A stretch of 64,000 bases of DNA, taken from assembly GCA_965220965.1 (NCBI GenBank), contig CBDCRI010000001.1, positions 128,001 to 192,000 on the forward strand, read 5' to 3'. Numbering within the stretch: position 1 is the stretch's first letter; each line of letters opens with the position of its first letter. The position numbers and the translations under genes are program-made. The notes below the pieces were generated by a model that saw only the letters and a program-made list of their open reading frames with translations, searched no databases and was not told where the DNA came from. The DNA is from Candidatus Marinacidobacterium sp. GTDB taxonomy: Bacteria > Acidobacteriota > Vicinamibacteria > Marinacidobacterales > Marinacidobacteraceae. Shown piece by piece: positions 1-64,000 of the stretch.

Positions 1-1
1 G

Positions 2-634
2 CCCCCGGAGGCCCGGCCGGCCACGGCCGGCCTCGACCAAGCGATCAGCGACTGGGTGATGGCCAACCCGGACGTGATCCGCGCCGCCCTCGACCCGAGC
101 CGCCAGGCGTTCGCCAACGCGGAGGCGATGCGCGCGGAGATCCTCTCGTCAGGCGCGCCGACCCTGCACGAGGGCGACCGGGCGGTCACCGTGGTCGCCT
201 TCGGCGACTACCGCTGCGGCTTCACCCGCGACTCCTTCCCGTCGCTCCAGGCGGCGCTTGAGGAGGGGGCCGGCGTGCAGGTCCAGGAGTTCGCCGTGCT
301 GGGCCCGGAGAGCGAGGCGCTCGCCCGGCGGGCGCTCGCCGCCCAGCGCCTGGGGCGCTACGCGGCGGCCCACGAGCTGCTGATGGCCGGCGACGGCGCG
401 GAGCTGGGGGACGCGGCGTTCGCCGCCGCCATCGGGGCCGACCCCGCGGCCTTCGCGGAGGCGCTGGCGTCGCCGGCGGTGGCGCAAGCCTTCGACGGCG
501 CGCGGGCGCTGGCCGGCCGGGTGGGCATCGGCGGCACGCCGGCCTTCCTGGTCTACGGCCCGAACGGGTTCCGCATGTCGCCGGGCCACACCGAGCCCGA
601 GGGCATGCTGGAGATGATCGAGAGCGTGCGCTAG
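2..634 (+). CDS. DsbA/thioredoxin-fold protein (5' end probably outside window)
   Basis: VTVVAFGDYRCGFT active-site region and GIGGTPAF cis-Pro motif; frame is open to the window edge. Confidence 0.8.
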   Translation, partial: PPEARPATAGLDQAISDWVMANPDVIRAALDPSRQAFANAEAMRAEILSSGAPTLHEGDRAVTVVAFGDYRCGFTRDSFPSLQAALEEGAGVQVQEFAVLGPESEALARRALAAQRLGRYAAAHELLMAGDGAELGDAAFAAAIGADPAAFAEALASPAVAQAFDGARALAGRVGIGGTPAFLVYGPNGFRMSPGHTEPEGMLEMIESVR

Positions 635-966
635 CGGCCGGGGCGGGCTTCTGCCGCCGGTGCGTGGCGGGCATGCCGAAGCTCTCGCAGGGCGGCACTC
701 GGAAGTGGCTGAACCGCGTGGCCTGAGCCGCGTCGAAGAGGTCGGCGGTTGCGGACTCGGGTTCGGTGGCGTTCCGTTCACGTTGCTCGCCCTTCAAGCC
801 CCCCGTGCGCCTTTGGATTGGGGCAATCCGGGGAGCTTCGTGGCGTGATGCTGAACCTGCGGTGCGGGAGGCAGCTTTAAGGCGCTGTTTTATATGAGCA
901 AAAGGGAAAAACCCACCCAAAACAAGTAACGGCTTGGAAAAGAGCGCACTGGACCGTTTTCTTATC

Positions 967-2529
967 TCACTTCGGCGGTTTGTCCGGTTCTTCGCCAAGA
1001 TCGGGCGAGAACAGTTCGATACGTTTCACCGTCACGGTGAATAGGACACCGTCGGGGTCTTGATAGGACTTACGAATCGAACAAATCTTCTCCAAAACTC
1101 TTTTGGCAAAAAGTGGTCCTGTCCTCGCCAAGGGGCCTTCTGGTTCGTCTCCCTTCGCAGCTTTTCTGTACCGCCCAATGAGAGGCGTATCCTGTGGTCC
1201 ATTTTGCCCATCAGGGCTTCGCCGATCCCTTTGTAGTTGACCAATGGCTATACTTGCCTCGAATGCGGCCATCTCCTCGTCATGCCTCGCGCGCATGTTC
1301 GACCCAAGAAGTTCCGTGACCCCGTCGATCACCTCGGCATCGGATACTTCGCCACGCACAAACCGGTAGTACAGGTCCCGGTCCAGCGTCCGGAGAATGA
1401 TTAGGACCGCCGTTGTAGTTCCCAAGACGAGCTTGTGGTCCGCCAGAGCCTCGTACACCAGTCCTATGTGATGAATCGCCCGCGCGACCGTCCGCAGACC
1501 GACGACCTTCTCTCCGAAAAAGGCCACCAGCATCGACTGCAGGATGTCGAACTCACTCTGCCTGCGTTCATCGGGCGTCCGTTCCAGGTAGGCCTCGATG
1601 CCGACTTTCTGGATTGTCTTCTCGATGAAATGCTTGCGGTTGGGGTCCGGTAGCCGGAAATCCACGTCTAAGAAGCGGCCCAGGTAGCCTTGCGCATCGA
1701 ACGCCGGCCCGTACAGAGCCTGAACTGAATGGGCGAGCTCCTTCCGGTTAACCGCGACCACGAACACCACGCCGTCCACCGAGAACAGGTGTTTCGCGAC
1801 TTCCAAGAGTTCCACCGCGTAGGAGGGGCGGCACCTGTCGAGTTCGTCGATGGTCACGACCAGCAGCGGTTGCTTCGGCTCTTCCGACACCGCCTGCGCC
1901 ATATGTTGCTTTGGCTCTTTCGACACCGCCTGCGCCATGTCTTGCAGAGCCTCCCTGAACTTTTTCACCGCCTCCCGCGCTTCGCGATATGCTGAAACCC
2001 GCTCATCGGCATGGTAGTCCGCGATGCCATCGATTACCTCCTCCAGCACCTTGCCCACCACCGGAGCTGCTGCCCCGAGCAGCGCTTTCAGCATCGCTGG
2101 CCTTCTCGTCCTCATGACCGCTTTTGCGCACTCAAGCCCCTTTTTGATGCTGTCTTGGGTCTGTTCGTCCAACGCGTCGTCGCGCTTGATGAGGCCGTCG
2201 GTCAGTTCGGTCGCAATCGCCGTGAACGGGTCCGACACGTAGTCGTTTTCCCACGCGTTGAAACTCACCACCGGCACGCCGTCGTTCTCCAGGAACCGTT
2301 CCAGCATCCGGATGAATGTCGTCTTTCCGTTTCCCCATTCCGCATCGACCCCGAACACGCCAGGGCCGTCCACCGAGCGGATCAATCTGGCGAGGATCTC
2401 GACGGACTCCTTGCGCTCCAAGGCGTCGTCTCTGAACGGGTCGCCTTCTTCCGGCACCTTAATGTCGTGAGGCTTGATTCGTATTCTCAACGTCCGCACT
2501 CTTGTCTCCCGGTTCTGCACCAATTTCAT
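967..2529 (-). CDS. KAP family P-loop NTPase
   Basis: Walker A AEWGNGKT, FNAWEND motif, Walker B VVTIDELDRC, YLGRFLDVDFRLP; visibly lower GC than flanks. Confidence 0.9.
   Translation of the reverse strand: MKLVQNRETRVRTLRIRIKPHDIKVPEEGDPFRDDALERKESVEILARLIRSVDGPGVFGVDAEWGNGKTTFIRMLERFLENDGVPVVSFNAWENDYVSDPFTAIATELTDGLIKRDDALDEQTQDSIKKGLECAKAVMRTRRPAMLKALLGAAAPVVGKVLEEVIDGIADYHADERVSAYREAREAVKKFREALQDMAQAVSKEPKQHMAQAVSEEPKQPLLVVTIDELDRCRPSYAVELLEVAKHLFSVDGVVFVVAVNRKELAHSVQALYGPAFDAQGYLGRFLDVDFRLPDPNRKHFIEKTIQKVGIEAYLERTPDERRQSEFDILQSMLVAFFGEKVVGLRTVARAIHHIGLVYEALADHKLVLGTTTAVLIILRTLDRDLYYRFVRGEVSDAEVIDGVTELLGSNMRARHDEEMAAFEASIAIGQLQRDRRSPDGQNGPQDTPLIGRYRKAAKGDEPEGPLARTGPLFAKRVLEKICSIRKSYQDPDGVLFTVTVKRIELFSPDLGEEPDKPPK
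1869..1940. repeat. 36-bp tandem duplication inside the KAP gene
   Basis: Encodes MAQAVSKEPKQH / MAQAVSEEPKQP. Confidence 0.9.
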
Positions 2530-2539
2530 TCAGTGAAAT

Positions 2540-3163
2540 CTAGAATGGGAGATCGTCGTCCACGATGGCGCCGGCCGGGGCGGGGGCGGCGCCGTTCTGG
2601 AGGCCCGCCGCGGGCTGCAGTGCGGGCGCGGGCGCCTGCTCCTGAACCGGCTGCGCCCCGTGCTGGTGGGCGGGCGCGAGCTGCTGGACCGGCTGCGGCT
2701 GCTGCTGGACCGGCTGCGGCCCTTGCTGGACCGGTGCGGGCTGCTGCTGAACCGGTGCGGGCTGCTGCTGGACCGGTGCGGGCTGCTGCTGGACCGGTGC
2801 GGCCTGTTGGGTCGGCACGGCCTGCGGGTGCACGCTGCGCGTGAGGTTGTCGTACTCGTAGACGCGAACGAAGTGCTCGCGCTCCTTTGAGTTGGGGTTT
2901 TGGGCGTCCTTGACCTCGCGCGAGGTCAGCTCGCCGCGCACCGCCACCAGGTCCCCCGGCGCGCTGCGCAGCGCCATCTGCTCGGCTGTTTCCCGGTAGG
3001 CGTAGACGGTGTGCCAGTCGGACTTGGCCCTCAGCTCGCCCTCGACGTAGTAGTTGCGCGTGGTCCTGAGGCGCGCCCGCACGTACTTCGTGCCGGTCTG
3101 CATCTGCTTCAGCTCCATCGGGTCGTTGGCCAAGTGTCCGGTGAGGACCACTACGTTGGTCAT
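2540..3163 (-). CDS. ssb: Single-stranded DNA-binding protein
   Basis: N-terminal OB fold (NVVVLTGHL..DP, DWHTV, VRGEL), Q/P-rich linker, acidic tip DDDLPF. Confidence 0.92.
   Translation of the reverse strand: MTNVVVLTGHLANDPMELKQMQTGTKYVRARLRTTRNYYVEGELRAKSDWHTVYAYRETAEQMALRSAPGDLVAVRGELTSREVKDAQNPNSKEREHFVRVYEYDNLTRSVHPQAVPTQQAAPVQQQPAPVQQQPAPVQQQPAPVQQGPQPVQQQPQPVQQLAPAHQHGAQPVQEQAPAPALQPAAGLQNGAAPAPAGAIVDDDLPF
2681..2803. repeat. 21-bp tandem repeat in the SSB linker (PVQQQPA-type unit, about 6 copies)
   Basis: Repeating ctgctgctggaccggtgcggg-like unit. Confidence 0.85.
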
Positions 3164-3201
3164 GGGAGGCTCCTGTCGTAATCCTTTATTGCTGCGGGCC
3201 A

Positions 3202-3214
3202 GATTATAGGAAGC
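3202..3214 (-). promoter_or_regulatory. Putative -10 element of ssb (GCTTCCTATAATC)
   Basis: TATAAT upstream of ssb; 13/13 identical to the motif at 41609-41621. Confidence 0.6.
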
Positions 3215-3235
3215 GGGGCGGCTTTGGCCCCGCCG

Positions 3236-4441
3236 TCACAGCCCGAAGCGCGGACCGGTCGACCGCAGCGGTCCGGCGGGCGGATCGTCCGGGGCGTCAG
3301 GCCCGGCGTCAGGCTCGGGGTCGTGGCCAGGGTCCTGGTCCGGGGCGTCGCCCTCCACCAGCTCCAGGCGCCGGCGGGCCTCGTAGCTGTTCAAGGCCCC
3401 CGCGAAGAAGTCCGAGACCGAGGCCGCAGCCTCCTCCGCGGACAGCCCGTCGAGCTGGTGCGCCCCGACGGAGGCGTGCCCCAGGCCCTGCTCCAGCAGC
3501 AGCAGGCCGTGCGTCGCGTCCTCCGCGAGCAGCGGCGACGCCCAGTCGCGCACGCGCGCCTCGAAGGCCTCAAGCATCCCCCTGAAGCCCTCCGTGGCGG
3601 CGTCGAGCCGGGCGAGGGCCGCCCGCGGCAGGGCGGCGGCCGCGACGCGCCCGCGCAGTCCGGCGAACCAGGCGCGGGAGGCCTCCGCCAGGTCGCCGCC
3701 CTGGGCCAGGGCCTCCAAATGCCCGGAGCACATGTGGAGCATCATGCGCACGTGGTGCGCCGCGCCCTCCAGCCGGGCCTCCTCGATGACCCGCTCATGG
3801 CCGTCCATCGGCGCCTCCGGCGCGTTCGGCCGGTCGGACGCCCGCAACGCGTTCTGGGCGCCGGCGGCGAACGCCTCCGGCCCGACGTCCTCGGACGCCG
3901 CGTAGCCGGCGGCGGCGAAGGCGTCGGCGACCGCCTCGCGGGCGCAGGCGAAGCTCGCCTGGTCGAGGGCCTGGCGGAACTGCGGCATGGCGAACAGCCG
4001 CCCGGCTGCCTCGCGGTCGGGACTGTCGATGGCCATCTGGCACTCGCGCCAGGCGCGGCCCATGGCGGTGCGCACCCCCAGCCGGCGGCTTCGGTCGAAG
4101 GACTCCATGGCCGCCTCGAGGCTGGGCATCGACGACGCCCACGCGGCGCGGCCGCCGGCCAGCGGCGGATCCTCGCCGTCAAGGTGCGCGAAGCCCCCCC
4201 CGGCGGCCATCCGCTCCGCCCGCAGGCAGATCTCGGCGGCCCCGCCGGCCACCAATGACAGCACGGCGCCGCACAGCGCAGCCCGCTCGCCGTCATCGGA
4301 TTCCAGCCCCGACCGCAGCCGCTCCAGCAGGGCGGCGCCGGCGTCCTGCGCATCGCCTGCCGCAACGTCGGCCTCGCCGCCGGCCTGGTGGGCCTCGCCG
4401 TAGCGCAGGAGCGCCTGCACTTGAGCCGAATTGAGTCTCAC
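3236..4441 (-). CDS. Hypothetical protein
   Basis: GTG start after AGGAGG; long protein-like ORF with acidic, Pro-rich tail. Confidence 0.7.
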   Translation of the reverse strand: MRLNSAQVQALLRYGEAHQAGGEADVAAGDAQDAGAALLERLRSGLESDDGERAALCGAVLSLVAGGAAEICLRAERMAAGGGFAHLDGEDPPLAGGRAAWASSMPSLEAAMESFDRSRRLGVRTAMGRAWRECQMAIDSPDREAAGRLFAMPQFRQALDQASFACAREAVADAFAAAGYAASEDVGPEAFAAGAQNALRASDRPNAPEAPMDGHERVIEEARLEGAAHHVRMMLHMCSGHLEALAQGGDLAEASRAWFAGLRGRVAAAALPRAALARLDAATEGFRGMLEAFEARVRDWASPLLAEDATHGLLLLEQGLGHASVGAHQLDGLSAEEAAASVSDFFAGALNSYEARRRLELVEGDAPDQDPGHDPEPDAGPDAPDDPPAGPLRSTGPRFGL

Positions 4442-4550
4442 GATCGCGCCCTCCTGTGGCTGGGGCGCCTCGTCCGCCCCGTTCGCTCCATTGTAGCTTC
4501 CGCCCGGCCGTTGGCCCCCGAAAAGGCCAAAAAAAAGACGCCCCGCGCCC

Positions 4551-5456
4551 TCAGTCCCCGCGCCCGCCGCCAGGCTCCCGTCCCGCCTGCGCGGCCGCCA
4601 GCAGCCGGACGGCCAGGCCCGCCTCCCGGGCCAGCGCCGACTCGAGCCGGTCGATCCGCCGTTCCAGCCTGGCCGCCCGCAGCTCGGCCCGCAGCCCGAA
4701 CAGCTGCTGGCCGCTGACCGCGCCGGCCGCAAGGTCCGCCTGCAGCGCCCGCTGCCGCGCCCGGTGCGAGGCCCCGGCCCCGGCGATCCGGTCGAGGTAG
4801 CGCAGCTTCGCGACCCGCGCCAGCATGGCGCGCGCCGACTGCGTCCGGGCCGCCTCCGTCAGGCCTTGGGCGGCCGCCAGCCCCCGGCCGCCGGGCACCG
4901 GCGAGGACGGCGCCAGCGCCTCGATGGCCATCGCCGACAGCGCCAGCGCCGCGTTCGGGGGCGCCTCGCCCGCGGCGCCGCCGAGCAGCGGCAGCCCGGC
5001 CGCCTCGGCGCGGAAGCCGGCGATCGCGTCGCGGGGCGCGGCCGGGCCGCCGCCGGTCCAGGCCCGCGCCGGGGCGACGCTGCCCGCCGACGCCGCCTCC
5101 CGGTAGGCGGCCCGCACTTGGCCGGCCGCCTGCGCCCGGGCGATGCGCGCGCAGGCGTCGCGGGGCGCCGCCGCCTCCGCCCGCTCCAGGTTGCGCCGGC
5201 TGAGCTGGCGCCGCTCCGCGTCCGCCGCGTTGCCCAGGCGCATGAGCCCGTCGGTGCGCACCGCGGCGTCCGTGCGGCGGTCCTCGGCCAGCGCCCGCGC
5301 CTCTCCGAGCGCGGCGGAGCGCCGCCAGTCGCTGAGCGCCTCCTCCAGCTGGGCGAGCTGCCCGGCGATGTGCCCGACGTCCGCGACCGGCCCGCCGAAA
5401 AAGGCCAGCGCCTGGCCCGAGGCCAGCATCAGCGCCGCCAGGGCGACCCACCTCAC
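4551..5456 (-). CDS. Secreted protein, possibly TraW/VirB5-like conjugation component
   Basis: Signal peptide (RWVALAALMLASGQALA); GTGA overlap with the upstream gene; helical C-terminus loosely like IncI TraW. Confidence 0.5.
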   Translation of the reverse strand: MRWVALAALMLASGQALAFFGGPVADVGHIAGQLAQLEEALSDWRRSAALGEARALAEDRRTDAAVRTDGLMRLGNAADAERRQLSRRNLERAEAAAPRDACARIARAQAAGQVRAAYREAASAGSVAPARAWTGGGPAAPRDAIAGFRAEAAGLPLLGGAAGEAPPNAALALSAMAIEALAPSSPVPGGRGLAAAQGLTEAARTQSARAMLARVAKLRYLDRIAGAGASHRARQRALQADLAAGAVSGQQLFGLRAELRAARLERRIDRLESALAREAGLAVRLLAAAQAGREPGGGRGD

Positions 5457-6655
5457 CGCAGGCTCCCGTCCGGCGACAGCGCCAGCCGGACCAGGCCCTC
5501 CATGCGCTGGGCGCGCTCCCACGCCCGCGCCCGGACCGCGTCCGGCTCGATGGCGCAGTCGGCGGCGCCGGCGCAGGCCTCCCGCAGGGCCTCGAGGGCC
5601 GGCTGCAGGGCCGGCAGGCGGCGCCCCTCGGCGACCGCCTGCCGCACGCCCTCCGCCATGGACAGGGTCCAGGCGTCGGCCAGGGCGCGGTCGAGCCGCC
5701 GGCGCAGCGCCCGGCCCAGCCCGCGCAGGGGCTCCCAGGCGCCCGGCGCGGCCAGCCCGTCGGGCAGCGAATCCATCACGCAGTCCTCCACCCGGTCGAG
5801 CACCGCCTGCCGGCTCGGGTCGGAGCGCTCGCCGTAGCCGCCCGGCGCGCTGTCGAGGGCGCTGCGCAGGCGCGGGAACTCGGCCAGCCCCGGGTTGGCG
5901 GCGTCGCCCGGCGGCGGCGGGTCGTCGCCCGCCGGCCCCACGCCGGCGCCGGCCGACTCGAATCCCATGTCGAAGGCGGCGTCGAGCACGGCCTGCCCGC
6001 AGGCCCTGAGCATGACCGCAAGCTCCGCCTGGGCGCCGGCCGCCTCGGCCACGTCGCGCATCCCCAGCGCCTCCATGGCCATCGCCGACGACGACGACAG
6101 CAGCCACTGCTCGGGCGGGCCCAGCCCCTCGGGCCAGCCCGGGGCGTGGCGCTCGCACAGGGCCGCGAAGCGCATGGCGTCGGGCAGGCAGGACAGGCGG
6201 ATCTCGGTCAGCGCGCGCGCCCGGTCGCCGTCGCCGGACAGCCCCCGGGGCAGGCACTCAACCGCGAAGGAGAGCCAGTCGCGCAACACGGGGGCGAGCG
6301 CCTGGGCGCGCGCCTCGTCGAGCTCCTCGTCCCTGGCGAGGCCGGCCAGGGCCACCGACAGCGCCAGGTCCGAGCGGGCGCGGCGCTCGCCGTCCCCCTC
6401 CCCAAGGTCCGGGAACAGGCCGCGTCCGAGCACCTCGCGCAGCCGGTGCAGGCCGAGGATGCGGCGCCGCGCGGCGGCGCCGTCGAGGCTTGCGCCGGAG
6501 ACGATCGGCAGCGTCTGGGCGAGCGCGTCGAGCCAGCGGATGCGCTTGCGCGCCGCGGTCAGCGCGAAGTCTCGCCCGCGGCGGCCCTGCCGCCGCAGCA
6601 GCTCCCGCTGGCGGGCGTGGCGCCGGTCGGCGAAGGCGGGCGGCGCCTCGCTCAC
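5453..6655 (-). CDS. Hypothetical protein
   Basis: GTGA overlaps at both ends within an operon. Confidence 0.7.
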   Translation of the reverse strand: MSEAPPAFADRRHARQRELLRRQGRRGRDFALTAARKRIRWLDALAQTLPIVSGASLDGAAARRRILGLHRLREVLGRGLFPDLGEGDGERRARSDLALSVALAGLARDEELDEARAQALAPVLRDWLSFAVECLPRGLSGDGDRARALTEIRLSCLPDAMRFAALCERHAPGWPEGLGPPEQWLLSSSSAMAMEALGMRDVAEAAGAQAELAVMLRACGQAVLDAAFDMGFESAGAGVGPAGDDPPPPGDAANPGLAEFPRLRSALDSAPGGYGERSDPSRQAVLDRVEDCVMDSLPDGLAAPGAWEPLRGLGRALRRRLDRALADAWTLSMAEGVRQAVAEGRRLPALQPALEALREACAGAADCAIEPDAVRARAWERAQRMEGLVRLALSPDGSLR

Positions 6656-7104
6656 GGCGCCCCCAGCGGCACGCCCGACAGGCGCAGCAGCGGCAGGCCG
6701 CAGTCCATCGGCCACGGGCGCGCCCGCAGGCCCTCCGGAGCGGAGCGGACCGCCAGCAGCAGCCCGGTGCGCACCGCATCGTCGACGGCCTCCCACCCGG
6801 ACACCCGCGGCAGCCGCTCGTTGGCCAGGCGGAGCTGGACGGCCGTGTGGCCGTCGCCGTCCGGCCCGCCAAGGTGCAGGCGGGCGAAGCCGGGCGGCGT
6901 CGGCCGGTAGGCGACCCCCGCCAGCAGGCGGCCGCCGTGGCGGGCGACGGCCGCCGCCTCCGCCGCGTAGGCGGCGTGGGCGGCGAACGGATGGGCCGGC
7001 CTCAGCGACTGGGCCAGGTCGCCGCCGGCGTCGAAGCGGGCGTCGTGCACGCCGATGCGGCGGGCGAAGGCCAGCAGGGCCGCCACCAGGTCCTCGTAGC
7101 TCAT
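6652..7104 (-). CDS. Hypothetical protein
   Basis: ATG just downstream of a TAGAAT -10-like element; first gene of a coupled operon. Confidence 0.6.
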   Translation of the reverse strand: MSYEDLVAALLAFARRIGVHDARFDAGGDLAQSLRPAHPFAAHAAYAAEAAAVARHGGRLLAGVAYRPTPPGFARLHLGGPDGDGHTAVQLRLANERLPRVSGWEAVDDAVRTGLLLAVRSAPEGLRARPWPMDCGLPLLRLSGVPLGAP

Positions 7105-7285
7105 GGCCGGGATTCTAGCAGCACTCGGGAACGCCGCCACGGGGTGGGGGATGCGTCCATTGGGGGAGGGGCGCCCGCGCCGCGGGCCGCGCGTCGCCCA
7201 GGCGGGTCGGCGCGTTCCGCTGCGCCGGCCAGCCGTCCCGTCGGCCGTCTTCCCGCACCCCTTCGGGAGGCCCCCCGCGTCGGCG

Positions 7286-8026
7286 TCACGGTCCCCTGCG
7301 GCAGGAGAGCGCGACGCGCAGGAAGCACGGCCCGGAGGCGTGCACGGACGCCTCCGCCGGCCCCTCCTGCGCCTCGCGGAGGCGCGCGGCCGGCTCCGAG
7401 AGCACGTCGTCCCAGCTCAGCGGCGACTCGTCGGAGGCCACCGCCCGCGCCATCGCCGTGCTGGCCAGGGCCACCAGCGCGGACTTGGGCACCGTCTCGC
7501 GCCCCAGGCAGGCCCGCGCCAGGCCGCGGCCGGAGGCCGACAGCGAGGCCCAGCCGCCGGGGCGGTCGGCAAGCATGGCGCAGCGCTCCAGGGCGGGCTC
7601 CGCGAGGCTCAGCGCGCCGGCCACGCCCTGGCCGGACGCCAGCAGGCCCCGGAAGCCGCGGCGCGTCTTGCTGAGCAGGGCGCGCAGCTTGTCGTCCTGC
7701 CAGACGCGCACCACCCCAGGGGCGGACTCGTTGGCGATCGCCAGGGCGGCCTCGCCGAACACGGAGGCCTCGAAGCCCTCCCGCTCCACCTTCAGGCACG
7801 CCCCGGCGCAGGGGCCGGCCGCCAGTCCCGGCGCGGCCATGGCCGCGTCGAGCCACTCCCACAGCGACCCCGGCCGGGCGCGCGCGGCCTGGCCGAGCGC
7901 GCCCCCCAGCGCCTTGGCGCCGACGCCCTCCACCAGCCACAGGCAGGCCCCGGAGACGCCGATCGACTGGTCGGCGGCGGGCGCCGCGTGGGCGAGCACC
8001 GCCACGTCCATGCCCACGGCGCTCAT
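7286..8026 (-). CDS. Hypothetical protein
   Basis: ATGA overlap with the topoisomerase stop codon. Confidence 0.6.
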   Translation of the reverse strand: MSAVGMDVAVLAHAAPAADQSIGVSGACLWLVEGVGAKALGGALGQAARARPGSLWEWLDAAMAAPGLAAGPCAGACLKVEREGFEASVFGEAALAIANESAPGVVRVWQDDKLRALLSKTRRGFRGLLASGQGVAGALSLAEPALERCAMLADRPGGWASLSASGRGLARACLGRETVPKSALVALASTAMARAVASDESPLSWDDVLSEPAARLREAQEGPAEASVHASGPCFLRVALSCRRGP

Positions 8027-9456
8027 CGCAGCGGCACGTCCGCCCAGACCGGGGCGGCCGGCGCCGCGCCGGGGGCCGCCGCCGGGGGGCGGGCGCCGGC
8101 CAGGCGCACGCTGGCCGCGACCCGGTCAAGGACGCTCGCCGAGGGGTCCGCCTGCAGCGCGGCGAGCCGCTCCCCGCAGCCCGGCTCCAGCAGGCCGGGC
8201 GCCTCGGCCTGCGCCCGCCGCAGCGAGGCCCAGCCGTCGGCGTTGAGGCGCCCCGCCCGGTCGACGAGCGGGCGCGCCCGCCGCACCAGCCCGGCGATGC
8301 CGGACGGCGTCGCCAACGGCATCAGCCGCCGCCAGAGGGCGTCGCCCAGCGCCGCGGCCGCGGCCGGGGGGCGGGCCGACTGCCGCCAGCTCGCGAACGG
8401 GGAGCGCCGCCGCGGCCGGCGCCGCTGCAGCCACTCGCCCGCCGCGCGGACCTCCGACCCCTCGGAGCGCTCCAGCCAGTAGTCGCACAGCTGCGAGACC
8501 AGATGCGCTTGCGAGGCCCGGCCCGGGTCGAGCAGCGGCACCCAGGCGCCGTGGGGCGCGTCGCCGGCGCCGGCCGCGGCGGGCGGCGACGGCGCCCGGA
8601 ACAGGCCCTCGAAGCGCCGGTCGAGCGCCGCCCGCTGCCAAGGCGCCAAGCCGCCGGAGCCGGTGCGGTGGTAGGAGGACTCGCCGCGCATGTAGGCGTC
8701 CTGCGCCTCGCGCCACACGGCCGCCACGCCGCCGCCGCGGGCCAGGCCGAAGGCCAGCGCCATCGCCGGGCCGTCCAGGGCCTCGACCGGCGCCGGCCGC
8801 CAGGGCGCATCGGCCAGCGCCGCCCGCGCCCCGCTGGCGCCCGCGGCGCCCCCGTTGGCCGCGCCGTCGCGCCCGAAGCCCGCGGCGCAGCGGCGCGCCA
8901 GGCCGTCCGGGCCGACCGCGAGCTCCACGGCCTCCGGCGCCAGCGGGGCGTCGGCCAGCGAGGCCAAGGCGCGGGTGACGGCGGGCCCCACGTGCAGGCG
9001 GACGTCCCTGCCGACCGCGTAGCCGATGGCCCGGTTGGCGAGCCGCTGGGCGAGCTGCCGGGCGACCGCCTCGGCGTCGCAGGCGCCGCGGCGGCCCTCC
9101 CAGTCGGCCGGGGTGAGGGCCATGGCCCACGTGCGCAGCCTGGCGAACCGCCCGGGGGCCAGCGCCTGCACCTGGCTGGCGATCCACTCGCCGGCGTCGT
9201 CGCCGTCGGTCCAGGCGACCACCTCGCGGCCCTCGGCCGCGGCCGCGCGGATGCGCTCGCGGGCGTCGGGGCTGCGGCAGGCCCAAGCGGTGGGCGCGCC
9301 GTCGCCGTCCAGCGCGTACTCGCCCTCCGGGAGGTCGTAGAGCACGCCGCGGGTGGCGAACAGGTCGGCGTCGGTGCGGATGGCGCGGAAGGCGGCCCTG
9401 GCGGCCGCCAGCTTGCCCGGCGCCTCGATGACCACCAAAGGGGAGGGCCGGCGCAA
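8023..9456 (-). CDS. Reduced type IA DNA topoisomerase-like protein
   Basis: Toprim motifs VVIEAPGK and TDGDDAGEWI; catalytic-Tyr-like SSYHRT; PHGA motif. Confidence 0.8.
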   Translation of the reverse strand: MRRPSPLVVIEAPGKLAAARAAFRAIRTDADLFATRGVLYDLPEGEYALDGDGAPTAWACRSPDARERIRAAAAEGREVVAWTDGDDAGEWIASQVQALAPGRFARLRTWAMALTPADWEGRRGACDAEAVARQLAQRLANRAIGYAVGRDVRLHVGPAVTRALASLADAPLAPEAVELAVGPDGLARRCAAGFGRDGAANGGAAGASGARAALADAPWRPAPVEALDGPAMALAFGLARGGGVAAVWREAQDAYMRGESSYHRTGSGGLAPWQRAALDRRFEGLFRAPSPPAAAGAGDAPHGAWVPLLDPGRASQAHLVSQLCDYWLERSEGSEVRAAGEWLQRRRPRRRSPFASWRQSARPPAAAAALGDALWRRLMPLATPSGIAGLVRRARPLVDRAGRLNADGWASLRRAQAEAPGLLEPGCGERLAALQADPSASVLDRVAASVRLAGARPPAAAPGAAPAAPVWADVPLR

Positions 9457-9462
9457 GGCGGG

Positions 9463-10050
9463 TCAGTCCGATTCGGGGTTGGGGATCGTGTTGTAGACGC
9501 AGTTGTCGTCGAGCACGACCTGCCCGTCGTTGCCGAGGTGGAAGCAGCGCCGGAAGTCCTCGTCCGGGCCGCGCACGACGTCGACCACGGCCTGGTTGCG
9601 CTCGCGCCGCAGCTCCTCGATCCGGCGGGCCGGGATGCTGGTGTAGCGGTTGATGGAGGAGCACACCAGGTCCGTCAGCAGCCCCTTGGTGCGGCCCAGA
9701 ACGCCGCCGATGGTCGGCAGGCCGAAGCCCGGGTCGCGGCCGATCTCGGCGATGCACTCGGCGAGCAGGTCGCGGTCGGGCCAGCCGTAGGGGTCCTCCC
9801 CGGCCCCCGCGCCCGACGTGGGGCCGCCCTCCACCGGGCGCATGACGTAGTAGCCGTCCTCGGTCCACTCGCCCTTGGGCCTGAGGTCGACCACGGCCCC
9901 CTCGGGCAGCCGCAGCGGCACCGCCACCGCCTGGCCGGTCTCCGGGTCGACCACCTCCACGTCCGGGCAGGCCTCCTGCATGGTCGACTGGCCGAGGGCC
10001 AGGGCCGGCGCCAGCGCCAGCGGCAGGAGGGTCTTCGCGATCAGCCTCAT
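9463..10050 (-). CDS. Secreted hypothetical protein (loosely IncI TraL-like)
   Basis: Signal peptide; spaced Cys pattern EC...LPTI...VC. Confidence 0.5.
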   Translation of the reverse strand: MRLIAKTLLPLALAPALALGQSTMQEACPDVEVVDPETGQAVAVPLRLPEGAVVDLRPKGEWTEDGYYVMRPVEGGPTSGAGAGEDPYGWPDRDLLAECIAEIGRDPGFGLPTIGGVLGRTKGLLTDLVCSSINRYTSIPARRIEELRRERNQAVVDVVRGPDEDFRRCFHLGNDGQVVLDDNCVYNTIPNPESD

Positions 10051-10096
10051 GCGCGGGGATGTTCGGGGGGCGCGGCGCCTTTGTCAAGGGGACTCC

Positions 10097-10114
10097 ATGG
10101 TATAATGCATGTGT
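10097..10114 (+). promoter_or_regulatory. Extended -10 promoter ATGGTATAATGCATGTGT
   Basis: TGnTATAAT; identical copy at 39056-39073. Confidence 0.75.
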
Positions 10115-10134
10115 TCAACCCCGGAGGCCGCCCC

Positions 10135-11346
10135 ATGGCCGACCACGACATCCACCCGCCGCGCGGGGCCGGCGTCCCGGTCAAGGCGTGGACGCGCGGC
10201 GTGCCGCTGGAGCGCCAGGCGCTGGAGCAGGCGCTCAACGTCGCCGCCCTGCCGTGCGTGCACTCCCACGTGGCGCTCATGCCCGACGTCCACTTCGGGA
10301 TCGGGGCCACGGTCGGCTCGGTCATCCCCACGGTGGGGGCGGTCATCCCGGCGGCGGTCGGCGTGGACATCGGCTGCGGCATGGTGGCGGCCCGGACCAC
10401 GCTCGCGGCCGCGGACCTGCCGGACTCCCTCGCCCCGCTGCGCTCGGCCATCGAGCGGGCCGTGCCGCACGGGGTCAAGGGGGCCGGCTCGTGGCACGCC
10501 GACGCGCCCGCCGCCGGGCGCAGCGCCTGGCGGTCGCTGGAGGGCGGCCTGCCGCGCATCGCCGAGGGCGCGCCGCGCATCGAGCGGGCCGCCCGGCGGG
10601 CGCCGCTGCAGCTCGGCACGCTCGGCGGCGGCAACCACTTCATCGAGGTCTGCCTCGACGAGGCGGAGCGCGTCTGGGTGATGCTGCACAGCGGCAGCCG
10701 GGGCATCGGCAACGCCATCGGCACCCACTTCATCGGCCTGGCGCAGGAGGACATGCGGCGCCACTTGGCGAACCTGCCGGACCGCAACCTGGCCTACTTC
10801 GAGGAGGGCGCGAAGCACTTCGACGACTACTGGTTCGCGGTGCAGTGGGCGCAGCGCTACGCCGCCGCCAACCGCGAGGTGATGCTCGACCGGACGCTGC
10901 ACGCCCTGCGCGGCCAGGTCCGGCCCTTCCGGCTCGACGGCCGGGCGGTCAACTGCCACCACAACTACGTGGCCCGCGAGCGCCACGGCGGGCACGACCT
11001 GCTGGTCACCCGCAAGGGCGCCGTGCGCGCCGGGGCCGGGGAGCTCGGCATCATCCCGGGCTCCATGGGCGCAAGGTCCCACATCGTCCGCGGCAAGGGC
11101 AACCCGGACGCCTTCGAGTCCTGCTCGCACGGCGCCGGACGGCGGATGTCGCGCAGCGCCGCCAAGGCGCGGTTCAGCCTGGCCGACCACGCCGCCGCCA
11201 CCGCAGGGGTCGAGTGCCGCAAGGACCAGGGGGTGCTCGACGAGACGCCTGGCGCCTACAAGGACATCGACGCGGTGATGCGGGCGCAGCAGAGCCTGGT
11301 CGAGACGGTGCACACCCTGCGCCAAGTGGTCTGCTGCAAGGGCTGA
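10135..11346 (+). CDS. rtcB: RtcB RNA ligase
   Basis: MPDVHFG, VGVDIGCG, GTLGGGNHF, HSGSRG, HHNY, RKGA, PGSMG, SHGAGR; GGAGG RBS. Confidence 0.97.
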   Translation: MADHDIHPPRGAGVPVKAWTRGVPLERQALEQALNVAALPCVHSHVALMPDVHFGIGATVGSVIPTVGAVIPAAVGVDIGCGMVAARTTLAAADLPDSLAPLRSAIERAVPHGVKGAGSWHADAPAAGRSAWRSLEGGLPRIAEGAPRIERAARRAPLQLGTLGGGNHFIEVCLDEAERVWVMLHSGSRGIGNAIGTHFIGLAQEDMRRHLANLPDRNLAYFEEGAKHFDDYWFAVQWAQRYAAANREVMLDRTLHALRGQVRPFRLDGRAVNCHHNYVARERHGGHDLLVTRKGAVRAGAGELGIIPGSMGARSHIVRGKGNPDAFESCSHGAGRRMSRSAAKARFSLADHAAATAGVECRKDQGVLDETPGAYKDIDAVMRAQQSLVETVHTLRQVVCCKG

Positions 11347-11541
11347 GGCGGCGGATGGCCACGCGCCGGCGATGGCAAGGCAACCCCGCGCCCGTCAGGC
11401 CCGGCCTCGTCGAGCTGGGGCTGGCGCAACGCCCGCCGGCCTGACCGCGCCAAGGCCGGGGGCCGTGGCGCCGCGTCGGCGGGCGGGCCGCCCTATGGTA
11501 TGATACGCAAGTCGCAACGCGTCGCGCCGACCGCACCCAGC

Positions 11542-12216
11542 ATGTCCCAAGCCTCGCAAGGCCCCCCCGATTCGCAAGCCGCCGTCCCCGCGCCGCCCCC
11601 CGCGGGCCGCGGGCCCGACGGGCGCGCCGAGCGCGACCGGTGGATCGCCGACCGCTACGGCGAGGGGCTCTCCATGGACGCCATCGCCCAGCGGCTCGGC
11701 ATCTCGGACCAGACCGTGAGCAAGAGGCTCAAGGAGATGGGCGTCGAGTCGCGCAGGAAGGGCAGCTGGTGGGGGCCGGAGGCCGCCTCGAAGCGCGCCA
11801 AGCTGCGCCATGAGGTGGGCCCCCTGTGGCTGCTGGGGCGCTACCAGTCGGAGATCGCGGAGCAGACGGCCCGCTCGCAAACCGCAGTGTCCAAGATCGT
11901 GGAGGATGAGCGGCGGGCCGGGACCCTCGACGCCGGCATCGCCCGCAACCGCGAAATCGTGCGCCGGGCGCTGCGCGGCGAGCCCCACGAGGACATCGCC
12001 CGCGGGGAGGGCCTCGCCCTCGAGGCCGTCCGGCGCATCGTCTCGCAGCCCAACCGCTGGTTCGCCCCCCGCAAGGACGGCACCCCGGCCATGACGTGGC
12101 TGATCGCCGAGGCGCACCGCCGCGGGGCGAGCGACAAGCTGATCAGCGCCTGCCTGCAGCTGTCCCTGACCTCGGTGCGGATCAACCTGGCGCGCGCCCG
12201 CAAGGCCAAGGCGTGA
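11542..12216 (+). CDS. Multi-HTH DNA-binding protein
   Basis: GLSMDAIAQRLGISDQTVSKRL plus further HTH-like segments; TATGGTATGAT upstream. Confidence 0.7.
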   Translation: MSQASQGPPDSQAAVPAPPPAGRGPDGRAERDRWIADRYGEGLSMDAIAQRLGISDQTVSKRLKEMGVESRRKGSWWGPEAASKRAKLRHEVGPLWLLGRYQSEIAEQTARSQTAVSKIVEDERRAGTLDAGIARNREIVRRALRGEPHEDIARGEGLALEAVRRIVSQPNRWFAPRKDGTPAMTWLIAEAHRRGASDKLISACLQLSLTSVRINLARARKAKA

Positions 12217-12647
12217 CGCGCCCCAAGACCGGCTTCGCGATCAAGGCCCTGGCCGCCGCCCGGTGGCACTTGGCGGCCGCCGGGCAGCGCGTGCGGGCGG
12301 GCGATGCGGAAGGCGCCGCCTGCCGCGCCCACTTCGCCGCCGCGCACGCCGCCAACGCGTTCGCCGCCTGGCGCGGGCACCCCTCCCGCCTGCGGGATCC
12401 GAGCGACGACGCGAGGGCCTTCGTCGAGGTCTTCTGCGCACCGACGGGGGAGGCCTTCCCGGCGTCCCTGCGAGACGCCCTGGCCGAGCTTCGGCGGCTG
12501 CACGACAAGGTCGCCTGGCGCGCGGAGCCGCTCACGGCGGACGAGGGGCGCGAGGCGCTGCGGCACGCCGAAGGGGCGATTGAGGCCATCCAGGGCCAGC
12601 TGCCGGAGAGCGTGACGGCGAAGCGCGCGCCAACGCCGGCGCCCTGA
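12213..12647 (+). CDS. HEPN-domain-like protein
   Basis: HEPN helical pattern (A..HL..A, AC.AHFAA..A..A, L.RL......, EA...AE..IE); GTGA-coupled to the HTH gene. Confidence 0.6.
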   Translation: MTRPKTGFAIKALAAARWHLAAAGQRVRAGDAEGAACRAHFAAAHAANAFAAWRGHPSRLRDPSDDARAFVEVFCAPTGEAFPASLRDALAELRRLHDKVAWRAEPLTADEGREALRHAEGAIEAIQGQLPESVTAKRAPTPAP

Positions 12648-12721
12648 CGGGCCACGGCCGAAGGGGCCTGGCGCGCGCAAAGCCCCTACAATGGCCCCAT
12701 GGGGCGGCGGAGGACAGGGAC

Positions 12722-14248
12722 GTGACGCATCCGGCCACGGCATCGGACGCGGCGGCGCTGGGCGATGGCCTCATCCGCATCGCCCGCGCCCTGCGCGGCA
12801 GCGCCGCGGCGGGCGATGCGCGGGCGGCCATGCTGCCCATCGCCTTCCTGCGCGGCCTGTCCGCGAACTACGAGCGGGCGGTGGCCCGGGAGCTCGGCTG
12901 GCCGCCCGACCGCCGCTTCCGCCTCGCCGATGCGCTGGCCGACCATCCGGGCGGGCAGGACGGCCTCTCGCGGCGCATGCGCGCCAAGGTCGGCTACGCG
13001 CTGCCCCCCCAGCACCTCTGGGGCGCCGTCGCCCGGTCCGCCGAGGCGGGCGGCGGCGTGCGCTTCGCGCTGCGCCTGTCCGAGGCCATCCGCGCCAGCG
13101 AGGCGGGGTCGACCCTAGGCCATCTCGTGGGCACGCTGACCGCCCCCATCCCCCGCATCCGGCAGCTGCGCAGCACCCCCGCGGAGATCGGCGACGCGCT
13201 GCGCGACGCGGTGCTGGCCACCGACCGGCTCGTCGGCCGGCTCCCCGACGGGGCGGGGCCGCTGGCCGACGCCTTCGAGCGGCTGGTCGGCCACTTCGCC
13301 GCGCAGTGCTACCACTCGGACGGCGGCGACGCCTACACGCCGCGCCCGGTGGCGGACCTGCTGGCGGGCATCGTGGCCTGGGACACGGACCGGGCCGGCG
13401 GCGGCCCGCGGGCGCGCCTCAACGCCGCCCTCGACTTCGCCTGTGGCTCCGGATCCCTCCTGCTGAACGTCCGCCGGCAGGTGGGGCCGATGCGCATCGG
13501 GCGCCTGCACGGACACGACCGCTCCCACCTGGCGCTGTGGCAGGCCAGGATGAGCATGGCGCTGAACGGGCTGCCGCCGCAGGCCTTCGAGTTGCGCCTC
13601 CTCGACGCCCTCACGGAGCTTGGCCACGAGCCGACGCTGCACGGGGGCTTCGACGCAGTCGTCGCCGCGCCGTCGTTCAGCGTCCCCATCGACCGCGCCG
13701 CCATGGCCCCCTGGGCGCGCTTCGACGCGCGCTTCCGCGGCTTCGACCTGCCTGGCCACTCGGACGACTTCGCGTTCCTGCTGCACGGCCTGCACCACCT
13801 CGCCCCGGGGGGCACGATGGCGATGGCGGCCCTGCACCCGGGATTCCTGGGCGTGGGGGGCTGGACGGGGGCCGTCCGCCGCGTCCTCGTCGAGCGGGGG
13901 CTGGTGGACGCCGTCATCCAGCTGCCGCCCGGGCTGTTCCCGTCGAGCGGCGCGCCCAGCGCGGTGCTGGTCCTGAAGCGGCGCCCGGTCCCCCGGCCGG
14001 ACGTGCTGCTGATCGACGCGTCCGCCCTGTTCGAGCCGGCCGGGCGCCGCCTCAACCGCCTCACCGACGTCCACGTCGCGCGCATCCTGGAGACGCACCG
14101 GCGGCGGCCGGAGGCGCTCGGCCGGTTCGCCCGGCGCGTCGGCGCCGCCGAGATCGCCGCCCAAGGCCACAGCCTCGCGATGGCGGCGCACCTCGGGGCG
14201 CCGGGCGCGCCGCGGGCCGCAGCCGCCGTCCGGTCCCCCGGACCCTGA
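12722..14248 (+). CDS. Type I R-M HsdM-like N6-adenine methyltransferase, degenerate
   Basis: YTPRPV, DFACGSGSLL, DFAFLLHGLHHL, LVDAVIQLP; the NPPF motif reads APSF. Confidence 0.85.
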   Translation: MTHPATASDAAALGDGLIRIARALRGSAAAGDARAAMLPIAFLRGLSANYERAVARELGWPPDRRFRLADALADHPGGQDGLSRRMRAKVGYALPPQHLWGAVARSAEAGGGVRFALRLSEAIRASEAGSTLGHLVGTLTAPIPRIRQLRSTPAEIGDALRDAVLATDRLVGRLPDGAGPLADAFERLVGHFAAQCYHSDGGDAYTPRPVADLLAGIVAWDTDRAGGGPRARLNAALDFACGSGSLLLNVRRQVGPMRIGRLHGHDRSHLALWQARMSMALNGLPPQAFELRLLDALTELGHEPTLHGGFDAVVAAPSFSVPIDRAAMAPWARFDARFRGFDLPGHSDDFAFLLHGLHHLAPGGTMAMAALHPGFLGVGGWTGAVRRVLVERGLVDAVIQLPPGLFPSSGAPSAVLVLKRRPVPRPDVLLIDASALFEPAGRRLNRLTDVHVARILETHRRRPEALGRFARRVGAAEIAAQGHSLAMAAHLGAPGAPRAAAAVRSPGP

Positions 14249-14284
14249 CGGGCCGGGCCTGCGGGCGGGCGCGCAAGGCTAGGC

Positions 14285-16228
14285 ATGGCCGCCCCCACGG
14301 ACGCCGCGCGCGCGGCCAACCCGCTGCTGGCGCTGCCGCAGGACTACCGCGACCTCTCCCTCGCCCACGTCCGCCTCGACGAGATCCCGGTCGATGGCCC
14401 CGAGGCGCCGAAGCGCCTGCTGTACGCCGCCTGCGAGGCCGTCGAGCTGCGCCCCACCAGGGGCGGCGACCCGATGGCGCTGGCCACGCTCTGCGACGGC
14501 GAGCGCCGCGAGCAGGTGGCCCTGTTCCGCGGGCAGTGGGAGCAGGGAGGCGCCGAGGCCGGGCGGCCGATCCTGATGCGGGTGCGGCGGCGGCTGGTCA
14601 ACGGCGAGGCGCGGCTGGCCAACGCCGACGTCTACCCCCCTTGGGCGCACGGCCGCGTCATCGCCCTGCACAAGGGCCGCTCCGGGCACGCCAGCGCCCT
14701 CGAGGCGCACGCGCTGGCTGCGGCGGCGCTGGCCGACGGGGAAGGCGCCCTGCGCGAGGCGGTGGACGCGCTGCGCGAGCGCCTGCCCGGCCGGCCGCGG
14801 GCCTACCTGCGGCGGGCCGGCAGCCCGCGCGAGTCCTACGGGGCCTGGCTTTCGGACCTGCACGCGCCGCGCACGGCGGCCGAGGGCCTGGCGGCCCGCG
14901 AGTGCGGATTGAAGCTGGCGGCCATGGACCTGCTGACGCGGGCCGGCGCCGGCCAGGCGCCGGCGGCAGGGGAGCCGATGCGGCTGCCCAAGGCGGCGGT
15001 CGAGCGGGCCGTGCGCGACGTCGAGGCGCACTCCGGGTTCGCCCTGTCGCGCGCCCAGCGCGGCGTGGTCAGCGCCCTCGCGGCGGCGCTCGCCGCCGGC
15101 GACCGGCGCATCCTGCTGCACGGCGAGGTGGGCTCCGGCAAGACCTACGTGTTCCTGCCGGTCGCGGCGGCCGCGGCCCGCGCCGGCCACCGCGTGCACC
15201 TGATGTCGCCCAACCGCCTGCTCGCCGCGCAGACCCACGCCGTGGCCAAGGGCGCCTACCCGGACCTGGCCCCGCAGCTGGTCGCCTCCGGCAGGGCGAA
15301 GGCGGCCGCCGGCCGCCTGCTGATCGGCACCCAGGCGCTGCTGCGGCTGGCGGAGCGGCCCGACTTCGCGGTGGTGGACGAGGAGCAGAAGGTCGGGGCG
15401 GAGCAGAAGCGCGCCATGGAGGCCGGGCGCCTGCTGGAGGTCTCGGCCACGCCGCTGCCGCGCACCCTCGCCATCGCCCGGCTCGGCGGCCGCCGCCTGC
15501 TGTCCCTGCCGGCGCGCTCCGCCGACCGGCGCATCGAGTGCCGCATCGAGGAGCCGGACGGCCTGCGCCCGGTGATGGACGCGATCAGGGCCGACCTCGC
15601 CCAAGGGGTCAACGTGGCGGTCATCTACCCGCACGCGAAGCGCGGCTACGGCTCGGTCGACGAGGCGCGCTCGCGCTGGGAGCGCGCCATGCCCGGCGAC
15701 GTCATCAGCCTGCACGGCCAGCTCGACGCGGCGGCCAGGAACGCCGCCCTGCTGCGCGTGCTGCACCCGCCGCCGGGGCGCCGGGCGCGCGGGGCGGTGA
15801 TCCTCGCCACCTCCATCCTGGAGATCGGCGTCACGCTGCCGAACCTGAAGCGCATGGTGGTCTACGGCCCGGACCGCCAGGGCGCCTCATCGCTGCACCA
15901 GATGCGCGGCCGGCTGTGCCGGCAGGGCGGGGAGGGGGTGATGCACCTGCTGCTGCCCAAGCCGGCGGAGCGGATGCCGAAGGCCACCATGGAGCGGCTG
16001 CGCGCCGTCCAGGGCACCGCCTCGGGGGCGGAGGTCGCGGCCGCCGACGCGGACCGCCGCGGCTTCGGCGAGCTGCGGCGCATGGGGCTGATGCAGTCCG
16101 GCAAGGACGACGACCCGCTGCTCGCCGGGGCCGACCCCAGCCTTCAGGACCTGCTGTCGGTCATGCGTCCCCAGGGCCGGGGCCGGCGCCGGCCGGCCCC
16201 GGCCCCAGGGCGCCGACCGCGGCCCTGA
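14285..16228 (+). CDS. RecG-like SF2 helicase
   Basis: GEVGSGKT, VVDEEQK, SATPLPRTL, ATSILEIGV, LHQMRGR. Confidence 0.85.
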   Translation: MAAPTDAARAANPLLALPQDYRDLSLAHVRLDEIPVDGPEAPKRLLYAACEAVELRPTRGGDPMALATLCDGERREQVALFRGQWEQGGAEAGRPILMRVRRRLVNGEARLANADVYPPWAHGRVIALHKGRSGHASALEAHALAAAALADGEGALREAVDALRERLPGRPRAYLRRAGSPRESYGAWLSDLHAPRTAAEGLAARECGLKLAAMDLLTRAGAGQAPAAGEPMRLPKAAVERAVRDVEAHSGFALSRAQRGVVSALAAALAAGDRRILLHGEVGSGKTYVFLPVAAAAARAGHRVHLMSPNRLLAAQTHAVAKGAYPDLAPQLVASGRAKAAAGRLLIGTQALLRLAERPDFAVVDEEQKVGAEQKRAMEAGRLLEVSATPLPRTLAIARLGGRRLLSLPARSADRRIECRIEEPDGLRPVMDAIRADLAQGVNVAVIYPHAKRGYGSVDEARSRWERAMPGDVISLHGQLDAAARNAALLRVLHPPPGRRARGAVILATSILEIGVTLPNLKRMVVYGPDRQGASSLHQMRGRLCRQGGEGVMHLLLPKPAERMPKATMERLRAVQGTASGAEVAAADADRRGFGELRRMGLMQSGKDDDPLLAGADPSLQDLLSVMRPQGRGRRRPAPAPGRRPRP

Positions 16229-18242
16229 GCTGCGGCAGCAGGCTGGTCGCGTCGGGGGCGGCCACGCTGCCCGCCGCCTGGCTGAACGCCGCCGCGGAGC
16301 CGTGGACGCGCACCGTGCGACGGGCGCGGGTGACGGCCGTGTAGAGGTGCTCGCGGCTCCATCCGGCGTCGGGCGGCAGCACCACGCCGACGTGCTCGAA
16401 CTCCGAGCCCTGGGCCGCGTGCACGGTGGTGGCGTAGGCCAGGTCGAGCTCGGCCAGGGCGTCCTCGCGGTGGCGCCGCTCAAGCCCGTCCCAGTCCACG
16501 GCTAGCGCCGTCCCCTCGACGCCGACGACGCGGCCGATGGCGCCGTTCATCACGCCCAGCCGGTAGTTGTTGCGCGTCTGCCGCACGCGGTCGCCGACCC
16601 GCGCGACGTGGCGGCGCCCCTCGCCGATGGGCAGCGACGGCCCCTCCGGGTTGAGCGCCGCCTGGGCGGCCGCGTTCAGCGCCCGCACCCCGTAGGCGCC
16701 CTCGTGGCGCGCCGAGAACCACTGCCGCGGCGGCCCCTCGGCCAGGCTGCCCGCCCACTCCAGCGCGCTCGCCTGCAGGTGGGCGGGCAGCTCGGTCCAG
16801 GCCAGGTCGGGGGAGGCGAGCCCCCAGGGCGCCTCGCCCTGGCGCAGCCGCTCCGCCAGCTCCAGCACCCCGGAGCCGGCGTCCTGGCGGAACACCTCGG
16901 TCAGGCGCGTCACCGGGAACGCCCCGCAGTCGATCAGGTCGCGCAGCACGTTGCCGTCGCCCACCGGCGGCAGCTGGTTGGGGTCGCCGGAGAGGATCAG
17001 GCGGGCGCCGTCGGGCAGCGCCGACAGCAGGCTCAGGCACAGCGCGCGGTCGAGCATCGAGGCCTCGTCGACGTAGACGTCGGCCTTGGGCAGCGGCCGG
17101 TCGGCGTGGTGCCCGAAGGCGCCGGCGGCGGTGGCCTTCAGCAGCCGGTGGACGGTGTGCGCGGGCCGCCCGCAGGCCTCCTCGAGCCGCTGCGCGGCGC
17201 GCCCGGTCGGCGCGCACAGGAACACCTTCCCGGCGGCCGCGGACTGCTCCGCCATGTGCCGGATCACCGTGGTCTTGCCGACCCCCGGGCCGCCGGTGAG
17301 GATCGACACCGGGTGCCGGTTGGCCATGCCCACGGCCTCCCGCTGGGCCGCCGACAGGCCGTCCTGCGACATCCGCGTGCGGCGGTCCCGGCGGCGGCCG
17401 GCGGCCTCCGAGCGCAGCCGGCCGAGCTGGTCGATGACCTGGGCGTCGGCCTCCCAGCCGCTCCAGCCCCACAGCAGGCTGCCGTCCCAGCGGCACAGCT
17501 CGGCCTCCGCCGCCCGGCGCACCGCCGCCTCCACGTCGGCGCGCGCGAACCCGTGCGCGGCCATCGGCCGCCACAGGTCGTCGACCGCCTTGCCGCACAG
17601 CGCGCCGGCCTCGTCCCAGCCGGCCAGGGCGGCGCCGACCCAGGCGTCGGCGCGCTCCGGGGCGCCCGGCAGGTGGCCCAGCGCCAGCGCCATGGCGTCG
17701 ATGGCGCGCAGGCTTCCCACCTCGCCGTCGAGCAGCCCGTAGGGGTCCGCGACCAGCGCCTCCCAGGGCGCGCCCATGGTGTCGTGGAGGATGCGCTCCG
17801 CCAGGTGGGCCGGGGCGCCGGCCCGGCGCAGCACGCCGTAGGCGCGGACCTCCCTCTCGAACGCCCGAACCCAGGGGGCGTCGGCCATGGCGCGGCAGGC
17901 GGGCAGCGCCCCGAGGCCCGCCGCGGCCGCCCGGAAGCCCTCCGGCGGCGCGCCCGGCGGCCCGCCCTGGGCGGCGCGCTCGGCGGCGAATGCGGCCGCC
18001 TGGGCGCGGGTCAGGGCGGGGAACACGTAGCGGCGCCCGGCCTGCTCGACCAGGTAGGCGCTGGAGCCCGGCGGCGGCGGCTGGATGGCGAACGCCTCGC
18101 CCGCCGCGCCGCCCTCCGCGACCACGACCAGAACGCGCCCCACCGGGCAGAAGGCCGTGCAGCGGAAGCCGTCGAGGACGGTGACGCGCACCTCGGGCGC
18201 GGCGCGCAGGTAGGCGGCGGCCGGGCCGCCGGCGTCAGCCAC
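16161..18242 (-). CDS. RecD2-like SF1 helicase
   Basis: TGGPGVGKT, APTGRAA, VDEASM, GDPNQLPPV, LTEVFRQ, TVHAAQGSE, YTAVTRA. Confidence 0.92.
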   Translation of the reverse strand: MADAGGPAAAYLRAAPEVRVTVLDGFRCTAFCPVGRVLVVVAEGGAAGEAFAIQPPPPGSSAYLVEQAGRRYVFPALTRAQAAAFAAERAAQGGPPGAPPEGFRAAAAGLGALPACRAMADAPWVRAFEREVRAYGVLRRAGAPAHLAERILHDTMGAPWEALVADPYGLLDGEVGSLRAIDAMALALGHLPGAPERADAWVGAALAGWDEAGALCGKAVDDLWRPMAAHGFARADVEAAVRRAAEAELCRWDGSLLWGWSGWEADAQVIDQLGRLRSEAAGRRRDRRTRMSQDGLSAAQREAVGMANRHPVSILTGGPGVGKTTVIRHMAEQSAAAGKVFLCAPTGRAAQRLEEACGRPAHTVHRLLKATAAGAFGHHADRPLPKADVYVDEASMLDRALCLSLLSALPDGARLILSGDPNQLPPVGDGNVLRDLIDCGAFPVTRLTEVFRQDAGSGVLELAERLRQGEAPWGLASPDLAWTELPAHLQASALEWAGSLAEGPPRQWFSARHEGAYGVRALNAAAQAALNPEGPSLPIGEGRRHVARVGDRVRQTRNNYRLGVMNGAIGRVVGVEGTALAVDWDGLERRHREDALAELDLAYATTVHAAQGSEFEHVGVVLPPDAGWSREHLYTAVTRARRTVRVHGSAAAFSQAAGSVAAPDATSLLPQLRAAVGALGPGPAGAGPGPGDA

Positions 18243-18378
18243 GGCGCTGGCCCAGGGGCCGGCGTCGCCGGCCCCGAAAGCCCCAAGAACGCCGATTGAC
18301 CCGCCGCATCGCCCAGACTCCCGCCTCGTGGCAAGGCATTATAGAATCGGCCCGCCAAACCGAGTCCCCGGAGGCCCC

Positions 18379-19056
18379 ATGACCGCCAGCGCCCGACGCG
18401 CCGCCCGAGGCGCCCTGCCCGCGCTGCTGGCGCTGGCCGCGGCCGCGTGGGGCGAGCCGGCCGGCCCTCCGGACGCCGCCCGCACCGCCGAAGGGGCCGC
18501 CTTCCACGGCGCCATCGTCGGCCCCGGGGTGCGCGTCGCCTTCATCCGCACCCGGCAGTCGCGCCGCCCGCTGGCCTACCGGCTCGGCGAGCGGCCGCTG
18601 CCCGGCGCCCGGCTGGCCGCCATCGAGCCCGACCGCGCCGTGCTGGCGCTGGCCGGGGGCGGCGAGGTCGTGCTGCGCATGGCGGGGGCCGCGCCGCCGG
18701 CCCTGCGGCCGCACCGGGCCAAGGCCGCGCGCGCGGCGGCCGCGCCGGAGCCTGCCACCTCCCGGCCGCCGCGCCTGAAGCGGTCGGGCGAGGGCGCCTG
18801 GACGGTGGCCGAGGCCGGACCGGGCTCGGCCATGCGCCGGGCCGGGTTCGCGGCCGGCGACCGGATCCTCGCGGTCGGCGGCCGGCCCCCCGACGCGCTG
18901 CCGCCCGACGCCCGCGGCTGGGCGCTGGCGGCGGGGGAGGGCGCCCCGATGGCCTTCGAGATCGACCGCGGCGGGCGCCGGCTGACCCTGGCGCTGCACC
19001 CCGACGACTACTACGGCCCACTCCGGCAGGGGCCAACCGGCGGCCCGAAACTATAA
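18379..19056 (+). CDS. GspC-like secreted protein with PDZ-like domain
   Basis: Signal peptide; YRLGE.LPGARL.AI..DRAVL segment; AGFAAGDRILAVGG PDZ-like motif. Confidence 0.55.
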   Translation: MTASARRAARGALPALLALAAAAWGEPAGPPDAARTAEGAAFHGAIVGPGVRVAFIRTRQSRRPLAYRLGERPLPGARLAAIEPDRAVLALAGGGEVVLRMAGAAPPALRPHRAKAARAAAAPEPATSRPPRLKRSGEGAWTVAEAGPGSAMRRAGFAAGDRILAVGGRPPDALPPDARGWALAAGEGAPMAFEIDRGGRRLTLALHPDDYYGPLRQGPTGGPKL

Positions 19057-19060
19057 TGGC

Positions 19061-21496
19061 GTGGGACTCCTCACGGACCCCGCCATGCCCGAGCCAGACG
19101 CCGCCGAAGACCCGCCCGCCTTCACCGTCCGCCCGCTGAGCCCCGGCGAGGGGCGCGCCGCCGCACTGCGCTCATGGCGCATCGAGCTGCCCGGCGGCGC
19201 GGCCTGGGACTTCTCCCTCGACGAGGGGCTGGTGCCGGTGCGCGCCTCGCTGATGGTCGGGGCGCCGCCGCGCATCTGCCTGCCGGCCGGCCTGCGGGCC
19301 GCGCTGGCCACCATCGAGGCGGGCGCCGACGACCCGGGCGACGCCCCGCTGCGGCGGGCCTGCCGGGCGCTGTGCGGGGCGCCCCTCGACCCGGCCGCCC
19401 CGGGGGCCGCCGCGCTGCTGCCCTTCACCGACCCGGCGGGCCTGGACCGGGCCGGCGCCGAGGCGCTGCTGCGGGCGGCCGAGGCGCAGGGGGCCGAGGC
19501 CCGCGATGCGGCGCTGCGCGGCCTGCCGGCGGCGCTGACCATGGACGCGGCCGACCGCCAGGCGCGCTACGACGACGACGAGGCGCGCTGGGCGGCCCTG
19601 GCCGACGCGCTGCCGCCGGCCGATGCGGAGCGGCCCCTCACCCTGGCCGACCCGCAGGCGCCGCGCAAGCTCAGCTTCATGCAGATCGACGGCGGCCTGG
19701 CGATCATCGCCACGACGCGCGACGGCGCGCCCGGCGAGGACTGCCTGTTCGTGGCCCGCCACGACCGCGCCCTCGCCCTGCCGCTGCACCGGTTCGAACG
19801 CGGGGCGGGCCACTGCGACACGGCCGCGCGCGGCCACTACCGCAGCGTGCTGCAGTCCTTCGGCTACCCGCTGCGGGCGCCCCGCGAGGTCGGGGGGCGG
19901 GGGTGGATCTACAAGAGGCGCTTCACGCACCCCGCGACCTTCCTCTCCGCAGCCCCCTGGACGCCCGCCTGGCGGCACTCGATCGCTGCCGCCCTGCGGC
20001 AGGCGCCGGACTGGCCGACCCAGCACGGCGACGGCCACGCGCTGCTCGACGCCCTCGGGGTGGCGGAGGGGTGGGGCAGCCGCCAGGGCGCGCGGGCCAT
20101 GGCGGAGGCGGACCGGCCGGGGGTGTCGCGGCGGGCGCTGGCCGGGGCCGTGCGCCGCTCGCCCAAGCGCCTGCTGGCGCTGGCGCAGCTCGGCGACGGC
20201 GCCCTGACGGACGAGGTGGCCAAGCTGGCGCCGGAGGCGGCGCGCCATTGGCCGGCGGCCGGCATCGACCCCGGCCTGCTGAAGGAGATGGACCCCGACC
20301 TGCTCGGCGAGGCCCTGCGGCCGCTGGTGGCGGAAGGCCTGCCGCCGACCGGCGACCCCGCCTTCTGGGCGTTCGTGGCGCAAAGCCCGGACATCCACCG
20401 GCGCCTGCTGCAGCTGGCGCCGGTGGAGGCCATCGACGCCGCGTTGGTCGAGGCGACGCTGGAGGCCCCGGAGGCCTCCGCCTTCCGCGACTTGGCCCAG
20501 GGCGATTTCCAGTGGGAGCGCTTCGCGCGCATCCGGGCGGCGCTTGAGGAGCGCCCGTCGCTCAGGGAGCGGGCGCTGCGCGCCCTGGCGCACGGGCCGC
20601 AGAAGCTCGCCAGGGCGCTCGAGCCGTCCGAGGACGAGCTCACCGACATGGCCGTCGCCGCCGGCGTGCCGGACTTCGGCAGGCACCACGGGGCCGACGA
20701 GGCCGCGGCGCGCCGCATCGCGGCGGCCGTCGTCAACGGCGGCCCGCCGCGCATTCTGGCGCGCTGCGTCAGGGACTGGCCCGAGAGCGTGGACTGGCCG
20801 GAGCTCGCGCCCGCCTTCGCCGCCTTCGCCGAGGCGGACAAGCCCTGGAATCTGGCGTCGCTGCCGGCGGCGTTCTGGCGGCGCCTGACCCCGGAGCAGT
20901 GCGGCGCGCTGGCCGCGGCCCACCCGGAGGGGCTGGTGGGGGAGTGGCCGCCGCTCGACGGGCCGCGCTGGGCGGCCGCGATGGCGGCGCTGCGGGCGCG
21001 GCGCCCGGCGGCGGCGGCCGCGGCGCTCGGCGAGCTCTCCTCGGCCGACTTCCGCGTCCGCAACGGCGGCCGGTTGGGCGGCGGTACCTGGCTGGGCGCC
21101 CTGCGCGCCGCCAGCCCGCAGGCGGCGGAAAGCGCCGCCGCGCTGGTCCTCGAGCAGCCCGTCCCGTTCGCGGCGGCGCTGGCCGGCGAGCTGGCGGAAG
21201 CGCTCTGCCGGGACCTCCCCGGCGGGCCGGCGCACTTCGCCCGGCTGCTCTCGCACGACCTTCCGGCGGACGCGGCGGCGGCCTGCGCGCGCGCCGCCCC
21301 GGCGCTGCTCGCGGCCTGGCCGGACGGCGACCCGCCGGCGGCGCTGCGCCGCGCGGCCGTCGAGTCGGACCCGGCGGCGGTCACGCTGCTGGCGCGCCCG
21401 ACCCCTGACGACCTGGCGGCGGCGGAGCGGGGCCGTCCGGGCCTCGCCGCCCTGCTGGCGGCCGCCAACCCCGGCCACGAGGCGCTGGCGGGATGA
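19061..21496 (+). CDS. Large hypothetical helical-repeat protein
   Basis: 811-aa ORF preceded by TATAAT and coupled to the next gene; start could be ATG 19085. Confidence 0.7.
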   Translation: MGLLTDPAMPEPDAAEDPPAFTVRPLSPGEGRAAALRSWRIELPGGAAWDFSLDEGLVPVRASLMVGAPPRICLPAGLRAALATIEAGADDPGDAPLRRACRALCGAPLDPAAPGAAALLPFTDPAGLDRAGAEALLRAAEAQGAEARDAALRGLPAALTMDAADRQARYDDDEARWAALADALPPADAERPLTLADPQAPRKLSFMQIDGGLAIIATTRDGAPGEDCLFVARHDRALALPLHRFERGAGHCDTAARGHYRSVLQSFGYPLRAPREVGGRGWIYKRRFTHPATFLSAAPWTPAWRHSIAAALRQAPDWPTQHGDGHALLDALGVAEGWGSRQGARAMAEADRPGVSRRALAGAVRRSPKRLLALAQLGDGALTDEVAKLAPEAARHWPAAGIDPGLLKEMDPDLLGEALRPLVAEGLPPTGDPAFWAFVAQSPDIHRRLLQLAPVEAIDAALVEATLEAPEASAFRDLAQGDFQWERFARIRAALEERPSLRERALRALAHGPQKLARALEPSEDELTDMAVAAGVPDFGRHHGADEAAARRIAAAVVNGGPPRILARCVRDWPESVDWPELAPAFAAFAEADKPWNLASLPAAFWRRLTPEQCGALAAAHPEGLVGEWPPLDGPRWAAAMAALRARRPAAAAAALGELSSADFRVRNGGRLGGGTWLGALRAASPQAAESAAALVLEQPVPFAAALAGELAEALCRDLPGGPAHFARLLSHDLPADAAAACARAAPALLAAWPDGDPPAALRRAAVESDPAAVTLLARPTPDDLAAAERGRPGLAALLAAANPGHEALAG

Positions 21497-21858
21497 GCGC
21501 GGCGTCGCCCTGCACCGGCCTGTGCGTGCTCGGCCCGGACGACGCGGTCTGCCGCGGCTGCCTGCGCTCGGCCGGCGAGATCGCCGCCTGGGCCGGGGCC
21601 GGCGAGGCGGCCCGCCAGGCGGTCCTGCGGCGCCTCAGGGCGGTGCAGGACCGCGCCGTGAGGGCGGTGCTGCCGGACTCGGAGATCGAGTCCCTCGGCG
21701 GCACGCCGGCCGCCGCCGTGGGCCGCCTGGAGGCGGCCGCGGCGCGGGCCCAGGCGCCCCCGCCGCTGGCGCTGGCCTGCGACGAGGCGCACCTGCTCAT
21801 GCGCATCCGCGCCGAGGCCGTCCACCTGTCCATCGCATCCTTGGAGGAACCCCCATGA
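21493..21858 (+). CDS. DUF1289-like Cys-rich protein
   Basis: SPCTGLC...CRGCLRS..EI..W. Confidence 0.8.
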   Translation: MSAASPCTGLCVLGPDDAVCRGCLRSAGEIAAWAGAGEAARQAVLRRLRAVQDRAVRAVLPDSEIESLGGTPAAAVGRLEAAAARAQAPPPLALACDEAHLLMRIRAEAVHLSIASLEEPP

Positions 21859-22559
21859 CCCATCCCGTGCACCACGCGCAAAGCTCCGCCCGCCAGTACA
21901 AGGGCGAATGGGAGGAGTACGTCCACGTCCACTCCTGGCTCGACGCCACCAAGGCGCACTGCGCCGACTTCCGGCACCGGGCGCTGCGCCACCACTCCCA
22001 AGGGATATTCTGGGCCCAGGACCGCTTCGGGAAGGCGATCATCAACTCCGCCGGGTTGCCCGCGCCGGTGCGCTACGTCGCCGAGATCCACATCCTGGAG
22101 GACTGCAGCACCATCCCCACGCTCTCCGACTGGGCGCGCGAGCTGCGCGTGCCGGACTGGTGGCGGGGGGACCTCGACGCCCGCGCCCACGCGCGCGCCT
22201 CCGCCGAGGAGTTCGGCGGGCATCCCGGCGACCACCTGTGGGTGCATGAGTGGCTCGACAAGCCGCGCAAGTGGCTCCCGGAGGTCTGGGGCTGGGTGCG
22301 CCACAACGCGGAGGAGGTGCACGAGATGGCGACCCTGCGCCCCTCCTACCGGCTGGCCAACGGCCGGCTGGCGGACACCCGCGCCGTCGCCGAGGCGCAC
22401 GTGCGGCGCACCTGCGAGGGCCGGGTGCCGCCCGCCTGCGACTGGCTGCGCCGGTTCCGCCGATGCCGGTGGATGGCGAAACCGTCCCGCGTCCGGGTCG
22501 ACGCCAACGGGCGCCCGCGGGCGGGCGGCAACCTCACCCGCCCCGCCGTGCCGCCGTGA
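21855..22559 (+). CDS. DUF6915-like protein, two tandem domains
   Basis: MTHPVHHAQSS...HSWLDATK...DFRHRALRHHSQGIF, followed by a second diverged copy. Confidence 0.75.
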   Translation: MTHPVHHAQSSARQYKGEWEEYVHVHSWLDATKAHCADFRHRALRHHSQGIFWAQDRFGKAIINSAGLPAPVRYVAEIHILEDCSTIPTLSDWARELRVPDWWRGDLDARAHARASAEEFGGHPGDHLWVHEWLDKPRKWLPEVWGWVRHNAEEVHEMATLRPSYRLANGRLADTRAVAEAHVRRTCEGRVPPACDWLRRFRRCRWMAKPSRVRVDANGRPRAGGNLTRPAVPP

Positions 22560-24571
22560 GCGCGATCACGCTCAACCCCGAGCAGGCGCAGGCCTGCGCG
22601 CAGCTGGAGGGGCCCTGCCTGGTGGTGGCGGGGGCCGGCAGCGGCAAGACGCGCATCATCATCGAGCGGACCGCGCGCCTGATCGAGTCCGGCAAGGCGC
22701 TGCCCGGCAACCTGCTGATCGTGACCTTCACCAACAAGGCGGCCGACGAGATCAAGCAGCGCATCGCCGACCGCATCGGCCACGAGGGCGAGCTCATCGT
22801 CGCCGGCACCTTCCACAGCGTGCTGCACCGCGAGCTGCTCGGCCGCGCCGACACCCTGGCCGCCAGCTTCGAGGACCTCGACGCGCTCGGCCACCAGTTC
22901 GGCAGCCACGAGATCCTCGACGAGGACGCCGCCCGCAAGCTGCTCAAGGAGGCCATCGAGGAGTGCGGGGCCGAGGTCGAGGTCGCCGAGGCGGCCGAGC
23001 GCATGGGCCTGCTGCGCGCCCGCGGGCTGACCGCCGAGGCCTACCGCGGCCGCGCCGGCCCCGAGGAGGCCGGGCTGGTGGCGGCGTGGACGCGCTACGA
23101 GGAGCGCCTGGCGGAGTCCAACGCGCTCGACTTCGACGGCATCCTGATCGCCGCCCTGCGCCTGCTCGAGGAGGTGCCCGGCGTGGCCGAGGCGTTCGCC
23201 GCCGAGTTCCACTACCTGGCCGTCGACGAGTTCCAGGACACCAACCCGGTGCAGGGACGCATCCTGGACCGGATCATGGCCGGCGCGGCGCACGACAACC
23301 TCTGCGCGGTCGGCGACGAGAAGCAGTCGATCTACGGCTTCCGGGGCAGCGACATCGGCATCATCCTCAGCTTCCGCCGGCAGCACCCGAACGCCACCGT
23401 CATCAACATGAACCGCAACTACCGCAGCCAGCCGGGGATCATCCGGGCGGCCAACGCCTGCGCGGCGGCGATGGCCGAGCGGGTGACCGACGGGCGGCTG
23501 CTGGCCGAGGCGCCGCACCCGGCGCTGCCGTGCCTGGTCCGCGAGGACCGCAACCCCTGGGCCGAGGGCGAGCGCATCGCCCGGGCGGTCCGCGAGCAGG
23601 TGCGCCAGGGCGCCAGCCTCGACCAGGTGGCGGTGCTGTACCGCTACCGCGTCGCCAAGGACCCCATCGAGCGGGCGTTCCTGCGCGAGGGGCTGCCGTA
23701 CGTGATCGTCGGCGACGCCAGCTTCTGGCGGCGCTCGCACATCCGCGACGCGATGGCCTTCCTGACCTGCATCACCAAGCCCTGGGCCACCCACGCCACC
23801 CTGCGCACCGTCGAGGGCAGCGCCTCGTTCGGGACCTCGCGCAAGCGGCTGCAGTCGATCGCGGAGGCGAAGGGCGTCTCCATGACCAAGGCGATGGAGG
23901 AGGTGGCCGCGGAGACCGGCAAGGCCGGCCCCAAGCAGTCGGCCCGCAGGATGGCGGCCTACCTCGCGCACCGCGACGCGCTGCGCGACCTGCAGGCCAC
24001 CGGCTACGACCCCGGCGAGCTGGTCGCCCACGCCAAGCGCTTCTGGTCGATCGTCATGGCGCCCAAGTGGGCGCGCCGGGAGGAGGGGCGGCACCTGAAG
24101 CGCGTGGAGAGGGACGTCGACGTGCTGCTCGGCCTGCTTGAGGAGCGCCTGCGCAAGGGGATGGCGTGGGACCAGGCGATGGACGAGATGGCTTTTCTTT
24201 CGGTGGCCAAGCGCGGCGAGGCGCCGGCCGTCACCCTGTCCACGGTGCACTCGGCGAAGGGCCTGGAGTGGGACCACGTGCACTACGCCGGCCTCAACGA
24301 CCTGCGCGAGCGCCAGCGGGACGACCCCGACGAGCGCGAGGAGGAGCGCCGCGTGTTCTACGTCGGCATAACGCGCGCCCGCAAGACGCTCGACCTCTCC
24401 CTGCCGCTGGAGCAGGCGCCGCGGCCCGGAGCCCCGCCGGAGACCGGGCTCATGCCGTCCCGCTTCCTGCAGGAGGTGGTCGACGCCGGGGCGGCCCGCT
24501 TCGCCGACCGGCAGGCCCCGAACCGGCGCCACGGAACGGCCGCGGCCCCGCCGGCCGCGCAGTTGCAATAA
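22556..24571 (+). CDS. UvrD/PcrA-like SF1 helicase
   Basis: AGAGSGKT, TFTNKAA, GTFHS, VDEFQDTN, VGDEKQSIYGFRG, NYRS, TVHSAKGLEW, YVGITRA. Confidence 0.95.
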   Translation: MSAITLNPEQAQACAQLEGPCLVVAGAGSGKTRIIIERTARLIESGKALPGNLLIVTFTNKAADEIKQRIADRIGHEGELIVAGTFHSVLHRELLGRADTLAASFEDLDALGHQFGSHEILDEDAARKLLKEAIEECGAEVEVAEAAERMGLLRARGLTAEAYRGRAGPEEAGLVAAWTRYEERLAESNALDFDGILIAALRLLEEVPGVAEAFAAEFHYLAVDEFQDTNPVQGRILDRIMAGAAHDNLCAVGDEKQSIYGFRGSDIGIILSFRRQHPNATVINMNRNYRSQPGIIRAANACAAAMAERVTDGRLLAEAPHPALPCLVREDRNPWAEGERIARAVREQVRQGASLDQVAVLYRYRVAKDPIERAFLREGLPYVIVGDASFWRRSHIRDAMAFLTCITKPWATHATLRTVEGSASFGTSRKRLQSIAEAKGVSMTKAMEEVAAETGKAGPKQSARRMAAYLAHRDALRDLQATGYDPGELVAHAKRFWSIVMAPKWARREEGRHLKRVERDVDVLLGLLEERLRKGMAWDQAMDEMAFLSVAKRGEAPAVTLSTVHSAKGLEWDHVHYAGLNDLRERQRDDPDEREEERRVFYVGITRARKTLDLSLPLEQAPRPGAPPETGLMPSRFLQEVVDAGAARFADRQAPNRRHGTAAAPPAAQLQ

Positions 24572-24600
24572 TCCGGGTCCGGCCCCCAGGGGGCCGGGCT

Positions 24601-24618
24601 ATGGTATAATACATGTAT
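24601..24618 (+). promoter_or_regulatory. Extended -10 promoter ATGGTATAATACATGTAT
   Basis: 16/18 match to the rtcB/RNA-ligase promoter motif. Confidence 0.7.
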
Positions 24619-24667
24619 CACCCAAGGGGGGCTGCGCGGCGCGCCCGGCCCCGCCGCGGAGGGCGCG

Positions 24668-25552
24668 ATGCCAGCCAGTCCCGACAAGCCCGACAAGCTC
24701 GTCTTCGCCGTCAACCTCTCCGGGGGGCGCAGCTCCGCCTACATGCTGCACCACCTGCTGGAGCGCCACGGCGGCGCCCTGCCGCCCAACTGGGTGACCG
24801 TGTACTGCAACACCGGCAAGGAGCGCGAGGAGACCTTGGAGTTCGTGCGGCGCATCGGCGAGTCCTGGGGCGTGGACGTCCACTGGCTGGAGTACCGGCA
24901 CCGGCCGCAGGCGGCCGGCGGGGCCAAGGACCCGCGGCACGTCGCGGTGCGCGTCGACCACGCCTCCGCCAGCCGCCGGGGCGAGCCGTTCCAGGCGCTG
25001 ATGCGCGCCAAGAACCTGATCCCGCACGACACGTTCCGGCTCTGCACCGCGGAGCTGAAGATCGAGACCCAGCGGCGCTACCTGCGCCGCGAGCTCGGCG
25101 CCACCCACGTCATCTCGCTGATCGGCCTGCGCTTCGACGAGCCCCGGCGCTGGATGAAGCGCAAGGAGGACGCCGCCGTCGAGATGCCGCTGGTCGCCGC
25201 GCGGCGCACCGCCGCCGACGTGCAGGCGTTCTGGCGCGCGCACCCGTTCGACCTCGGCATTCCCAGCTGGAAGGGCAACTGCGACCTGTGCTTCCTAAAG
25301 TCCAAGGCCAACCTCGTGGCGACCATCCGCGAGGAGCCCTGGCGCGCCGACTGGTGGCTGGCGGCGGAGGCCTGGCGCCGCGACGCCACCTACGGCGCCG
25401 GCGCCAAGGCCAGGGCGGAGAACGCGCAGATGTCGCAGTCGCGCAGCTTCGCCGACCTGGTCCGCCTGGCCCGGGAGGGCGACCTGTTCGAGGGCTTCGG
25501 CGAGGTCGGCGACGAGCCGGCCATCGACTGCTTCTGCGGCGAGAGCGCCTAG
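24668..25552 (+). CDS. PAPS reductase/CysH-like (PP-loop) protein
   Basis: SGGRSS PP-loop, NTGKE, CTAELK, NCDLCFLK, C-terminal CFC. Confidence 0.85.
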   Translation: MPASPDKPDKLVFAVNLSGGRSSAYMLHHLLERHGGALPPNWVTVYCNTGKEREETLEFVRRIGESWGVDVHWLEYRHRPQAAGGAKDPRHVAVRVDHASASRRGEPFQALMRAKNLIPHDTFRLCTAELKIETQRRYLRRELGATHVISLIGLRFDEPRRWMKRKEDAAVEMPLVAARRTAADVQAFWRAHPFDLGIPSWKGNCDLCFLKSKANLVATIREEPWRADWWLAAEAWRRDATYGAGAKARAENAQMSQSRSFADLVRLAREGDLFEGFGEVGDEPAIDCFCGESA

Positions 25553-25580
25553 CCCCGGCCCACCGATCCGAGGAGGCCCC

Positions 25581-26237
25581 GTGGAAAGCATCCTGTCCTG
25601 CCCCATCGCGCTGGTCGACGGCCGCTTCCGCGGGCGCGCCCACATCGGCCCCGCCGAGGCCGAGGAGCTCGCCCGCGCCTTGGCCGCGGCCGGCGACTTC
25701 CGCCCCCGCGAGGGGGTGGAGGCCGACGCCGGCCGCGCCCAGCCGATCGGCATCGTGGTGGTGCGCGACCCGCAGGGCGGCGTGCTGCGGCTGCGGCGCC
25801 GGGAGCCGGACGGCGCCGGGCCGCTGCACGGCCGGGCCGTCGTCTGGGTGGGCGGCCACTGCGACGCCGGCGACGGCCAGGGCGGGCCGCCCCTGCTGCG
25901 CTGCGCCCTGCGCGAGCTGCGCGAGGAGCTCGGCGCGGACGCCGGCGACGGGCGCGCCCTGCGGCCGCTGGGGGCGGTGCGCTCCTACGGCAGCGCACGG
26001 GCGCGCATGCACTTCGGCGTCGCCTGGGAGTGGGTCGCCGGGGCGGACGCCGGACTCGCGCCGTGCGCGGAGGAGTTCATGGCCGGCGGCGCCCGGTTCG
26101 CCGACCCCGGCGCGCTGGGCCGCGAGGCCGGCGACCCCGGCTCAGCCCTCGACGGCTGGTCGCGCGCGCTCATCCGCCACGCCCTGGCGGCGCCCGCCGC
26201 CGCGCCTGGCCGCCGTCCCGCCCGGGCCGCGCCCTGA
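25581..26237 (+). CDS. NUDIX-fold hydrolase-like protein
   Basis: VGGHCD...RELREELG. Confidence 0.7.
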   Translation: MESILSCPIALVDGRFRGRAHIGPAEAEELARALAAAGDFRPREGVEADAGRAQPIGIVVVRDPQGGVLRLRRREPDGAGPLHGRAVVWVGGHCDAGDGQGGPPLLRCALRELREELGADAGDGRALRPLGAVRSYGSARARMHFGVAWEWVAGADAGLAPCAEEFMAGGARFADPGALGREAGDPGSALDGWSRALIRHALAAPAAAPGRRPARAAP

Positions 26238-26263
26238 GCCCGGCCGGCCCCTCAGCCAGCCCG

Positions 26264-26566
26264 CTAGGCCCCGTCGTCGGAGCGGGCGAGCACCGCCCCT
26301 TGCGGCCGCGCCCGGGCGTCAAGCAGCACGATCACGTGGTCCGGGCCGCACTCCATGGCCCCATGGAAGGCCGTCCAGGCCTCCTCGAGGCGCCGGTGGG
26401 CGGACAGCCGAACGCCCAGGTCGCGCGGGTCGGCGCCGGAGCGGACGAGGTCCGCCTCGCCGACCGAGCTGACCAGCCAGCGCGGCGGCGCCGCATGCCG
26501 GCCGGCCCAGTCCCCGTCGACGGCGCGCGCGACGCGGCGCGGGGCCGGCCCTGCGGCAGGGGTCAT
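26264..26566 (-). CDS. Small hypothetical protein
   Basis: ATGA overlap with the DUF4326 stop codon. Confidence 0.5.
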   Translation of the reverse strand: MTPAAGPAPRRVARAVDGDWAGRHAAPPRWLVSSVGEADLVRSGADPRDLGVRLSAHRRLEEAWTAFHGAMECGPDHVIVLLDARARPQGAVLARSDDGA

Positions 26567-26889
26567 GGCCCGCAGGCCGGCTCGCCCGAGGGCCGGCGCA
26601 GCCGGGCGGCGGCCCAGGCGGCGGCCCGCGCCAGCGTCTCCCCGTGGCAGGGCAGGGGCGCGCAGTGGCAGGCGAGGTCGCGCCCGTGCAGGGCCGCCAG
26701 GGCCCCCAGCGGCACCTCGCCGGCACGGATGCGGCGCCACAGGTCGGCCCGGTGCCGGGCGATGACCTGCCCGCGGTCGCCGTCGCGGCCGATCACGAAC
26801 GGATTGCCCCAAGGGGTGCGCCGGTCGATGCGCACCGCGCCCCTGGACAGCGCGTCGGGCTCCCGTTCGAGGTTGACGATGCGGGCCAC
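26563..26889 (-). CDS. DUF4326-like protein
   Basis: IDRRTPWGNPF and GRDLACHCAPLPCHGETL. Confidence 0.88.
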   Translation of the reverse strand: MARIVNLEREPDALSRGAVRIDRRTPWGNPFVIGRDGDRGQVIARHRADLWRRIRAGEVPLGALAALHGRDLACHCAPLPCHGETLARAAAWAAARLRRPSGEPACGP

Positions 26890-26897
26890 GGCGCCGC

Positions 26898-27449
26898 CTA
26901 GCCGGGGGCCATGCGGGCCGACGGGGTCGCGGCCGGCGCCGCATCCGCCGCCGCGGCGATGCCCAGGATGCGCATGGCCTCCGGGGACAGCGCCATGACC
27001 GCAACGCTGCCGAAGCGGGTGGGCACCCGGGCGCCGGTGGGGCTGGCGACGCCGGCGCGCTGCAGCAGCGCCTCGGCGCCCTCCGCCTCCACCCCCGCCG
27101 CGAGGTGGATCTCGCCGGGGCGGCGCTCGACGCCCGCGAAGCGGGCCGTCAGGCGTCCGCCGCAGCCGATGCCCGGGTAGCCGGCGGGGTCGCCGTCAAG
27201 GCCGTGCATCGCCGGGTCGCCGATGCGCAGCATCTCACGCTCGAAGTCCTCCTCCGGGGGCAGGGCCAGGTACAGGTCGGCGCCGCCGTCGGGATGGCCG
27301 CGCCCCACGACCCGGGCGTGGGCGTCGGGCGCAGCGGCGGGCATCTCGCGTCCCGGGGCCTCGATGAGGCCGGTGACGAAGCGCCACTCGCCGAAGCGCT
27401 CCAGCCAGTCGTTGAAGGCCGGGTTGGGCCTGCCCAGGGAATCGTCCAT
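26898..27449 (-). CDS. Hypothetical protein divergent from the cas operon
   Basis: Protein-like ORF with a TACAAT -10-like element upstream. Confidence 0.65.
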   Translation of the reverse strand: MDDSLGRPNPAFNDWLERFGEWRFVTGLIEAPGREMPAAAPDAHARVVGRGHPDGGADLYLALPPEEDFEREMLRIGDPAMHGLDGDPAGYPGIGCGGRLTARFAGVERRPGEIHLAAGVEAEGAEALLQRAGVASPTGARVPTRFGSVAVMALSPEAMRILGIAAAADAAPAATPSARMAPG

Positions 27450-27532
27450 TGCGCGCGCTCCGCTTGAATGAGGTCACCCCATTGTAGGAACGCGGCCCCG
27501 GCACGGCCCCGCGCCGCTTGAGGGCGCGCGCC

Positions 27533-27545
27533 TATGGTATAATAC
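27533..27545 (+). promoter_or_regulatory. Extended -10 promoter of the cas operon (TATGGTATAATAC)
   Basis: TGnTATAAT about 30 bp before cas8e. Confidence 0.7.
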
Positions 27546-27571
27546 GGCCACCGCACCGCCCGGGGCCGACC

Positions 27572-29119
27572 TTGAACCTCCTGAACGAGCGCATCTTCTC
27601 CATCGCCGGCCGCGGGCCGGCGTCGCTGCCCGGCACGCTCGCTGCGCTGTCGGCCGGGGAGGCGCCCGGCTTCGCCGCCCTGCGGCCCCACCAACGGGCG
27701 GGCTGGCACAGCCTCCTCGTCCAGCTCGGCGCCCTGGCCTGCCTCGAGGCGGGCTCCGACGCGCTGCCGGGGGACGAGGGCGCCTGGGCCGACCGGCTGC
27801 GCGCCCTCACGCCGGAGCACCCCGACGACGCCCCTTGGCGTCTCGTGGCGGACGACCCCAGGGCGCCCGCCTTCCTGCAGCCCCCCGACCCCGGCATCGA
27901 GCGCTGGGCCGAGGTCGCCACCCCGGACGGCATCGACCTGCTGGCGCAGTCGCGCAACCACGACCTCAAGCGCGCGGCCGCAATGGGCGCCCAGGCCGAG
28001 GACTGGGTCTTCGCGCTGGTCTCCATCCAGACCGGCGGCGGCACCTACGGCCGCGGCCGCCACCCCATCGCCCGAATGAACCGCGGCTTCTCCAGCCGCT
28101 TCCTCATGGGCCTCGCCCCGGCCGGCGAGGGCGAGGCCGACTGCACGGTGGACCCGTCCGCCTGGTGGCGGCGCGACGTCCGCCGCCTGCTCGGCGAACG
28201 GCGGGCGGACGGCGGCGCGGACGGCCTGCGCGGCGACGCGCTGCTGTGGACGCTCGACTGGGAGGAGGGGGAGCAGCTGCGCCTCGAGACGCTCGACCCG
28301 CTGTTCGTCGAGGTCTGCCGCCGGATCCGCCTGCGGGCGGCGGGCGACGGGCTGCGCGCGGACCGCGCCGGCTCGGCGCGGGCGCGGATCGACGCCCAGG
28401 ACCGGCGCGGCAACGTGGGCGACCCGTGGGCGCCCGTCCACGCCAAGAAGGGCAGCACGCTGACCTACGCGGGCGGCGGCCTCGGCTCCAAGCTGGTCTG
28501 CCAGCTCCTGTTCAGCGGCGACTGGACGCTGCCGCCGCTGGCCCGCCCGGGGCCCGAGGACGCCGGCCCGATGGTGCTCGTCCTGGAGGCGCTGGCGCGC
28601 GGCCAGGGCAAGACCAACGGCCACGCACGGCGCCAGATCCGGGTGCCGGCGCTGGCCGTGCCCGCGCTCGGCGAGGCCGCCACGGCCGATGCCGCCAAGC
28701 GGCTCCGGGAATGGGTCGACGCGGGCTTCGCCGCAGTGCGCCAGGCGCTGGGGGCGGCCGCATCGAGCCAGGGCGGGCGGCCGGGACGGCGCGCCGGGCG
28801 CCAGTCGCTCGACGGGGCCAAGGCGTTCCTCGCCGAGGCCGACCAAGGCTTCTTCCCGGCCCTGTGGCGCCAGGTCGAGGCCGACCGCACGTCGGCGGCG
28901 GCGTCCGAGGCGGCCTCGCTGGAGAACCGCCTGTGGCTGCTCGACGCGGCCCGGCGCGCCAGCGCCCGCGCGGCCGCGGCGACGTCCTGCCCGCCCGCGC
29001 TGCGGCCGGCGCTGGCGGCCCGCGCCGGCGGCCTGGCCGAGTTCCGGCTGCGCGCCCTGCCCGAGTTCGCGGACCTCCCGGACGCCGCGGACCGTGACCG
29101 CGATGCCGGCGACGGCTGA
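27572..29119 (+). CDS. cas8e: Type I-E large subunit Cas8e (CasA/Cse1)
   Basis: NLLNE N-terminus, PAFLQP, EVCRRIRL, DPW; first gene of the Cascade operon. Confidence 0.85.
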   Translation: MNLLNERIFSIAGRGPASLPGTLAALSAGEAPGFAALRPHQRAGWHSLLVQLGALACLEAGSDALPGDEGAWADRLRALTPEHPDDAPWRLVADDPRAPAFLQPPDPGIERWAEVATPDGIDLLAQSRNHDLKRAAAMGAQAEDWVFALVSIQTGGGTYGRGRHPIARMNRGFSSRFLMGLAPAGEGEADCTVDPSAWWRRDVRRLLGERRADGGADGLRGDALLWTLDWEEGEQLRLETLDPLFVEVCRRIRLRAAGDGLRADRAGSARARIDAQDRRGNVGDPWAPVHAKKGSTLTYAGGGLGSKLVCQLLFSGDWTLPPLARPGPEDAGPMVLVLEALARGQGKTNGHARRQIRVPALAVPALGEAATADAAKRLREWVDAGFAAVRQALGAAASSQGGRPGRRAGRQSLDGAKAFLAEADQGFFPALWRQVEADRTSAAASEAASLENRLWLLDAARRASARAAAATSCPPALRPALAARAGGLAEFRLRALPEFADLPDAADRDRDAGDG

Positions 29120-29693
29120 GCCGGCGGGCGGCACCGCCGCCGAGGACGCCGCGTTCGCCGCCTGGCAGCTGCGCCTGATGGACGCCGCCGACCTCGCCCT
29201 CCTGCGCCGCAAGGGGCGGACCGGCCAGACGCCGGCGTTCTGGCGCCTCGCCGCCCAGCGCCCGGCCAGCATCGGCGACCCCAGGCGGGCGGACGAGTGG
29301 GCCTGCATCATCCGCATCATGGCGCTGCTGATGCCCAAGGGCGCGCCCGGGCGCCGGGCGAAGCTGCACGACCGCGACCGTCGCCTCGGCGCCGTGCTGT
29401 GCGACGGCGGCGACCCCGAGTGGCCCGGGGAGGCCGCCCCCAGGCCGAAGGTCAGCGAGGCCCGGCTCAAGGCGCTGCTGGCCTCGCGCGGCCGCGAGCG
29501 CCTGCAGCGGCTCGCGCAGGCGGCGCGCATGCTCAGGCTGGCGCCGGGCACCGGCCTTGACGTGGGCGACCTCGCCCACGCCGCGCTGTTCCCCAGCGAC
29601 GCCGGCCGGATCTCGCGGCACTACCACCGGCGGCTGCTGGCCGCCCGGAATCCCGATCCCGAAACCCCAACCGAAGGAGACCCCTCCCCATGA
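29103..29693 (+). CDS. cas11: Type I-E small subunit Cas11 (CasB/Cse2)
   Basis: ADLALLRR, LGAVL, SEARLKALL, ISRHYH; position between cas8e and cas7. Confidence 0.85.
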   Translation: MPATAEPAGGTAAEDAAFAAWQLRLMDAADLALLRRKGRTGQTPAFWRLAAQRPASIGDPRRADEWACIIRIMALLMPKGAPGRRAKLHDRDRRLGAVLCDGGDPEWPGEAAPRPKVSEARLKALLASRGRERLQRLAQAARMLRLAPGTGLDVGDLAHAALFPSDAGRISRHYHRRLLAARNPDPETPTEGDPSP

Positions 29694-30820
29694 CAACCCC
29701 ACGGTTCGTGCAGATACACACCCTCACCTCGTACGCGGCGACGCTCCTGAACCGCGACGACAGCGGCCTCGCCAAGCGGCTGCCCTACGGCGGGGCGGTG
29801 CGCACGCGCATCTCCTCGCAATGCCTCAAGCGCCACTGGCGCGACGCCGACGACGAGCACGCGCTGCACCGCATCGAGGGCTCGCACGCCTCGCTGCGCT
29901 CGCGCAGCCTGGTCAGCAAGCTGGTGATCGCGCCGCTGCGCGGCGAGCACCCCGACGAGGTCCTCGACGTGATCGAGGAGCACTGGCAGGTGGCCGTCTA
30001 CGGCGAGCAGGGCGCGGACAGGAAGAGCCGCCCCACGCTGCTGTTCGGGGCGCCCGAGATCGCCTGGCTCAAGGGCGAGGCGGCGCGCGTGGCGGCCGGC
30101 GCCGACGGCAGCGCGGAGGTCGCCGAGCAGGCGGCCCAGGAGTGGGGCAAGGGGTTCGCGCGCAACATCAAGGCGCTGCGCGCCAACGCGGCGATGCCCG
30201 GCGGCCTGGTGGCGGCGCTGTTCGGCCGCATGGTCACCTCCGACCCGGCCGCCAACATCACCGCGCCGGTGCACGTGGCGCACGCCTTCACCGTGCACGC
30301 GGAGGAGGCCGAGACCGACTGGTTCACCGCGGTCGACGACCTCGCCGGGGCCGGCGAGCCCAGGACCGACACCATCCAGGAGACCGAGCTCAGCTCCGGG
30401 CTCTTCTACGGCTACGTGGTGGTCGACGTGGCCGGCCTGCTCGGCAACCTGGCCGGCGACGCGGCGCTGGCGGGGCAGGTCCTGCACAACCTCTGCTACT
30501 TGGTCGCCGAGGTGTCGCCGGGCGCCAAGCGCGGCTCCACCGCGCCCTACGGGCGGGCCTCCTTCCTGCTCGCGGAGGCCGGCAGCCGGCAGCCGCGAAG
30601 CCTTGGGGAGGCCTTCCGCGCCCCCATCGGCCGGCACGACCTCGACGCCGCCGTCTCGGCGCTGTCCGCCCACCTGGAGCGGCTCGACAAGGCCTACGCC
30701 ACCGGCGAGGAGCGGCGCGTCATGTCGCTCGCCGACGGCGGGGCGCCGGCGGCCGAGCCCGCCACCCTGGCCGAGGTCGCGCAATGGGCGCAGGGGCTGC
30801 CGGCGGCGCTGTCGCAATGA
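29690..30820 (+). CDS. cas7: Type I-E Cas7 (CasC/Cse4)
   Basis: LNRDDSG.AK, RISSQCLKRHWR, ALFGRM, VAHAFTVH, DWFTAVDDL. Confidence 0.97.
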   Translation: MTTPRFVQIHTLTSYAATLLNRDDSGLAKRLPYGGAVRTRISSQCLKRHWRDADDEHALHRIEGSHASLRSRSLVSKLVIAPLRGEHPDEVLDVIEEHWQVAVYGEQGADRKSRPTLLFGAPEIAWLKGEAARVAAGADGSAEVAEQAAQEWGKGFARNIKALRANAAMPGGLVAALFGRMVTSDPAANITAPVHVAHAFTVHAEEAETDWFTAVDDLAGAGEPRTDTIQETELSSGLFYGYVVVDVAGLLGNLAGDAALAGQVLHNLCYLVAEVSPGAKRGSTAPYGRASFLLAEAGSRQPRSLGEAFRAPIGRHDLDAAVSALSAHLERLDKAYATGEERRVMSLADGGAPAAEPATLAEVAQWAQGLPAALSQ

Positions 30821-31542
30821 GCCGACGATGGCTCGCCCTCGCCCTTGAGGCGCCGCTGATGTCGTTCGGCGACGTCCGCGTCGACCGCCTCGGGCCGACC
30901 CGCGCCTTCCCCGCCGCCTCGATGGTGGCGGGCCTGCTGGCCAACGCCCTGGGCTGGGACCGCACCGCTTGGCGCGACCACCAGGCCCTGCAGGACCGGC
31001 TGGTGCTCGCCTCCCGCATCGACCGCGAGGGCCGCTCGCTCGCCGAGCTGCAGAACGCGGGCCTCGACGCCGGCGACCTCGGCTGGACCACGCGCGGCGA
31101 GCCGGAGGGGCGGAGCGGCGGCGCGGCCACCTACTCAGCCCCCCACCAGCGGGCCATGGACTACATCGCGGACGGCGCCCTGAGGGCGGTCGTGGGCCTG
31201 CGCGCGGCGGCCTCCGGGCCGAGCCTCGACGACCTCGCCGAAGCGCTCGACGCGCCCGCCCGGCCGCTGCACATCGGCCGCAAGCACTGCCTGCCCGCAC
31301 GGCCGCTGCTGGCGGACGGGGCCGGGCGGTGGGTGGACGCCGAGTCCGCCCACGCGGCGCTGGCGGCGCTGCCCGGCGACGGGCGGCTGCGGGCGACCTG
31401 GCCGGCCGGCGAGGGCCCGGAGGAGGGCCCCGACGTGGCGCGCGTCATCGACCTCGCCGACCTGCGCCTGTGGCGGGCGGGCCACCACGCCGGCGCGCGC
31501 CGCGTAGTGGAGGGCTGGGTCCGGCCGGCGCCCGCCGCGTGA
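30817..31542 (+). CDS. cas5: Type I-E Cas5 (CasD)
   Basis: LEAPLMSFG, P..SMVAGLLANALG, IGRKHC. Confidence 0.95.
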   Translation: MSRRWLALALEAPLMSFGDVRVDRLGPTRAFPAASMVAGLLANALGWDRTAWRDHQALQDRLVLASRIDREGRSLAELQNAGLDAGDLGWTTRGEPEGRSGGAATYSAPHQRAMDYIADGALRAVVGLRAAASGPSLDDLAEALDAPARPLHIGRKHCLPARPLLADGAGRWVDAESAHAALAALPGDGRLRATWPAGEGPEEGPDVARVIDLADLRLWRAGHHAGARRVVEGWVRPAPAA

Positions 31543-32276
31543 GCGCCCTGCACCTCGCCGTCGCCAGCGTCAGCCTCCCCGCCATGCTCCGGTGGGGGGA
31601 GGAGCGGGGCCTGACGCGCCTGGCCAGGCGGCGCGGCCGCGCCGTCGTCGACGAGGGGCTCATCCTCCACCACCTGGTGCGCGAGACCTTCGGCCCCGGC
31701 GCCCTGCAGCCGTTCCGCCTGCTGGCCGCGCGCGGCGAGGAGGCCGGCCACCTCTACGGCTACTCGGCGCTCGAAGCGGGGGCGCTGCGCGAGAGCGCCC
31801 AGGCCATCGCCTCGCCGCTGGCGCTGCGCGCCATCGGCCTGGAGCGCCTGGCGAGCAAGCCCATGCCCAACGGCTGGCGCGCCGGCCAGCGCATGGGGTT
31901 CGACGTCCGGGTCCTGCCGACCCGCCGGTCCTCGAGGGCCGAGGCGGGCGGCGACGGCCGGCGGAGCCGGGAGTTCGACGCCTTCGACGGCGCCGGCCCG
32001 CGGCCGCAGGGCCGCGAGTCGGCCTACCTCGACTGGCTGGCCGAGCGGCTCGCCCCGGCGGCCGCGCTCGAGCGGGACTCGTGCCGGCTGGCGGCCCACC
32101 GGCGCCGCCCCGCGGTGCGCGGCCGGCGGCTGATCCCAAGCTCGGAGGCGGTCATCCAAGGGACTTTGGCGATCACGGACCCCCCAGCCTTCAGCGCCCT
32201 GCTGGCGGCCGGCGTCGGCCGCCACCGGAGCTACGGCTACGGCATGGTGCTGCTGCGCGCGCCGGCCCCCGAGTGA
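31539..32276 (+). CDS. cas6e: Type I-E Cas6e (CasE/Cse3)
   Basis: C-terminal G-rich loop GVGRHRSYGYGM; last gene of the operon. Confidence 0.93.
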   Translation: MSALHLAVASVSLPAMLRWGEERGLTRLARRRGRAVVDEGLILHHLVRETFGPGALQPFRLLAARGEEAGHLYGYSALEAGALRESAQAIASPLALRAIGLERLASKPMPNGWRAGQRMGFDVRVLPTRRSSRAEAGGDGRRSREFDAFDGAGPRPQGRESAYLDWLAERLAPAAALERDSCRLAAHRRRPAVRGRRLIPSSEAVIQGTLAITDPPAFSALLAAGVGRHRSYGYGMVLLRAPAPE

Positions 32277-32325
32277 GGGCGCTGGTTGGACGAAGCCGAC
32301 GCTGACGGGAAGCGCGCCCCCGGCC

Positions 32326-33186
32326 TCACGGGGCCGGGCCGACCGCGCGCGGGCCGGCCGGCTCCATGGCGACCTTGACGGACGCCCTCAGGCGCGCCTC
32401 GGAGCCCTGCGCCCCCAGGGTCGCCTGCGGGGCCGGGCTCCGGTCGGCCTCGACGTGCCGCCGAAACTCGGCACTGGTCTTCTCCAGCCAGCGAACCAGC
32501 CTTGCCGTGTCGGCGAAGCCGGCGCCGTGCAGCGCGTCCGCCGTCCTCCGGAGAGCCCCCCTGCGCTGGCGCATCGGCAGCTCATGGGCACGGGTCACGT
32601 GGGAGGCCACCCAAGCGCCGATGCGCTCCGGGGAGCCGCCGGATAGCCGCCGCAAGGTCAGGTCCGGCGACAGGATGAAGTCCCGGCCGTCGCCAAGGAC
32701 CGTGCGCGCCCAGGCGTTGGCCCGCTCATGGTCTATCGTGTTCAGGTTGTTGGTGCTCAGCAACGTGGCCCCGTGAATGAGCGCTTGGGCGAGAATCAGC
32801 GGATCGCCGGCAGGCGGGTCAGGGACGGGGGCGGCAATCCCGCTGGGCAGCGACCTGACGATGCGGGCGGCGTTCGCCGCCTGCTGCCAGGTCTGCTCAA
32901 CGCGGCGGTAGGCGGTGTCCTCGCGGTCGAGCTCCGCCCGGAACCACTGCTGCGCGGAAGCCATCATCCGTTCCGCAATCTCCGATTGCGCCCCTTCCCC
33001 CAGGTTGCTCCGCCCTTGAAAGAGCTCCTGGGCCCTCTCCGCTTGGGTGATGCGGATGCCGCGCGTGACCTCGTCGAGCACTTCCGGCAGGATGAGCAGC
33101 TCATGGCCCTGCTCAAGGGCGATGGCATGCAGCAGCGTTCTGGGCGTCGGACGCAGCAGCAGGTTGGTGTCAGGGGCCAGGAGCAT
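32326..33186 (-). CDS. PIN-like domain protein (pair 1, toxin-like)
   Basis: DTNLL, EVLDE, GDPLI, LSTNN acidic PIN pattern. Confidence 0.65.
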   Translation of the reverse strand: MLLAPDTNLLLRPTPRTLLHAIALEQGHELLILPEVLDEVTRGIRITQAERAQELFQGRSNLGEGAQSEIAERMMASAQQWFRAELDREDTAYRRVEQTWQQAANAARIVRSLPSGIAAPVPDPPAGDPLILAQALIHGATLLSTNNLNTIDHERANAWARTVLGDGRDFILSPDLTLRRLSGGSPERIGAWVASHVTRAHELPMRQRRGALRRTADALHGAGFADTARLVRWLEKTSAEFRRHVEADRSPAPQATLGAQGSEARLRASVKVAMEPAGPRAVGPAP

Positions 33187-33415
33187 CCTTCGGCGCCTCC
33201 CCCTCCGCACCCGTGGCCCCTTGGGCCATTCCCCGGTGCTGGCGCATGGCGATGCACCATTGCTCGTGCTCGGAGAGGGGAACGTCCTTGAAGGGCGCGT
33301 GCGCATCGACGTCCGCGTCCGCAACGATCTCCCGGGCGGCGGCCTCCCCGACCACGCCGGCAACCGCGGCGCGCTGCGTTTCGATGAAGCGGAGCTTTTC
33401 CGGTGGGATCGCCAT
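33170..33415 (-). CDS. Small partner of PIN-like gene (antitoxin-like)
   Basis: 81 aa, overlaps the PIN start; TATAAT upstream. Confidence 0.55.
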   Translation of the reverse strand: MAIPPEKLRFIETQRAAVAGVVGEAAAREIVADADVDAHAPFKDVPLSEHEQWCIAMRQHRGMAQGATGAEGEAPKDAPGP

Positions 33416-33504
33416 GGCCCCTCAATTATAGCAGCGGCGGCGGGGATTGCCGCAAGGCGGGGCCATGCAACGGGCCCGCCGGCTCCCTGCGCGGGCGGCC
33501 GCCC

Positions 33505-34368
33505 TCACGGCGAGCCGCCGGCCAAGCCGTCGAGCCCAGGGCGAATGACGAGCGCCAGGCCGCCCGCCGCCGCCAGGAAGGGGCCGAAGCGAATGGGCGC
33601 GTTGCGGTCGCGGCGGCCCGTCAGGGCCGGCGGCAGGACGCACAGGACGGCGGCCGCGGCGGCCAGCGCCAGGACCGCCGGCAGCGCCTGCCAGCCCAGC
33701 CAAGCGCCGATGGCCGCGCAGAGCTTGAAGTCGCCGCGGCCCATGCCCTCCCTGCCGGCGGCAAGCTTGAACGCCCAAGCGGCCGCCCACGGAAGCAGGT
33801 AGCCCGCCGCCGCGCCGCCGACCGCCGAGGCCAGCGGCGCGAAGGCTCCCGACAGGTTGGCCAGCAGGCCGCACCAAAGCAGCGGCAGGGTGAGCCGGTC
33901 GGGCAGGAGGCCTGCCTCGAGGTCGAGGCCCGACAGCGCGATCAACGTCCACAGGCACAGGGCCGCCGCCACGGCCGCCCACGTCAGGCCGAAGGCCAGC
34001 ACGGCGGCCAGCGCCGCCAGCAGGCCGAGCAGCTCGACGATCGGGTAGCGCGGGCTGATGGGCGCGGCGCAGGCGGCGCAACGTCCGCGCAGGCGGAGCC
34101 AGCCCAGCACCGGAATGTTGTGCGCCACCTTGATCCGGGCGCCGCAGGCCGGGCAGTGCGAGCGCGGCACGGCGAGGTTGAAGGGGACAGGCGACGGCTC
34201 GGCCGCGGCGCCGAGCTCGGCGGACGCCTCCAGCCGCCAAGCGCGGGACAGCATGATCGGCAGCCGGTGGATGACCACGTTCAGGAAGCTGCCGACGGTC
34301 AGGCCCGCCGTGAGGAGCAGGCCGCCCAGCACGGCCAGCCCATGGCCAGTCGCCTCGATCTCCGCCAT
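33505..34368 (-). CDS. pilD: Prepilin peptidase (A24)
   Basis: GSFLNVVIHRLP, SHCPAC, GRCAAC, LLPD, GMGRGDFKL, FGPFLA. Confidence 0.93.
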   Translation of the reverse strand: MAEIEATGHGLAVLGGLLLTAGLTVGSFLNVVIHRLPIMLSRAWRLEASAELGAAAEPSPVPFNLAVPRSHCPACGARIKVAHNIPVLGWLRLRGRCAACAAPISPRYPIVELLGLLAALAAVLAFGLTWAAVAAALCLWTLIALSGLDLEAGLLPDRLTLPLLWCGLLANLSGAFAPLASAVGGAAAGYLLPWAAAWAFKLAAGREGMGRGDFKLCAAIGAWLGWQALPAVLALAAAAAVLCVLPPALTGRRDRNAPIRFGPFLAAAGGLALVIRPGLDGLAGGSP

Positions 34369-34607
34369 CCCAGCCTCAAGCGAGGGATCCGGGCGCCAAG
34401 GCCACCTGCGGCCGGAGGGCCTCGACCCCGCCGTTCCGCCCGGCAAGGACGCCCATGGCCAACGGCTCCCCAATGCGCAGCATGGGCAAGCGGCGGGCTT
34501 CAATGCGGCGGCGCGCCTCTTCCGACGGGCGTGGCTCGGTTGTCGCGATGGGTTTCAACTCCCTCAGCGGGGCGCCGCTGCAGCGGCCGTCCCTTCCGGC
34601 CGGACAA

Positions 34608-34708
34608 TTGTAAACCGCCCGCCATCCGCCCTTGAAAGGGGAGGAATGCGGCAGCGGGCACGAATCAAAAGAGCGACTCCCCTCCACCAAGGGCTTGGCG
34701 CGCAGGGC
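34608..34708 (+). promoter_or_regulatory. CRISPR leader A
   Basis: Alignable by eye to the leader at 35352-35449. Confidence 0.6.
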
Positions 34709-34920
34709 GTGCCCCCGCCCACGGGGGATGCGCCACTGACGACGCAGCCTCGCGAACCTCCAGCTGCGGATTGCCCCGCCCGCGCGGCGATGGACCTTGC
34801 GCGCCGTGCCCCTCCAGCCGATTTTTGGGTTTGGCCCCGCCGGCGCGGGGATGATCCAGGTTTGGACCGTGCGGTGCCTGTGGTTTGGCTGACTGCCCCC
34901 CCCTGTGCGGGGACGGCCTC
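34709..34920 (+). CRISPR. Degenerate type I-E array A (4 repeats, 3 spacers)
   Basis: CCCCGC..GCGGGGATG-like repeats at about 34709, 34771, 34831, 34893 (about 61-bp period). Confidence 0.75.
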
Positions 34921-35351
34921 TTGCATCAGCGTGAAGCGCATTGAGGGGGCATCCCCATTGACGGCTCCGGACAGGCCCCCCCCTGCGGCGCCATGAGGCT
35001 GGCTCTCGCCGTGTTGGGCTTTCCAAAGCGCGATGGCTTGGGGAGGCCGCCCCCGACACTGGGCCTTGGCCCCGCCGGGGCTCCGCAATCCGACGGTCTG
35101 GGACGTCCGCCCTGAATGGCCCATGGGCCCAGCATGCGGAAGCCCGGCTCCCGTGCGCAACGCCCCGGTGGGCCGGGTGGACGGTTGGCGCCCCGCTGCC
35201 ACCATGGGGGACTTCGTCGCCGAGCCTGCCAAGGACCGCTTCGGCGCGCGCCGCGCGCTCCGGCGACTAGGGCGAAAGGTCCGGTCACCTCTCATCGAGA
35301 GCCGTTGGAAGGCGGCATGCGCAGCTCGGGAATGGCGCTTTTGCGCGATTG

Positions 35352-35449
35352 CTGTACACTGGCCGACATCGGCTTTGAGTTGGGGAGGATGCGGCAGAAA
35401 GTACTCTAGGCGCCCACAACAGGCATTCAATCAAGGACTTAGTGCATAG
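35352..35449 (+). promoter_or_regulatory. CRISPR leader B
   Basis: More AT-rich; TACACT about 95 bp before the first repeat. Confidence 0.6.
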
Positions 35450-35971
35450 GCTGGCCCCGCCCGCGCGGGGATGGACCCGGCAAATTACTTTACCGCGGTC
35501 AGTGGAGTGACTTGGCCCCGCCCTCGCGGGGATGGACCCAGGGACCGTTATGCAGTCGATCAATCGAAGGACTTGGCCCCGCCCGCGCGGGGATGGCCCC
35601 TTGTCGAGCAGGAAGGGATGAAGGTGATCGTGGTTGGCCCCGCCTGCGCGGGGATGGGCCGTCGAAGGGAAAGTTTGGTTGCGAACTGATGTCGTTGGCC
35701 CCGCCTGCGCGGGGATGGTCCCGAGTTAATCGAGGGCAGGACGGAAAGTCTTGCGTTGGCCCCGCTTGCGCGGGGGTGGACCCTGAAGATCGGGGCTTGG
35801 GACGATGCCGGCATTGTTGGCCCCGCCCACGCGGGGATGATCCAGATTTGGACCGCGCCGTGCCTGCGGTTTAGCTGACTGGCTGCCCCGCCTGCGCGGG
35901 GATGGGCCTCCATCGATGAACAGGAGCCGACCGTTCCTCGACGCTCGCCCCGCCCAAGCGGGGATGGACCG
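35450..35971 (+). CRISPR. Type I-E array B (9 repeats, 8 spacers)
   Basis: Repeat approx. TTGGCCCCGCCYGCGCGGGGATGGACCC, 61-bp period. Confidence 0.97.
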
Positions 35972-36887
35972 ATGGCAGGAGTTGGGACGCGATTCGGGTT
36001 TAGGAGGACGCCAATGGGACTGAGCGTTGCACAGTCGGTGGACTCGACGAGCTAACCCGCACGGACATGGAGGACCGCGAGTTGCCCGACGAGGCGGCTT
36101 CGGCGCTTCCATCCTGAAAGGCCATCGACTGGGTCTGGCGAACCCCAGCCCTTCCGTGGCGACACGAGTCGAGACGAACGGTGTCCAAGACACCGTGGGG
36201 CCGCCCGTACACCGCCATGCTCGTAGAGATCGACTGCGTGGAGACCAAGCCTAGGAAGCCCATCCGCGAGCAACAGGCGCCTGCGCCCTAGCGGCGGCCG
36301 GCGCTCCAGCTGATTGCTCACGAGAAAAAGCATGGTCATTCACGAGCAGCCAATCCGCCTGCCACTCGCATTTCACGGAACTGGCATTCGCAGTCGCCTC
36401 GAGGCCATCGTCCTGGGCTCCGACGCCGTGCGGGAGGAGGTTCGCGAGTCCCATGGGCGCTGATGCAGTCTCACGACTTGTCGGATTGATTGCCTAGAGC
36501 GGCTCTTTTGCCAGAGCCCCTCGAAATGGCAACAAACGCGCACGCGAAGCGAGAGGTACTCCCCGTGAGGCCGGGCTTTCCGCGGAACCTCGCTAGGAAC
36601 AAGTTGGGGCAACATTGCGCCCCACCTTCGGCTGCGAATCCACATCAAGGCTAAGCCGTGCTCTTACATTGGCACGTCTTCCGGGGAAAGTAGGTGTTGC
36701 CTAGTGCAACTGGCTAACGCTGCCACAACACCAAAAGAAGGCTCCTTCTAGCCCAAACCTTTGCCGCGCCTCAACACCCCATGTCTTGAAGCATCCCTTC
36801 ATTCACGGTTCCCGAGGACACGACGCGCGGGGGAGGACGCCACCCTTCAGATTGCACCTTCCCCCACCTTGATTCGCGAGCGCCCCT

Positions 36888-38696
36888 CTACCCAAGAGGG
36901 CCTCCACAATTCGGGTAAGAGGGACACCCCGACCCGCCACCGCACGTAACAGCTATCTTGGGGTAACCCGAGCAGCTTTCACTATTGCCACAAGGAGACT
37001 GACAGGTGGTCAACGTGTGGTTGTAGAAACAAGTAGTCCCTTGTGGAGTATCCCAAACTTCCGAGAAAGTCTGATAGTCAAGTTCTGGGTCGCAAGAGGG
37101 GGGAGGTTTCGGTTCTGGGCACTTTCCGCAGTTGAGAGTCTTGGAGCAGTTCCGTGAGAGGCCCACGTTGGCGCAGGAGGCCTGGGCGCACTGCCCGGTT
37201 CCGGGCGTGCAAGTCCGGTGCTCCTTTCCGTACTTAAGCGTGGGGCCACAGTCATCCGGTGCGCAGGCGGCCGAGCAGCCCCCCCAGTCGCTGATCGTTC
37301 GCTTCGTGCCGCAGTTCTTGGTGCAGGACGCTTGGAGCGGGTACCCCGCGCAGGTCTGGTGCGCGTAGCTGCCGGTCCCGGGCGTGCAGGTCCGGTACTT
37401 CTTTCCCGACTGGGCCCCGCACTTCCCGGTGCACGAGGCTTGGCAAGCCCCGTATTCGGAGACGTGGCGCGGCGCGCACCCGCGCGACTCGGTTTCCGTC
37501 CCCGCCGGGGGGGTGCAGCCCGCGCCGCAGGTGGCGCCGCTGCAGGTCCGACTGCAGGTCCTTGACTGCTGGCCGTTCGAGCAGCCCGACCAAGCCCCGC
37601 AGGACCATCCGGACAAAGTTCCCTTTTGCCCGGGATTCGTCCCCGTGGCCAGCCGGCTGGTCCCCGGGCAGCTGGCAGGTGACGCGGAGCGCGTTTGCGT
37701 GAACTTCGTGCCCTTACAGTAGGAGCTCGTTGACGGAGCCCAGCTCCCGTAGCTGCACGTGCAGTCCGTCCTGGTGCCAGGCGTGGAGGTGGCCGGCTTC
37801 TGACCCGTCGGCGTGCAGCCCGACGGGCTCTCCCACACGGAGCGGCTCGCCGACTGGGGCGGGCAGATGGTCGACGGGTCGGGGCTCCACGCCGAGGTCT
37901 GCCAGCGGCAGGGCGGGGTGGAGCAGTTCTGCTTCGTGCCGGGCATTGTCGTCGCCGGCTTCGCCGCGCTCGGCGTGCAGCCGGCGGCGCTCGAGCGCAC
38001 CGTGCGGGTGGCGGAGTACTGCGGGCAGAGCGTCGCCGGGTTCGGGTTCCAGGCGCCCACCTGCCAGTCGCACGCGCAGGGGCAGCTCACGCTGCACGCC
38101 CGCGACAGAACCTGCCCGTCGCAGGTCTCCGAGGCGTGGCTGCCGGTCCCCGGCGTGCAGGTCCGCGTCTGCTGGCCCTGCGCCGTGCCGCAGTTGTCCT
38201 GCGCCCCGCAGGAGGCGGAGCACGCCCCCCAGGGGCCGAGCGAGCGCGGCGCGTTCGGGGCCGCGGTGACCGGCGTGATCGAGACCAGGCCGCGGGCCTC
38301 CCAGCGCTTCACCTCCTCCCACCGGGGCGGCCAGTCGATGCGGCCCTGGTTGGCGGGCGGGCTCTCCACGTCGCTGCTCTCGCCGCCGAACAGCAGCGGC
38401 CGGCCGGCGTCGCCCCAGGCCGGCAGCGCCTTTATCTCCAGCTCGGTGCCGATGGGGTACGGCGGCATCGGGTAGTCGGCGGTGGCGCGCAGGTGCAGGT
38501 CGCCGCCGGCCCCGAAGCGCATGATCTTCGGGTCGGTGAGGCAGTGCGAGGAGCCCGCCGGACCCTCCTGCGCGACAATGAAGCCCCCCAGGCTGCCCGG
38601 CGGGCACTCGTTCTCCTGGGCCAGCGCCAAGGAGGCCGACAGCAAGGCGGCCACCGCCGCGAGCAGGCCAAGCTTCCGGTGCGAACTCCTGTGCAT
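36888..38696 (-). CDS. Secreted Cys-rich protein with thrombospondin type-1-like repeats
   Basis: Signal peptide; WGACSASC...TRTC and W..S.W.P....C repeats; GGAGG before the ATG. Confidence 0.75.
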   Translation of the reverse strand: MHRSSHRKLGLLAAVAALLSASLALAQENECPPGSLGGFIVAQEGPAGSSHCLTDPKIMRFGAGGDLHLRATADYPMPPYPIGTELEIKALPAWGDAGRPLLFGGESSDVESPPANQGRIDWPPRWEEVKRWEARGLVSITPVTAAPNAPRSLGPWGACSASCGAQDNCGTAQGQQTRTCTPGTGSHASETCDGQVLSRACSVSCPCACDWQVGAWNPNPATLCPQYSATRTVRSSAAGCTPSAAKPATTMPGTKQNCSTPPCRWQTSAWSPDPSTICPPQSASRSVWESPSGCTPTGQKPATSTPGTRTDCTCSYGSWAPSTSSYCKGTKFTQTRSASPASCPGTSRLATGTNPGQKGTLSGWSCGAWSGCSNGQQSRTCSRTCSGATCGAGCTPPAGTETESRGCAPRHVSEYGACQASCTGKCGAQSGKKYRTCTPGTGSYAHQTCAGYPLQASCTKNCGTKRTISDWGGCSAACAPDDCGPTLKYGKEHRTCTPGTGQCAQASCANVGLSRNCSKTLNCGKCPEPKPPPSCDPELDYQTFSEVWDTPQGTTCFYNHTLTTCQSPCGNSESCSGYPKIAVTCGGGSGCPSYPNCGGPLG

Positions 38697-39055
38697 GCCG
38701 CCTCCCTCGCGCGATGCGCCCGCCGCCAGCCGGGAAACGGCTCCGCAGACGCTTTCGAATGGAATCCTTCTATGCTGGCCAGCAGTATAGCAACGGGCAC
38801 CTTGCCCGCCACCGCGGAGGCTGCGCGTCCGCCGGGGCCGTGCCGGCCGGCCACGGGTCGCGGCGCCCAAGCGGAAAGCCCCTCCCGCTCCCCCCCCCCC
38901 CCCGGCTGACCGGACGTCACTTTCCCCCAATCAATTGAACAGCTTGGGTCCGCCTCCTCGACCCATTCCAGCTGCCAATCCCCCGGCCACCCGTTGATCC
39001 CGTCGGGCCTCCGCCGTGGATTCAAGGGCACGGGACCACCCGCCAGCGTCGGTCT

Positions 39056-39073
39056 ATGGTATAATGCATGTGT
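39056..39073 (+). promoter_or_regulatory. Extended -10 promoter ATGGTATAATGCATGTGT
   Basis: Identical to 10097-10114. Confidence 0.75.
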
Positions 39074-39103
39074 CACGCATTGGAGCAACGGAGTCCCCCC
39101 CCC

Positions 39104-40159
39104 ATGTCCGCATTCGAGGCCCGCATCCACGCCCTCGCCGTGGAGCCCCACCCCAACGCCGACCGGCTCGAGCTGGCCGCGGTCGGCGGCTATCGCTGCG
39201 TGGTCGGCAAGGGCCAGTTCGCCGACGGCGACCTGGCGGCCTACATCCCGGAGGGCGCGCTGTGCCCGGACTGGCTCATCGCGGACCTCGGCCTGGAGGG
39301 CAAGCTGGCCGGCCCGGAGGCCAACCGCGTCAAGGCATTGGTCCTGCGCGGGGCGCTCTCCGAAGGGCTGGTGTACCCGGTGCGGGAGGGACGCCTGCGC
39401 GGCCGTGCGGTGGCGGTCGGCGACGACGTGACCGAGCTGCTCGAGATCGAGAAGTACGTGCCGCCCATCCCGGTGCACATGTCGGGCCAAGTCAGGGCCG
39501 TCCACGGGGCCACGCTCAAGTACGACATTGAGCCCTACAAGAGGCACCTGGGCGTCCTGCGGGAGGGGGAGCCGGTGTGCATCACCGAAAAGCTGCACGG
39601 CACCTGGTGCTGCCTGGGCGTCCATCCCGCGCACGGCCCCATCGTCACCTCCAAGGGGCTGTCCGGCCGCGGGCTGGCCTTCGACCTTGACGAAGCGGCG
39701 GGCAACGCCGACAACCTGTACGTCAAGGCATGGCGTCGGCTGGAGGGGAGCATCCGAGCGCTCGCCGACGAGTTCGGCGCCCCCGTCCACGTTCTGGGCG
39801 AGGTCTTCGGCAAGGGCGTTCAGGACCTGCACTACGGGCGCCAGGCGCCCGACTTCGCGGCGTTCGACGTCCACGTGGGCGAGCCGGGGGAGGGGCGCTA
39901 CCTCGACGCCGCGGAGTTCCGCCCAGCGGTCGCCCGCCACGGCCTGGAGCCCGTCCCCGTCCTCCACGAAGGGCCTTTCTCGCATGACGCGCTCATGGCG
40001 TGCGTGGACGGGGGCACCAGCTTCGGCGCCGGGCACATCCGCGAGGGGGCGGTGGTCCGCCCGGCGGCGGAGCGGCGGGATCCGGCGATCGGGCGCGTGC
40101 TGCTCAAGTGCACGTCCGGCGGCTACCTGACCCGCCGCGGGGGCACCGAGCACGCCTAG
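39104..40159 (+). CDS. ATP-dependent RNA ligase (DRB0094/Rnl2-like family)
   Basis: HPNADRLELA N-domain, TEKLHGT motif I, GEVFG, FDV, REGAV, LLK. Confidence 0.93.
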   Translation: MSAFEARIHALAVEPHPNADRLELAAVGGYRCVVGKGQFADGDLAAYIPEGALCPDWLIADLGLEGKLAGPEANRVKALVLRGALSEGLVYPVREGRLRGRAVAVGDDVTELLEIEKYVPPIPVHMSGQVRAVHGATLKYDIEPYKRHLGVLREGEPVCITEKLHGTWCCLGVHPAHGPIVTSKGLSGRGLAFDLDEAAGNADNLYVKAWRRLEGSIRALADEFGAPVHVLGEVFGKGVQDLHYGRQAPDFAAFDVHVGEPGEGRYLDAAEFRPAVARHGLEPVPVLHEGPFSHDALMACVDGGTSFGAGHIREGAVVRPAAERRDPAIGRVLLKCTSGGYLTRRGGTEHA

Positions 40160-40256
40160 GTACCCTGCCCCCGAGCGGTCCCAACCAACCCGGGCGCGAG
40201 TTCCTATATTCGGCCCGAAGCCCTCCGCCCGGGAGGGCGCGCTTGCAGGAGGGGCC

Positions 40257-41285
40257 ATGGAAGACAGCCATGTCGAATCGAGCGAGGTCAAGGACGCGCG
40301 CGTCAGGCACGCGAAGGCGGCGGCCGCCGCGCACGAGGCGCTGCTCGATGCCATTCACGCCGCGTTCGGCGACAGTCCCCCGCATGGCCGGCTATGCGTG
40401 CATTGGGACGGGTTCGGCGACCATGGCTGCGTTGACGCCGTCGACTGGGGGTTCCCGGACCCCGCCGAGGAGGCCGACGCTGAGTCCCTCACTTGCATCA
40501 TCGACGAAAAGGCGGAAAGGCCGCCGTCTTCGGTGACGGAGGCGGCCATGAATTTCGTCCACAGGTTGATCGACTTTGATCGGTGGCTTCGGGACATGGA
40601 GGTCGGCGCAGGCGGCGACATCGCCTTCATCCTCGACTGCGTCTCGGGCCGCGTCTCCGTGAGTGCCCGGCGCTGGGTGGTCAAGCTTAGAGCGCTCGAC
40701 CCCCGCGCCGAGCGTAGCTGGTTTCTGCCAGTTAAAAAGCTCGAAGGAGAGGGTTTCGAGGAGCCTCGGCTCGGGCTCGACAGTGGCGGCGCGCAAGCCA
40801 TCGCCCGCCTCGAGCACGGGGTGTCAAAATCCCTGCGCGCAGCCATCGGGGGCCGCTGGGCGCACCGCCGGTGGGACAGGCTTGCGTGGGATGGCCTCGG
40901 GGTGACCTACGTTTTCGGCAGGATGGGCGACAAACTCTTCATCCACAGTTTGCACTTCCATCCACCGGCAGTCGGGATCAGAGGGCGGGGGCCGGCGTTG
41001 GAGGACTTGGTGATGGACGTAATCGATGAGTGGGGCATCGACCGGGTCTGCACTGACCCGGCCGCACGGTCAGGCGATGACCGGCCCCGCAGCGAGAACT
41101 CCTTTGCGACCATCGGCGTTCGGCTTCCGATCAACGCGAAGGCCCGCTCCGCGGCCGTCACCATCACGCGCGACATCAAGAAAGTGGTGTATCAGCTGGA
41201 GCAGTTCTACACCCGCGACCCGCTGCCGTCCTCGTCCTACTACCGCCCGAGGGTGGCTAGCGCCCCGGCGGGCCCTGGCCTCTGA
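40257..41285 (+). CDS. DUF6878-like paralog 1
   Basis: VHWDGFGDHG motif; clear homology to the downstream paralogs. Confidence 0.7.
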   Translation: MEDSHVESSEVKDARVRHAKAAAAAHEALLDAIHAAFGDSPPHGRLCVHWDGFGDHGCVDAVDWGFPDPAEEADAESLTCIIDEKAERPPSSVTEAAMNFVHRLIDFDRWLRDMEVGAGGDIAFILDCVSGRVSVSARRWVVKLRALDPRAERSWFLPVKKLEGEGFEEPRLGLDSGGAQAIARLEHGVSKSLRAAIGGRWAHRRWDRLAWDGLGVTYVFGRMGDKLFIHSLHFHPPAVGIRGRGPALEDLVMDVIDEWGIDRVCTDPAARSGDDRPRSENSFATIGVRLPINAKARSAAVTITRDIKKVVYQLEQFYTRDPLPSSSYYRPRVASAPAGPGL

Positions 41286-41588
41286 AGCCAGCTGCGGCAA
41301 CCGCGGGGGGAGCGTCCCGCCGGATCGGTGTGGACGGCTGGGAACCCGGCATTTCCGAGCTGCCCGACGCAGGGCGGCGGCCTTGACAAGGCGTTTTCTC
41401 CGGCGCCAGATCGACGCGGACGGCCAGCCAGGGGTTCGGCTTCGCGGCGCTGGAGCCTCAAGCGGGAGCGCCGGGGAAGGGCGCCTCCCTCGACGGCGCC
41501 GACTTCCGCGCAGGGGCCGCCCCACGGCGCAGTGGCACGATCCGGCGGCCACCTGACACGCCGCGGTGCGCCGGGCCGGCCTGACGCA

Positions 41589-41677
41589 CGCGGGGCCAAC
41601 CCACGGCGGCTTCCTATAATCGACGCGATGTCCCCCCGAAGGGGCGGGCGCCTTTGCAGGAGGGGATTGTGGACGAC
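41589..41677 (+). repeat. Duplicated promoter-hairpin-RBS cassette, copy 1
   Basis: Near-identical to 42833-42919; TATAAT, CCCCGAAGGGG hairpin, GGAGG. Confidence 0.85.
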
Positions 41678-42697
41678 GGCCAGGCCGCAGCGAGAGAAAC
41701 GAGGAGCGCGCGCGCGAAGGAGGCGGACGACGCGCACAAGGCGCTGCTGGATGCCATTGGCGCCACCTACCGGGGCGGCGCCCCGCATGAACGGCTTTGC
41801 GTGCATTGGGACGGGTTCGGCGACCAAGGCTGGGTTGACGCCGTCGCCTGGGGGGTCCCGGACCCCGCCGAGGAGGCCGGCGCAGCGCCGCTCACGTGCA
41901 TCATCGACGAGAAGGCGGAGAGGCCGCCGCCTTCGGTGACGGAGGCGGCCACGAATTTCGCCTACCTGGCGATGTCCGCGCACCCGGCGGAGCTTAAGGG
42001 CTTGTGCGACAACGACGGCGGCGACGTCTCCCTCGTCCTCGACTGCGCCTCGGGCCGCGCCACCGTGAATTCGCGCCGCCGGGAGAGGCAGCTAAAGGCG
42101 CTCGACCCCAACGCCGCCCGCGCCGCCAGCCTGCCCCTCAACGCGCTCGACGGCACGCCCGGCGAGGCGCGCGCGCTGGGGCTTTTCAGCGGCGGCGCGC
42201 AAGCGGTCGCGGACCTCGGGCGCGGGCTGTCACGCACCCTGCGCTCCCTCGTCCCAGCCTCAAAGCAGGCCCTCGCGGAGGATGTGGCCCGGGAGGGCAT
42301 CGCGGTCAGGTACCTGTTCAGCGCGGAGAGCGGCAGAGGCGTCATCGAGGAGATCATGACCCCCTCCCCGCTGAGGGGTGACGAGAATGACGGGGACTTC
42401 CAGTGGTGGAGTTCCCACTGGTGCGACCTGGTGGACGAACTGATGGATAAGGGGGGCATCGACGACGTCTGCACCGGCCTCGCCGACCGGGCCGGCCACG
42501 AATGGACCCGAAAGGAAGGCTGCCTTTTGTCCATCGAGATGCGCTTTCCGATCGACCCGGAAGCCGACGGCGCGGCCGTCGCCATCACGCGCGAGGTCGT
42601 GAAGTGGGAGAGCTCGTTCGAGGACATCGCCACCTTCGACATGCCGCCGCGCGACCGACCGCGGGCGGCCAGCTCCCCGGACGGCCCTGGCCTGTGA
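41669..42697 (+). CDS. DUF6878-like paralog 2
   Basis: VHWDGFGDQG, DNDGG, GIDDVCTGLADRAG. Confidence 0.75.
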   Translation: MDDGQAAARETRSARAKEADDAHKALLDAIGATYRGGAPHERLCVHWDGFGDQGWVDAVAWGVPDPAEEAGAAPLTCIIDEKAERPPPSVTEAATNFAYLAMSAHPAELKGLCDNDGGDVSLVLDCASGRATVNSRRRERQLKALDPNAARAASLPLNALDGTPGEARALGLFSGGAQAVADLGRGLSRTLRSLVPASKQALAEDVAREGIAVRYLFSAESGRGVIEEIMTPSPLRGDENDGDFQWWSSHWCDLVDELMDKGGIDDVCTGLADRAGHEWTRKEGCLLSIEMRFPIDPEADGAAVAITREVVKWESSFEDIATFDMPPRDRPRAASSPDGPGL

Positions 42698-42832
42698 CAT
42701 CCGCCGCTGCAACCGCAGGCGGCTGGGCGGGGCGGACGGGCCGGCGACTGGCCGCGTGCCGCCCAAGCGCACGCGCGGCGGTCTCCTGACCCGCCGCGGG
42801 GGCGCCGCGACCGCCTGACGCCCGCGACGCCG

Positions 42833-42919
42833 CGCGGGGCCAACCCACGGCGGCTTTCTATAATCGACGCAACGCCCCCGAAGGGGAGGGCGCCTTTGCA
42901 GGAGGGGAACGTGGACGAC
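42833..42919 (+). repeat. Duplicated promoter-hairpin-RBS cassette, copy 2
   Basis: Near-identical to 41589-41677. Confidence 0.85.
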
Positions 42920-43951
42920 AGCCAGACCGCAGCAAGCGCGGCCAGCGACCGGCGCGCCGAGGAGGCGGCGGAGGCCGCGCGCGACGCGCTGCTCGATGCC
43001 ATTCGCGCCGCTTTCGGCAACCACCCCCCGCATGAGCGGCTTTGCGTCCATTGGGACGGGTTCGGCGACAATGGGGCGGTTGACCTAGCCGCCTGGGGCC
43101 GCGCGGATCCCGCCGAGGATGCCGACCCCAAGACGCTCACCTGCCACCTTTGCGAAGAGCCCGAGCCCATGCCGCCCTCGGTGGAGGAGCGGGCGATGGA
43201 CTTCGCCCTCCTTGCGATCGATGCGCACGAGGAGCTCCACCACTTCGGGGACGGCGACGGCGGCGTCATCGACGTCATCCTCGACTGCCGCTCAGGCCGG
43301 GCCACCGTGGATGCCCAGCGCAGGGAGGCCCGGCTCCAAGTGCCGGACACCAGCGCCATCAGGAACGCAAGGCTGCCCCTGGACGCCCCGGAGGCGCCGA
43401 ACGGCGAGTGGGCCAAGCTCGGGCTCAGCGACCGCGGCGCAAAAGCCATCAGGAGCTTTGCGCGCGGGGTGTCCAGCGACCTGCGCGCCGGCGTCGAGGC
43501 CGTCAGGGCGGGGCTCTGGGAGGAGCTTGCCGAAGAGCGCATCGTGGTGCGGTACTGCTTCAACGGTGAGGGCGACGAAGGCATGCTGGAGGACGTCGAG
43601 GCCCTCCCCACGCCAAGGTTCTGGGCGGATGATGGGCTCCGTCAGCAGTGGCATGCCGAGTGGGCGGGCATGGTGTTCCGGCGCATCGGGAAGATGGGCA
43701 TCGACGACGTCTGCACCGGCCTCGCCGACCGGGCCGGCTGGGACTGGAGCAGCAACCACGGCGGAGCCCTGTGGATCGAGCTGCGGCTGCCGCTGGACGC
43801 GAGCGCCGAGGAGGCGGCCGTCGAGATCGCCCGGGTGGTCCAGATCAGGACGTACCCCTTGGTGGACGACCTGACCTTTGACATGTCGCCCGGCCCCCCG
43901 CCGCAACCCCAGGAGGAGCGCCATGCCGGACCGGCTTCCGGACCGCAGTGA
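42911..43951 (+). CDS. DUF6878-like paralog 3 (two domains)
   Basis: WDGFGDNG and FNGEGDEG; WSSNHGG. Confidence 0.75.
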   Translation: MDDSQTAASAASDRRAEEAAEAARDALLDAIRAAFGNHPPHERLCVHWDGFGDNGAVDLAAWGRADPAEDADPKTLTCHLCEEPEPMPPSVEERAMDFALLAIDAHEELHHFGDGDGGVIDVILDCRSGRATVDAQRREARLQVPDTSAIRNARLPLDAPEAPNGEWAKLGLSDRGAKAIRSFARGVSSDLRAGVEAVRAGLWEELAEERIVVRYCFNGEGDEGMLEDVEALPTPRFWADDGLRQQWHAEWAGMVFRRIGKMGIDDVCTGLADRAGWDWSSNHGGALWIELRLPLDASAEEAAVEIARVVQIRTYPLVDDLTFDMSPGPPPQPQEERHAGPASGPQ

Positions 43952-44468
43952 CAGCGAGCTTGCCGAGCTGAATGACGTCCGGCGGCGGCTTTGCGCCGCA
44001 GTGCTCGATGAGGCCGCTCCGCTCGGCCTCGACCACGCCGAGGCGCGCCTGGTCCTGGAATGGTCGGGCCACGGCGACTCGGGCTGCCTCGAGAAGGCCT
44101 ACTTCCAGCGACGCTCCGGCGGCGATGGGCCGGCGGGGCCGTGGGCGGACCTGGGCAGCATCGACCTCTCCGAGACCACGGCGTGCATGGCCGACGATTT
44201 CCTGACCCGCCTTGTCTGCCACTTCCCCGAAACGGAAGGTCTTGAGATGCACGACGGCGGCGGCCTCAGGGCCGCCCTCGACCTGCGCGACGGGACCTGC
44301 GAGGCCACCGCGGGATTCGGCTTGTGCGAGTGGGACGTTGCGGCCATCGACGCAATCGAGTTCGACGGGCGCTTGCCCCCCGATCCCGAGATCGCCGCGG
44401 CCTTCCGGCGGGCGGAGCGCGCCAAGCCGGGGCGAGAAGGCCCGCGCCCGCCCGGCGTCGCGACCTGA
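43923..44468 (+). CDS. DUF6878-like paralog 4 (single domain)
   Basis: EWSGHGDSG, EMHDGGG, FDGRLPPDPEIA tail. Confidence 0.75.
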   Translation: MPDRLPDRSDSELAELNDVRRRLCAAVLDEAAPLGLDHAEARLVLEWSGHGDSGCLEKAYFQRRSGGDGPAGPWADLGSIDLSETTACMADDFLTRLVCHFPETEGLEMHDGGGLRAALDLRDGTCEATAGFGLCEWDVAAIDAIEFDGRLPPDPEIAAAFRRAERAKPGREGPRPPGVAT

Positions 44469-44480
44469 CCGGAGACGAGC

Positions 44481-45491
44481 ATGCCGATGACGAAGGAGGA
44501 GCGCTGGAGCAGGAACCGCGACGAGATGGTCGCCGCCCGGCGGCGGCTTTGCGCCGCCGTGCTCGAGGAGGCCGCCCAGCACGACCTCGGCCGGGCGCGC
44601 CTGCTCCTTGAGTGGTCCGGGCTCGGCGACGAGGGCACCTTGGACTTCATGGAGTTCAGGCCCTGGCCGTCCGGGACGCCGACCGGCCCCGACCTCCCGC
44701 GCATCCGCCTCTCCCCCTCGACCCGCAGCCTCGCCAGCGACTTCGTGGACCGCCTGGTCAACCACTTCCCCGAAACCGAGGGGCTGGACAACGAGTGCGG
44801 CGGCCACTTCCGGTGCGCGCTCGACGTGCGCGACGGCGCCTGCGAGTCGACCGCGGAAGCCAACCAGGAGGCGGAGGACGTGCAGGTTCAGCGCGTCGAC
44901 TCCGACCGCGTGGCCCATCCCTGGTCCCTGCTGCCGACGCTCACCGGACCCATGGCGGTGCCGATGGTGCAGGCCCAGGCCATCGTCGGCTTCTGCGCCG
45001 GCCTCGGGGGCCAGCTGGCCGAGGGGGGCGCCCTGGCCGAGGCCACGTCGGGCCTCGAGGAGGTCACGATACTGGTGTTGTACTCCGGGGGCGGCGACGA
45101 AGGCGAGCTTGAGTCGGTGTCGGTCGAGGACGCCAAGCGCATCCCGGGCGTTGGGGCGGCATCCCTGATGGACGCCCTCGACGCCGTCGACTCGGCCATC
45201 CGCAAGCTCCTCACCCCCGAGCTCGAGGAGGCGCTCTGCAAGGCCGCCCGGGATTGCGGCCATGACGTCGTCCATGACCTCGGTGGGTACGTGCACCTCC
45301 AACTGACCCTGCCCGGCCCCCGGGCCGCCAATCCCGGCTACAGCCTGAGCCGGGTCGTCTACAACTGGGAGGAGTCCTCCCGGGAGGTTGAGTTCAACGG
45401 CCGACTGCCGGCCGACCCCGAGATCGCCGCGCACTTCGCGCGCGGGCGCTCGCCCGACGCGGACCCCGGCGCCCCCGGCCCGGCCCCCTGA
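44481..45491 (+). CDS. DUF6878-like paralog 5 (two domains)
   Basis: EWSGLGDEG and YSGGGDEG; FNGRLPADPEIA tail. Confidence 0.75.
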   Translation: MPMTKEERWSRNRDEMVAARRRLCAAVLEEAAQHDLGRARLLLEWSGLGDEGTLDFMEFRPWPSGTPTGPDLPRIRLSPSTRSLASDFVDRLVNHFPETEGLDNECGGHFRCALDVRDGACESTAEANQEAEDVQVQRVDSDRVAHPWSLLPTLTGPMAVPMVQAQAIVGFCAGLGGQLAEGGALAEATSGLEEVTILVLYSGGGDEGELESVSVEDAKRIPGVGAASLMDALDAVDSAIRKLLTPELEEALCKAARDCGHDVVHDLGGYVHLQLTLPGPRAANPGYSLSRVVYNWEESSREVEFNGRLPADPEIAAHFARGRSPDADPGAPGPAP

Positions 45492-45560
45492 ATGCAAGCG
45501 AGGCCGGAGCCGCAAGCCGCTTGCCGCTCCGGCGCAGAGCAGGGCCGACAGGAGACAGCC

Positions 45561-46619
45561 ATGCAAAACGCGCTTCGGCATCCCAAGGAAACGAATGCGA
45601 GCGACCCGCTCTTCATGCGGCGCGAACTGTGCGCCGCGGCGCTCGAGGACGCGGCCTTCCTCGGCCTCGACCTCGGCCGGACGCGACTGAACCTCGAGTG
45701 GACGGGCCGTGGAGGCTGCAGCCACATGGAGGACGTCTACTTGCTCGTCCGGCCCGCCGGCGGCGTGGCGGGAGAGGCCCCTCACGCCAGCCTTCTCCGC
45801 GACTCCCTCTCCGAGCGGACCCGAAGCCTTGCCAGCGGCTTCCTAGGCGCCTTGGTGGGACGGTTTCCGGAAACCCGGCACCTGGACCAAGGCGACGGCG
45901 GGGAATTCGAGGCCTGGCTTGACCTGCGCTCCGGGTCGGGCCATGCGTCCGCATGGTCCAGGCAGAGCCAGCTTCGGCAAGTCGAGATGCTGGCCACGGC
46001 GCCGTCGGCCAGCCCAATCAGCTTGGGCCAGGCGCTTTCCGGGCCGATGGGCGTCGCGCCAAGGCACGCGAGGGCGGTGGCCCGGTTCTGCGCGCGTCTC
46101 GGGCGGCAACTCGGCGACGGGGGCGAGCTGGCCATGGCGGTCCCCGAACTTGCGGAGATCGAGATATTGGCCGAGTTCGAGGCCTGGGGCGAGACGGGCG
46201 AACTGGAGTCCGTGGAGGTGGATCCCGCCGGAAAGTCCTTCGCGGCTGCCGACCCGCGGGCCGTGCGCGAAGCCATGCCTGCGGTTAACGCCGCCATTCA
46301 CGAGCTGCTCACCTGCGAGGAGGAGGAGGCGTTGTGCCAAGTGGCCCTGAGCACGCAATGCGGCGCGGTCAGCGAGGACGGGGAGTTCGGGCGCGTTGCC
46401 GTCCGAATGGTGCTGCCCACCGCCCACGCGCCCGAACCATGCTACCGCGTGAGCCGGCAGGTCCTGCACGTGGAGGACGTCCACACCCCGATCCCCTTCG
46501 ACGGCCGGCTGCCGGCCGACCCGGAGATCGCCGCGCGCTTCGCGCGGCCGGAGCGCGCCCACGCGGCGGGCGGACGCTTGGACGGCCCTGGCCGCAGCAG
46601 GCGCGGCCTTGCACCCTGA
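45561..46619 (+). CDS. DUF6878-like paralog 6 (two degenerate domains)
   Basis: EWTGRGGCS and FEAWGETG; FDGRLPADPEIA tail. Confidence 0.72.
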   Translation: MQNALRHPKETNASDPLFMRRELCAAALEDAAFLGLDLGRTRLNLEWTGRGGCSHMEDVYLLVRPAGGVAGEAPHASLLRDSLSERTRSLASGFLGALVGRFPETRHLDQGDGGEFEAWLDLRSGSGHASAWSRQSQLRQVEMLATAPSASPISLGQALSGPMGVAPRHARAVARFCARLGRQLGDGGELAMAVPELAEIEILAEFEAWGETGELESVEVDPAGKSFAAADPRAVREAMPAVNAAIHELLTCEEEEALCQVALSTQCGAVSEDGEFGRVAVRMVLPTAHAPEPCYRVSRQVLHVEDVHTPIPFDGRLPADPEIAARFARPERAHAAGGRLDGPGRSRRGLAP

Positions 46620-47835
46620 GGCCCGCGTGGCGGCGTACGAGAAGCGCCCGCGGGCGCGGCGGCGCAGCCCGCGCGTGCTGAGCCTGTTCTCCGGCGCCGG
46701 GGGCCTCGACCTCGGCTTCATCCAAGCCGGCTTCGTCCCAGTCGGCGCCTACGACATCTGCCCGGCGGCGGTCGCGGCCTACCGGAGCAACATCTGCGCT
46801 GACGCGCACGTCCTCGACCTGTCCGACAGCGCGCCGGACCCGGATGGCGTCCCGGACGTCGTGGTCGCCGGCGCCCCGTGCCAGGGCCACTCAACGATCG
46901 GCGCGCGCCGGCTTAACGACCCGCGCAACGCGCTCTTCCCGCGCGCCGCCAAGCTGGCGGTACGCCTGTCCCCGCAGGCCATCGTGCTCGAGAACGTCCC
47001 GGGCCTGCTCGCCGGGCGGCACAGAGGCTACTACGACGCGGCGGCCGAGCTGCTCCGCGAGGCCGGCTACGCCGTTCGCCACGTCGGCCTGGCCGCCGAG
47101 GCGGCGGGGCTGCCGCAGCGCCGCAAGCGCATCTTCCTGGTCGGCACGCACTCCGACCGACCGCTGGCCGTTCGAGCCGGTCCCGCCGCGCCGTCCCTAG
47201 GGCAGGCGATCGCCAACTGCGACGGCCTGCCCAACCACGAGCCGCGGCTGCTGCGGCCGGGAACGGACGCCCACCGCATCGCCAGCGCCATCGCCCCCGG
47301 GCAGAAGCTGTGCGACGTCCGCGCAGGCCCAGCTTCGGTGCACTCCTGGGACATTCCCGGCGTGTTCGGCGCGACCACCCGAAGCGAGCGCCGCCTGCTC
47401 GTGGAGGTCATGCGCCTGCGCCGGCGCCTTCGGCGGCGGCCGAACGGGGACGCCGACCCCGTCCAGGCGCCGGAGCTGGGGAAGCGGCTCGGAGCGGGCT
47501 TCCTCGGGGATGCCCACGCGCTGGTCGGGAAGGGCTACCTCGTGCGCTCCGGCGACTGCATCGACCTGTCCAGGCGGTTCAACGGCAAGTTCCGCCGGCT
47601 CGACGCCGAGGGCCTGTCCAACGCCGTGGACACGCGCTTCGGCGACCCGCGCTGCTTCCTCCACCCGGTGGAGCAGCGCGGGCTCAGCGTGCGTGAGGCG
47701 GCCCGAATCCAAGGTCTTCCAGACGGCTTCATCCTAGCCGGAAGCCTTGCCGAGCAGTTCCGGATGGTCGGCAACGCCGTCCCGCCCCCCATGGCCAAGG
47801 CGGTCGCGCTGGCGGTTCTGCAGACACTTCGCTGA
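46609..47835 (+). CDS. DNA cytosine-C5 methyltransferase
   Basis: FSGAGG, GAPCQ, ENV, Q.R.R, REAARIQG, GNAVPP. Confidence 0.93.
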   Translation: MHPEARVAAYEKRPRARRRSPRVLSLFSGAGGLDLGFIQAGFVPVGAYDICPAAVAAYRSNICADAHVLDLSDSAPDPDGVPDVVVAGAPCQGHSTIGARRLNDPRNALFPRAAKLAVRLSPQAIVLENVPGLLAGRHRGYYDAAAELLREAGYAVRHVGLAAEAAGLPQRRKRIFLVGTHSDRPLAVRAGPAAPSLGQAIANCDGLPNHEPRLLRPGTDAHRIASAIAPGQKLCDVRAGPASVHSWDIPGVFGATTRSERRLLVEVMRLRRRLRRRPNGDADPVQAPELGKRLGAGFLGDAHALVGKGYLVRSGDCIDLSRRFNGKFRRLDAEGLSNAVDTRFGDPRCFLHPVEQRGLSVREAARIQGLPDGFILAGSLAEQFRMVGNAVPPPMAKAVALAVLQTLR

Positions 47836-47868
47836 CGACATGAGGCCGGCACGCGCGGTCGTGCGGCG

Positions 47869-48675
47869 TCAGCGGCCTGGGCCGCACCCCCCGTTCGATG
47901 GCGAAGGCGGCTCGGGCGCGCTCTCCGGGCTAGGCTGCGGAGGGGTGAGGACGGCGGCCGCCAAGTCGGCGAAGGCGCCCCATGGGTCGCGGGCCAGGTC
48001 CTTGTGCGCGGCTTCCATCAAGGGGCGCCCCAAGATAATCCGAGACGACGAAGCCCTTATCTGCTCAAGCACCAGCGCCAGCTCGCTGTGGTGGCTCTCC
48101 TTTGCCGCCAAGACCAGCGCCTCCGCCACGCCGGGCTCGTGCCGGAACATGCAGCACAGGTCATACCCGTCGCGGACCAGCAGCTTTCCGCCGTGGATGA
48201 CGCGGCCGATGAGCTTGCCCTCCAGTATGCCGGCGGTCGGCGCAAGCGCGATTCCAGTGTCCTCCTCCCGGTCCATGCCGTCCGTGTCGAGCGGCTTCCT
48301 GGCAGCGGACAGGCTCACGGGTCCGCTGTCCGTGTACGACCACGACGCCACTTGCCTGCCCACGCGGAAGCTTCGCTTCACGAGGCCCTCGGCGGCCAGC
48401 CGGCCCAGCTCCAGGCGGAGCTCAGCGCGTGCGCGTCCGACGAAGCGGCCAGCGAGTTCCGCGTTCATTGCGAGGTCTATGTCCGTGCTGCGCCTGTGTC
48501 CCCAGCGCATGGCCAGCGCGGTGCCGCCGCCGAGGCGCAGGTTGCGGAGCTCGTCCGGGGCCATCATCGCGTCAAGCAGCCGCCCCGCCCTGAGCAGGGA
48601 GAGCTTCGGCTTCCCCTCAAGGCGGAACGTGCGCGGCTGACGGTCCTTAGACGCCGACAAGGCCAGGCTCCCCAT
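47869..48675 (-). CDS. AbiEii-like nucleotidyltransferase toxin
   Basis: LGGGTALAMRWGHRRSTDIDL; RDGYDL. Confidence 0.85.
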   Translation of the reverse strand: MGSLALSASKDRQPRTFRLEGKPKLSLLRAGRLLDAMMAPDELRNLRLGGGTALAMRWGHRRSTDIDLAMNAELAGRFVGRARAELRLELGRLAAEGLVKRSFRVGRQVASWSYTDSGPVSLSAARKPLDTDGMDREEDTGIALAPTAGILEGKLIGRVIHGGKLLVRDGYDLCCMFRHEPGVAEALVLAAKESHHSELALVLEQIRASSSRIILGRPLMEAAHKDLARDPWGAFADLAAAVLTPPQPSPESAPEPPSPSNGGCGPGR

Positions 48676-49093
48676 CCAGGTTCGCCATGCGCCTGTCCCA
48701 TTCGGGATCCTCGCCCAGGTCCGTGACCGGCACTTCGGGGCATGCGAAGGTGATGAGGTTGTTCCAGATCCGGTTCCGGTCGCCGTTGCAGCGGACCACC
48801 AGCCTCGCGACCTGGCCCATGCTTGCGCGCCCGTCGAACAGCGCCCTTCGGGCCTCGTCGGCGTCCATGTTCAGGAGCGCCTCCTGTAGGGCAAAGCGCC
48901 GGTCTGCGTCCGGGGCGTCGCCGGCCCTCGCCCACAGGATGAAATCCCGCTCACTGATGTCGACGGGGCAGCCGGCGAGGTGCTTCTCCAAAGCCAGCCC
49001 GAGCTCCCCGACGCCGGTTTGGGTCTCCCGCGGCTCGTCATCGTAGGGTGCGTCCAAGGCAACGTCCTGCACCTGTCGGCGAAGCGTCTTCAT
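48647..49093 (-). CDS. Putative antitoxin partner of the AbiEii-like gene
   Basis: 148-aa ORF overlapping the toxin start; GGAG RBS and TACAAT upstream. Confidence 0.55.
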   Translation of the reverse strand: MKTLRRQVQDVALDAPYDDEPRETQTGVGELGLALEKHLAGCPVDISERDFILWARAGDAPDADRRFALQEALLNMDADEARRALFDGRASMGQVARLVVRCNGDRNRIWNNLITFACPEVPVTDLGEDPEWDRRMANLDGEPGLVGV

Positions 49094-49307
49094 GTGCGTT
49101 CTCCCTAGTCGTCCTGCATCTTGAAGCGCCCATTGTAAGGCCTGCGGGAAGCGCGTTGGGGGAAGTTCCTGCCTTCCCGGATCGCGCGGGCGCTGCTGGC
49201 TTGCCGCTTGACGCCCCGTTCGCGAAGTCGCCCCCGTCCGCGCCGGCCCGGAGGCCGACGCGCTTTCTACAATCGCCGCATGACAGACAAGAGCGGGGCC
49301 AGGGCGG

Positions 49308-50379
49308 ATGGCTGAAACGGCGGACGACTTCGAGCTGGTCCTCTCGGGGTCACCCGAGCCCTCTATGGCGAGGCTCATGGGGGTGGCCAAGGACGCGGAC
49401 GCGCGCGCGGAGAAGGCCCGCGACGCGCTGCTGGGGGCCATTCGGCAGGCCACGGCGGCGGGTTCCGCCCCCCCAGCGGATGTGGGTCGAGCGGTCAGGC
49501 GACGGGAGCGGACGCGTGACCGACTCGGTCCTCTGGGGCACCCCGCAAACGCGCGCGGGATCGGCCGGCGGTCGTCCGGCCGGCGACGTGGGGGCCGAGG
49601 CCGCCGTGCCGCCGAGTCCCGCCGCGCTGGCCGCCCGGGAATTCCTGGACGCATGGAGGAAAGCCCACTGGCAGCTTGTGCGCTGGGACATCGGCCGCCA
49701 TCGCAGCAGCCTGCGCATCGCCGTTGACTGCGCCACGGGGGCCGCGGCCCTCAGCGCGCGCACGCCCCTCGCCAAGCTGACCCATGCTGAGGAGGGCGCC
49801 TTCCACCGCCTCATGGTGCCCAAGCCGGCCTCTCCGCCCCAGCGCGGGGCCTCGGAAGCGCTGACCGCGGAGCAGGCCGGCGCGCTCTGGGAATTCGCGG
49901 AGCTGGCCTCGGCCGAGCTGCGGACCGCAGACATGGCGATGACGGAGGGCCTCGGCGACGCGCACGCCGACCGCCGCCTCATCGCGCTCGTCTCCTTCCA
50001 AGGGGAGGGCGCGACAAGCTCAATTCATTCGATCGGCGCCGACCCCGCCCATCATCCGGACCGGGGCGGCGCCTTTGGGCGCGGGAGGTGGAATTGGGCC
50101 ACCGGGCTGCTGGCAAAGGCCGCCGAACGGACCGGGCTTGCCGAAGCGCTTCAGGGGTTGGCTGACGGCTCTCCGCCCGAGTGGCGGGATGGCGGGGTGG
50201 TCAACGTGAGGCTGACGCTGCCTGCGGTCGCGACGGACGAGGGCGCTGCCATCGCCGTCGAGCGGGAGACGCTTCTGAGGACGGTCAGCGACGAGGAGTT
50301 CCTCATCCTCTCAATGCCGCCGGAGCGGCTGCCCGAGCCGCGCAAGGCCGCCCGCGGGACCGCCGCGCCGAGTCCCTGA
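49308..50379 (+). pseudogene. DUF6878-like paralog 7, frameshifted in a C7 tract
   Basis: DALLGAIRQ in one frame; RMWV, IAVDCATG, FQGEG in the +1 frame; junction at 49468-49474. Confidence 0.75.
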
Positions 50380-50645
50380 CGCGCGAAGCCTCCCCCCGGA
50401 CCGGGGCGCACCGCCCCACGGGCGGCTGCGCACGCTTTCGCGTCCCCGACGCCCGCGCCCTTGCCCGCCTCCAGCGCCCGCCGCCGCTCCAAGGCTGCCC
50501 GACGGCCCCCCCCCACACACAGCCGGTCGGGCGGCGGCTTCCGCAAGGTTGCCATGGACGGCGAACTCGGGGTCGGGCTCCTATAATCCCGGAAGAGGCC
50601 AACGGCAATTGCGCCTGCTGGCGTGTGCAGCGAGGAGAGCAGCGA

Positions 50646-51728
50646 ATGGAAGAAAGGCAGGACGGACCGGAGGGCGCCCGCGCCCGGGCTTCCGGGAGAC
50701 CGACGGATCACCCGGTGGAGGTCGGCGACCCGGGCACGCCCGAGGCGGAGGCGCTAAACGCGTTGCTGGGAGCGATTCGGCAGTGCCCCCCCGAGGAAAC
50801 GCCGGAGCGCCTGTGGATTCTCTGGGAGGGCTACGGCGACTCCGGGGCGATCGAGGAGATCGACTGGGGCGAGCGGGAGCCTCGGCCGGAAGGCGAATCC
50901 GGCCCCTTGGTCGACGAGCCGGGGCCCTACGCCTTCACGCCGCCGCGCCACGTCACGCACGCCGCCGCGGAATTCGGCGGGGCTTGGATCGAGGCCCTCT
51001 CCGACCTCCAGAACCTGGAGGACAACGCCGGCGGAAGCATTCGGATCGCCGTGGACTGCGCCACGGGGGACGCGTTCCTGAGCGCCTGCAGCCCCGAGCC
51101 GAGGCTGCAGCGCCCCGAGGACCCTGACCGGCTCCACTTCACGCTGCCCAAGCCGCCCGCCTCCGGGCAGTGGAAGGACGCTGACCTGCCGGAGGAGCTG
51201 TCGGCGGATGCCGCCGACGTTCTCTGGGCGTTCGCCGAGAGCCTTGCTCCGGGCATGCGCGAGGCGGTCGCGGAGTTCGGGGACGTCCTGGGGGACGTGC
51301 CTGCCGCGGGCCGCTTCGTGGCGCTTTTCACGTTCTCGGGGCAGGGCGACGAGGGCATGTTCGACGACGTCTCGGACGATCCGGTCCTGCTCCGGGAGCG
51401 GCACGACGGAAAGTCGCTCCGCCGGCGCTGGTCGTGGTCGTCGCGGGCGGGCAAGCTGCTCGAGAAGGCGGCCGAAAGGTGCGGGGTCGCCGACGTCGTG
51501 CAGGAACTGGCCGACGACTCCCCGCACGAATGGCGGAACGGCATCGGCGGCGAGGTGCGGGTGAGGGTGACGCTGCCGCTCGACCCCGACGCCGAGGGAG
51601 CCGAGCTGGCGGTGGAGCGGGAGACGCTGTACCGGGAGGAAATGGACGTGGAGTTCCTCACCCACCGCATGCGGCCACCGGGGCCCTCCCCCAAGGCCGC
51701 CAAGGCGCCGGCGGCCGCCAGCTCCTGA
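50646..51728 (+). CDS. DUF6878-like paralog 8 (two domains)
   Basis: WEGYGDSG and FSGQGDEG; EDNAGG, WRNGIGG. Confidence 0.78.
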   Translation: MEERQDGPEGARARASGRPTDHPVEVGDPGTPEAEALNALLGAIRQCPPEETPERLWILWEGYGDSGAIEEIDWGEREPRPEGESGPLVDEPGPYAFTPPRHVTHAAAEFGGAWIEALSDLQNLEDNAGGSIRIAVDCATGDAFLSACSPEPRLQRPEDPDRLHFTLPKPPASGQWKDADLPEELSADAADVLWAFAESLAPGMREAVAEFGDVLGDVPAAGRFVALFTFSGQGDEGMFDDVSDDPVLLRERHDGKSLRRRWSWSSRAGKLLEKAAERCGVADVVQELADDSPHEWRNGIGGEVRVRVTLPLDPDAEGAELAVERETLYREEMDVEFLTHRMRPPGPSPKAAKAPAAASS

Positions 51729-52351
51729 GGAGCCAGCCCGCCGGTCGAAACTGATTGCAAGGCCTGTCCATCGCGGTCCGGCTTCCGGCCTTGAGACCGT
51801 GCCCGCCGGTCAGTCGCCGCAGGATTCCGTTGTGGGGGAATCCCCGGGCGCGACGGGCCTTGGCAGCGGCCGCTCGGAGCACGGATCGGCTAGCGTCCGC
51901 GAGGGCCTCCCGGCGCGCACGGCCCCGCTGGCTGGTTAGCCAACCCTGCAACCGGCGTCCAGGGCCACTCCGGCTCCGTCCCCATTGGGCCTTGAACAGC
52001 GCGACTGTTTTTTAGCTTGGGCGCACGGCCGTGGAACCCAGGAATGCCGGGACGACCCAGTTTCCCGAGAAGCCCTTGAAGGCGGCGCAGGCGCTTGCCG
52101 GAGCCATGGGCGGCGGCACCGTGCCCCTGGCGAGATGGGGCCACCGCGCCTCCCGAGCGTGGACCTCTTCTGCAGGACTTGCACACGCTCGCCTGGCGCT
52201 GCGGCGCGCCCATCGCACGTCTGGCGGCGCACGCCTGGGCCGGCGGAACCGCCAACCGCAACGTGATCCTGTCGCTGAACCAGTTCGCCGTCGCATGAGC
52301 CGGCCCTAGCCGCGTCCGGCGCGCGGCCTGGCAAACGCGCCCGGACCCGGG

Positions 52352-52549
52352 CTAGGGCTTGCGGGGCTTGGCCCGCTGCCGCCGCCGGTGGCGCTCCACG
52401 ATGTGCGGATGGGTCTCGCTGGCGGGGCGCATCCGCTTGAAGTCCTCGGCGTCGAGCTCGCGGGCGTCGGGATCGGCTTCGATCCCCGCCCGAATGCGCT
52501 CCGCCTCCTCAGGCGTCGGCCTCACGGTTCCCGGTTTCAGCTTGGGCAT
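52352..52549 (-). CDS. BrnA-antitoxin-like N-terminal fragment
   Basis: PTPEE..RI.AGI.ADPDA.EL...DF.RMRP; no C-terminal RHH segment. Confidence 0.55.
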   Translation of the reverse strand: MPKLKPGTVRPTPEEAERIRAGIEADPDARELDAEDFKRMRPASETHPHIVERHRRRQRAKPRKP

Positions 52550-52561
52550 GGTCCTTCCCTC

Positions 52562-53458
52562 CTAGAAGTACTTGGCCACCGCGCCGCGCTCGGCCTGGGC
52601 GTCCGCGGCGTAGTGCGCGACCATTCGCGCGGTCTTCCAGCCGCCGGCCTTCATGGTCTCGGTGGTGCTGGCGCCCCTGGCCGTCGCCTCGCTGGCCAGC
52701 CCGACGCGGAAGCTGTGGGCGCTGATGCCCGGCATGCCCGCCGCGGCCGCGGCCGCCTTGAGCCGGCGGTTGACCTGGCTCGCCGACAGGCCGATGACCT
52801 TGCCGTCGCGCTGCGCCTCGCCGCGCGCCTCGGCCTCGGCGCGCAGCACGCGAAGGGCCATGGCGCCGGGGCCCTTGACCGCCCGGACGTCGGCGCGGGC
52901 GCCCTCCTGGTTGGTCTTGCTGCGCTTGAGGTCGATCAGCAGCAGCTCGGGATCCTCGGCGTCCTTGACCATCCCCCAGGTGAGGGCGGCGATCTCGCTG
53001 CGGCGCAGGCCGCCGAGGAACGCCAGGCCGATCATCGCCGAGTCGAGCAGCCCGCGCGCCTGCGCCTCCTCGACGGTCTCCCTGCGCCGCCCGCGGCGCC
53101 TGGGCGCGCCGGCCGCCGACTGCATGGCCAGCACGGCCTCGTAGCGCACCGGCAGCGCCTGACCCCGCCCGCGGTCCGCGTCCGTCCGCTTGGCGCCGGC
53201 CAGCACGCGGTCCGTCAGCGGGCCGCTCACCCGCGCGCCCGGGTCCAGCGCCTCCAGGCGCGCCCGGAAGTTGGCCGCGGCCACCACCAGCGCCAGCGTG
53301 CTCGGCGCCACCCCTTCGGCGCGGCGCCGGCCCAGGTGCGCCGCCAGGGCGGCGTCGGTGAGGGGCTCGCCGTCCAGGTCGGCGTCCAAGGTCCGTAGCG
53401 CGGCCTCGTAGGCGCGGCGCGTGTTCGGCGCGATGCTCGAGGCGATCAGCGCCGCCAT
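52562..53458 (-). CDS. Tyrosine recombinase (Cre-like resolvase/integrase)
   Basis: GLRRSEI (R), SKT (K), HSFR, GGW, HY (Y). Confidence 0.92.
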   Translation of the reverse strand: MAALIASSIAPNTRRAYEAALRTLDADLDGEPLTDAALAAHLGRRRAEGVAPSTLALVVAAANFRARLEALDPGARVSGPLTDRVLAGAKRTDADRGRGQALPVRYEAVLAMQSAAGAPRRRGRRRETVEEAQARGLLDSAMIGLAFLGGLRRSEIAALTWGMVKDAEDPELLLIDLKRSKTNQEGARADVRAVKGPGAMALRVLRAEAEARGEAQRDGKVIGLSASQVNRRLKAAAAAAGMPGISAHSFRVGLASEATARGASTTETMKAGGWKTARMVAHYAADAQAERGAVAKYF

Positions 53459-53517
53459 GTCCCCAGCCTCCCGGGGGGCCGGCGGGGCGGGGGCGGAGCC
53501 GCCCCCCGCGGGCGGCC

Positions 53518-54654
53518 TCACGGCGACGCCTCCACGGCCATAGGGGCTTCGAGCCTGGCGGGCCTTGGCGCCAGCACCTCCGGAAAGCGCCCGGCGAGGT
53601 GCCGGGCCAGCGCGATGGACACCGGCGGGGCCACGGCGTTGCCGAACTGCTGGTAGGCCTGCGTGTCCGACACGGGTATCCGGAAGCGCGGCGCCCCGGG
53701 CCGGTCGAACCCCTGCAGGCGGGCGCACTCCCTAGGCGTCAGGCGCCTCGGCGGCCGGCCCTCCTGCCGGACCAGTATCTCCGCCCCGTCCTTGTGGTAG
53801 CGGGCGGACAGCGTGCGCGCCACGTCCGCGGGGCCCACCAGCCCGAAGCCGAAGCCGTTGCCCTGCTCAGCGTGGCGCTCGGCATGGCCCCTCAGGGCCT
53901 TCCAGGTGGCGGGGCGGAGCGTGTAGCGGGCCGCCACCGCCGCGTCAGGCCCCTCGGTGTAGGGCGGCTCCGCCGCCTCCGAGCCGTCCTGCGGATTCAG
54001 GACGGCTCCCAAGGTCGGCTGCGGGCCCGACAGGGGCGGCACGAAGAGGTCGTCGAAGCGGAAGGCCGCGCCCTCACGGGCGCCGACGATGAACAGCCGC
54101 TCGCGGCTCTGCGGCACCCAGTGCCGGGCGTTGATGAGGTGCACGTTCACCTGGTAGCCCAAGTCCTCGGCCAAGGTCTGGTAGATCACCCTGAAGGTGC
54201 GCCCGCCGTCGTGGGCGCGCAGGTTCCTGACGTTCTCGAGCACGAACAGGGCTGGGCGGCGATGGGCGATGATCCGCGCCACGTCGAAGAAGAGCGTGCC
54301 GCGGCTGGCGTCCAGGAAGCCGTGCCGGCGCCCCATCGAGTTGGCCTTCGACACGCCCGCGGTCGAGAAGGGCTGGCAGGGGAACCCGGCGAGCAGCACG
54401 TCGTGCGCGGGAACCTCCTCCTCCGGCACCGCCGCGACGTCGTGGGCCCAGCGGTGCGGCCCGGGGTGGTTGGCCTCGTAGGTGGCCCGGGCGAAGGGGT
54501 CCCTCTCGGCCGCCCACACGCACCGGCCGCCCAAGGCGTCGAACCCGGCCCGCAGGCCGCCGATCCCGGCGAACAGGTCGATGTGGTCAAAGGCGGCGCC
54601 GCCGCGCCGTCCGGCGGGTTCCTGCGCCAAGGGCCGGCCCTGCAAGCTGCACAT
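53518..54654 (-). CDS. dcm: Dcm-like DNA cytosine-C5 methyltransferase
   Basis: DLFAGIGG, GFPCQPFS, ENV, TLSARYHKDGAEIL, GNGFGFG, QFGNAV. Confidence 0.92.
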   Translation of the reverse strand: MCSLQGRPLAQEPAGRRGGAAFDHIDLFAGIGGLRAGFDALGGRCVWAAERDPFARATYEANHPGPHRWAHDVAAVPEEEVPAHDVLLAGFPCQPFSTAGVSKANSMGRRHGFLDASRGTLFFDVARIIAHRRPALFVLENVRNLRAHDGGRTFRVIYQTLAEDLGYQVNVHLINARHWVPQSRERLFIVGAREGAAFRFDDLFVPPLSGPQPTLGAVLNPQDGSEAAEPPYTEGPDAAVAARYTLRPATWKALRGHAERHAEQGNGFGFGLVGPADVARTLSARYHKDGAEILVRQEGRPPRRLTPRECARLQGFDRPGAPRFRIPVSDTQAYQQFGNAVAPPVSIALARHLAGRFPEVLAPRPARLEAPMAVEASP

Positions 54655-54759
54655 GGCCTCGATTCTACCATCCGGGGCGCCGGACGGACCCGTGGCGGGC
54701 GCGGCCGGGCGGGGGAGGGCGGCGTTGAGCTTCCCGGGGGCCGGCCCTACCATGGCCGC

Positions 54760-55053
54760 ATGCCCAAGTCCCCGAAAGGCGCCGCTCCGCGCCCGCTCAG
54801 CTTCGAAGGCCCCGCCGCGATGCCGGCGCGCACGCGGGCGGCCATCCAGGCCGAGTGCGCCTCCCGCCTGGCGGCCCTGTCCGCCGTGCTTGGTCCGGAG
54901 CGCGCCGCCGAGCTCTTTGAGCGTGCCGAGGCCATGCCCCCGCCAGCCAGGCAGGAGGCCCCGCGGGAGACGCCGGGCCAGCGGGCGCTGAGGCTCATGG
55001 AGACCCGTGCCGGCCGGGCCGAGCTCGCGAAGCTTACGTGGGAGACCCTGTGA
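54760..55053 (+). CDS. Small partner of PIN-like gene (pair 2)
   Basis: 97 aa, overlaps the downstream gene. Confidence 0.55.
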   Translation: MPKSPKGAAPRPLSFEGPAAMPARTRAAIQAECASRLAALSAVLGPERAAELFERAEAMPPPARQEAPRETPGQRALRLMETRAGRAELAKLTWETL

Positions 55054-55943
55054 GGCCCGTCGCGCCGGCCCGCGCCACCGCCGACACGGAGCTGCTCGTC
55101 GACCCGACCTGCCGGCAGTTCACGTCGGCCCTTTGGGAGCTTGCCGGCGGGCGCCTTGCCGTGACGCCCACGGTCGCCGACGAGCTCCCGGGCAACGCGA
55201 GGGGATCAGAGGGCCGGCACTGGAACAGAGTGCTCTCCCGCGAGATGGAGGCCTCGAACATCCATTACGACGCGGAGACCTATCGTGACATCATCGCAGC
55301 AACCAAGGACGCGGCCGGGGAATGGATGCTTCGGGAGCTGGCCGGCGGGGGCTCCGGCGCCCTCGTTGCGGTGCGCGCCCTAGCCCCGGACGCGTACGCG
55401 CTGGCCCGGGAGGTGGCCGCGCGCATCCCCAAGCAGTGCTTCCGCCGGCCCAGCCAAGCCAACCAGCGCCGCGACGCCGAGGTGATCGGCGAGTCGGTCG
55501 CTTTGGGGTTCGCCCTGCTGTCCACGCAGAACCTCGGCAGCATCAAGGACGAGCGGGCCAATGAATGGCTCATCCGCGAGGGTTACGTGGAGGGTCCGCT
55601 GATCCAAACCATTGCCAACGCGCTGCGCGCGCTGAACCCCGAGACCAGCCACGAGGAGGCGGCGCTGCGCGCCGTTCTTGGCGCGTCGCTGCCGAACGAG
55701 AATCGCGGCCTTGAGCGCGACCTTCGAGCGGTCACGGCCTTCATCGAACGGCTTGGGGCGAGCCACGCGAAGGCCTGCGCGGTTTGGGCGGAGGACTGCT
55801 TGGAGCACCTTGGAAGCCTGGCCGACACGGTCCGCGCCGTGCGCCGGGACCTTCCAGTCCGGACAAGGGCGATGGAGGACTCCCGCCTGCGTGCTACGCG
55901 CTCCGCAGCCGTTAGGGCGGGCTTTGCCGGGCACTCCGGCTGA
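55038..55943 (+). CDS. PIN-like domain protein (pair 2)
   Basis: DTELL, TVADE, RDAEVI, LLSTQNL; alignable to 32326-33186. Confidence 0.65.
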   Translation: MGDPVRPVAPARATADTELLVDPTCRQFTSALWELAGGRLAVTPTVADELPGNARGSEGRHWNRVLSREMEASNIHYDAETYRDIIAATKDAAGEWMLRELAGGGSGALVAVRALAPDAYALAREVAARIPKQCFRRPSQANQRRDAEVIGESVALGFALLSTQNLGSIKDERANEWLIREGYVEGPLIQTIANALRALNPETSHEEAALRAVLGASLPNENRGLERDLRAVTAFIERLGASHAKACAVWAEDCLEHLGSLADTVRAVRRDLPVRTRAMEDSRLRATRSAAVRAGFAGHSG

Positions 55944-56249
55944 GCCGAAGGGCCTGCAGCGCCCCGCCGTCGCGCCCTAGGGCCAGCGGGGGAGGGGGGC
56001 CAGGTCGCGCGGGGGCAGCGGGTCAGGGCCGGGAAGCCAAGCGCGCGCTCCTGCGGACCCTCCTCACAGCGACGGGCCGGCCGGAGCCCCCCGGCACGGC
56101 GCCGTGAAGCGCGCCGCCTGTCCTGGGCCGGTTCCCAACCGCAGCGGGGACAAGGATGTCGGGCATTGCGCCCGACGGGCGCCAGCGCTCCGGCACGGTG
56201 CGCCTTGGCGGGGCCGGATGCCCTTGGTGATGGACTTGGCGTGCCCTCC

Positions 56250-57887
56250 TCAGGGGCGCGGGAGTGACGACTGCGACCGTTCACGCGCGGGCGCTGGCGC
56301 ATCGGCATCGCTGTCAGGCGCCTGCCGGCGATCCGCTCCAAGAGGAAGGGCAAGCTGCCCGGCCACGAACTCGGCGAAGGCGGAGATGTTCTGGCCGACG
56401 CTGGCCTCCTCTAGAGCTGCCATGTAAGGCCGGCGGAGCTCCACCCGGATGGTGGTCCAAGGGTAGCCGCCTGACGCCAGCATGGCGTTCATCAGGAATC
56501 GCGCCATGCGTCCGTTGCCGTCGGGAAAGGGGTGGGCGTAGCCGAGCATCCAGTGCCCCACCACTGCGCGCACGGCAGGCTCCGGCTCATGCTCCAGCAG
56601 CTCAAAAAGGGCTTCCATGCAGTCCGGTAGAAGCTCCGCTCGGGGCGGGACGTGCCTCGATCCGCGAATGAACACGGGCCGGTTTCGGTAGCCGGCCAGG
56701 GCTGACCGGTCGTACAGCCCAGCTGCGGCGAAAGGCTGGAACAGCTGCAGGAACCACTGCCCGTGCGCATTGCGGAACAGGGTGCCGGGATCCGCGCCGT
56801 TCAGCACGGCCTCCACCGACTCCCGCACGGCCTGAAACGCCTGCCAGTAGCCGCGAGCGGCCAGCGCGTCCTGCTGCTGGCGGTCTTCAGCGACCTTCTG
56901 CGGATTCCAATTCCCCGACCTCACCTGATCGATCAACTTGGGGGTGACGCGGTAGCCTTCGATGGACAGGGAGTGGTAGGCGTCTTCCCGGTATGCCGCG
57001 GCCACGCCGTCGAGATACTGCTGCGCCAACGGGCCCGACGGCAATCCCGGCGCCTCCGGAAAGGCCGACAGGACGGGCTCGCGCGCCCTGTTCCACAGCA
57101 CGCGCAGGCGGTGCATGACGGACGACCCGGAACGCAGGGCGATCCGCCCGGCACGCTCCGGGGCCGAGCCTGCCGCCTTGAACGGATCCGCCTCCCGGAA
57201 ACTGTCGTGCCCGGTTTCCCGCATTGCGCTGCGAATCTCGTCCGCGAAGGCGTCGCGTCCAATGTGGCGGCACGCGCCTGCCAGCCGTCCGGCGACCTTC
57301 GAACAGCTCCCAGCCAGCAATCGACTCACGAGGGGCGCGGCGTGGCGCACGCTCTCGAGCGCCGTGCGCGCCTCGACCGGGCGGTCGCGGAAGAAGGCCG
57401 CAGGGACTCGGACCAACGCCGCCTCGATCGTGAAAATGCGCAGGCCGTTCCTTTCGCAAAGGTCCGCGGCTGGCGGCTCCTCAGAGGACTCCAGGTCGAA
57501 CAGCGACGTCGCGAACGGCAGCCGCACGTTGTTGTTTCGCCCTTCCGGGGCCCGCACGATGACCTGGGACGGGACACTGGTGTCCTCAGCGTGGAGCCGC
57601 AACGAGATTTCGGGGGACAGATGCCAGCGGGCGCCGAAGCGGTGCGAGCTGTAGCGGGCGCAGAACTCCCAGAACGCCGCGTGCCACGCCGTGGTGTCGT
57701 CGGGTGGCGCGTCCGGCCTCGAAAGCATCAACCAGCCTTTGATGACGGGTTGAAGGTAGCCGTTGCGGAGGAGTCGTTCGCGATGTTCGCGGCGGAACTG
57801 CCGGGATCGAAAGACGTGCCTTCCATCGCCTTGCAGTTCGGACAGCGCCTCCAGCGCATCAGCCAGCTTGTGGTTGGGAGAGACCAT
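56250..57887 (-). CDS. Fic family protein
   Basis: HPFPDGNGRMAR; YHSLSIEG. Confidence 0.93.
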   Translation of the reverse strand: MVSPNHKLADALEALSELQGDGRHVFRSRQFRREHRERLLRNGYLQPVIKGWLMLSRPDAPPDDTTAWHAAFWEFCARYSSHRFGARWHLSPEISLRLHAEDTSVPSQVIVRAPEGRNNNVRLPFATSLFDLESSEEPPAADLCERNGLRIFTIEAALVRVPAAFFRDRPVEARTALESVRHAAPLVSRLLAGSCSKVAGRLAGACRHIGRDAFADEIRSAMRETGHDSFREADPFKAAGSAPERAGRIALRSGSSVMHRLRVLWNRAREPVLSAFPEAPGLPSGPLAQQYLDGVAAAYREDAYHSLSIEGYRVTPKLIDQVRSGNWNPQKVAEDRQQQDALAARGYWQAFQAVRESVEAVLNGADPGTLFRNAHGQWFLQLFQPFAAAGLYDRSALAGYRNRPVFIRGSRHVPPRAELLPDCMEALFELLEHEPEPAVRAVVGHWMLGYAHPFPDGNGRMARFLMNAMLASGGYPWTTIRVELRRPYMAALEEASVGQNISAFAEFVAGQLALPLGADRRQAPDSDADAPAPARERSQSSLPRP

Positions 57888-58096
57888 GTCCTAGGCGCCC
57901 TCGGCCGTTGCTTGCGCAAGTATATCGTGTGTTGCTCTTGCAAGTACATTCTGCATTCGCGCAATGGCGCGACACTGGCCGTCAAGTGGAACAACACGGC
58001 CTTTCCACCCAGAATAGGCAACGGCTTTCTGATTTTTGGAGAGGCCCTCGTAGGATGGCTGGCTCTTACGGACGGCGAGGTGAACGACTGAACGCG

Positions 58097-59458
58097 ATGA
58101 AAATTGAGCTGCGCCTGCACGGCAGGCGGGCCTGCGCCTTGGAGGCGGACCCGCGGCTGCCGGAGGGCGTTTTCGCGCGCGGGAAGGCCATGGCGTGGCT
58201 GTCGGCGGGCTGGGACGGGACCGAGGCCCACGACACCGCCCGGCGCTGGCTGCTGGGGGCGCTGCCGGAGAACGGCACCCTGCCGGCTTGGATGGGCGAG
58301 GCCGAGGCCCGCTTCCGGGCGCTCGGCGTGGCGGGGGACATCCGCCGGCCGGAGTCCCTGCTGTGGGTATATCGTAGCGCCGAGTTTCCGGGGGCGCTGC
58401 AGGTGCTGCGCGAGGGGGAACGCGCCGCCAAGCCGCTTCCGGTTGCTTCGTCGGCCTACCAGTCCCTGTCCGAGACTGACGTGGGCGAAATGCTCAGCAA
58501 GGTCGTGCGCACAGCCTTGGCCCTGAAGGGGCGGCCGGAAGTCGCGCCGGAGCGGGCGCGCTCCTCGCTGTCCGGCGTGCGCCCCAAGGTGTCGCTTACG
58601 GCTGCCGGGGACGGCCTCGGAGGCGGTTGGCTGCAGGGCCAGACGGGGCAGCTGAACACGTGGATCGTCAAGGTGGAGAATGACATGGAGCTGCCGGGCG
58701 AGGCCGGCGTCGAGAGCCTCTGCCAAAGGGCGCTCGCCCTGGCCGGCATGCCAGCCTCCCGGACCTTGGCACGGGTGGTGGACGGGCGGCAGTGCGTGTT
58801 GAGCGAGCGCTCGGACCGCAGGATGGAGGGCGGCTGCGTGCTGGCGGCGCACCAAGAGGAATTCCGCCAAGCCTGCGACGCCGGCACCGAGCGCTTCCCC
58901 GCCGGGCTGGGCCGCGAAGCTGAGTGGCCGGCCGCCTACCGGCTGCTCGGCCGAGCGAGCGCCGACCCCGACGGCGAGGCCGACCGCCTGACGCGCCTGC
59001 TGGCCGCATCGGCCATGATCTGCCACGCCGACCTGCACCGCGGCAACCTCGGCTACCGGGTCTCGGCGCCCGGCGACGGCCCGAAGCGGGTCAGCCTGGC
59101 CCCCGCCTACGACGTTTCGACCGCCATCGGCACCAAGCTCAGCAAGGACCTCACCTTTGGCATCGCCGGGCAGCGAAGTCCGGCCGAGATCGGAGCGCCC
59201 CAGTGGAAGGCCCACGCCGCGCGCTGCGGGATTGACGCGGAGCGGACTCTGGCGGCTGTGGCTGAAGTCGCCGCGGCGCTGCCGGAAGCCTTCGCGCAGG
59301 CTAGGATCGAGGCGTCCGCGGAGGACGTGAACGCGGACCAGGCCGCCGTCGACCGGCGGGCGGAGCGGACGCTGGCCTATTTGGAGAATCGGCGAGCAGA
59401 CTTCGAACGCTGCATGCGGGGCCGCAGCCGTCCCGCCACGCCGGGGCCGGGGGGCTAG
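58097..59458 (+). CDS. HipA family kinase toxin
   Basis: SLSGVRPK, WIVK, DLHRGN, LAPAYDV. Confidence 0.88.
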   Translation: MKIELRLHGRRACALEADPRLPEGVFARGKAMAWLSAGWDGTEAHDTARRWLLGALPENGTLPAWMGEAEARFRALGVAGDIRRPESLLWVYRSAEFPGALQVLREGERAAKPLPVASSAYQSLSETDVGEMLSKVVRTALALKGRPEVAPERARSSLSGVRPKVSLTAAGDGLGGGWLQGQTGQLNTWIVKVENDMELPGEAGVESLCQRALALAGMPASRTLARVVDGRQCVLSERSDRRMEGGCVLAAHQEEFRQACDAGTERFPAGLGREAEWPAAYRLLGRASADPDGEADRLTRLLAASAMICHADLHRGNLGYRVSAPGDGPKRVSLAPAYDVSTAIGTKLSKDLTFGIAGQRSPAEIGAPQWKAHAARCGIDAERTLAAVAEVAAALPEAFAQARIEASAEDVNADQAAVDRRAERTLAYLENRRADFERCMRGRSRPATPGPGG

Positions 59459-59597
59459 CGCGGAGGGCCGATGCCGCCCATGGATGCGAACCCTCCGAAA
59501 CCGGCTATGCAGTTGCCGTTCCTCGTGGAGGTCGGCCTAGTGCGGCTGCCGGTGTCGATAAGGAGCAGGCGGGACCCGAACGGAAGGAGAGGGCAAG

Positions 59598-60494
59598 CTA
59601 GGGATGCAGGCCGCGTTCCCTCACGGCTTGCCGGACTCTTGCGTAACGCGCCTCCTCCGTCTGCCGGGACCGCCTCGGAAAGGATGTCCGGATTTGATCG
59701 AAAGTCGCCTGTGGATCGGGGTCATTCAGCAAGCCCTGCTTGAGTCGGCAGCGAACGTGGTGCATCTCCGCACTTTCCAAGGCCGCCAACAGGTTATCCA
59801 TCTGAGCAAGGTCATCGCCCTGGTTCTCTTCCCGCAGGGCGCAGGCGGCTGCCCAGTGATAGCTCGGGTTCAGCCTTCGCTTGGCGTCCATGCGCCTCTC
59901 AATGTCGATCAGGGCGTCCCGCCTCACCATGACCAGTTGCTCATGCTCGGTGAATCCGTTGTCCATGAGCCAGACGTTCAGCGGCCCCTGAGCAATGGTG
60001 TCCGAGTCCTCGCTGATCAGGAGGCGTTTGCCGAGCAGGCAGCACTCAATGACCATTTGCCTGTCGCCCTCAGCGTTGTCCGGGTTCTTCGACGGAAAGA
60101 ACCGAGCTGGCAACGCATCGACCAGGGCGGCCGCCCGTTGCCGGTCCCCCTCTGGCATTTCGATGGGCTTGAGCATGCTGTTCGGATCCTGAAGGCAGGA
60201 TTCCAGCCAGGCCGACGCCTCATTCATGGCCACGTTGACCAGCGAAACATAGCGAGCCTCGCCCATTCCCCATCCGGCTTTTCGAGCGACGCTCCCCCAC
60301 CGTCTCCTTTCCGATCCGCGGACGGCTCGCCTCATTGCCGCGCAAACCGAAGGAAGGACTTCGACTCGACGGAGCCCATCGTCCATCATTGACATAATGA
60401 ACCGGCGCCGGATCGGGTCCGACAGATCGATGGCGTCGTGAACCACGCCGTCCAGAGTCGGATGCCCACAGAAAAAGGAGAGCGGATCCTGCAT
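59598..60494 (-). CDS. PIN-like domain protein (pair 3)
   Basis: GDRQMVIEC...LLISEDSDTI; same layout as pairs 1 and 2; lower GC. Confidence 0.6.
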   Translation of the reverse strand: MQDPLSFFCGHPTLDGVVHDAIDLSDPIRRRFIMSMMDDGLRRVEVLPSVCAAMRRAVRGSERRRWGSVARKAGWGMGEARYVSLVNVAMNEASAWLESCLQDPNSMLKPIEMPEGDRQRAAALVDALPARFFPSKNPDNAEGDRQMVIECCLLGKRLLISEDSDTIAQGPLNVWLMDNGFTEHEQLVMVRRDALIDIERRMDAKRRLNPSYHWAAACALREENQGDDLAQMDNLLAALESAEMHHVRCRLKQGLLNDPDPQATFDQIRTSFPRRSRQTEEARYARVRQAVRERGLHP

Positions 60495-60499
60495 TCAGG

Positions 60500-60733
60500 C
60501 TACGCCTCGCCCCAGCCAATGTCGTCATCCCGAGGCAGGTTCATGGCCTTCTGCCGACGCATTTCCTCCTCCCATGGCCACATCGGGAAGGAGGGAACGT
60601 CCTTCTCCCGTTCGTACAGCGCCATGAAACGCTCCACCTCGTCCGCAGGCATGCCCTTGGCCAGAAACGCGGCCCGGTAGCGCGCTGCCAAGGCGTCCTC
60701 AGTGGCCGTTGCCCTTCTGTTCAGTCCTGCCAT
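60500..60733 (-). CDS. Small partner of PIN-like gene (pair 3)
   Basis: 77 aa after GAGGAG; ends 5 bp before the PIN-like start. Confidence 0.6.
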   Translation of the reverse strand: MAGLNRRATATEDALAARYRAAFLAKGMPADEVERFMALYEREKDVPSFPMWPWEEEMRRQKAMNLPRDDDIGWGEA

Positions 60734-61144
60734 CGCCGTTTTCTCCTCGGGAAGCTTGCTTTCGCCGCCCAATTGTACCCCTGAGCCGGATGTGCCCGAA
60801 CACCAACGTTTATGCGCTGAACCTTGGGGCGGACGTCCCTGTGCGGGAACGGCCCGACCCCTCCGCCCGGTTAGCCCCGCTTCGAAACCGCATTCGGCCG
60901 GGCGGCCGCCCCGATCCCGAAGGCGCCCAACAGCGCCGCCGTTCGCTGACGGAACACTGACATGGGGCGCTTCGTCCTGTCTGGCAAGTCAATCGCCTAA
61001 CTCATTGTTTTTGCTGATTCCCGAACGCGGAGTCGAGCCGCGGGCCTACTGATTGGCGGCGATCAGTGGTAAAATGGCCTCGACATGCGGCGGCCCCGCC
61101 TTCAGCGGGGCCAAAGCGACGTTGCGACCCAACCGGAGGCGGCC

Positions 61145-61834
61145 ATGAGCAGCGACGAAAAGGTGGTGGTGGAGATTCGGGCCGCCGAGGGCGGCGCCGA
61201 CAGCCTGCTCTTCGCGGAGGAGCTGGCGCTGGCCTACGAGCGGCTCGCGGCGAGGAAGCGCTGAAAGGCGCGCCGGGCGCCCTCGGGCGGCAGGGGGCTG
61301 GCCTTGGCGGTCGAGGGGCCCGGGGCCGGCGGCCTGCGCCGGGAGGCGGGCGGGCACCGCGTCCAGCGGGTGCCCGCCAACGAGCGGCGCGGGCGCGTGC
61401 ACACCAGCACGGTCACCGTCGCGGTGCTTTCCGAGGGCGGCCCGGACGCGAACCTTCCCGACATCCCCAAGCGCGACCTGCGCATCGACTGGTTCTCCGG
61501 CCAGGGCAAGGGCGGGCAGCACCGCAACCGCAAGCGGAACTGCTGCCGCGTCACGCACCTGCCGTCCGGCATGCGGGAGGTCCGCCAGGGCCGCGAGCGC
61601 GAGCGCAACCTCGCGCAGGCGGTCGAGGCGCTGCGGCGGCGGCTCGCAACGGGCCGCAGGGACGCGGCGCTCGGGCGGCAGGCGGCGAGCCGCCGCGGGC
61701 AGGTCGGCAGCGGCATGCGCGGCGACAAGGCGTTCACGGTGCGCTTCCAGGACAACGTCGCGGTGCGCCACGCCACCGGCGCCAGGATGCGCGCCGACCT
61801 GTACATGGCCGGCCACATGGACCGGCTGTGGTGA
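61145..61834 (+). CDS. Peptide chain release factor homolog with in-frame TGA at 61262-61264
   Basis: EIRAAEGGADS, EAGGHRVQRVP, GRVHTSTVTVAV, GKGGQHRN; GGAGG RBS; both halves in one frame. Confidence 0.85.
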
Positions 61835-62191
61835 CGGCCGGCGGCGGCTTCGCGGGCCGCGGGCGCCCGGTGCCGCCGCCCGCGCTTCGCAAGGCCGCCG
61901 GAATGCCCGCAAAACGCCCCGGATACGCACATCATGCACGACAACTGCAATTGTCGCGCATCATTAAGAGGGCGGAAACCGACCCGTCCCGCCGCCGAGG
62001 AACGTCGCCGAAAAGCGGCTTCCGGGGCCTTCGCCCAAGTGCCGAACGCGGCCTTCGAACGTGCGGCATGCCGTTCAGTCCAAATGTCGGAAACGGCCGC
62101 AACTGCCTGGAAAGGCAAGGATTCGAGCCGCCATCCGGCGCCGGTCCTGCCGGGACCGGCTCGCAGGGGCGGCTCCTTGGCAAAGCTGGCC

Positions 62192-62623
62192 ATGGCCATT
62201 GAGTCCACGCTGCAGGGCGGGCTGCTGCTGGCCGCGGGCGCGCTGTTCGGCGATTGCCCCGACAGTCCCTTCGCGGTCGTTGTCTCGCAGGGCGCGGGCG
62301 AGCCGGCCAGCGTCGGCAGCTATGCCGTTCGGCTGTACGACGCCCGGGATCCGGAGTGGCCGCTCGATGCGTTCCTCGGCGGCTTGGTGCGCCCCCGCGA
62401 CGGCGCGGTCGAGTCGCTGGAGTTCGGCGACGTGGACGACGACGGAGAAGCCGAGGCGGTGGTGGCCGTGCGCTCCATGGGTTCAGGGAGGCATCTAGAC
62501 GCGGAGGCCTTCAAGGCCTGCCGCGGATCGCTCAGGCACGTCAGGTCCACCAGCGGGCTCCCGCCCGGTGCGGACCCCGTCAAGGCCCTCAAATCCTCCC
62601 CAGCTGGCATGGCGCGCCCATGA
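62192..62623 (+). CDS. PliI-like i-type lysozyme inhibitor
   Basis: EPASVGSYAVRLY, RPRDG, RSMGSG motifs; hydrophobic N-terminus. Confidence 0.75.
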   Translation: MAIESTLQGGLLLAAGALFGDCPDSPFAVVVSQGAGEPASVGSYAVRLYDARDPEWPLDAFLGGLVRPRDGAVESLEFGDVDDDGEAEAVVAVRSMGSGRHLDAEAFKACRGSLRHVRSTSGLPPGADPVKALKSSPAGMARP

Positions 62624-62664
62624 AGGCATGGGGTGGCGCGTGGAACGCGCCCTGGCAGGGGTTG

Positions 62665-62768
62665 TTGTAAACTGCTTGCACCGCGCCGCCCGCGCGTCCT
62701 TGCCAAGAGGTTGAATAGACACGAAAGAAACGACAAATCGCCGCTGTTTCATTGGCTTAAGGCTTAGG
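62665..62768 (+). promoter_or_regulatory. CRISPR leader C
   Basis: AT-rich; TGTAAACT about 100 bp before repeat 1; ends AAGGCTTAG like leader B. Confidence 0.6.
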
Positions 62769-63590
62769 GGCGGCCCCGCTTGCGCGGGGATGAACCCTTA
62801 TACTCAGGCAACTTTGATTAGTGCGTGATGGCGGCCCCGCTTGCGCGGGGATGAACCCGATGAATATGCGCCGATTACGCCGAACAGGGCGGCTGCCCCG
62901 CCAGCGCGGGGATGGACCTTCGCATTGACAATCGGGATGCGTATCCGGTAGGACTGCCCCGCCTGAGCGGGGATGGCCCCCCGTAAAGCAGAGCTTACGG
63001 ACACCATGCCATGACTGCCCCGCCAGCGCGGGGATGGGCCCAGGCAGCTACTATAGTGCGGCAGCATGAACAGGGCGGCCCCGCCTGCGCGGGGATGGAC
63101 CCATTGTCGCATTGATCGAAGGGAGTCGTGCGGCGACGGCCCCGCCAGCGCGGGGATGGACCCTCCATGCCTAGTCTCCTTGCGATGCATCAAAGGGCGG
63201 CTCCGCCAGCGCGGGGATTGACCCACATGGTTTGAGCTGCTCGAGTGGCGCGAGCCGGCGGCCCCGCCTGCGCGGGGATGGACCCTTTTTAGTGTGGTCG
63301 TGTGCAACCGATTCTGAGGCTGCCCCGCCTGCGCGGGGATGGCCCCCCGAAAATCAGGGCTTGCGGAAACCATGCCATGACTGCCCCGCCTGAGCGGGGA
63401 TGGACCCGTTTTGGAAGCACCCACGGGACATCTGAGCATGGCGGCCCCGCCGGCGCGGGGATGCACCCTTGATGGCGGCGTCATCGAGCTCCGAGGCAAT
63501 AACCGCCCCGCCAGCGCGGGGATGGAGCGACTGACGCTTAGTTGGGCTCAATTGCCTTTGCGGCTGCCCCGCCACTGCGGGGACGGGCCC
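62769..63590 (+). CRISPR. Type I-E array C (14 repeats, 13 spacers of 32 bp)
   Basis: 29-bp repeat approx. GGCGGCCCCGCCTGCGCGGGGATGGACCC, 61-bp period. Confidence 0.97.
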
Positions 63591-63999
63591 TCCGAAGCCG
63601 GCGGGGCGCTGCCGGTGACCTGATTGGCCCGTCGGTTCCGCGGCCCGTTGGCCCGCCCTGCCGCTCCGACAACGCCCTCGCTGCAGCCGTCTGGGCGCCC
63701 GGGGACGGCGAGTCCCGCTTAGGCGCCGCCATCGGCCCTTCGTCGGCGGCAAGCCCCTCGGGGTCCACCGCGGCGACGAACTCGCTGAGGCGGTCCGGCA
63801 ATTCGGCCATGACGACGCACGCCGACTCGATCGCCGGCCGGGCCAAACCCGCGCGGAACGGAACGTCGAGGCCGCGCACGGCCCAATCGCGCAGGGACAG
63901 GCATCGGCGGGCGTGGGCGGCCAGATCGGGCGGCAGGATCGCCGGGCGGCCCCGGCTGGCCTCGGCCGCCCGGTCAATGAGCGGCGCGCCCCTCGCCTC
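63538..63999 (-). CDS. Partial ORF, possibly HepT/HEPN-like C-terminus
   Basis: Frame open from the window end: LIDRAA...RPAILP.DL......LRDW. Confidence 0.35.
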   Translation of the reverse strand, partial: EARGAPLIDRAAEASRGRPAILPPDLAAHARRCLSLRDWAVRGLDVPFRAGLARPAIESACVVMAELPDRLSEFVAAVDPEGLAADEGPMAAPKRDSPSPGAQTAAARALSERQGGPTGRGTDGPIRSPAAPRRLRRARPRSGGAAAKAIEPN

Positions 64000-64000
64000 C

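What the first reader, a model, noticed from the sequence alone, without database searches (positions are those of the whole stretch)
27533..32276. Self-contained type I-E Cascade with no nuclease or adaptation genes
Seen: cas8e-cas11-cas7-cas5-cas6e has its own extended -10 promoter and is bounded by a divergent gene upstream and a convergent gene downstream. No cas3, cas1 or cas2 appears in 64 kb, and no subunit carries an obvious HNH or other fusion. Known: Cas3-less class 1 systems on mobile elements act in transposition (CAST) or silencing (type IV-A). No Tns genes are present here. Inference: an RNA-guided binding/repression system, for example for inter-element competition or gene regulation, or one that uses an effector supplied in trans.
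Basis: partly seen in the sequence, partly recalled or inferred. Interest (0 to 1): 0.78.

Follow-up and report, generated by a model that had tools for sequence, protein, structure and literature searches.

The report
Cascade-only type I-E CRISPR remnant
A complete five-gene type I-E Cascade complex with its guide-RNA arrays sits on a 363-kb second replicon, but its DNA-cutting enzyme (Cas3) and spacer-acquisition genes (Cas1, Cas2) have been lost; at most it can bind DNA rather than cut it, and it is a recurrent loss state, not a new kind of system.

Summary
Window 27572-32276 encodes intact, translationally coupled cas8e-cas11-cas7-cas5-cas6e behind a perfect extended -10 (TGGTATAAT, 27535-27543). 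No subunit carries a fused domain. No type I-E cas3, cas1e or cas2e was found in the window or anywhere in the 3.25-Mb assembly.

- Type I-E CRISPR arrays lie in the window (34769-35971 and 62769-63590) and elsewhere on the replicon.
- The genome also carries a type I-D-like locus with cas1/cas2/cas4 and a partial type I-G locus with an intact Cas3g.

Close relatives (54-71% identity) are overwhelmingly canonical: cas3 is present in 43 of 46 loci with enough flank, and cas1 in 51 of 57. Cascade-only loci are scattered across the tree and share no neighbouring gene. This is therefore lineage-specific loss, not a dedicated Cas3-less clade.

The loss looks old. Of 55 repeats, 47 are different sequences, whereas relatives with cas1-cas2 have uniform repeats. 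Even so, the Cas6e hairpin and handle positions stay about 95-100% invariant, and the five proteins keep 90% of family-conserved residues. This suggests crRNA-Cascade assembly was under selection for most of that time.

Best reading: a fixed-repertoire complex that binds DNA without cutting it, or one decaying slowly. No targets and no expression data were found.

The parts
27535..27543 (+). Extended -10 promoter element TGGTATAAT in the 122-nt gap between the divergent ORF and cas8e
   Evidence: Read directly from the sequence. Not found by the consensus scan, which needs a -35 (0 promoter-like sites). Function is inferred.
27572..29119 (+). cas8e (cse1), 515 aa, TTG start
   Evidence: PADLOC Cas8e 2.4e-115, alignment starting at residue 19 of the longer ORF, which is 27572. 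47% identity to Azospirillum Cse1 by tblastn. Bounds.
29103..29693 (+). cas11 (cse2), 196 aa, overlapping the cas8e stop by 17 nt
   Evidence: PF09485, 30.2 bits. 45% identity to the Azospirillum homologue. Start candidates.
29690..30820 (+). cas7e (casC), 376 aa
   Evidence: PF09344 2.7e-89. TIGR01869, 322 bits. Single copy in the genome.
30817..31542 (+). cas5e (casD), 241 aa, no HNH insert
   Evidence: TIGR01868, 156.5 bits. PF09704 4.2e-31.
31539..32276 (+). cas6e (casE), 245 aa. Keeps the invariant His44 and the C-terminal GxGRHxxxGxG loop of its relatives.
   Evidence: PF08798 8.6e-24. 16-sequence alignment A2. Profile match to solved Cse3/CasE chains.
34708..34921 (+). Decayed mini-array A. 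Two recognisable repeats at 34769 and 34830, flanked by two more eroded copies. It is a diverged duplicate of the distal end of array B.
   Evidence: (the spacer after 34830 is 88% identical to the spacer at 35845).
35350..35449 (+). Leader of array B, with motif TGCTGTACACTGG (35350-35362) and a repeat-proximal CAAGGACTTAGTGCATAGG. Similar motifs were read by eye in the leaders of the other arrays.
   Evidence: Leaders E, F and G are 85-90% identical over about 360-400 nt.
35450..35971 (+). Type I-E CRISPR array B: 9 repeats of 29 nt with a period of 61-65 nt. The repeats differ from one another.
62769..63590 (+). Type I-E CRISPR array C: 14 repeats with a 61-nt period. The repeats differ from one another.
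26898..27449 (-). Boundary only: divergent 183-aa ORF with no family match
   Evidence: no hits. Codon-position GC pattern supports coding.
32326..33363 (-). Boundary only: convergent PIN-domain ORF. It occupies the place where relatives have cas1e-cas2e.
   Evidence: PF01850, 27.4 bits. Relatives' gene order.

Best explanation
[quoted passage not shown] In this lineage cas3 and cas1e-cas2e were lost cleanly and long ago.

What remains is a promoter, five intact and translationally coupled Cascade genes, and at least seven leader-bearing I-E arrays (55 repeats) on the same circular 363-kb replicon.

The most likely mechanism has three steps:
1. The arrays are transcribed.
2. Cas6e cuts at the conserved hairpin.
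3. Cascade loads 61-nt crRNAs from a frozen set of about 50 spacers and binds matching DNA next to a PAM.

Without Cas3 the outcome can only be an R-loop or roadblock (silencing), not degradation.

Shown: gene content, gene integrity, absence of the other modules from the assembly, descent from complete systems, and the pattern of repeat drift. Inferred: expression, complex assembly, DNA binding, and any benefit to the host.
For: 1. All five subunits are identified and align over their full length with relatives, with no stops or frameshifts.

2. No I-E cas3, cas1e or cas2e was found by HMM or by tblastn with sequences from seven relatives' loci.

3. Descent from complete systems:
- cas3 is present in 43 of 46 related loci with at least 5 kb upstream, and cas1 in 51 of 57 with at least 2.6 kb downstream.
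- 10 of the 12 class-level genome loci fetched are complete.
- The window lies outside the well-supported clade (SH-aLRT 98) that holds L020, L116, L029 and L037.

4. Long time without adaptation:
- 47 distinct sequences among 55 repeats.
- Relatives with cas1-cas2 have essentially uniform repeats (L020 53 copies, also L022, L026, L043, L100).
- Two other loci without cas1-cas2 that hold arrays (L035, L125) also have degenerate repeats.
- Spacers and leaders that are duplicates of each other have diverged by 10-20%.

5. Constraint on the crRNA:
- Repeat positions 5-12, 16-24 and 27-28 are 93-100% invariant, and 52 of 55 stems are perfect.
- Positions 2-4, 13-15, 25-26 and 29 have a major allele of only 36-82%.

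6. Constraint on the proteins:
- 306 of 341 family-conserved positions are kept (0.90), despite the longest terminal branch in the tree (0.81 changes per site).
- Invariant Cas6e residues, including His44, are kept.

7. Engineered Cascade can silence genes. I saw only the title and the opening of the abstract of PMC4288158.
Against: - Conserved-position retention (0.90) is the lowest of all ingroup loci. The next lowest is 0.937, and long-branched complete loci score 0.94-0.97. Several changes are radical, for example Cas8e G165P, G171R, K295S and Y306S, and Cas5 R114M and R127G. Selection is therefore relaxed, or GC pressure is strong.
- No protospacer was found in the genome. The best match is 23 of 32 positions with no AAG-type PAM, and 335 seed hits is about the chance number.
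- No protospacer was found in the phage collection. There were 4 weak hits with E 0.03-0.4 for one array and none for the other two.
- There is no expression evidence of any kind.
- Other Cascade-only genomes look like decay. G034 has only cas7, cas5 and a short cas6 detectable. G267 has an intact Cascade but only vestigial arrays.
- Repeats at array ends with eroded stems were not counted, so the stem statistic is slightly favoured by how repeats were picked.
- The assembly is 94% complete by marker genes, so an unbinned replicon cannot be excluded.
Confidence: 0.5

Rival explanations
1. Non-functional remnant. After cas3 and cas1-cas2 were lost the module has no role. The genes are still open only because decay is slow, and in 78% GC DNA stop codons arise rarely. 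The hairpin conservation reflects selection that ended some time ago.
For: - Lowest conserved-residue retention of all ingroup loci, and the longest terminal branch.
- No targets found.
- Other Cascade-only genomes show further decay: G034 has a partial Cascade and G267 has vestigial arrays.
- Mini-array A and the array ends are eroding.
- Partial states recur without any shared partner gene.
Against: - All five genes align over their full length with no frameshift across 4.7 kb.
- 90% of conserved positions are kept on a branch of 0.81 changes per site.
- Hairpin and handle positions are about 95-100% invariant, while other repeat positions and duplicated spacers drifted 20-60%.
- A perfect extended -10 and overlapping stop/start junctions are retained.
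Confidence: 0.32
2. Nuclease or adaptation supplied in trans. Cascade would recruit the type I-G Cas3g (contig 1) or the type I-D-like Cas3'/large subunit (same replicon). Alternatively a cognate I-E cas3 with cas1-cas2 sits on a replicon missing from the assembly.
For: - An intact 931-aa Cas3g, 616 bits to TIGR02621.
- A type I-D-like locus with cas3', cas4, cas1 and cas2 on the same replicon.
- Assembly completeness is 94%.
- Arrays F and G keep 3-5 near-identical leader-proximal repeats, which fits adaptation at some point after the array duplications.
Against: - The drift into 47 repeat variants argues against ongoing I-E adaptation.
- The I-D-like array has a different repeat and 36-41-nt spacers.
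- From general knowledge, not tested here: Cas3 recruitment in type I-E runs through subtype-specific contacts with Cas8e.
- Cas3g belongs to a partial I-G locus interrupted by IS21.
Confidence: 0.1
3. Cascade retained for a regulatory or addiction role, guided by ectopic or degenerate repeats. Examples would be CreTA-like toxin repression or crlRNA-like control of neighbouring defence genes.
For: - The module sits in a defence island: methylases, helicases, AbiEii, Fic, PIN.
- Degenerate mini-array A is present, and there are isolated hairpin copies elsewhere on the replicon.
- CreTA modules direct Cascade to repress a toxic RNA. I saw abstract openings only, for PMC9458426 and PMC8501985.
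- crlRNAs are reported to repress defence-system promoters. I saw the abstract opening only, for 10.1101/2024.12.27.630466.
Against: - No spacer or pseudo-spacer has a match in the genome above chance.
- No candidate small toxin was identified.
- Mini-array A is simply a decayed duplicate of the end of array B.
Confidence: 0.08

Closest known systems
Canonical type I-E CRISPR-Cas (cas3-cas8e-cas11-cas7-cas5-cas6e-cas1e-cas2e plus array), as on Azospirillum argentinense plasmid p5 and in most related loci
   Same: Same five Cascade families in the same order. 29-nt hairpin repeats with a 61-nt period and 32-nt spacers. Cas7 identity of 64-71% to the nearest members.
   Different: cas3, cas1e and cas2e are missing from the locus and from the assembly. 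The repeats are heterogeneous rather than uniform.
[quoted passage not shown]
   Same: A class 1 effector with no nuclease and no adaptation module, on an extrachromosomal replicon. The expected output is binding or silencing. I saw passages of PMC12669027 and the abstract opening of 10.1101/2023.06.23.546257.
   Different: The subunits here are bona fide I-E families, not Csf proteins. No dedicated helicase is linked: the UvrD-like and RecD-like genes 3-9 kb away are not found in the other Cascade-only loci.
HNH-Cascade variants I-E2 (Cas5-HNH) and I-F4, and I-E3 (Cas11 fused to a PD-(D/E)xK nuclease)
   Same: Derivatives related to type I-E that typically lack Cas3 (passages of PMC12669027 and PMC10910872).
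   Different: No replacement nuclease here. Cas5 is 241 aa and Cas11 is 196 aa, with only their own family matches.
CRISPR-associated transposons (I-F3, I-B, I-E5 CAST)
   Same: A type I Cascade without interference activity and without an adaptation module (passages of PMC8616872 and PMC12669027).
   Different: No Tns or TniQ genes among the ORFs scanned, and a blank TniQ genome search (control silent). There are many ordinary arrays rather than one short atypical array.
Engineered cas3-less Cascade used for programmable gene silencing in E. coli
   Same: The same composition (Cascade plus crRNA, no Cas3) gives repression by binding. I saw only the title and abstract opening of PMC4288158.
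   Different: That is a laboratory construct. Here the state arose naturally, and its activity is untested.

Membership tests
Type I-E CRISPR-Cas effector (Cascade) | Cas8e, Cas11, Cas7e, Cas5e and Cas6e are all present, in one operon and in this order | tested here: met
   Two curated NCBIfam scores (casA at 32 bits, casE at 38.8 bits) fall below their cut-offs, but PADLOC/Pfam and tblastn to relatives confirm both genes.
Type I-E CRISPR-Cas effector (Cascade) | Cognate arrays: about 29-nt repeats with a GC-rich hairpin and a 61-nt period | tested here: met
   55 repeats on the replicon, 25 of them in the window's three arrays.
[quoted passage not shown] | Cas3 helicase-nuclease (HD plus SF2 helicase) of I-E type | tested here: not met
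   No cas3_core match over its cut-off. The best is 73 bits, inside a type I-G Cas3g. tblastn with relatives' Cas3 finds only that helicase motif. Positive controls G223 and G365 score 174 and 166 bits.
[quoted passage not shown] | Cas1e-Cas2e adaptation module | tested here: not met
   TIGR03638: no match in G000, while G223 scores 282 bits. PF09707: no match. The only Cas1 is of I-B/I-D type, 132 kb beyond the end of the window.
I-E2 / I-E3 nuclease-fused Cascade variants | HNH fused to Cas5, or PD-(D/E)xK fused to Cas11 | tested here: not met
   Each subunit matches only its own family, and lengths are ordinary.
CRISPR-associated transposon (CAST) | Tn7-like tnsA/B/C and tniQ (or another transposase set) next to Cascade, plus transposon ends | tested here: inconclusive
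   None among about 45 window ORFs scanned. The TniQ genome search was blank but rang in no control genome. Not every ORF was scanned, and transposon ends were not searched for.
Type IV-A CRISPR-Cas | Csf1/Csf2/Csf3/Csf5 subunits and a DinG helicase | tested here: not met
   The subunits match I-E families strongly. No DinG was seen among the neighbours scanned.
CreTA / crlRNA-type regulatory use of Cascade | An ectopic degenerate-repeat guide with a partial match to a nearby promoter | tested here: inconclusive
   Seed-plus-extension scan of 49 spacers over the genome: 335 hits, about the chance number, with the best at 23 of 32. Pseudo-spacers next to single ectopic repeats were not examined.

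The most novel reading that the evidence does not exclude
Cascade-only type I-E modules may be a recurrent, selectively maintained end state rather than debris. After losing Cas3 and Cas1-Cas2, the complex would be kept as a nuclease-free, fixed-repertoire DNA-binding system on secondary replicons. It would work as a natural CRISPRi, analogous to type IV-A, silencing competing elements or defence-island genes. In this reading, selection is visible as hairpin- and handle-preserving drift of otherwise unrenewed repeats.
Probability: 0.2. Interest if true: 0.7.

Novelty: new member of a known kind. Interest (0 to 1): 0.4.

Why it matters
If the complex is still active, it is a natural experiment in what a type I Cascade does without its nuclease. 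It would give a simple sequence marker for such states: many repeat variants with invariant hairpin and handle positions.

If it is only a remnant, it shows the order and tempo of type I-E decay. Adaptation and nuclease go first, the effector and hairpins go last. It is also a caution against reading every Cas3-less Cascade on a plasmid as a new functional class.

Among the other Cas7e-bearing genomes examined in the same class, 2 of 15 were Cascade-only and 1 of 15 had cas3 but no cas1/cas2. The state is therefore not rare.

Tried and rejected
- **Dedicated Cas3-less clade: rejected.** In the Cas7-only tree and the first 33-row five-protein tree the window grouped loosely with L029 and L037. 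An AU test did not reject one clade (p 0.29; I named the group after seeing the tree). After adding 12 genome loci, a well-supported branch places L029 and L037 with the complete loci L020 and L116, and excludes the window.
- **Conserved alternative effector: rejected.** The window's UvrD-like, SspD-like, NUDIX, DUF4326, 183-aa, PIN, RecD-like and 836-aa proteins have no homologue in the 80 metagenome loci or the 12 class-level loci. ORFs next to L029, L037 and L038 have no homologue near the window's Cascade. Those next to L038 are transposase fragments.
- **Self-targeting: nothing above chance**.
- **Phage targets:** 4 weak hits with E 0.03-0.4 for array B, none for array C or the distal arrays. 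The plasmid collection was not searched with the arrays.
- **Close relatives with context:**
  - The genome-contig scan with the single protein gave one locus at 42% identity.
  - The first metagenome scan gave none. The second, with alignment A1, gave 80 loci.
- **Expression:** no RNA holder was listed. Read laying returned contigs only, one of which spans 21000-37769 without differences. This is no evidence on expression either way.
- **Cas6e against solved structures:** no match with the single sequence. The profile matched only the C-terminal half, so the catalytic His was judged from alignment A2 alone.
- **Literature:** searches found no paper describing stand-alone Cascade-only I-E loci as a class. 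This covers those searches only. Supplements were not consulted and may list such loci, for example the data files of PMC12669027 and PMC10910872.

Full report
**What is there.**

The window is positions 128001-192000 of a 363,302-bp contig (C2). The assembly has two contigs and 3.25 Mb, with 71-73% GC. The last 200 bases of C2 recur at position 1141 of its start, so the contig is most likely a closed circle with an assembly overlap.

Family searches identify five + strand genes:
- cas8e: PADLOC 2.4e-115. NCBIfam gives only 32 bits against a cut-off of 70, and Pfam gives nothing.
- cas11/cse2: PF09485, 30.2 bits.
- cas7e: TIGR01869, 322 bits.
- cas5e: TIGR01868, 156.5 bits.
- cas6e: PF08798, 85.4 bits. 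NCBIfam gives 38.8 bits against a cut-off of 45.2.

From start-codon positions and alignment ends I place them at 27572-29119, 29103-29693, 29690-30820, 30817-31542 and 31539-32276. Every junction overlaps, as in a translationally coupled operon.

A perfect extended -10, TGGTATAAT, lies at 27535-27543, 29 nt before the cas8e TTG. The tool's sigma-70 scan, which requires a -35, reports no promoter-like site, so the promoter is a reading of the sequence, not a test.

The upstream ORF 26898-27449 is divergent and has no family. The downstream ORF 32326-33363 is a convergent PIN-domain gene. No subunit has extra domains or unusual length.

In the whole assembly there is a single Cas7e. The other modules are absent:
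- No cas3_core match passes its cut-off.
- No Cas1e match (the positive control G223 scores 282 bits).
- No Cas2e match.
- tblastn with I-E Cas3, Cas1 and Cas2 of the Azospirillum and Pontibrevibacter plasmids, and of five closer loci, finds no remnant in the window. In the rest of the genome it finds only a helicase motif.

That motif belongs to an intact type I-G Cas3g (931 aa, 616 bits). It lies in a partial I-G locus on contig 1 (csb1, csb2, cas3g, Cas3-extension protein, then IS21).

C2 also carries a lower-GC type I-D-like locus at 317-326 kb. It has cas3', cas4, cas1 and cas2, plus its own array of about 20 uniform repeats.

The window does contain type I-E arrays: a decayed mini-array at 34708-34921, nine repeats at 35450-35971, and fourteen at 62769-63590. 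Four more mini-arrays lie at C2:330.5-333.8 kb and a small one near 283.6 kb.

**Where it comes from.**

The nearest Cas7 in the 5.8-billion-protein set is 71% identical. Thousands more follow at about 65-70%, so this is a lone branch of a very common I-E clade.

Closest loci with context:
- Among plasmids, Azospirillum argentinense p5 (64%) and a Pontibrevibacter plasmid (59%) have cas3 upstream and cas1e-cas2e downstream.
- I pooled 80 metagenome loci fetched with a Cas7 alignment, three relatives' genome loci, the one genome contigs locus and the two plasmid loci. cas3 is present in 43 of the 46 with at least 5 kb upstream of cas7. cas1 is present in 51 of the 57 with at least 2.6 kb downstream.
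- The exceptions are L029 (same locus type as L028), L038 (same as L037), L102 (G034), L035 (cas3 present, no cas1/cas2) and the fragmentary L080.

In an even sample of 401 genomes of the host's class, 17 including the host have a Cas7e at E <= 1e-60. I examined 15 of the 16 others; G183 sits on a 3.5-kb contig and was not examined.
- 12 are complete.
- G034 and G267 are Cascade-only in the locus and in the whole genome.
- G365 has cas3 but no cas1e.

**Phylogeny.**

The Cas7 tree is unresolved around the window.

A 33-row tree of the five concatenated proteins grouped the window with L020 (complete), L029 and L037 at SH-aLRT 86. An AU test did not reject the three Cascade-only rows as one clade (p 0.29; the group was named after the tree was seen).

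With twelve more genome loci, a well-supported clade (98) unites L020, L116 (G223, complete), L029 and L037 and excludes the window. L124 (G267) sits in a different major clade. At least two losses are forced by well-supported branches, and three or more are likely.

No gene next to the window's Cascade has a homologue beside any other Cascade-only locus, and the reverse also holds. L038 has transposase fragments where cas3 would be.

"Recent" is the wrong word for the loss, though.

**How old the loss is, and whether the remainder is constrained.**

The 55 in-phase repeats on C2 comprise 47 different sequences. Arrays of complete relatives are essentially uniform: L020 has 53 copies, and L022, L024, L026, L043 and L100 behave the same way. 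The two other cas1-less loci that hold arrays (L035, L125) are as heterogeneous as the window. Heterogeneity therefore tracks the absence of Cas1-Cas2, which normally copies the first repeat.

Evidence of long drift:
- Several spacers are diverged duplicates of each other (26 of 32 identical, for instance).
- Three leader-array units are 85-90% identical over 360-400 nt.

The drift is strongly position-specific:
- Repeat positions 5-12, 16-24 and 27-28 (the hairpin stem with its flanking G and C, and most of the 5' handle) are 93-100% invariant, and 52 of 55 six-pair stems are perfect.
- Positions 2-4, 13-15 (the loop), 25-26 and 29 have major alleles of only 36-82%.
- Caveat: eroded copies at array ends were left out, which favours the stems a little.

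For the proteins, the window keeps 306 of 341 positions that are at least 90% conserved among canonical loci (0.90). Ingroup canonical loci keep 0.94-0.99, including long-branched ones: L067 0.94, L022 0.96, L077 0.97. The other Cascade-only loci keep 0.95-0.97.

The window also has the longest terminal branch, 0.81 against a median of 0.25, and a deviant amino-acid make-up. Many of its changes run towards GC-rich codons (F to L, I to V, N to R, K to S, Y to S/H), but some are radical.

Taken together, purifying selection acted over most of the branch, with relaxation, compositional pressure, or both. Cas6e keeps every residue that is invariant in a 16-sequence alignment, including His44 and the C-terminal glycine-rich loop.

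**Function.**

The module's own genes can provide crRNA processing, Cascade assembly and PAM-dependent DNA binding. They provide no nuclease and no adaptation. Binding without cutting is therefore the default mechanism if the genes are expressed.

I found no targets:
- No self-match above chance.
- No credible phage match.
- The 49 spacers average 55% GC in a 72% GC genome. The I-D-like array's spacers average 58%.

No RNA run was available. I cannot separate a still-used binding complex from a slowly decaying one. I put the first at about 0.5 and the second at about 0.3.

Trans use of Cas3g or the I-D-like proteins (about 0.1) and a CreTA- or crlRNA-like regulatory role (about 0.08) are not excluded, but nothing supports them directly.

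**Comparison with known systems.**

By subunit families, gene order and repeats this is a type I-E effector. It fails the tests for a complete I-E system (Cas3, Cas1e-Cas2e). It also fails the tests for I-E2/I-E3 (nuclease fusions), and for type IV-A.

The CAST test is inconclusive but negative as far as it went.

The 2025 classification passages I read list I-E2, I-E3 and I-E5 as I-E variants and do not mention a Cascade-only form. My four literature searches found no paper treating such loci as a class. Supplements were not available.

In function it would most resemble type IV-A or an engineered cas3 deletion.

**Verdict.**

The feature is a real, apparently old, Cascade-only derivative of a canonical I-E system. 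It is one of several independent occurrences and has no new component.

The most interesting detail is the hairpin-preserving drift of unrenewed repeats, which could serve as a marker of continued crRNA use. Interest 0.4.

Noticed in passing
G000:C2:317149-327400 (outside the window; loci L006, L007): A lower-GC (58-66%) type I-D-like locus. It has a 1025-aa ORF with no family hit, csc2-like cas7, a 221-aa ORF, cas3', cas4, cas1 and cas2. It is followed by an array of about 20 uniform repeats (GTTCCCAATCCCCATGAGGGGTAATGAG) with 36-41-nt spacers. It looks recently acquired and holds the only Cas1/Cas2 in the genome.
   Followed up: partly
G000:C1:1450856-1461142 (locus L019): A partial type I-G locus: csb1/cas7g, csb2, an intact 931-aa Cas3g (616 bits) and a Cas3-extension-family protein. 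It is followed by IS21 istA/istB. No cas8g, cas4-cas1 or cas2 was seen, and no array was looked for.
   Followed up: partly
window 35350-35449, 62650-62768; C2:330.4-333.1 kb: The leaders of the arrays carry a TGTTGTA(C/A/G)ACTG-like motif about 85-100 nt upstream, read by eye in the printed leader ends. A CTTA..G.ATAGG motif abuts the first repeat. Three leader-plus-array units (E, F, G) are 85-90% identical duplicates.
   Followed up: partly
window 22250-26237: A co-oriented trio just upstream of the Cascade neighbourhood: a UvrD/PcrA-like helicase (773 aa, 106-aa N-terminal extension with no match), a PAPS-reductase/SspD-like protein (PADLOC SspD 3.4e-16) and a NUDIX protein. It could be a defence module of its own. 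It is not found beside other Cascade-only loci.
   Followed up: partly
window 12584-18338: An N6 DNA methylase (PF02384) followed by a DEAD/ResIII helicase, and a convergent RecD2-like helicase. The RecD2-like helicase core matches the PADLOC type IV RecD model (1.4e-51, core region only). This is defence-island context, with no link to the Cascade shown.
   Followed up: no
window 39065-57890: Further island genes: an RNA ligase with PHA02142 OB fold, a run of six co-oriented ORFs (40131-46619) with no family, two C5 cytosine methylases, an AbiEii-like nucleotidyltransferase, a tyrosine integrase and a Fic-domain protein. An RF-1-domain (prfH-like) ORF lies at 61265-61834.
   Followed up: no
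L124:7740-7830 (G267:C1:~791240-791330) and L128:2090-2250: In another Cascade-only genome, two repeats separated by only about 20 nt directly follow the cas6e stop. A four-repeat eroded array with 32-, 21- and 31-nt spacers lies elsewhere. This is either a vestigial array or a regulatory mini-array.
   Followed up: partly
L029:32-5300: Three large co-oriented ORFs (590, 738 and 482 aa) with no Pfam match sit upstream of a Cascade-only I-E operon in a metagenome contig. They occupy the place where cas3 would be, and they have no homologue in the window's genome.
   Followed up: partly
window 2617-2826: A 21-nt tandem repeat (about 6-10 copies, GCTGCTGGACCGG...) inside a - strand ORF (2540-3235). 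It probably encodes a repetitive peptide.
   Followed up: no
window 34700-36000; C2 arrays: The spacers of the I-E arrays average 55% GC, and those of the I-D-like array 58%, in a 72% GC genome. Their sources were therefore much less GC-rich than the host, or the arrays came from elsewhere.
   Followed up: partly
G000:C2 ends: The last 200 nt of the 363-kb contig recur at position 1141 from its start. This suggests a circular replicon with about 1.3 kb of assembly overlap. No repABC homologue was found on it using a Pontibrevibacter plasmid's RepA/B/C.
   Followed up: partly
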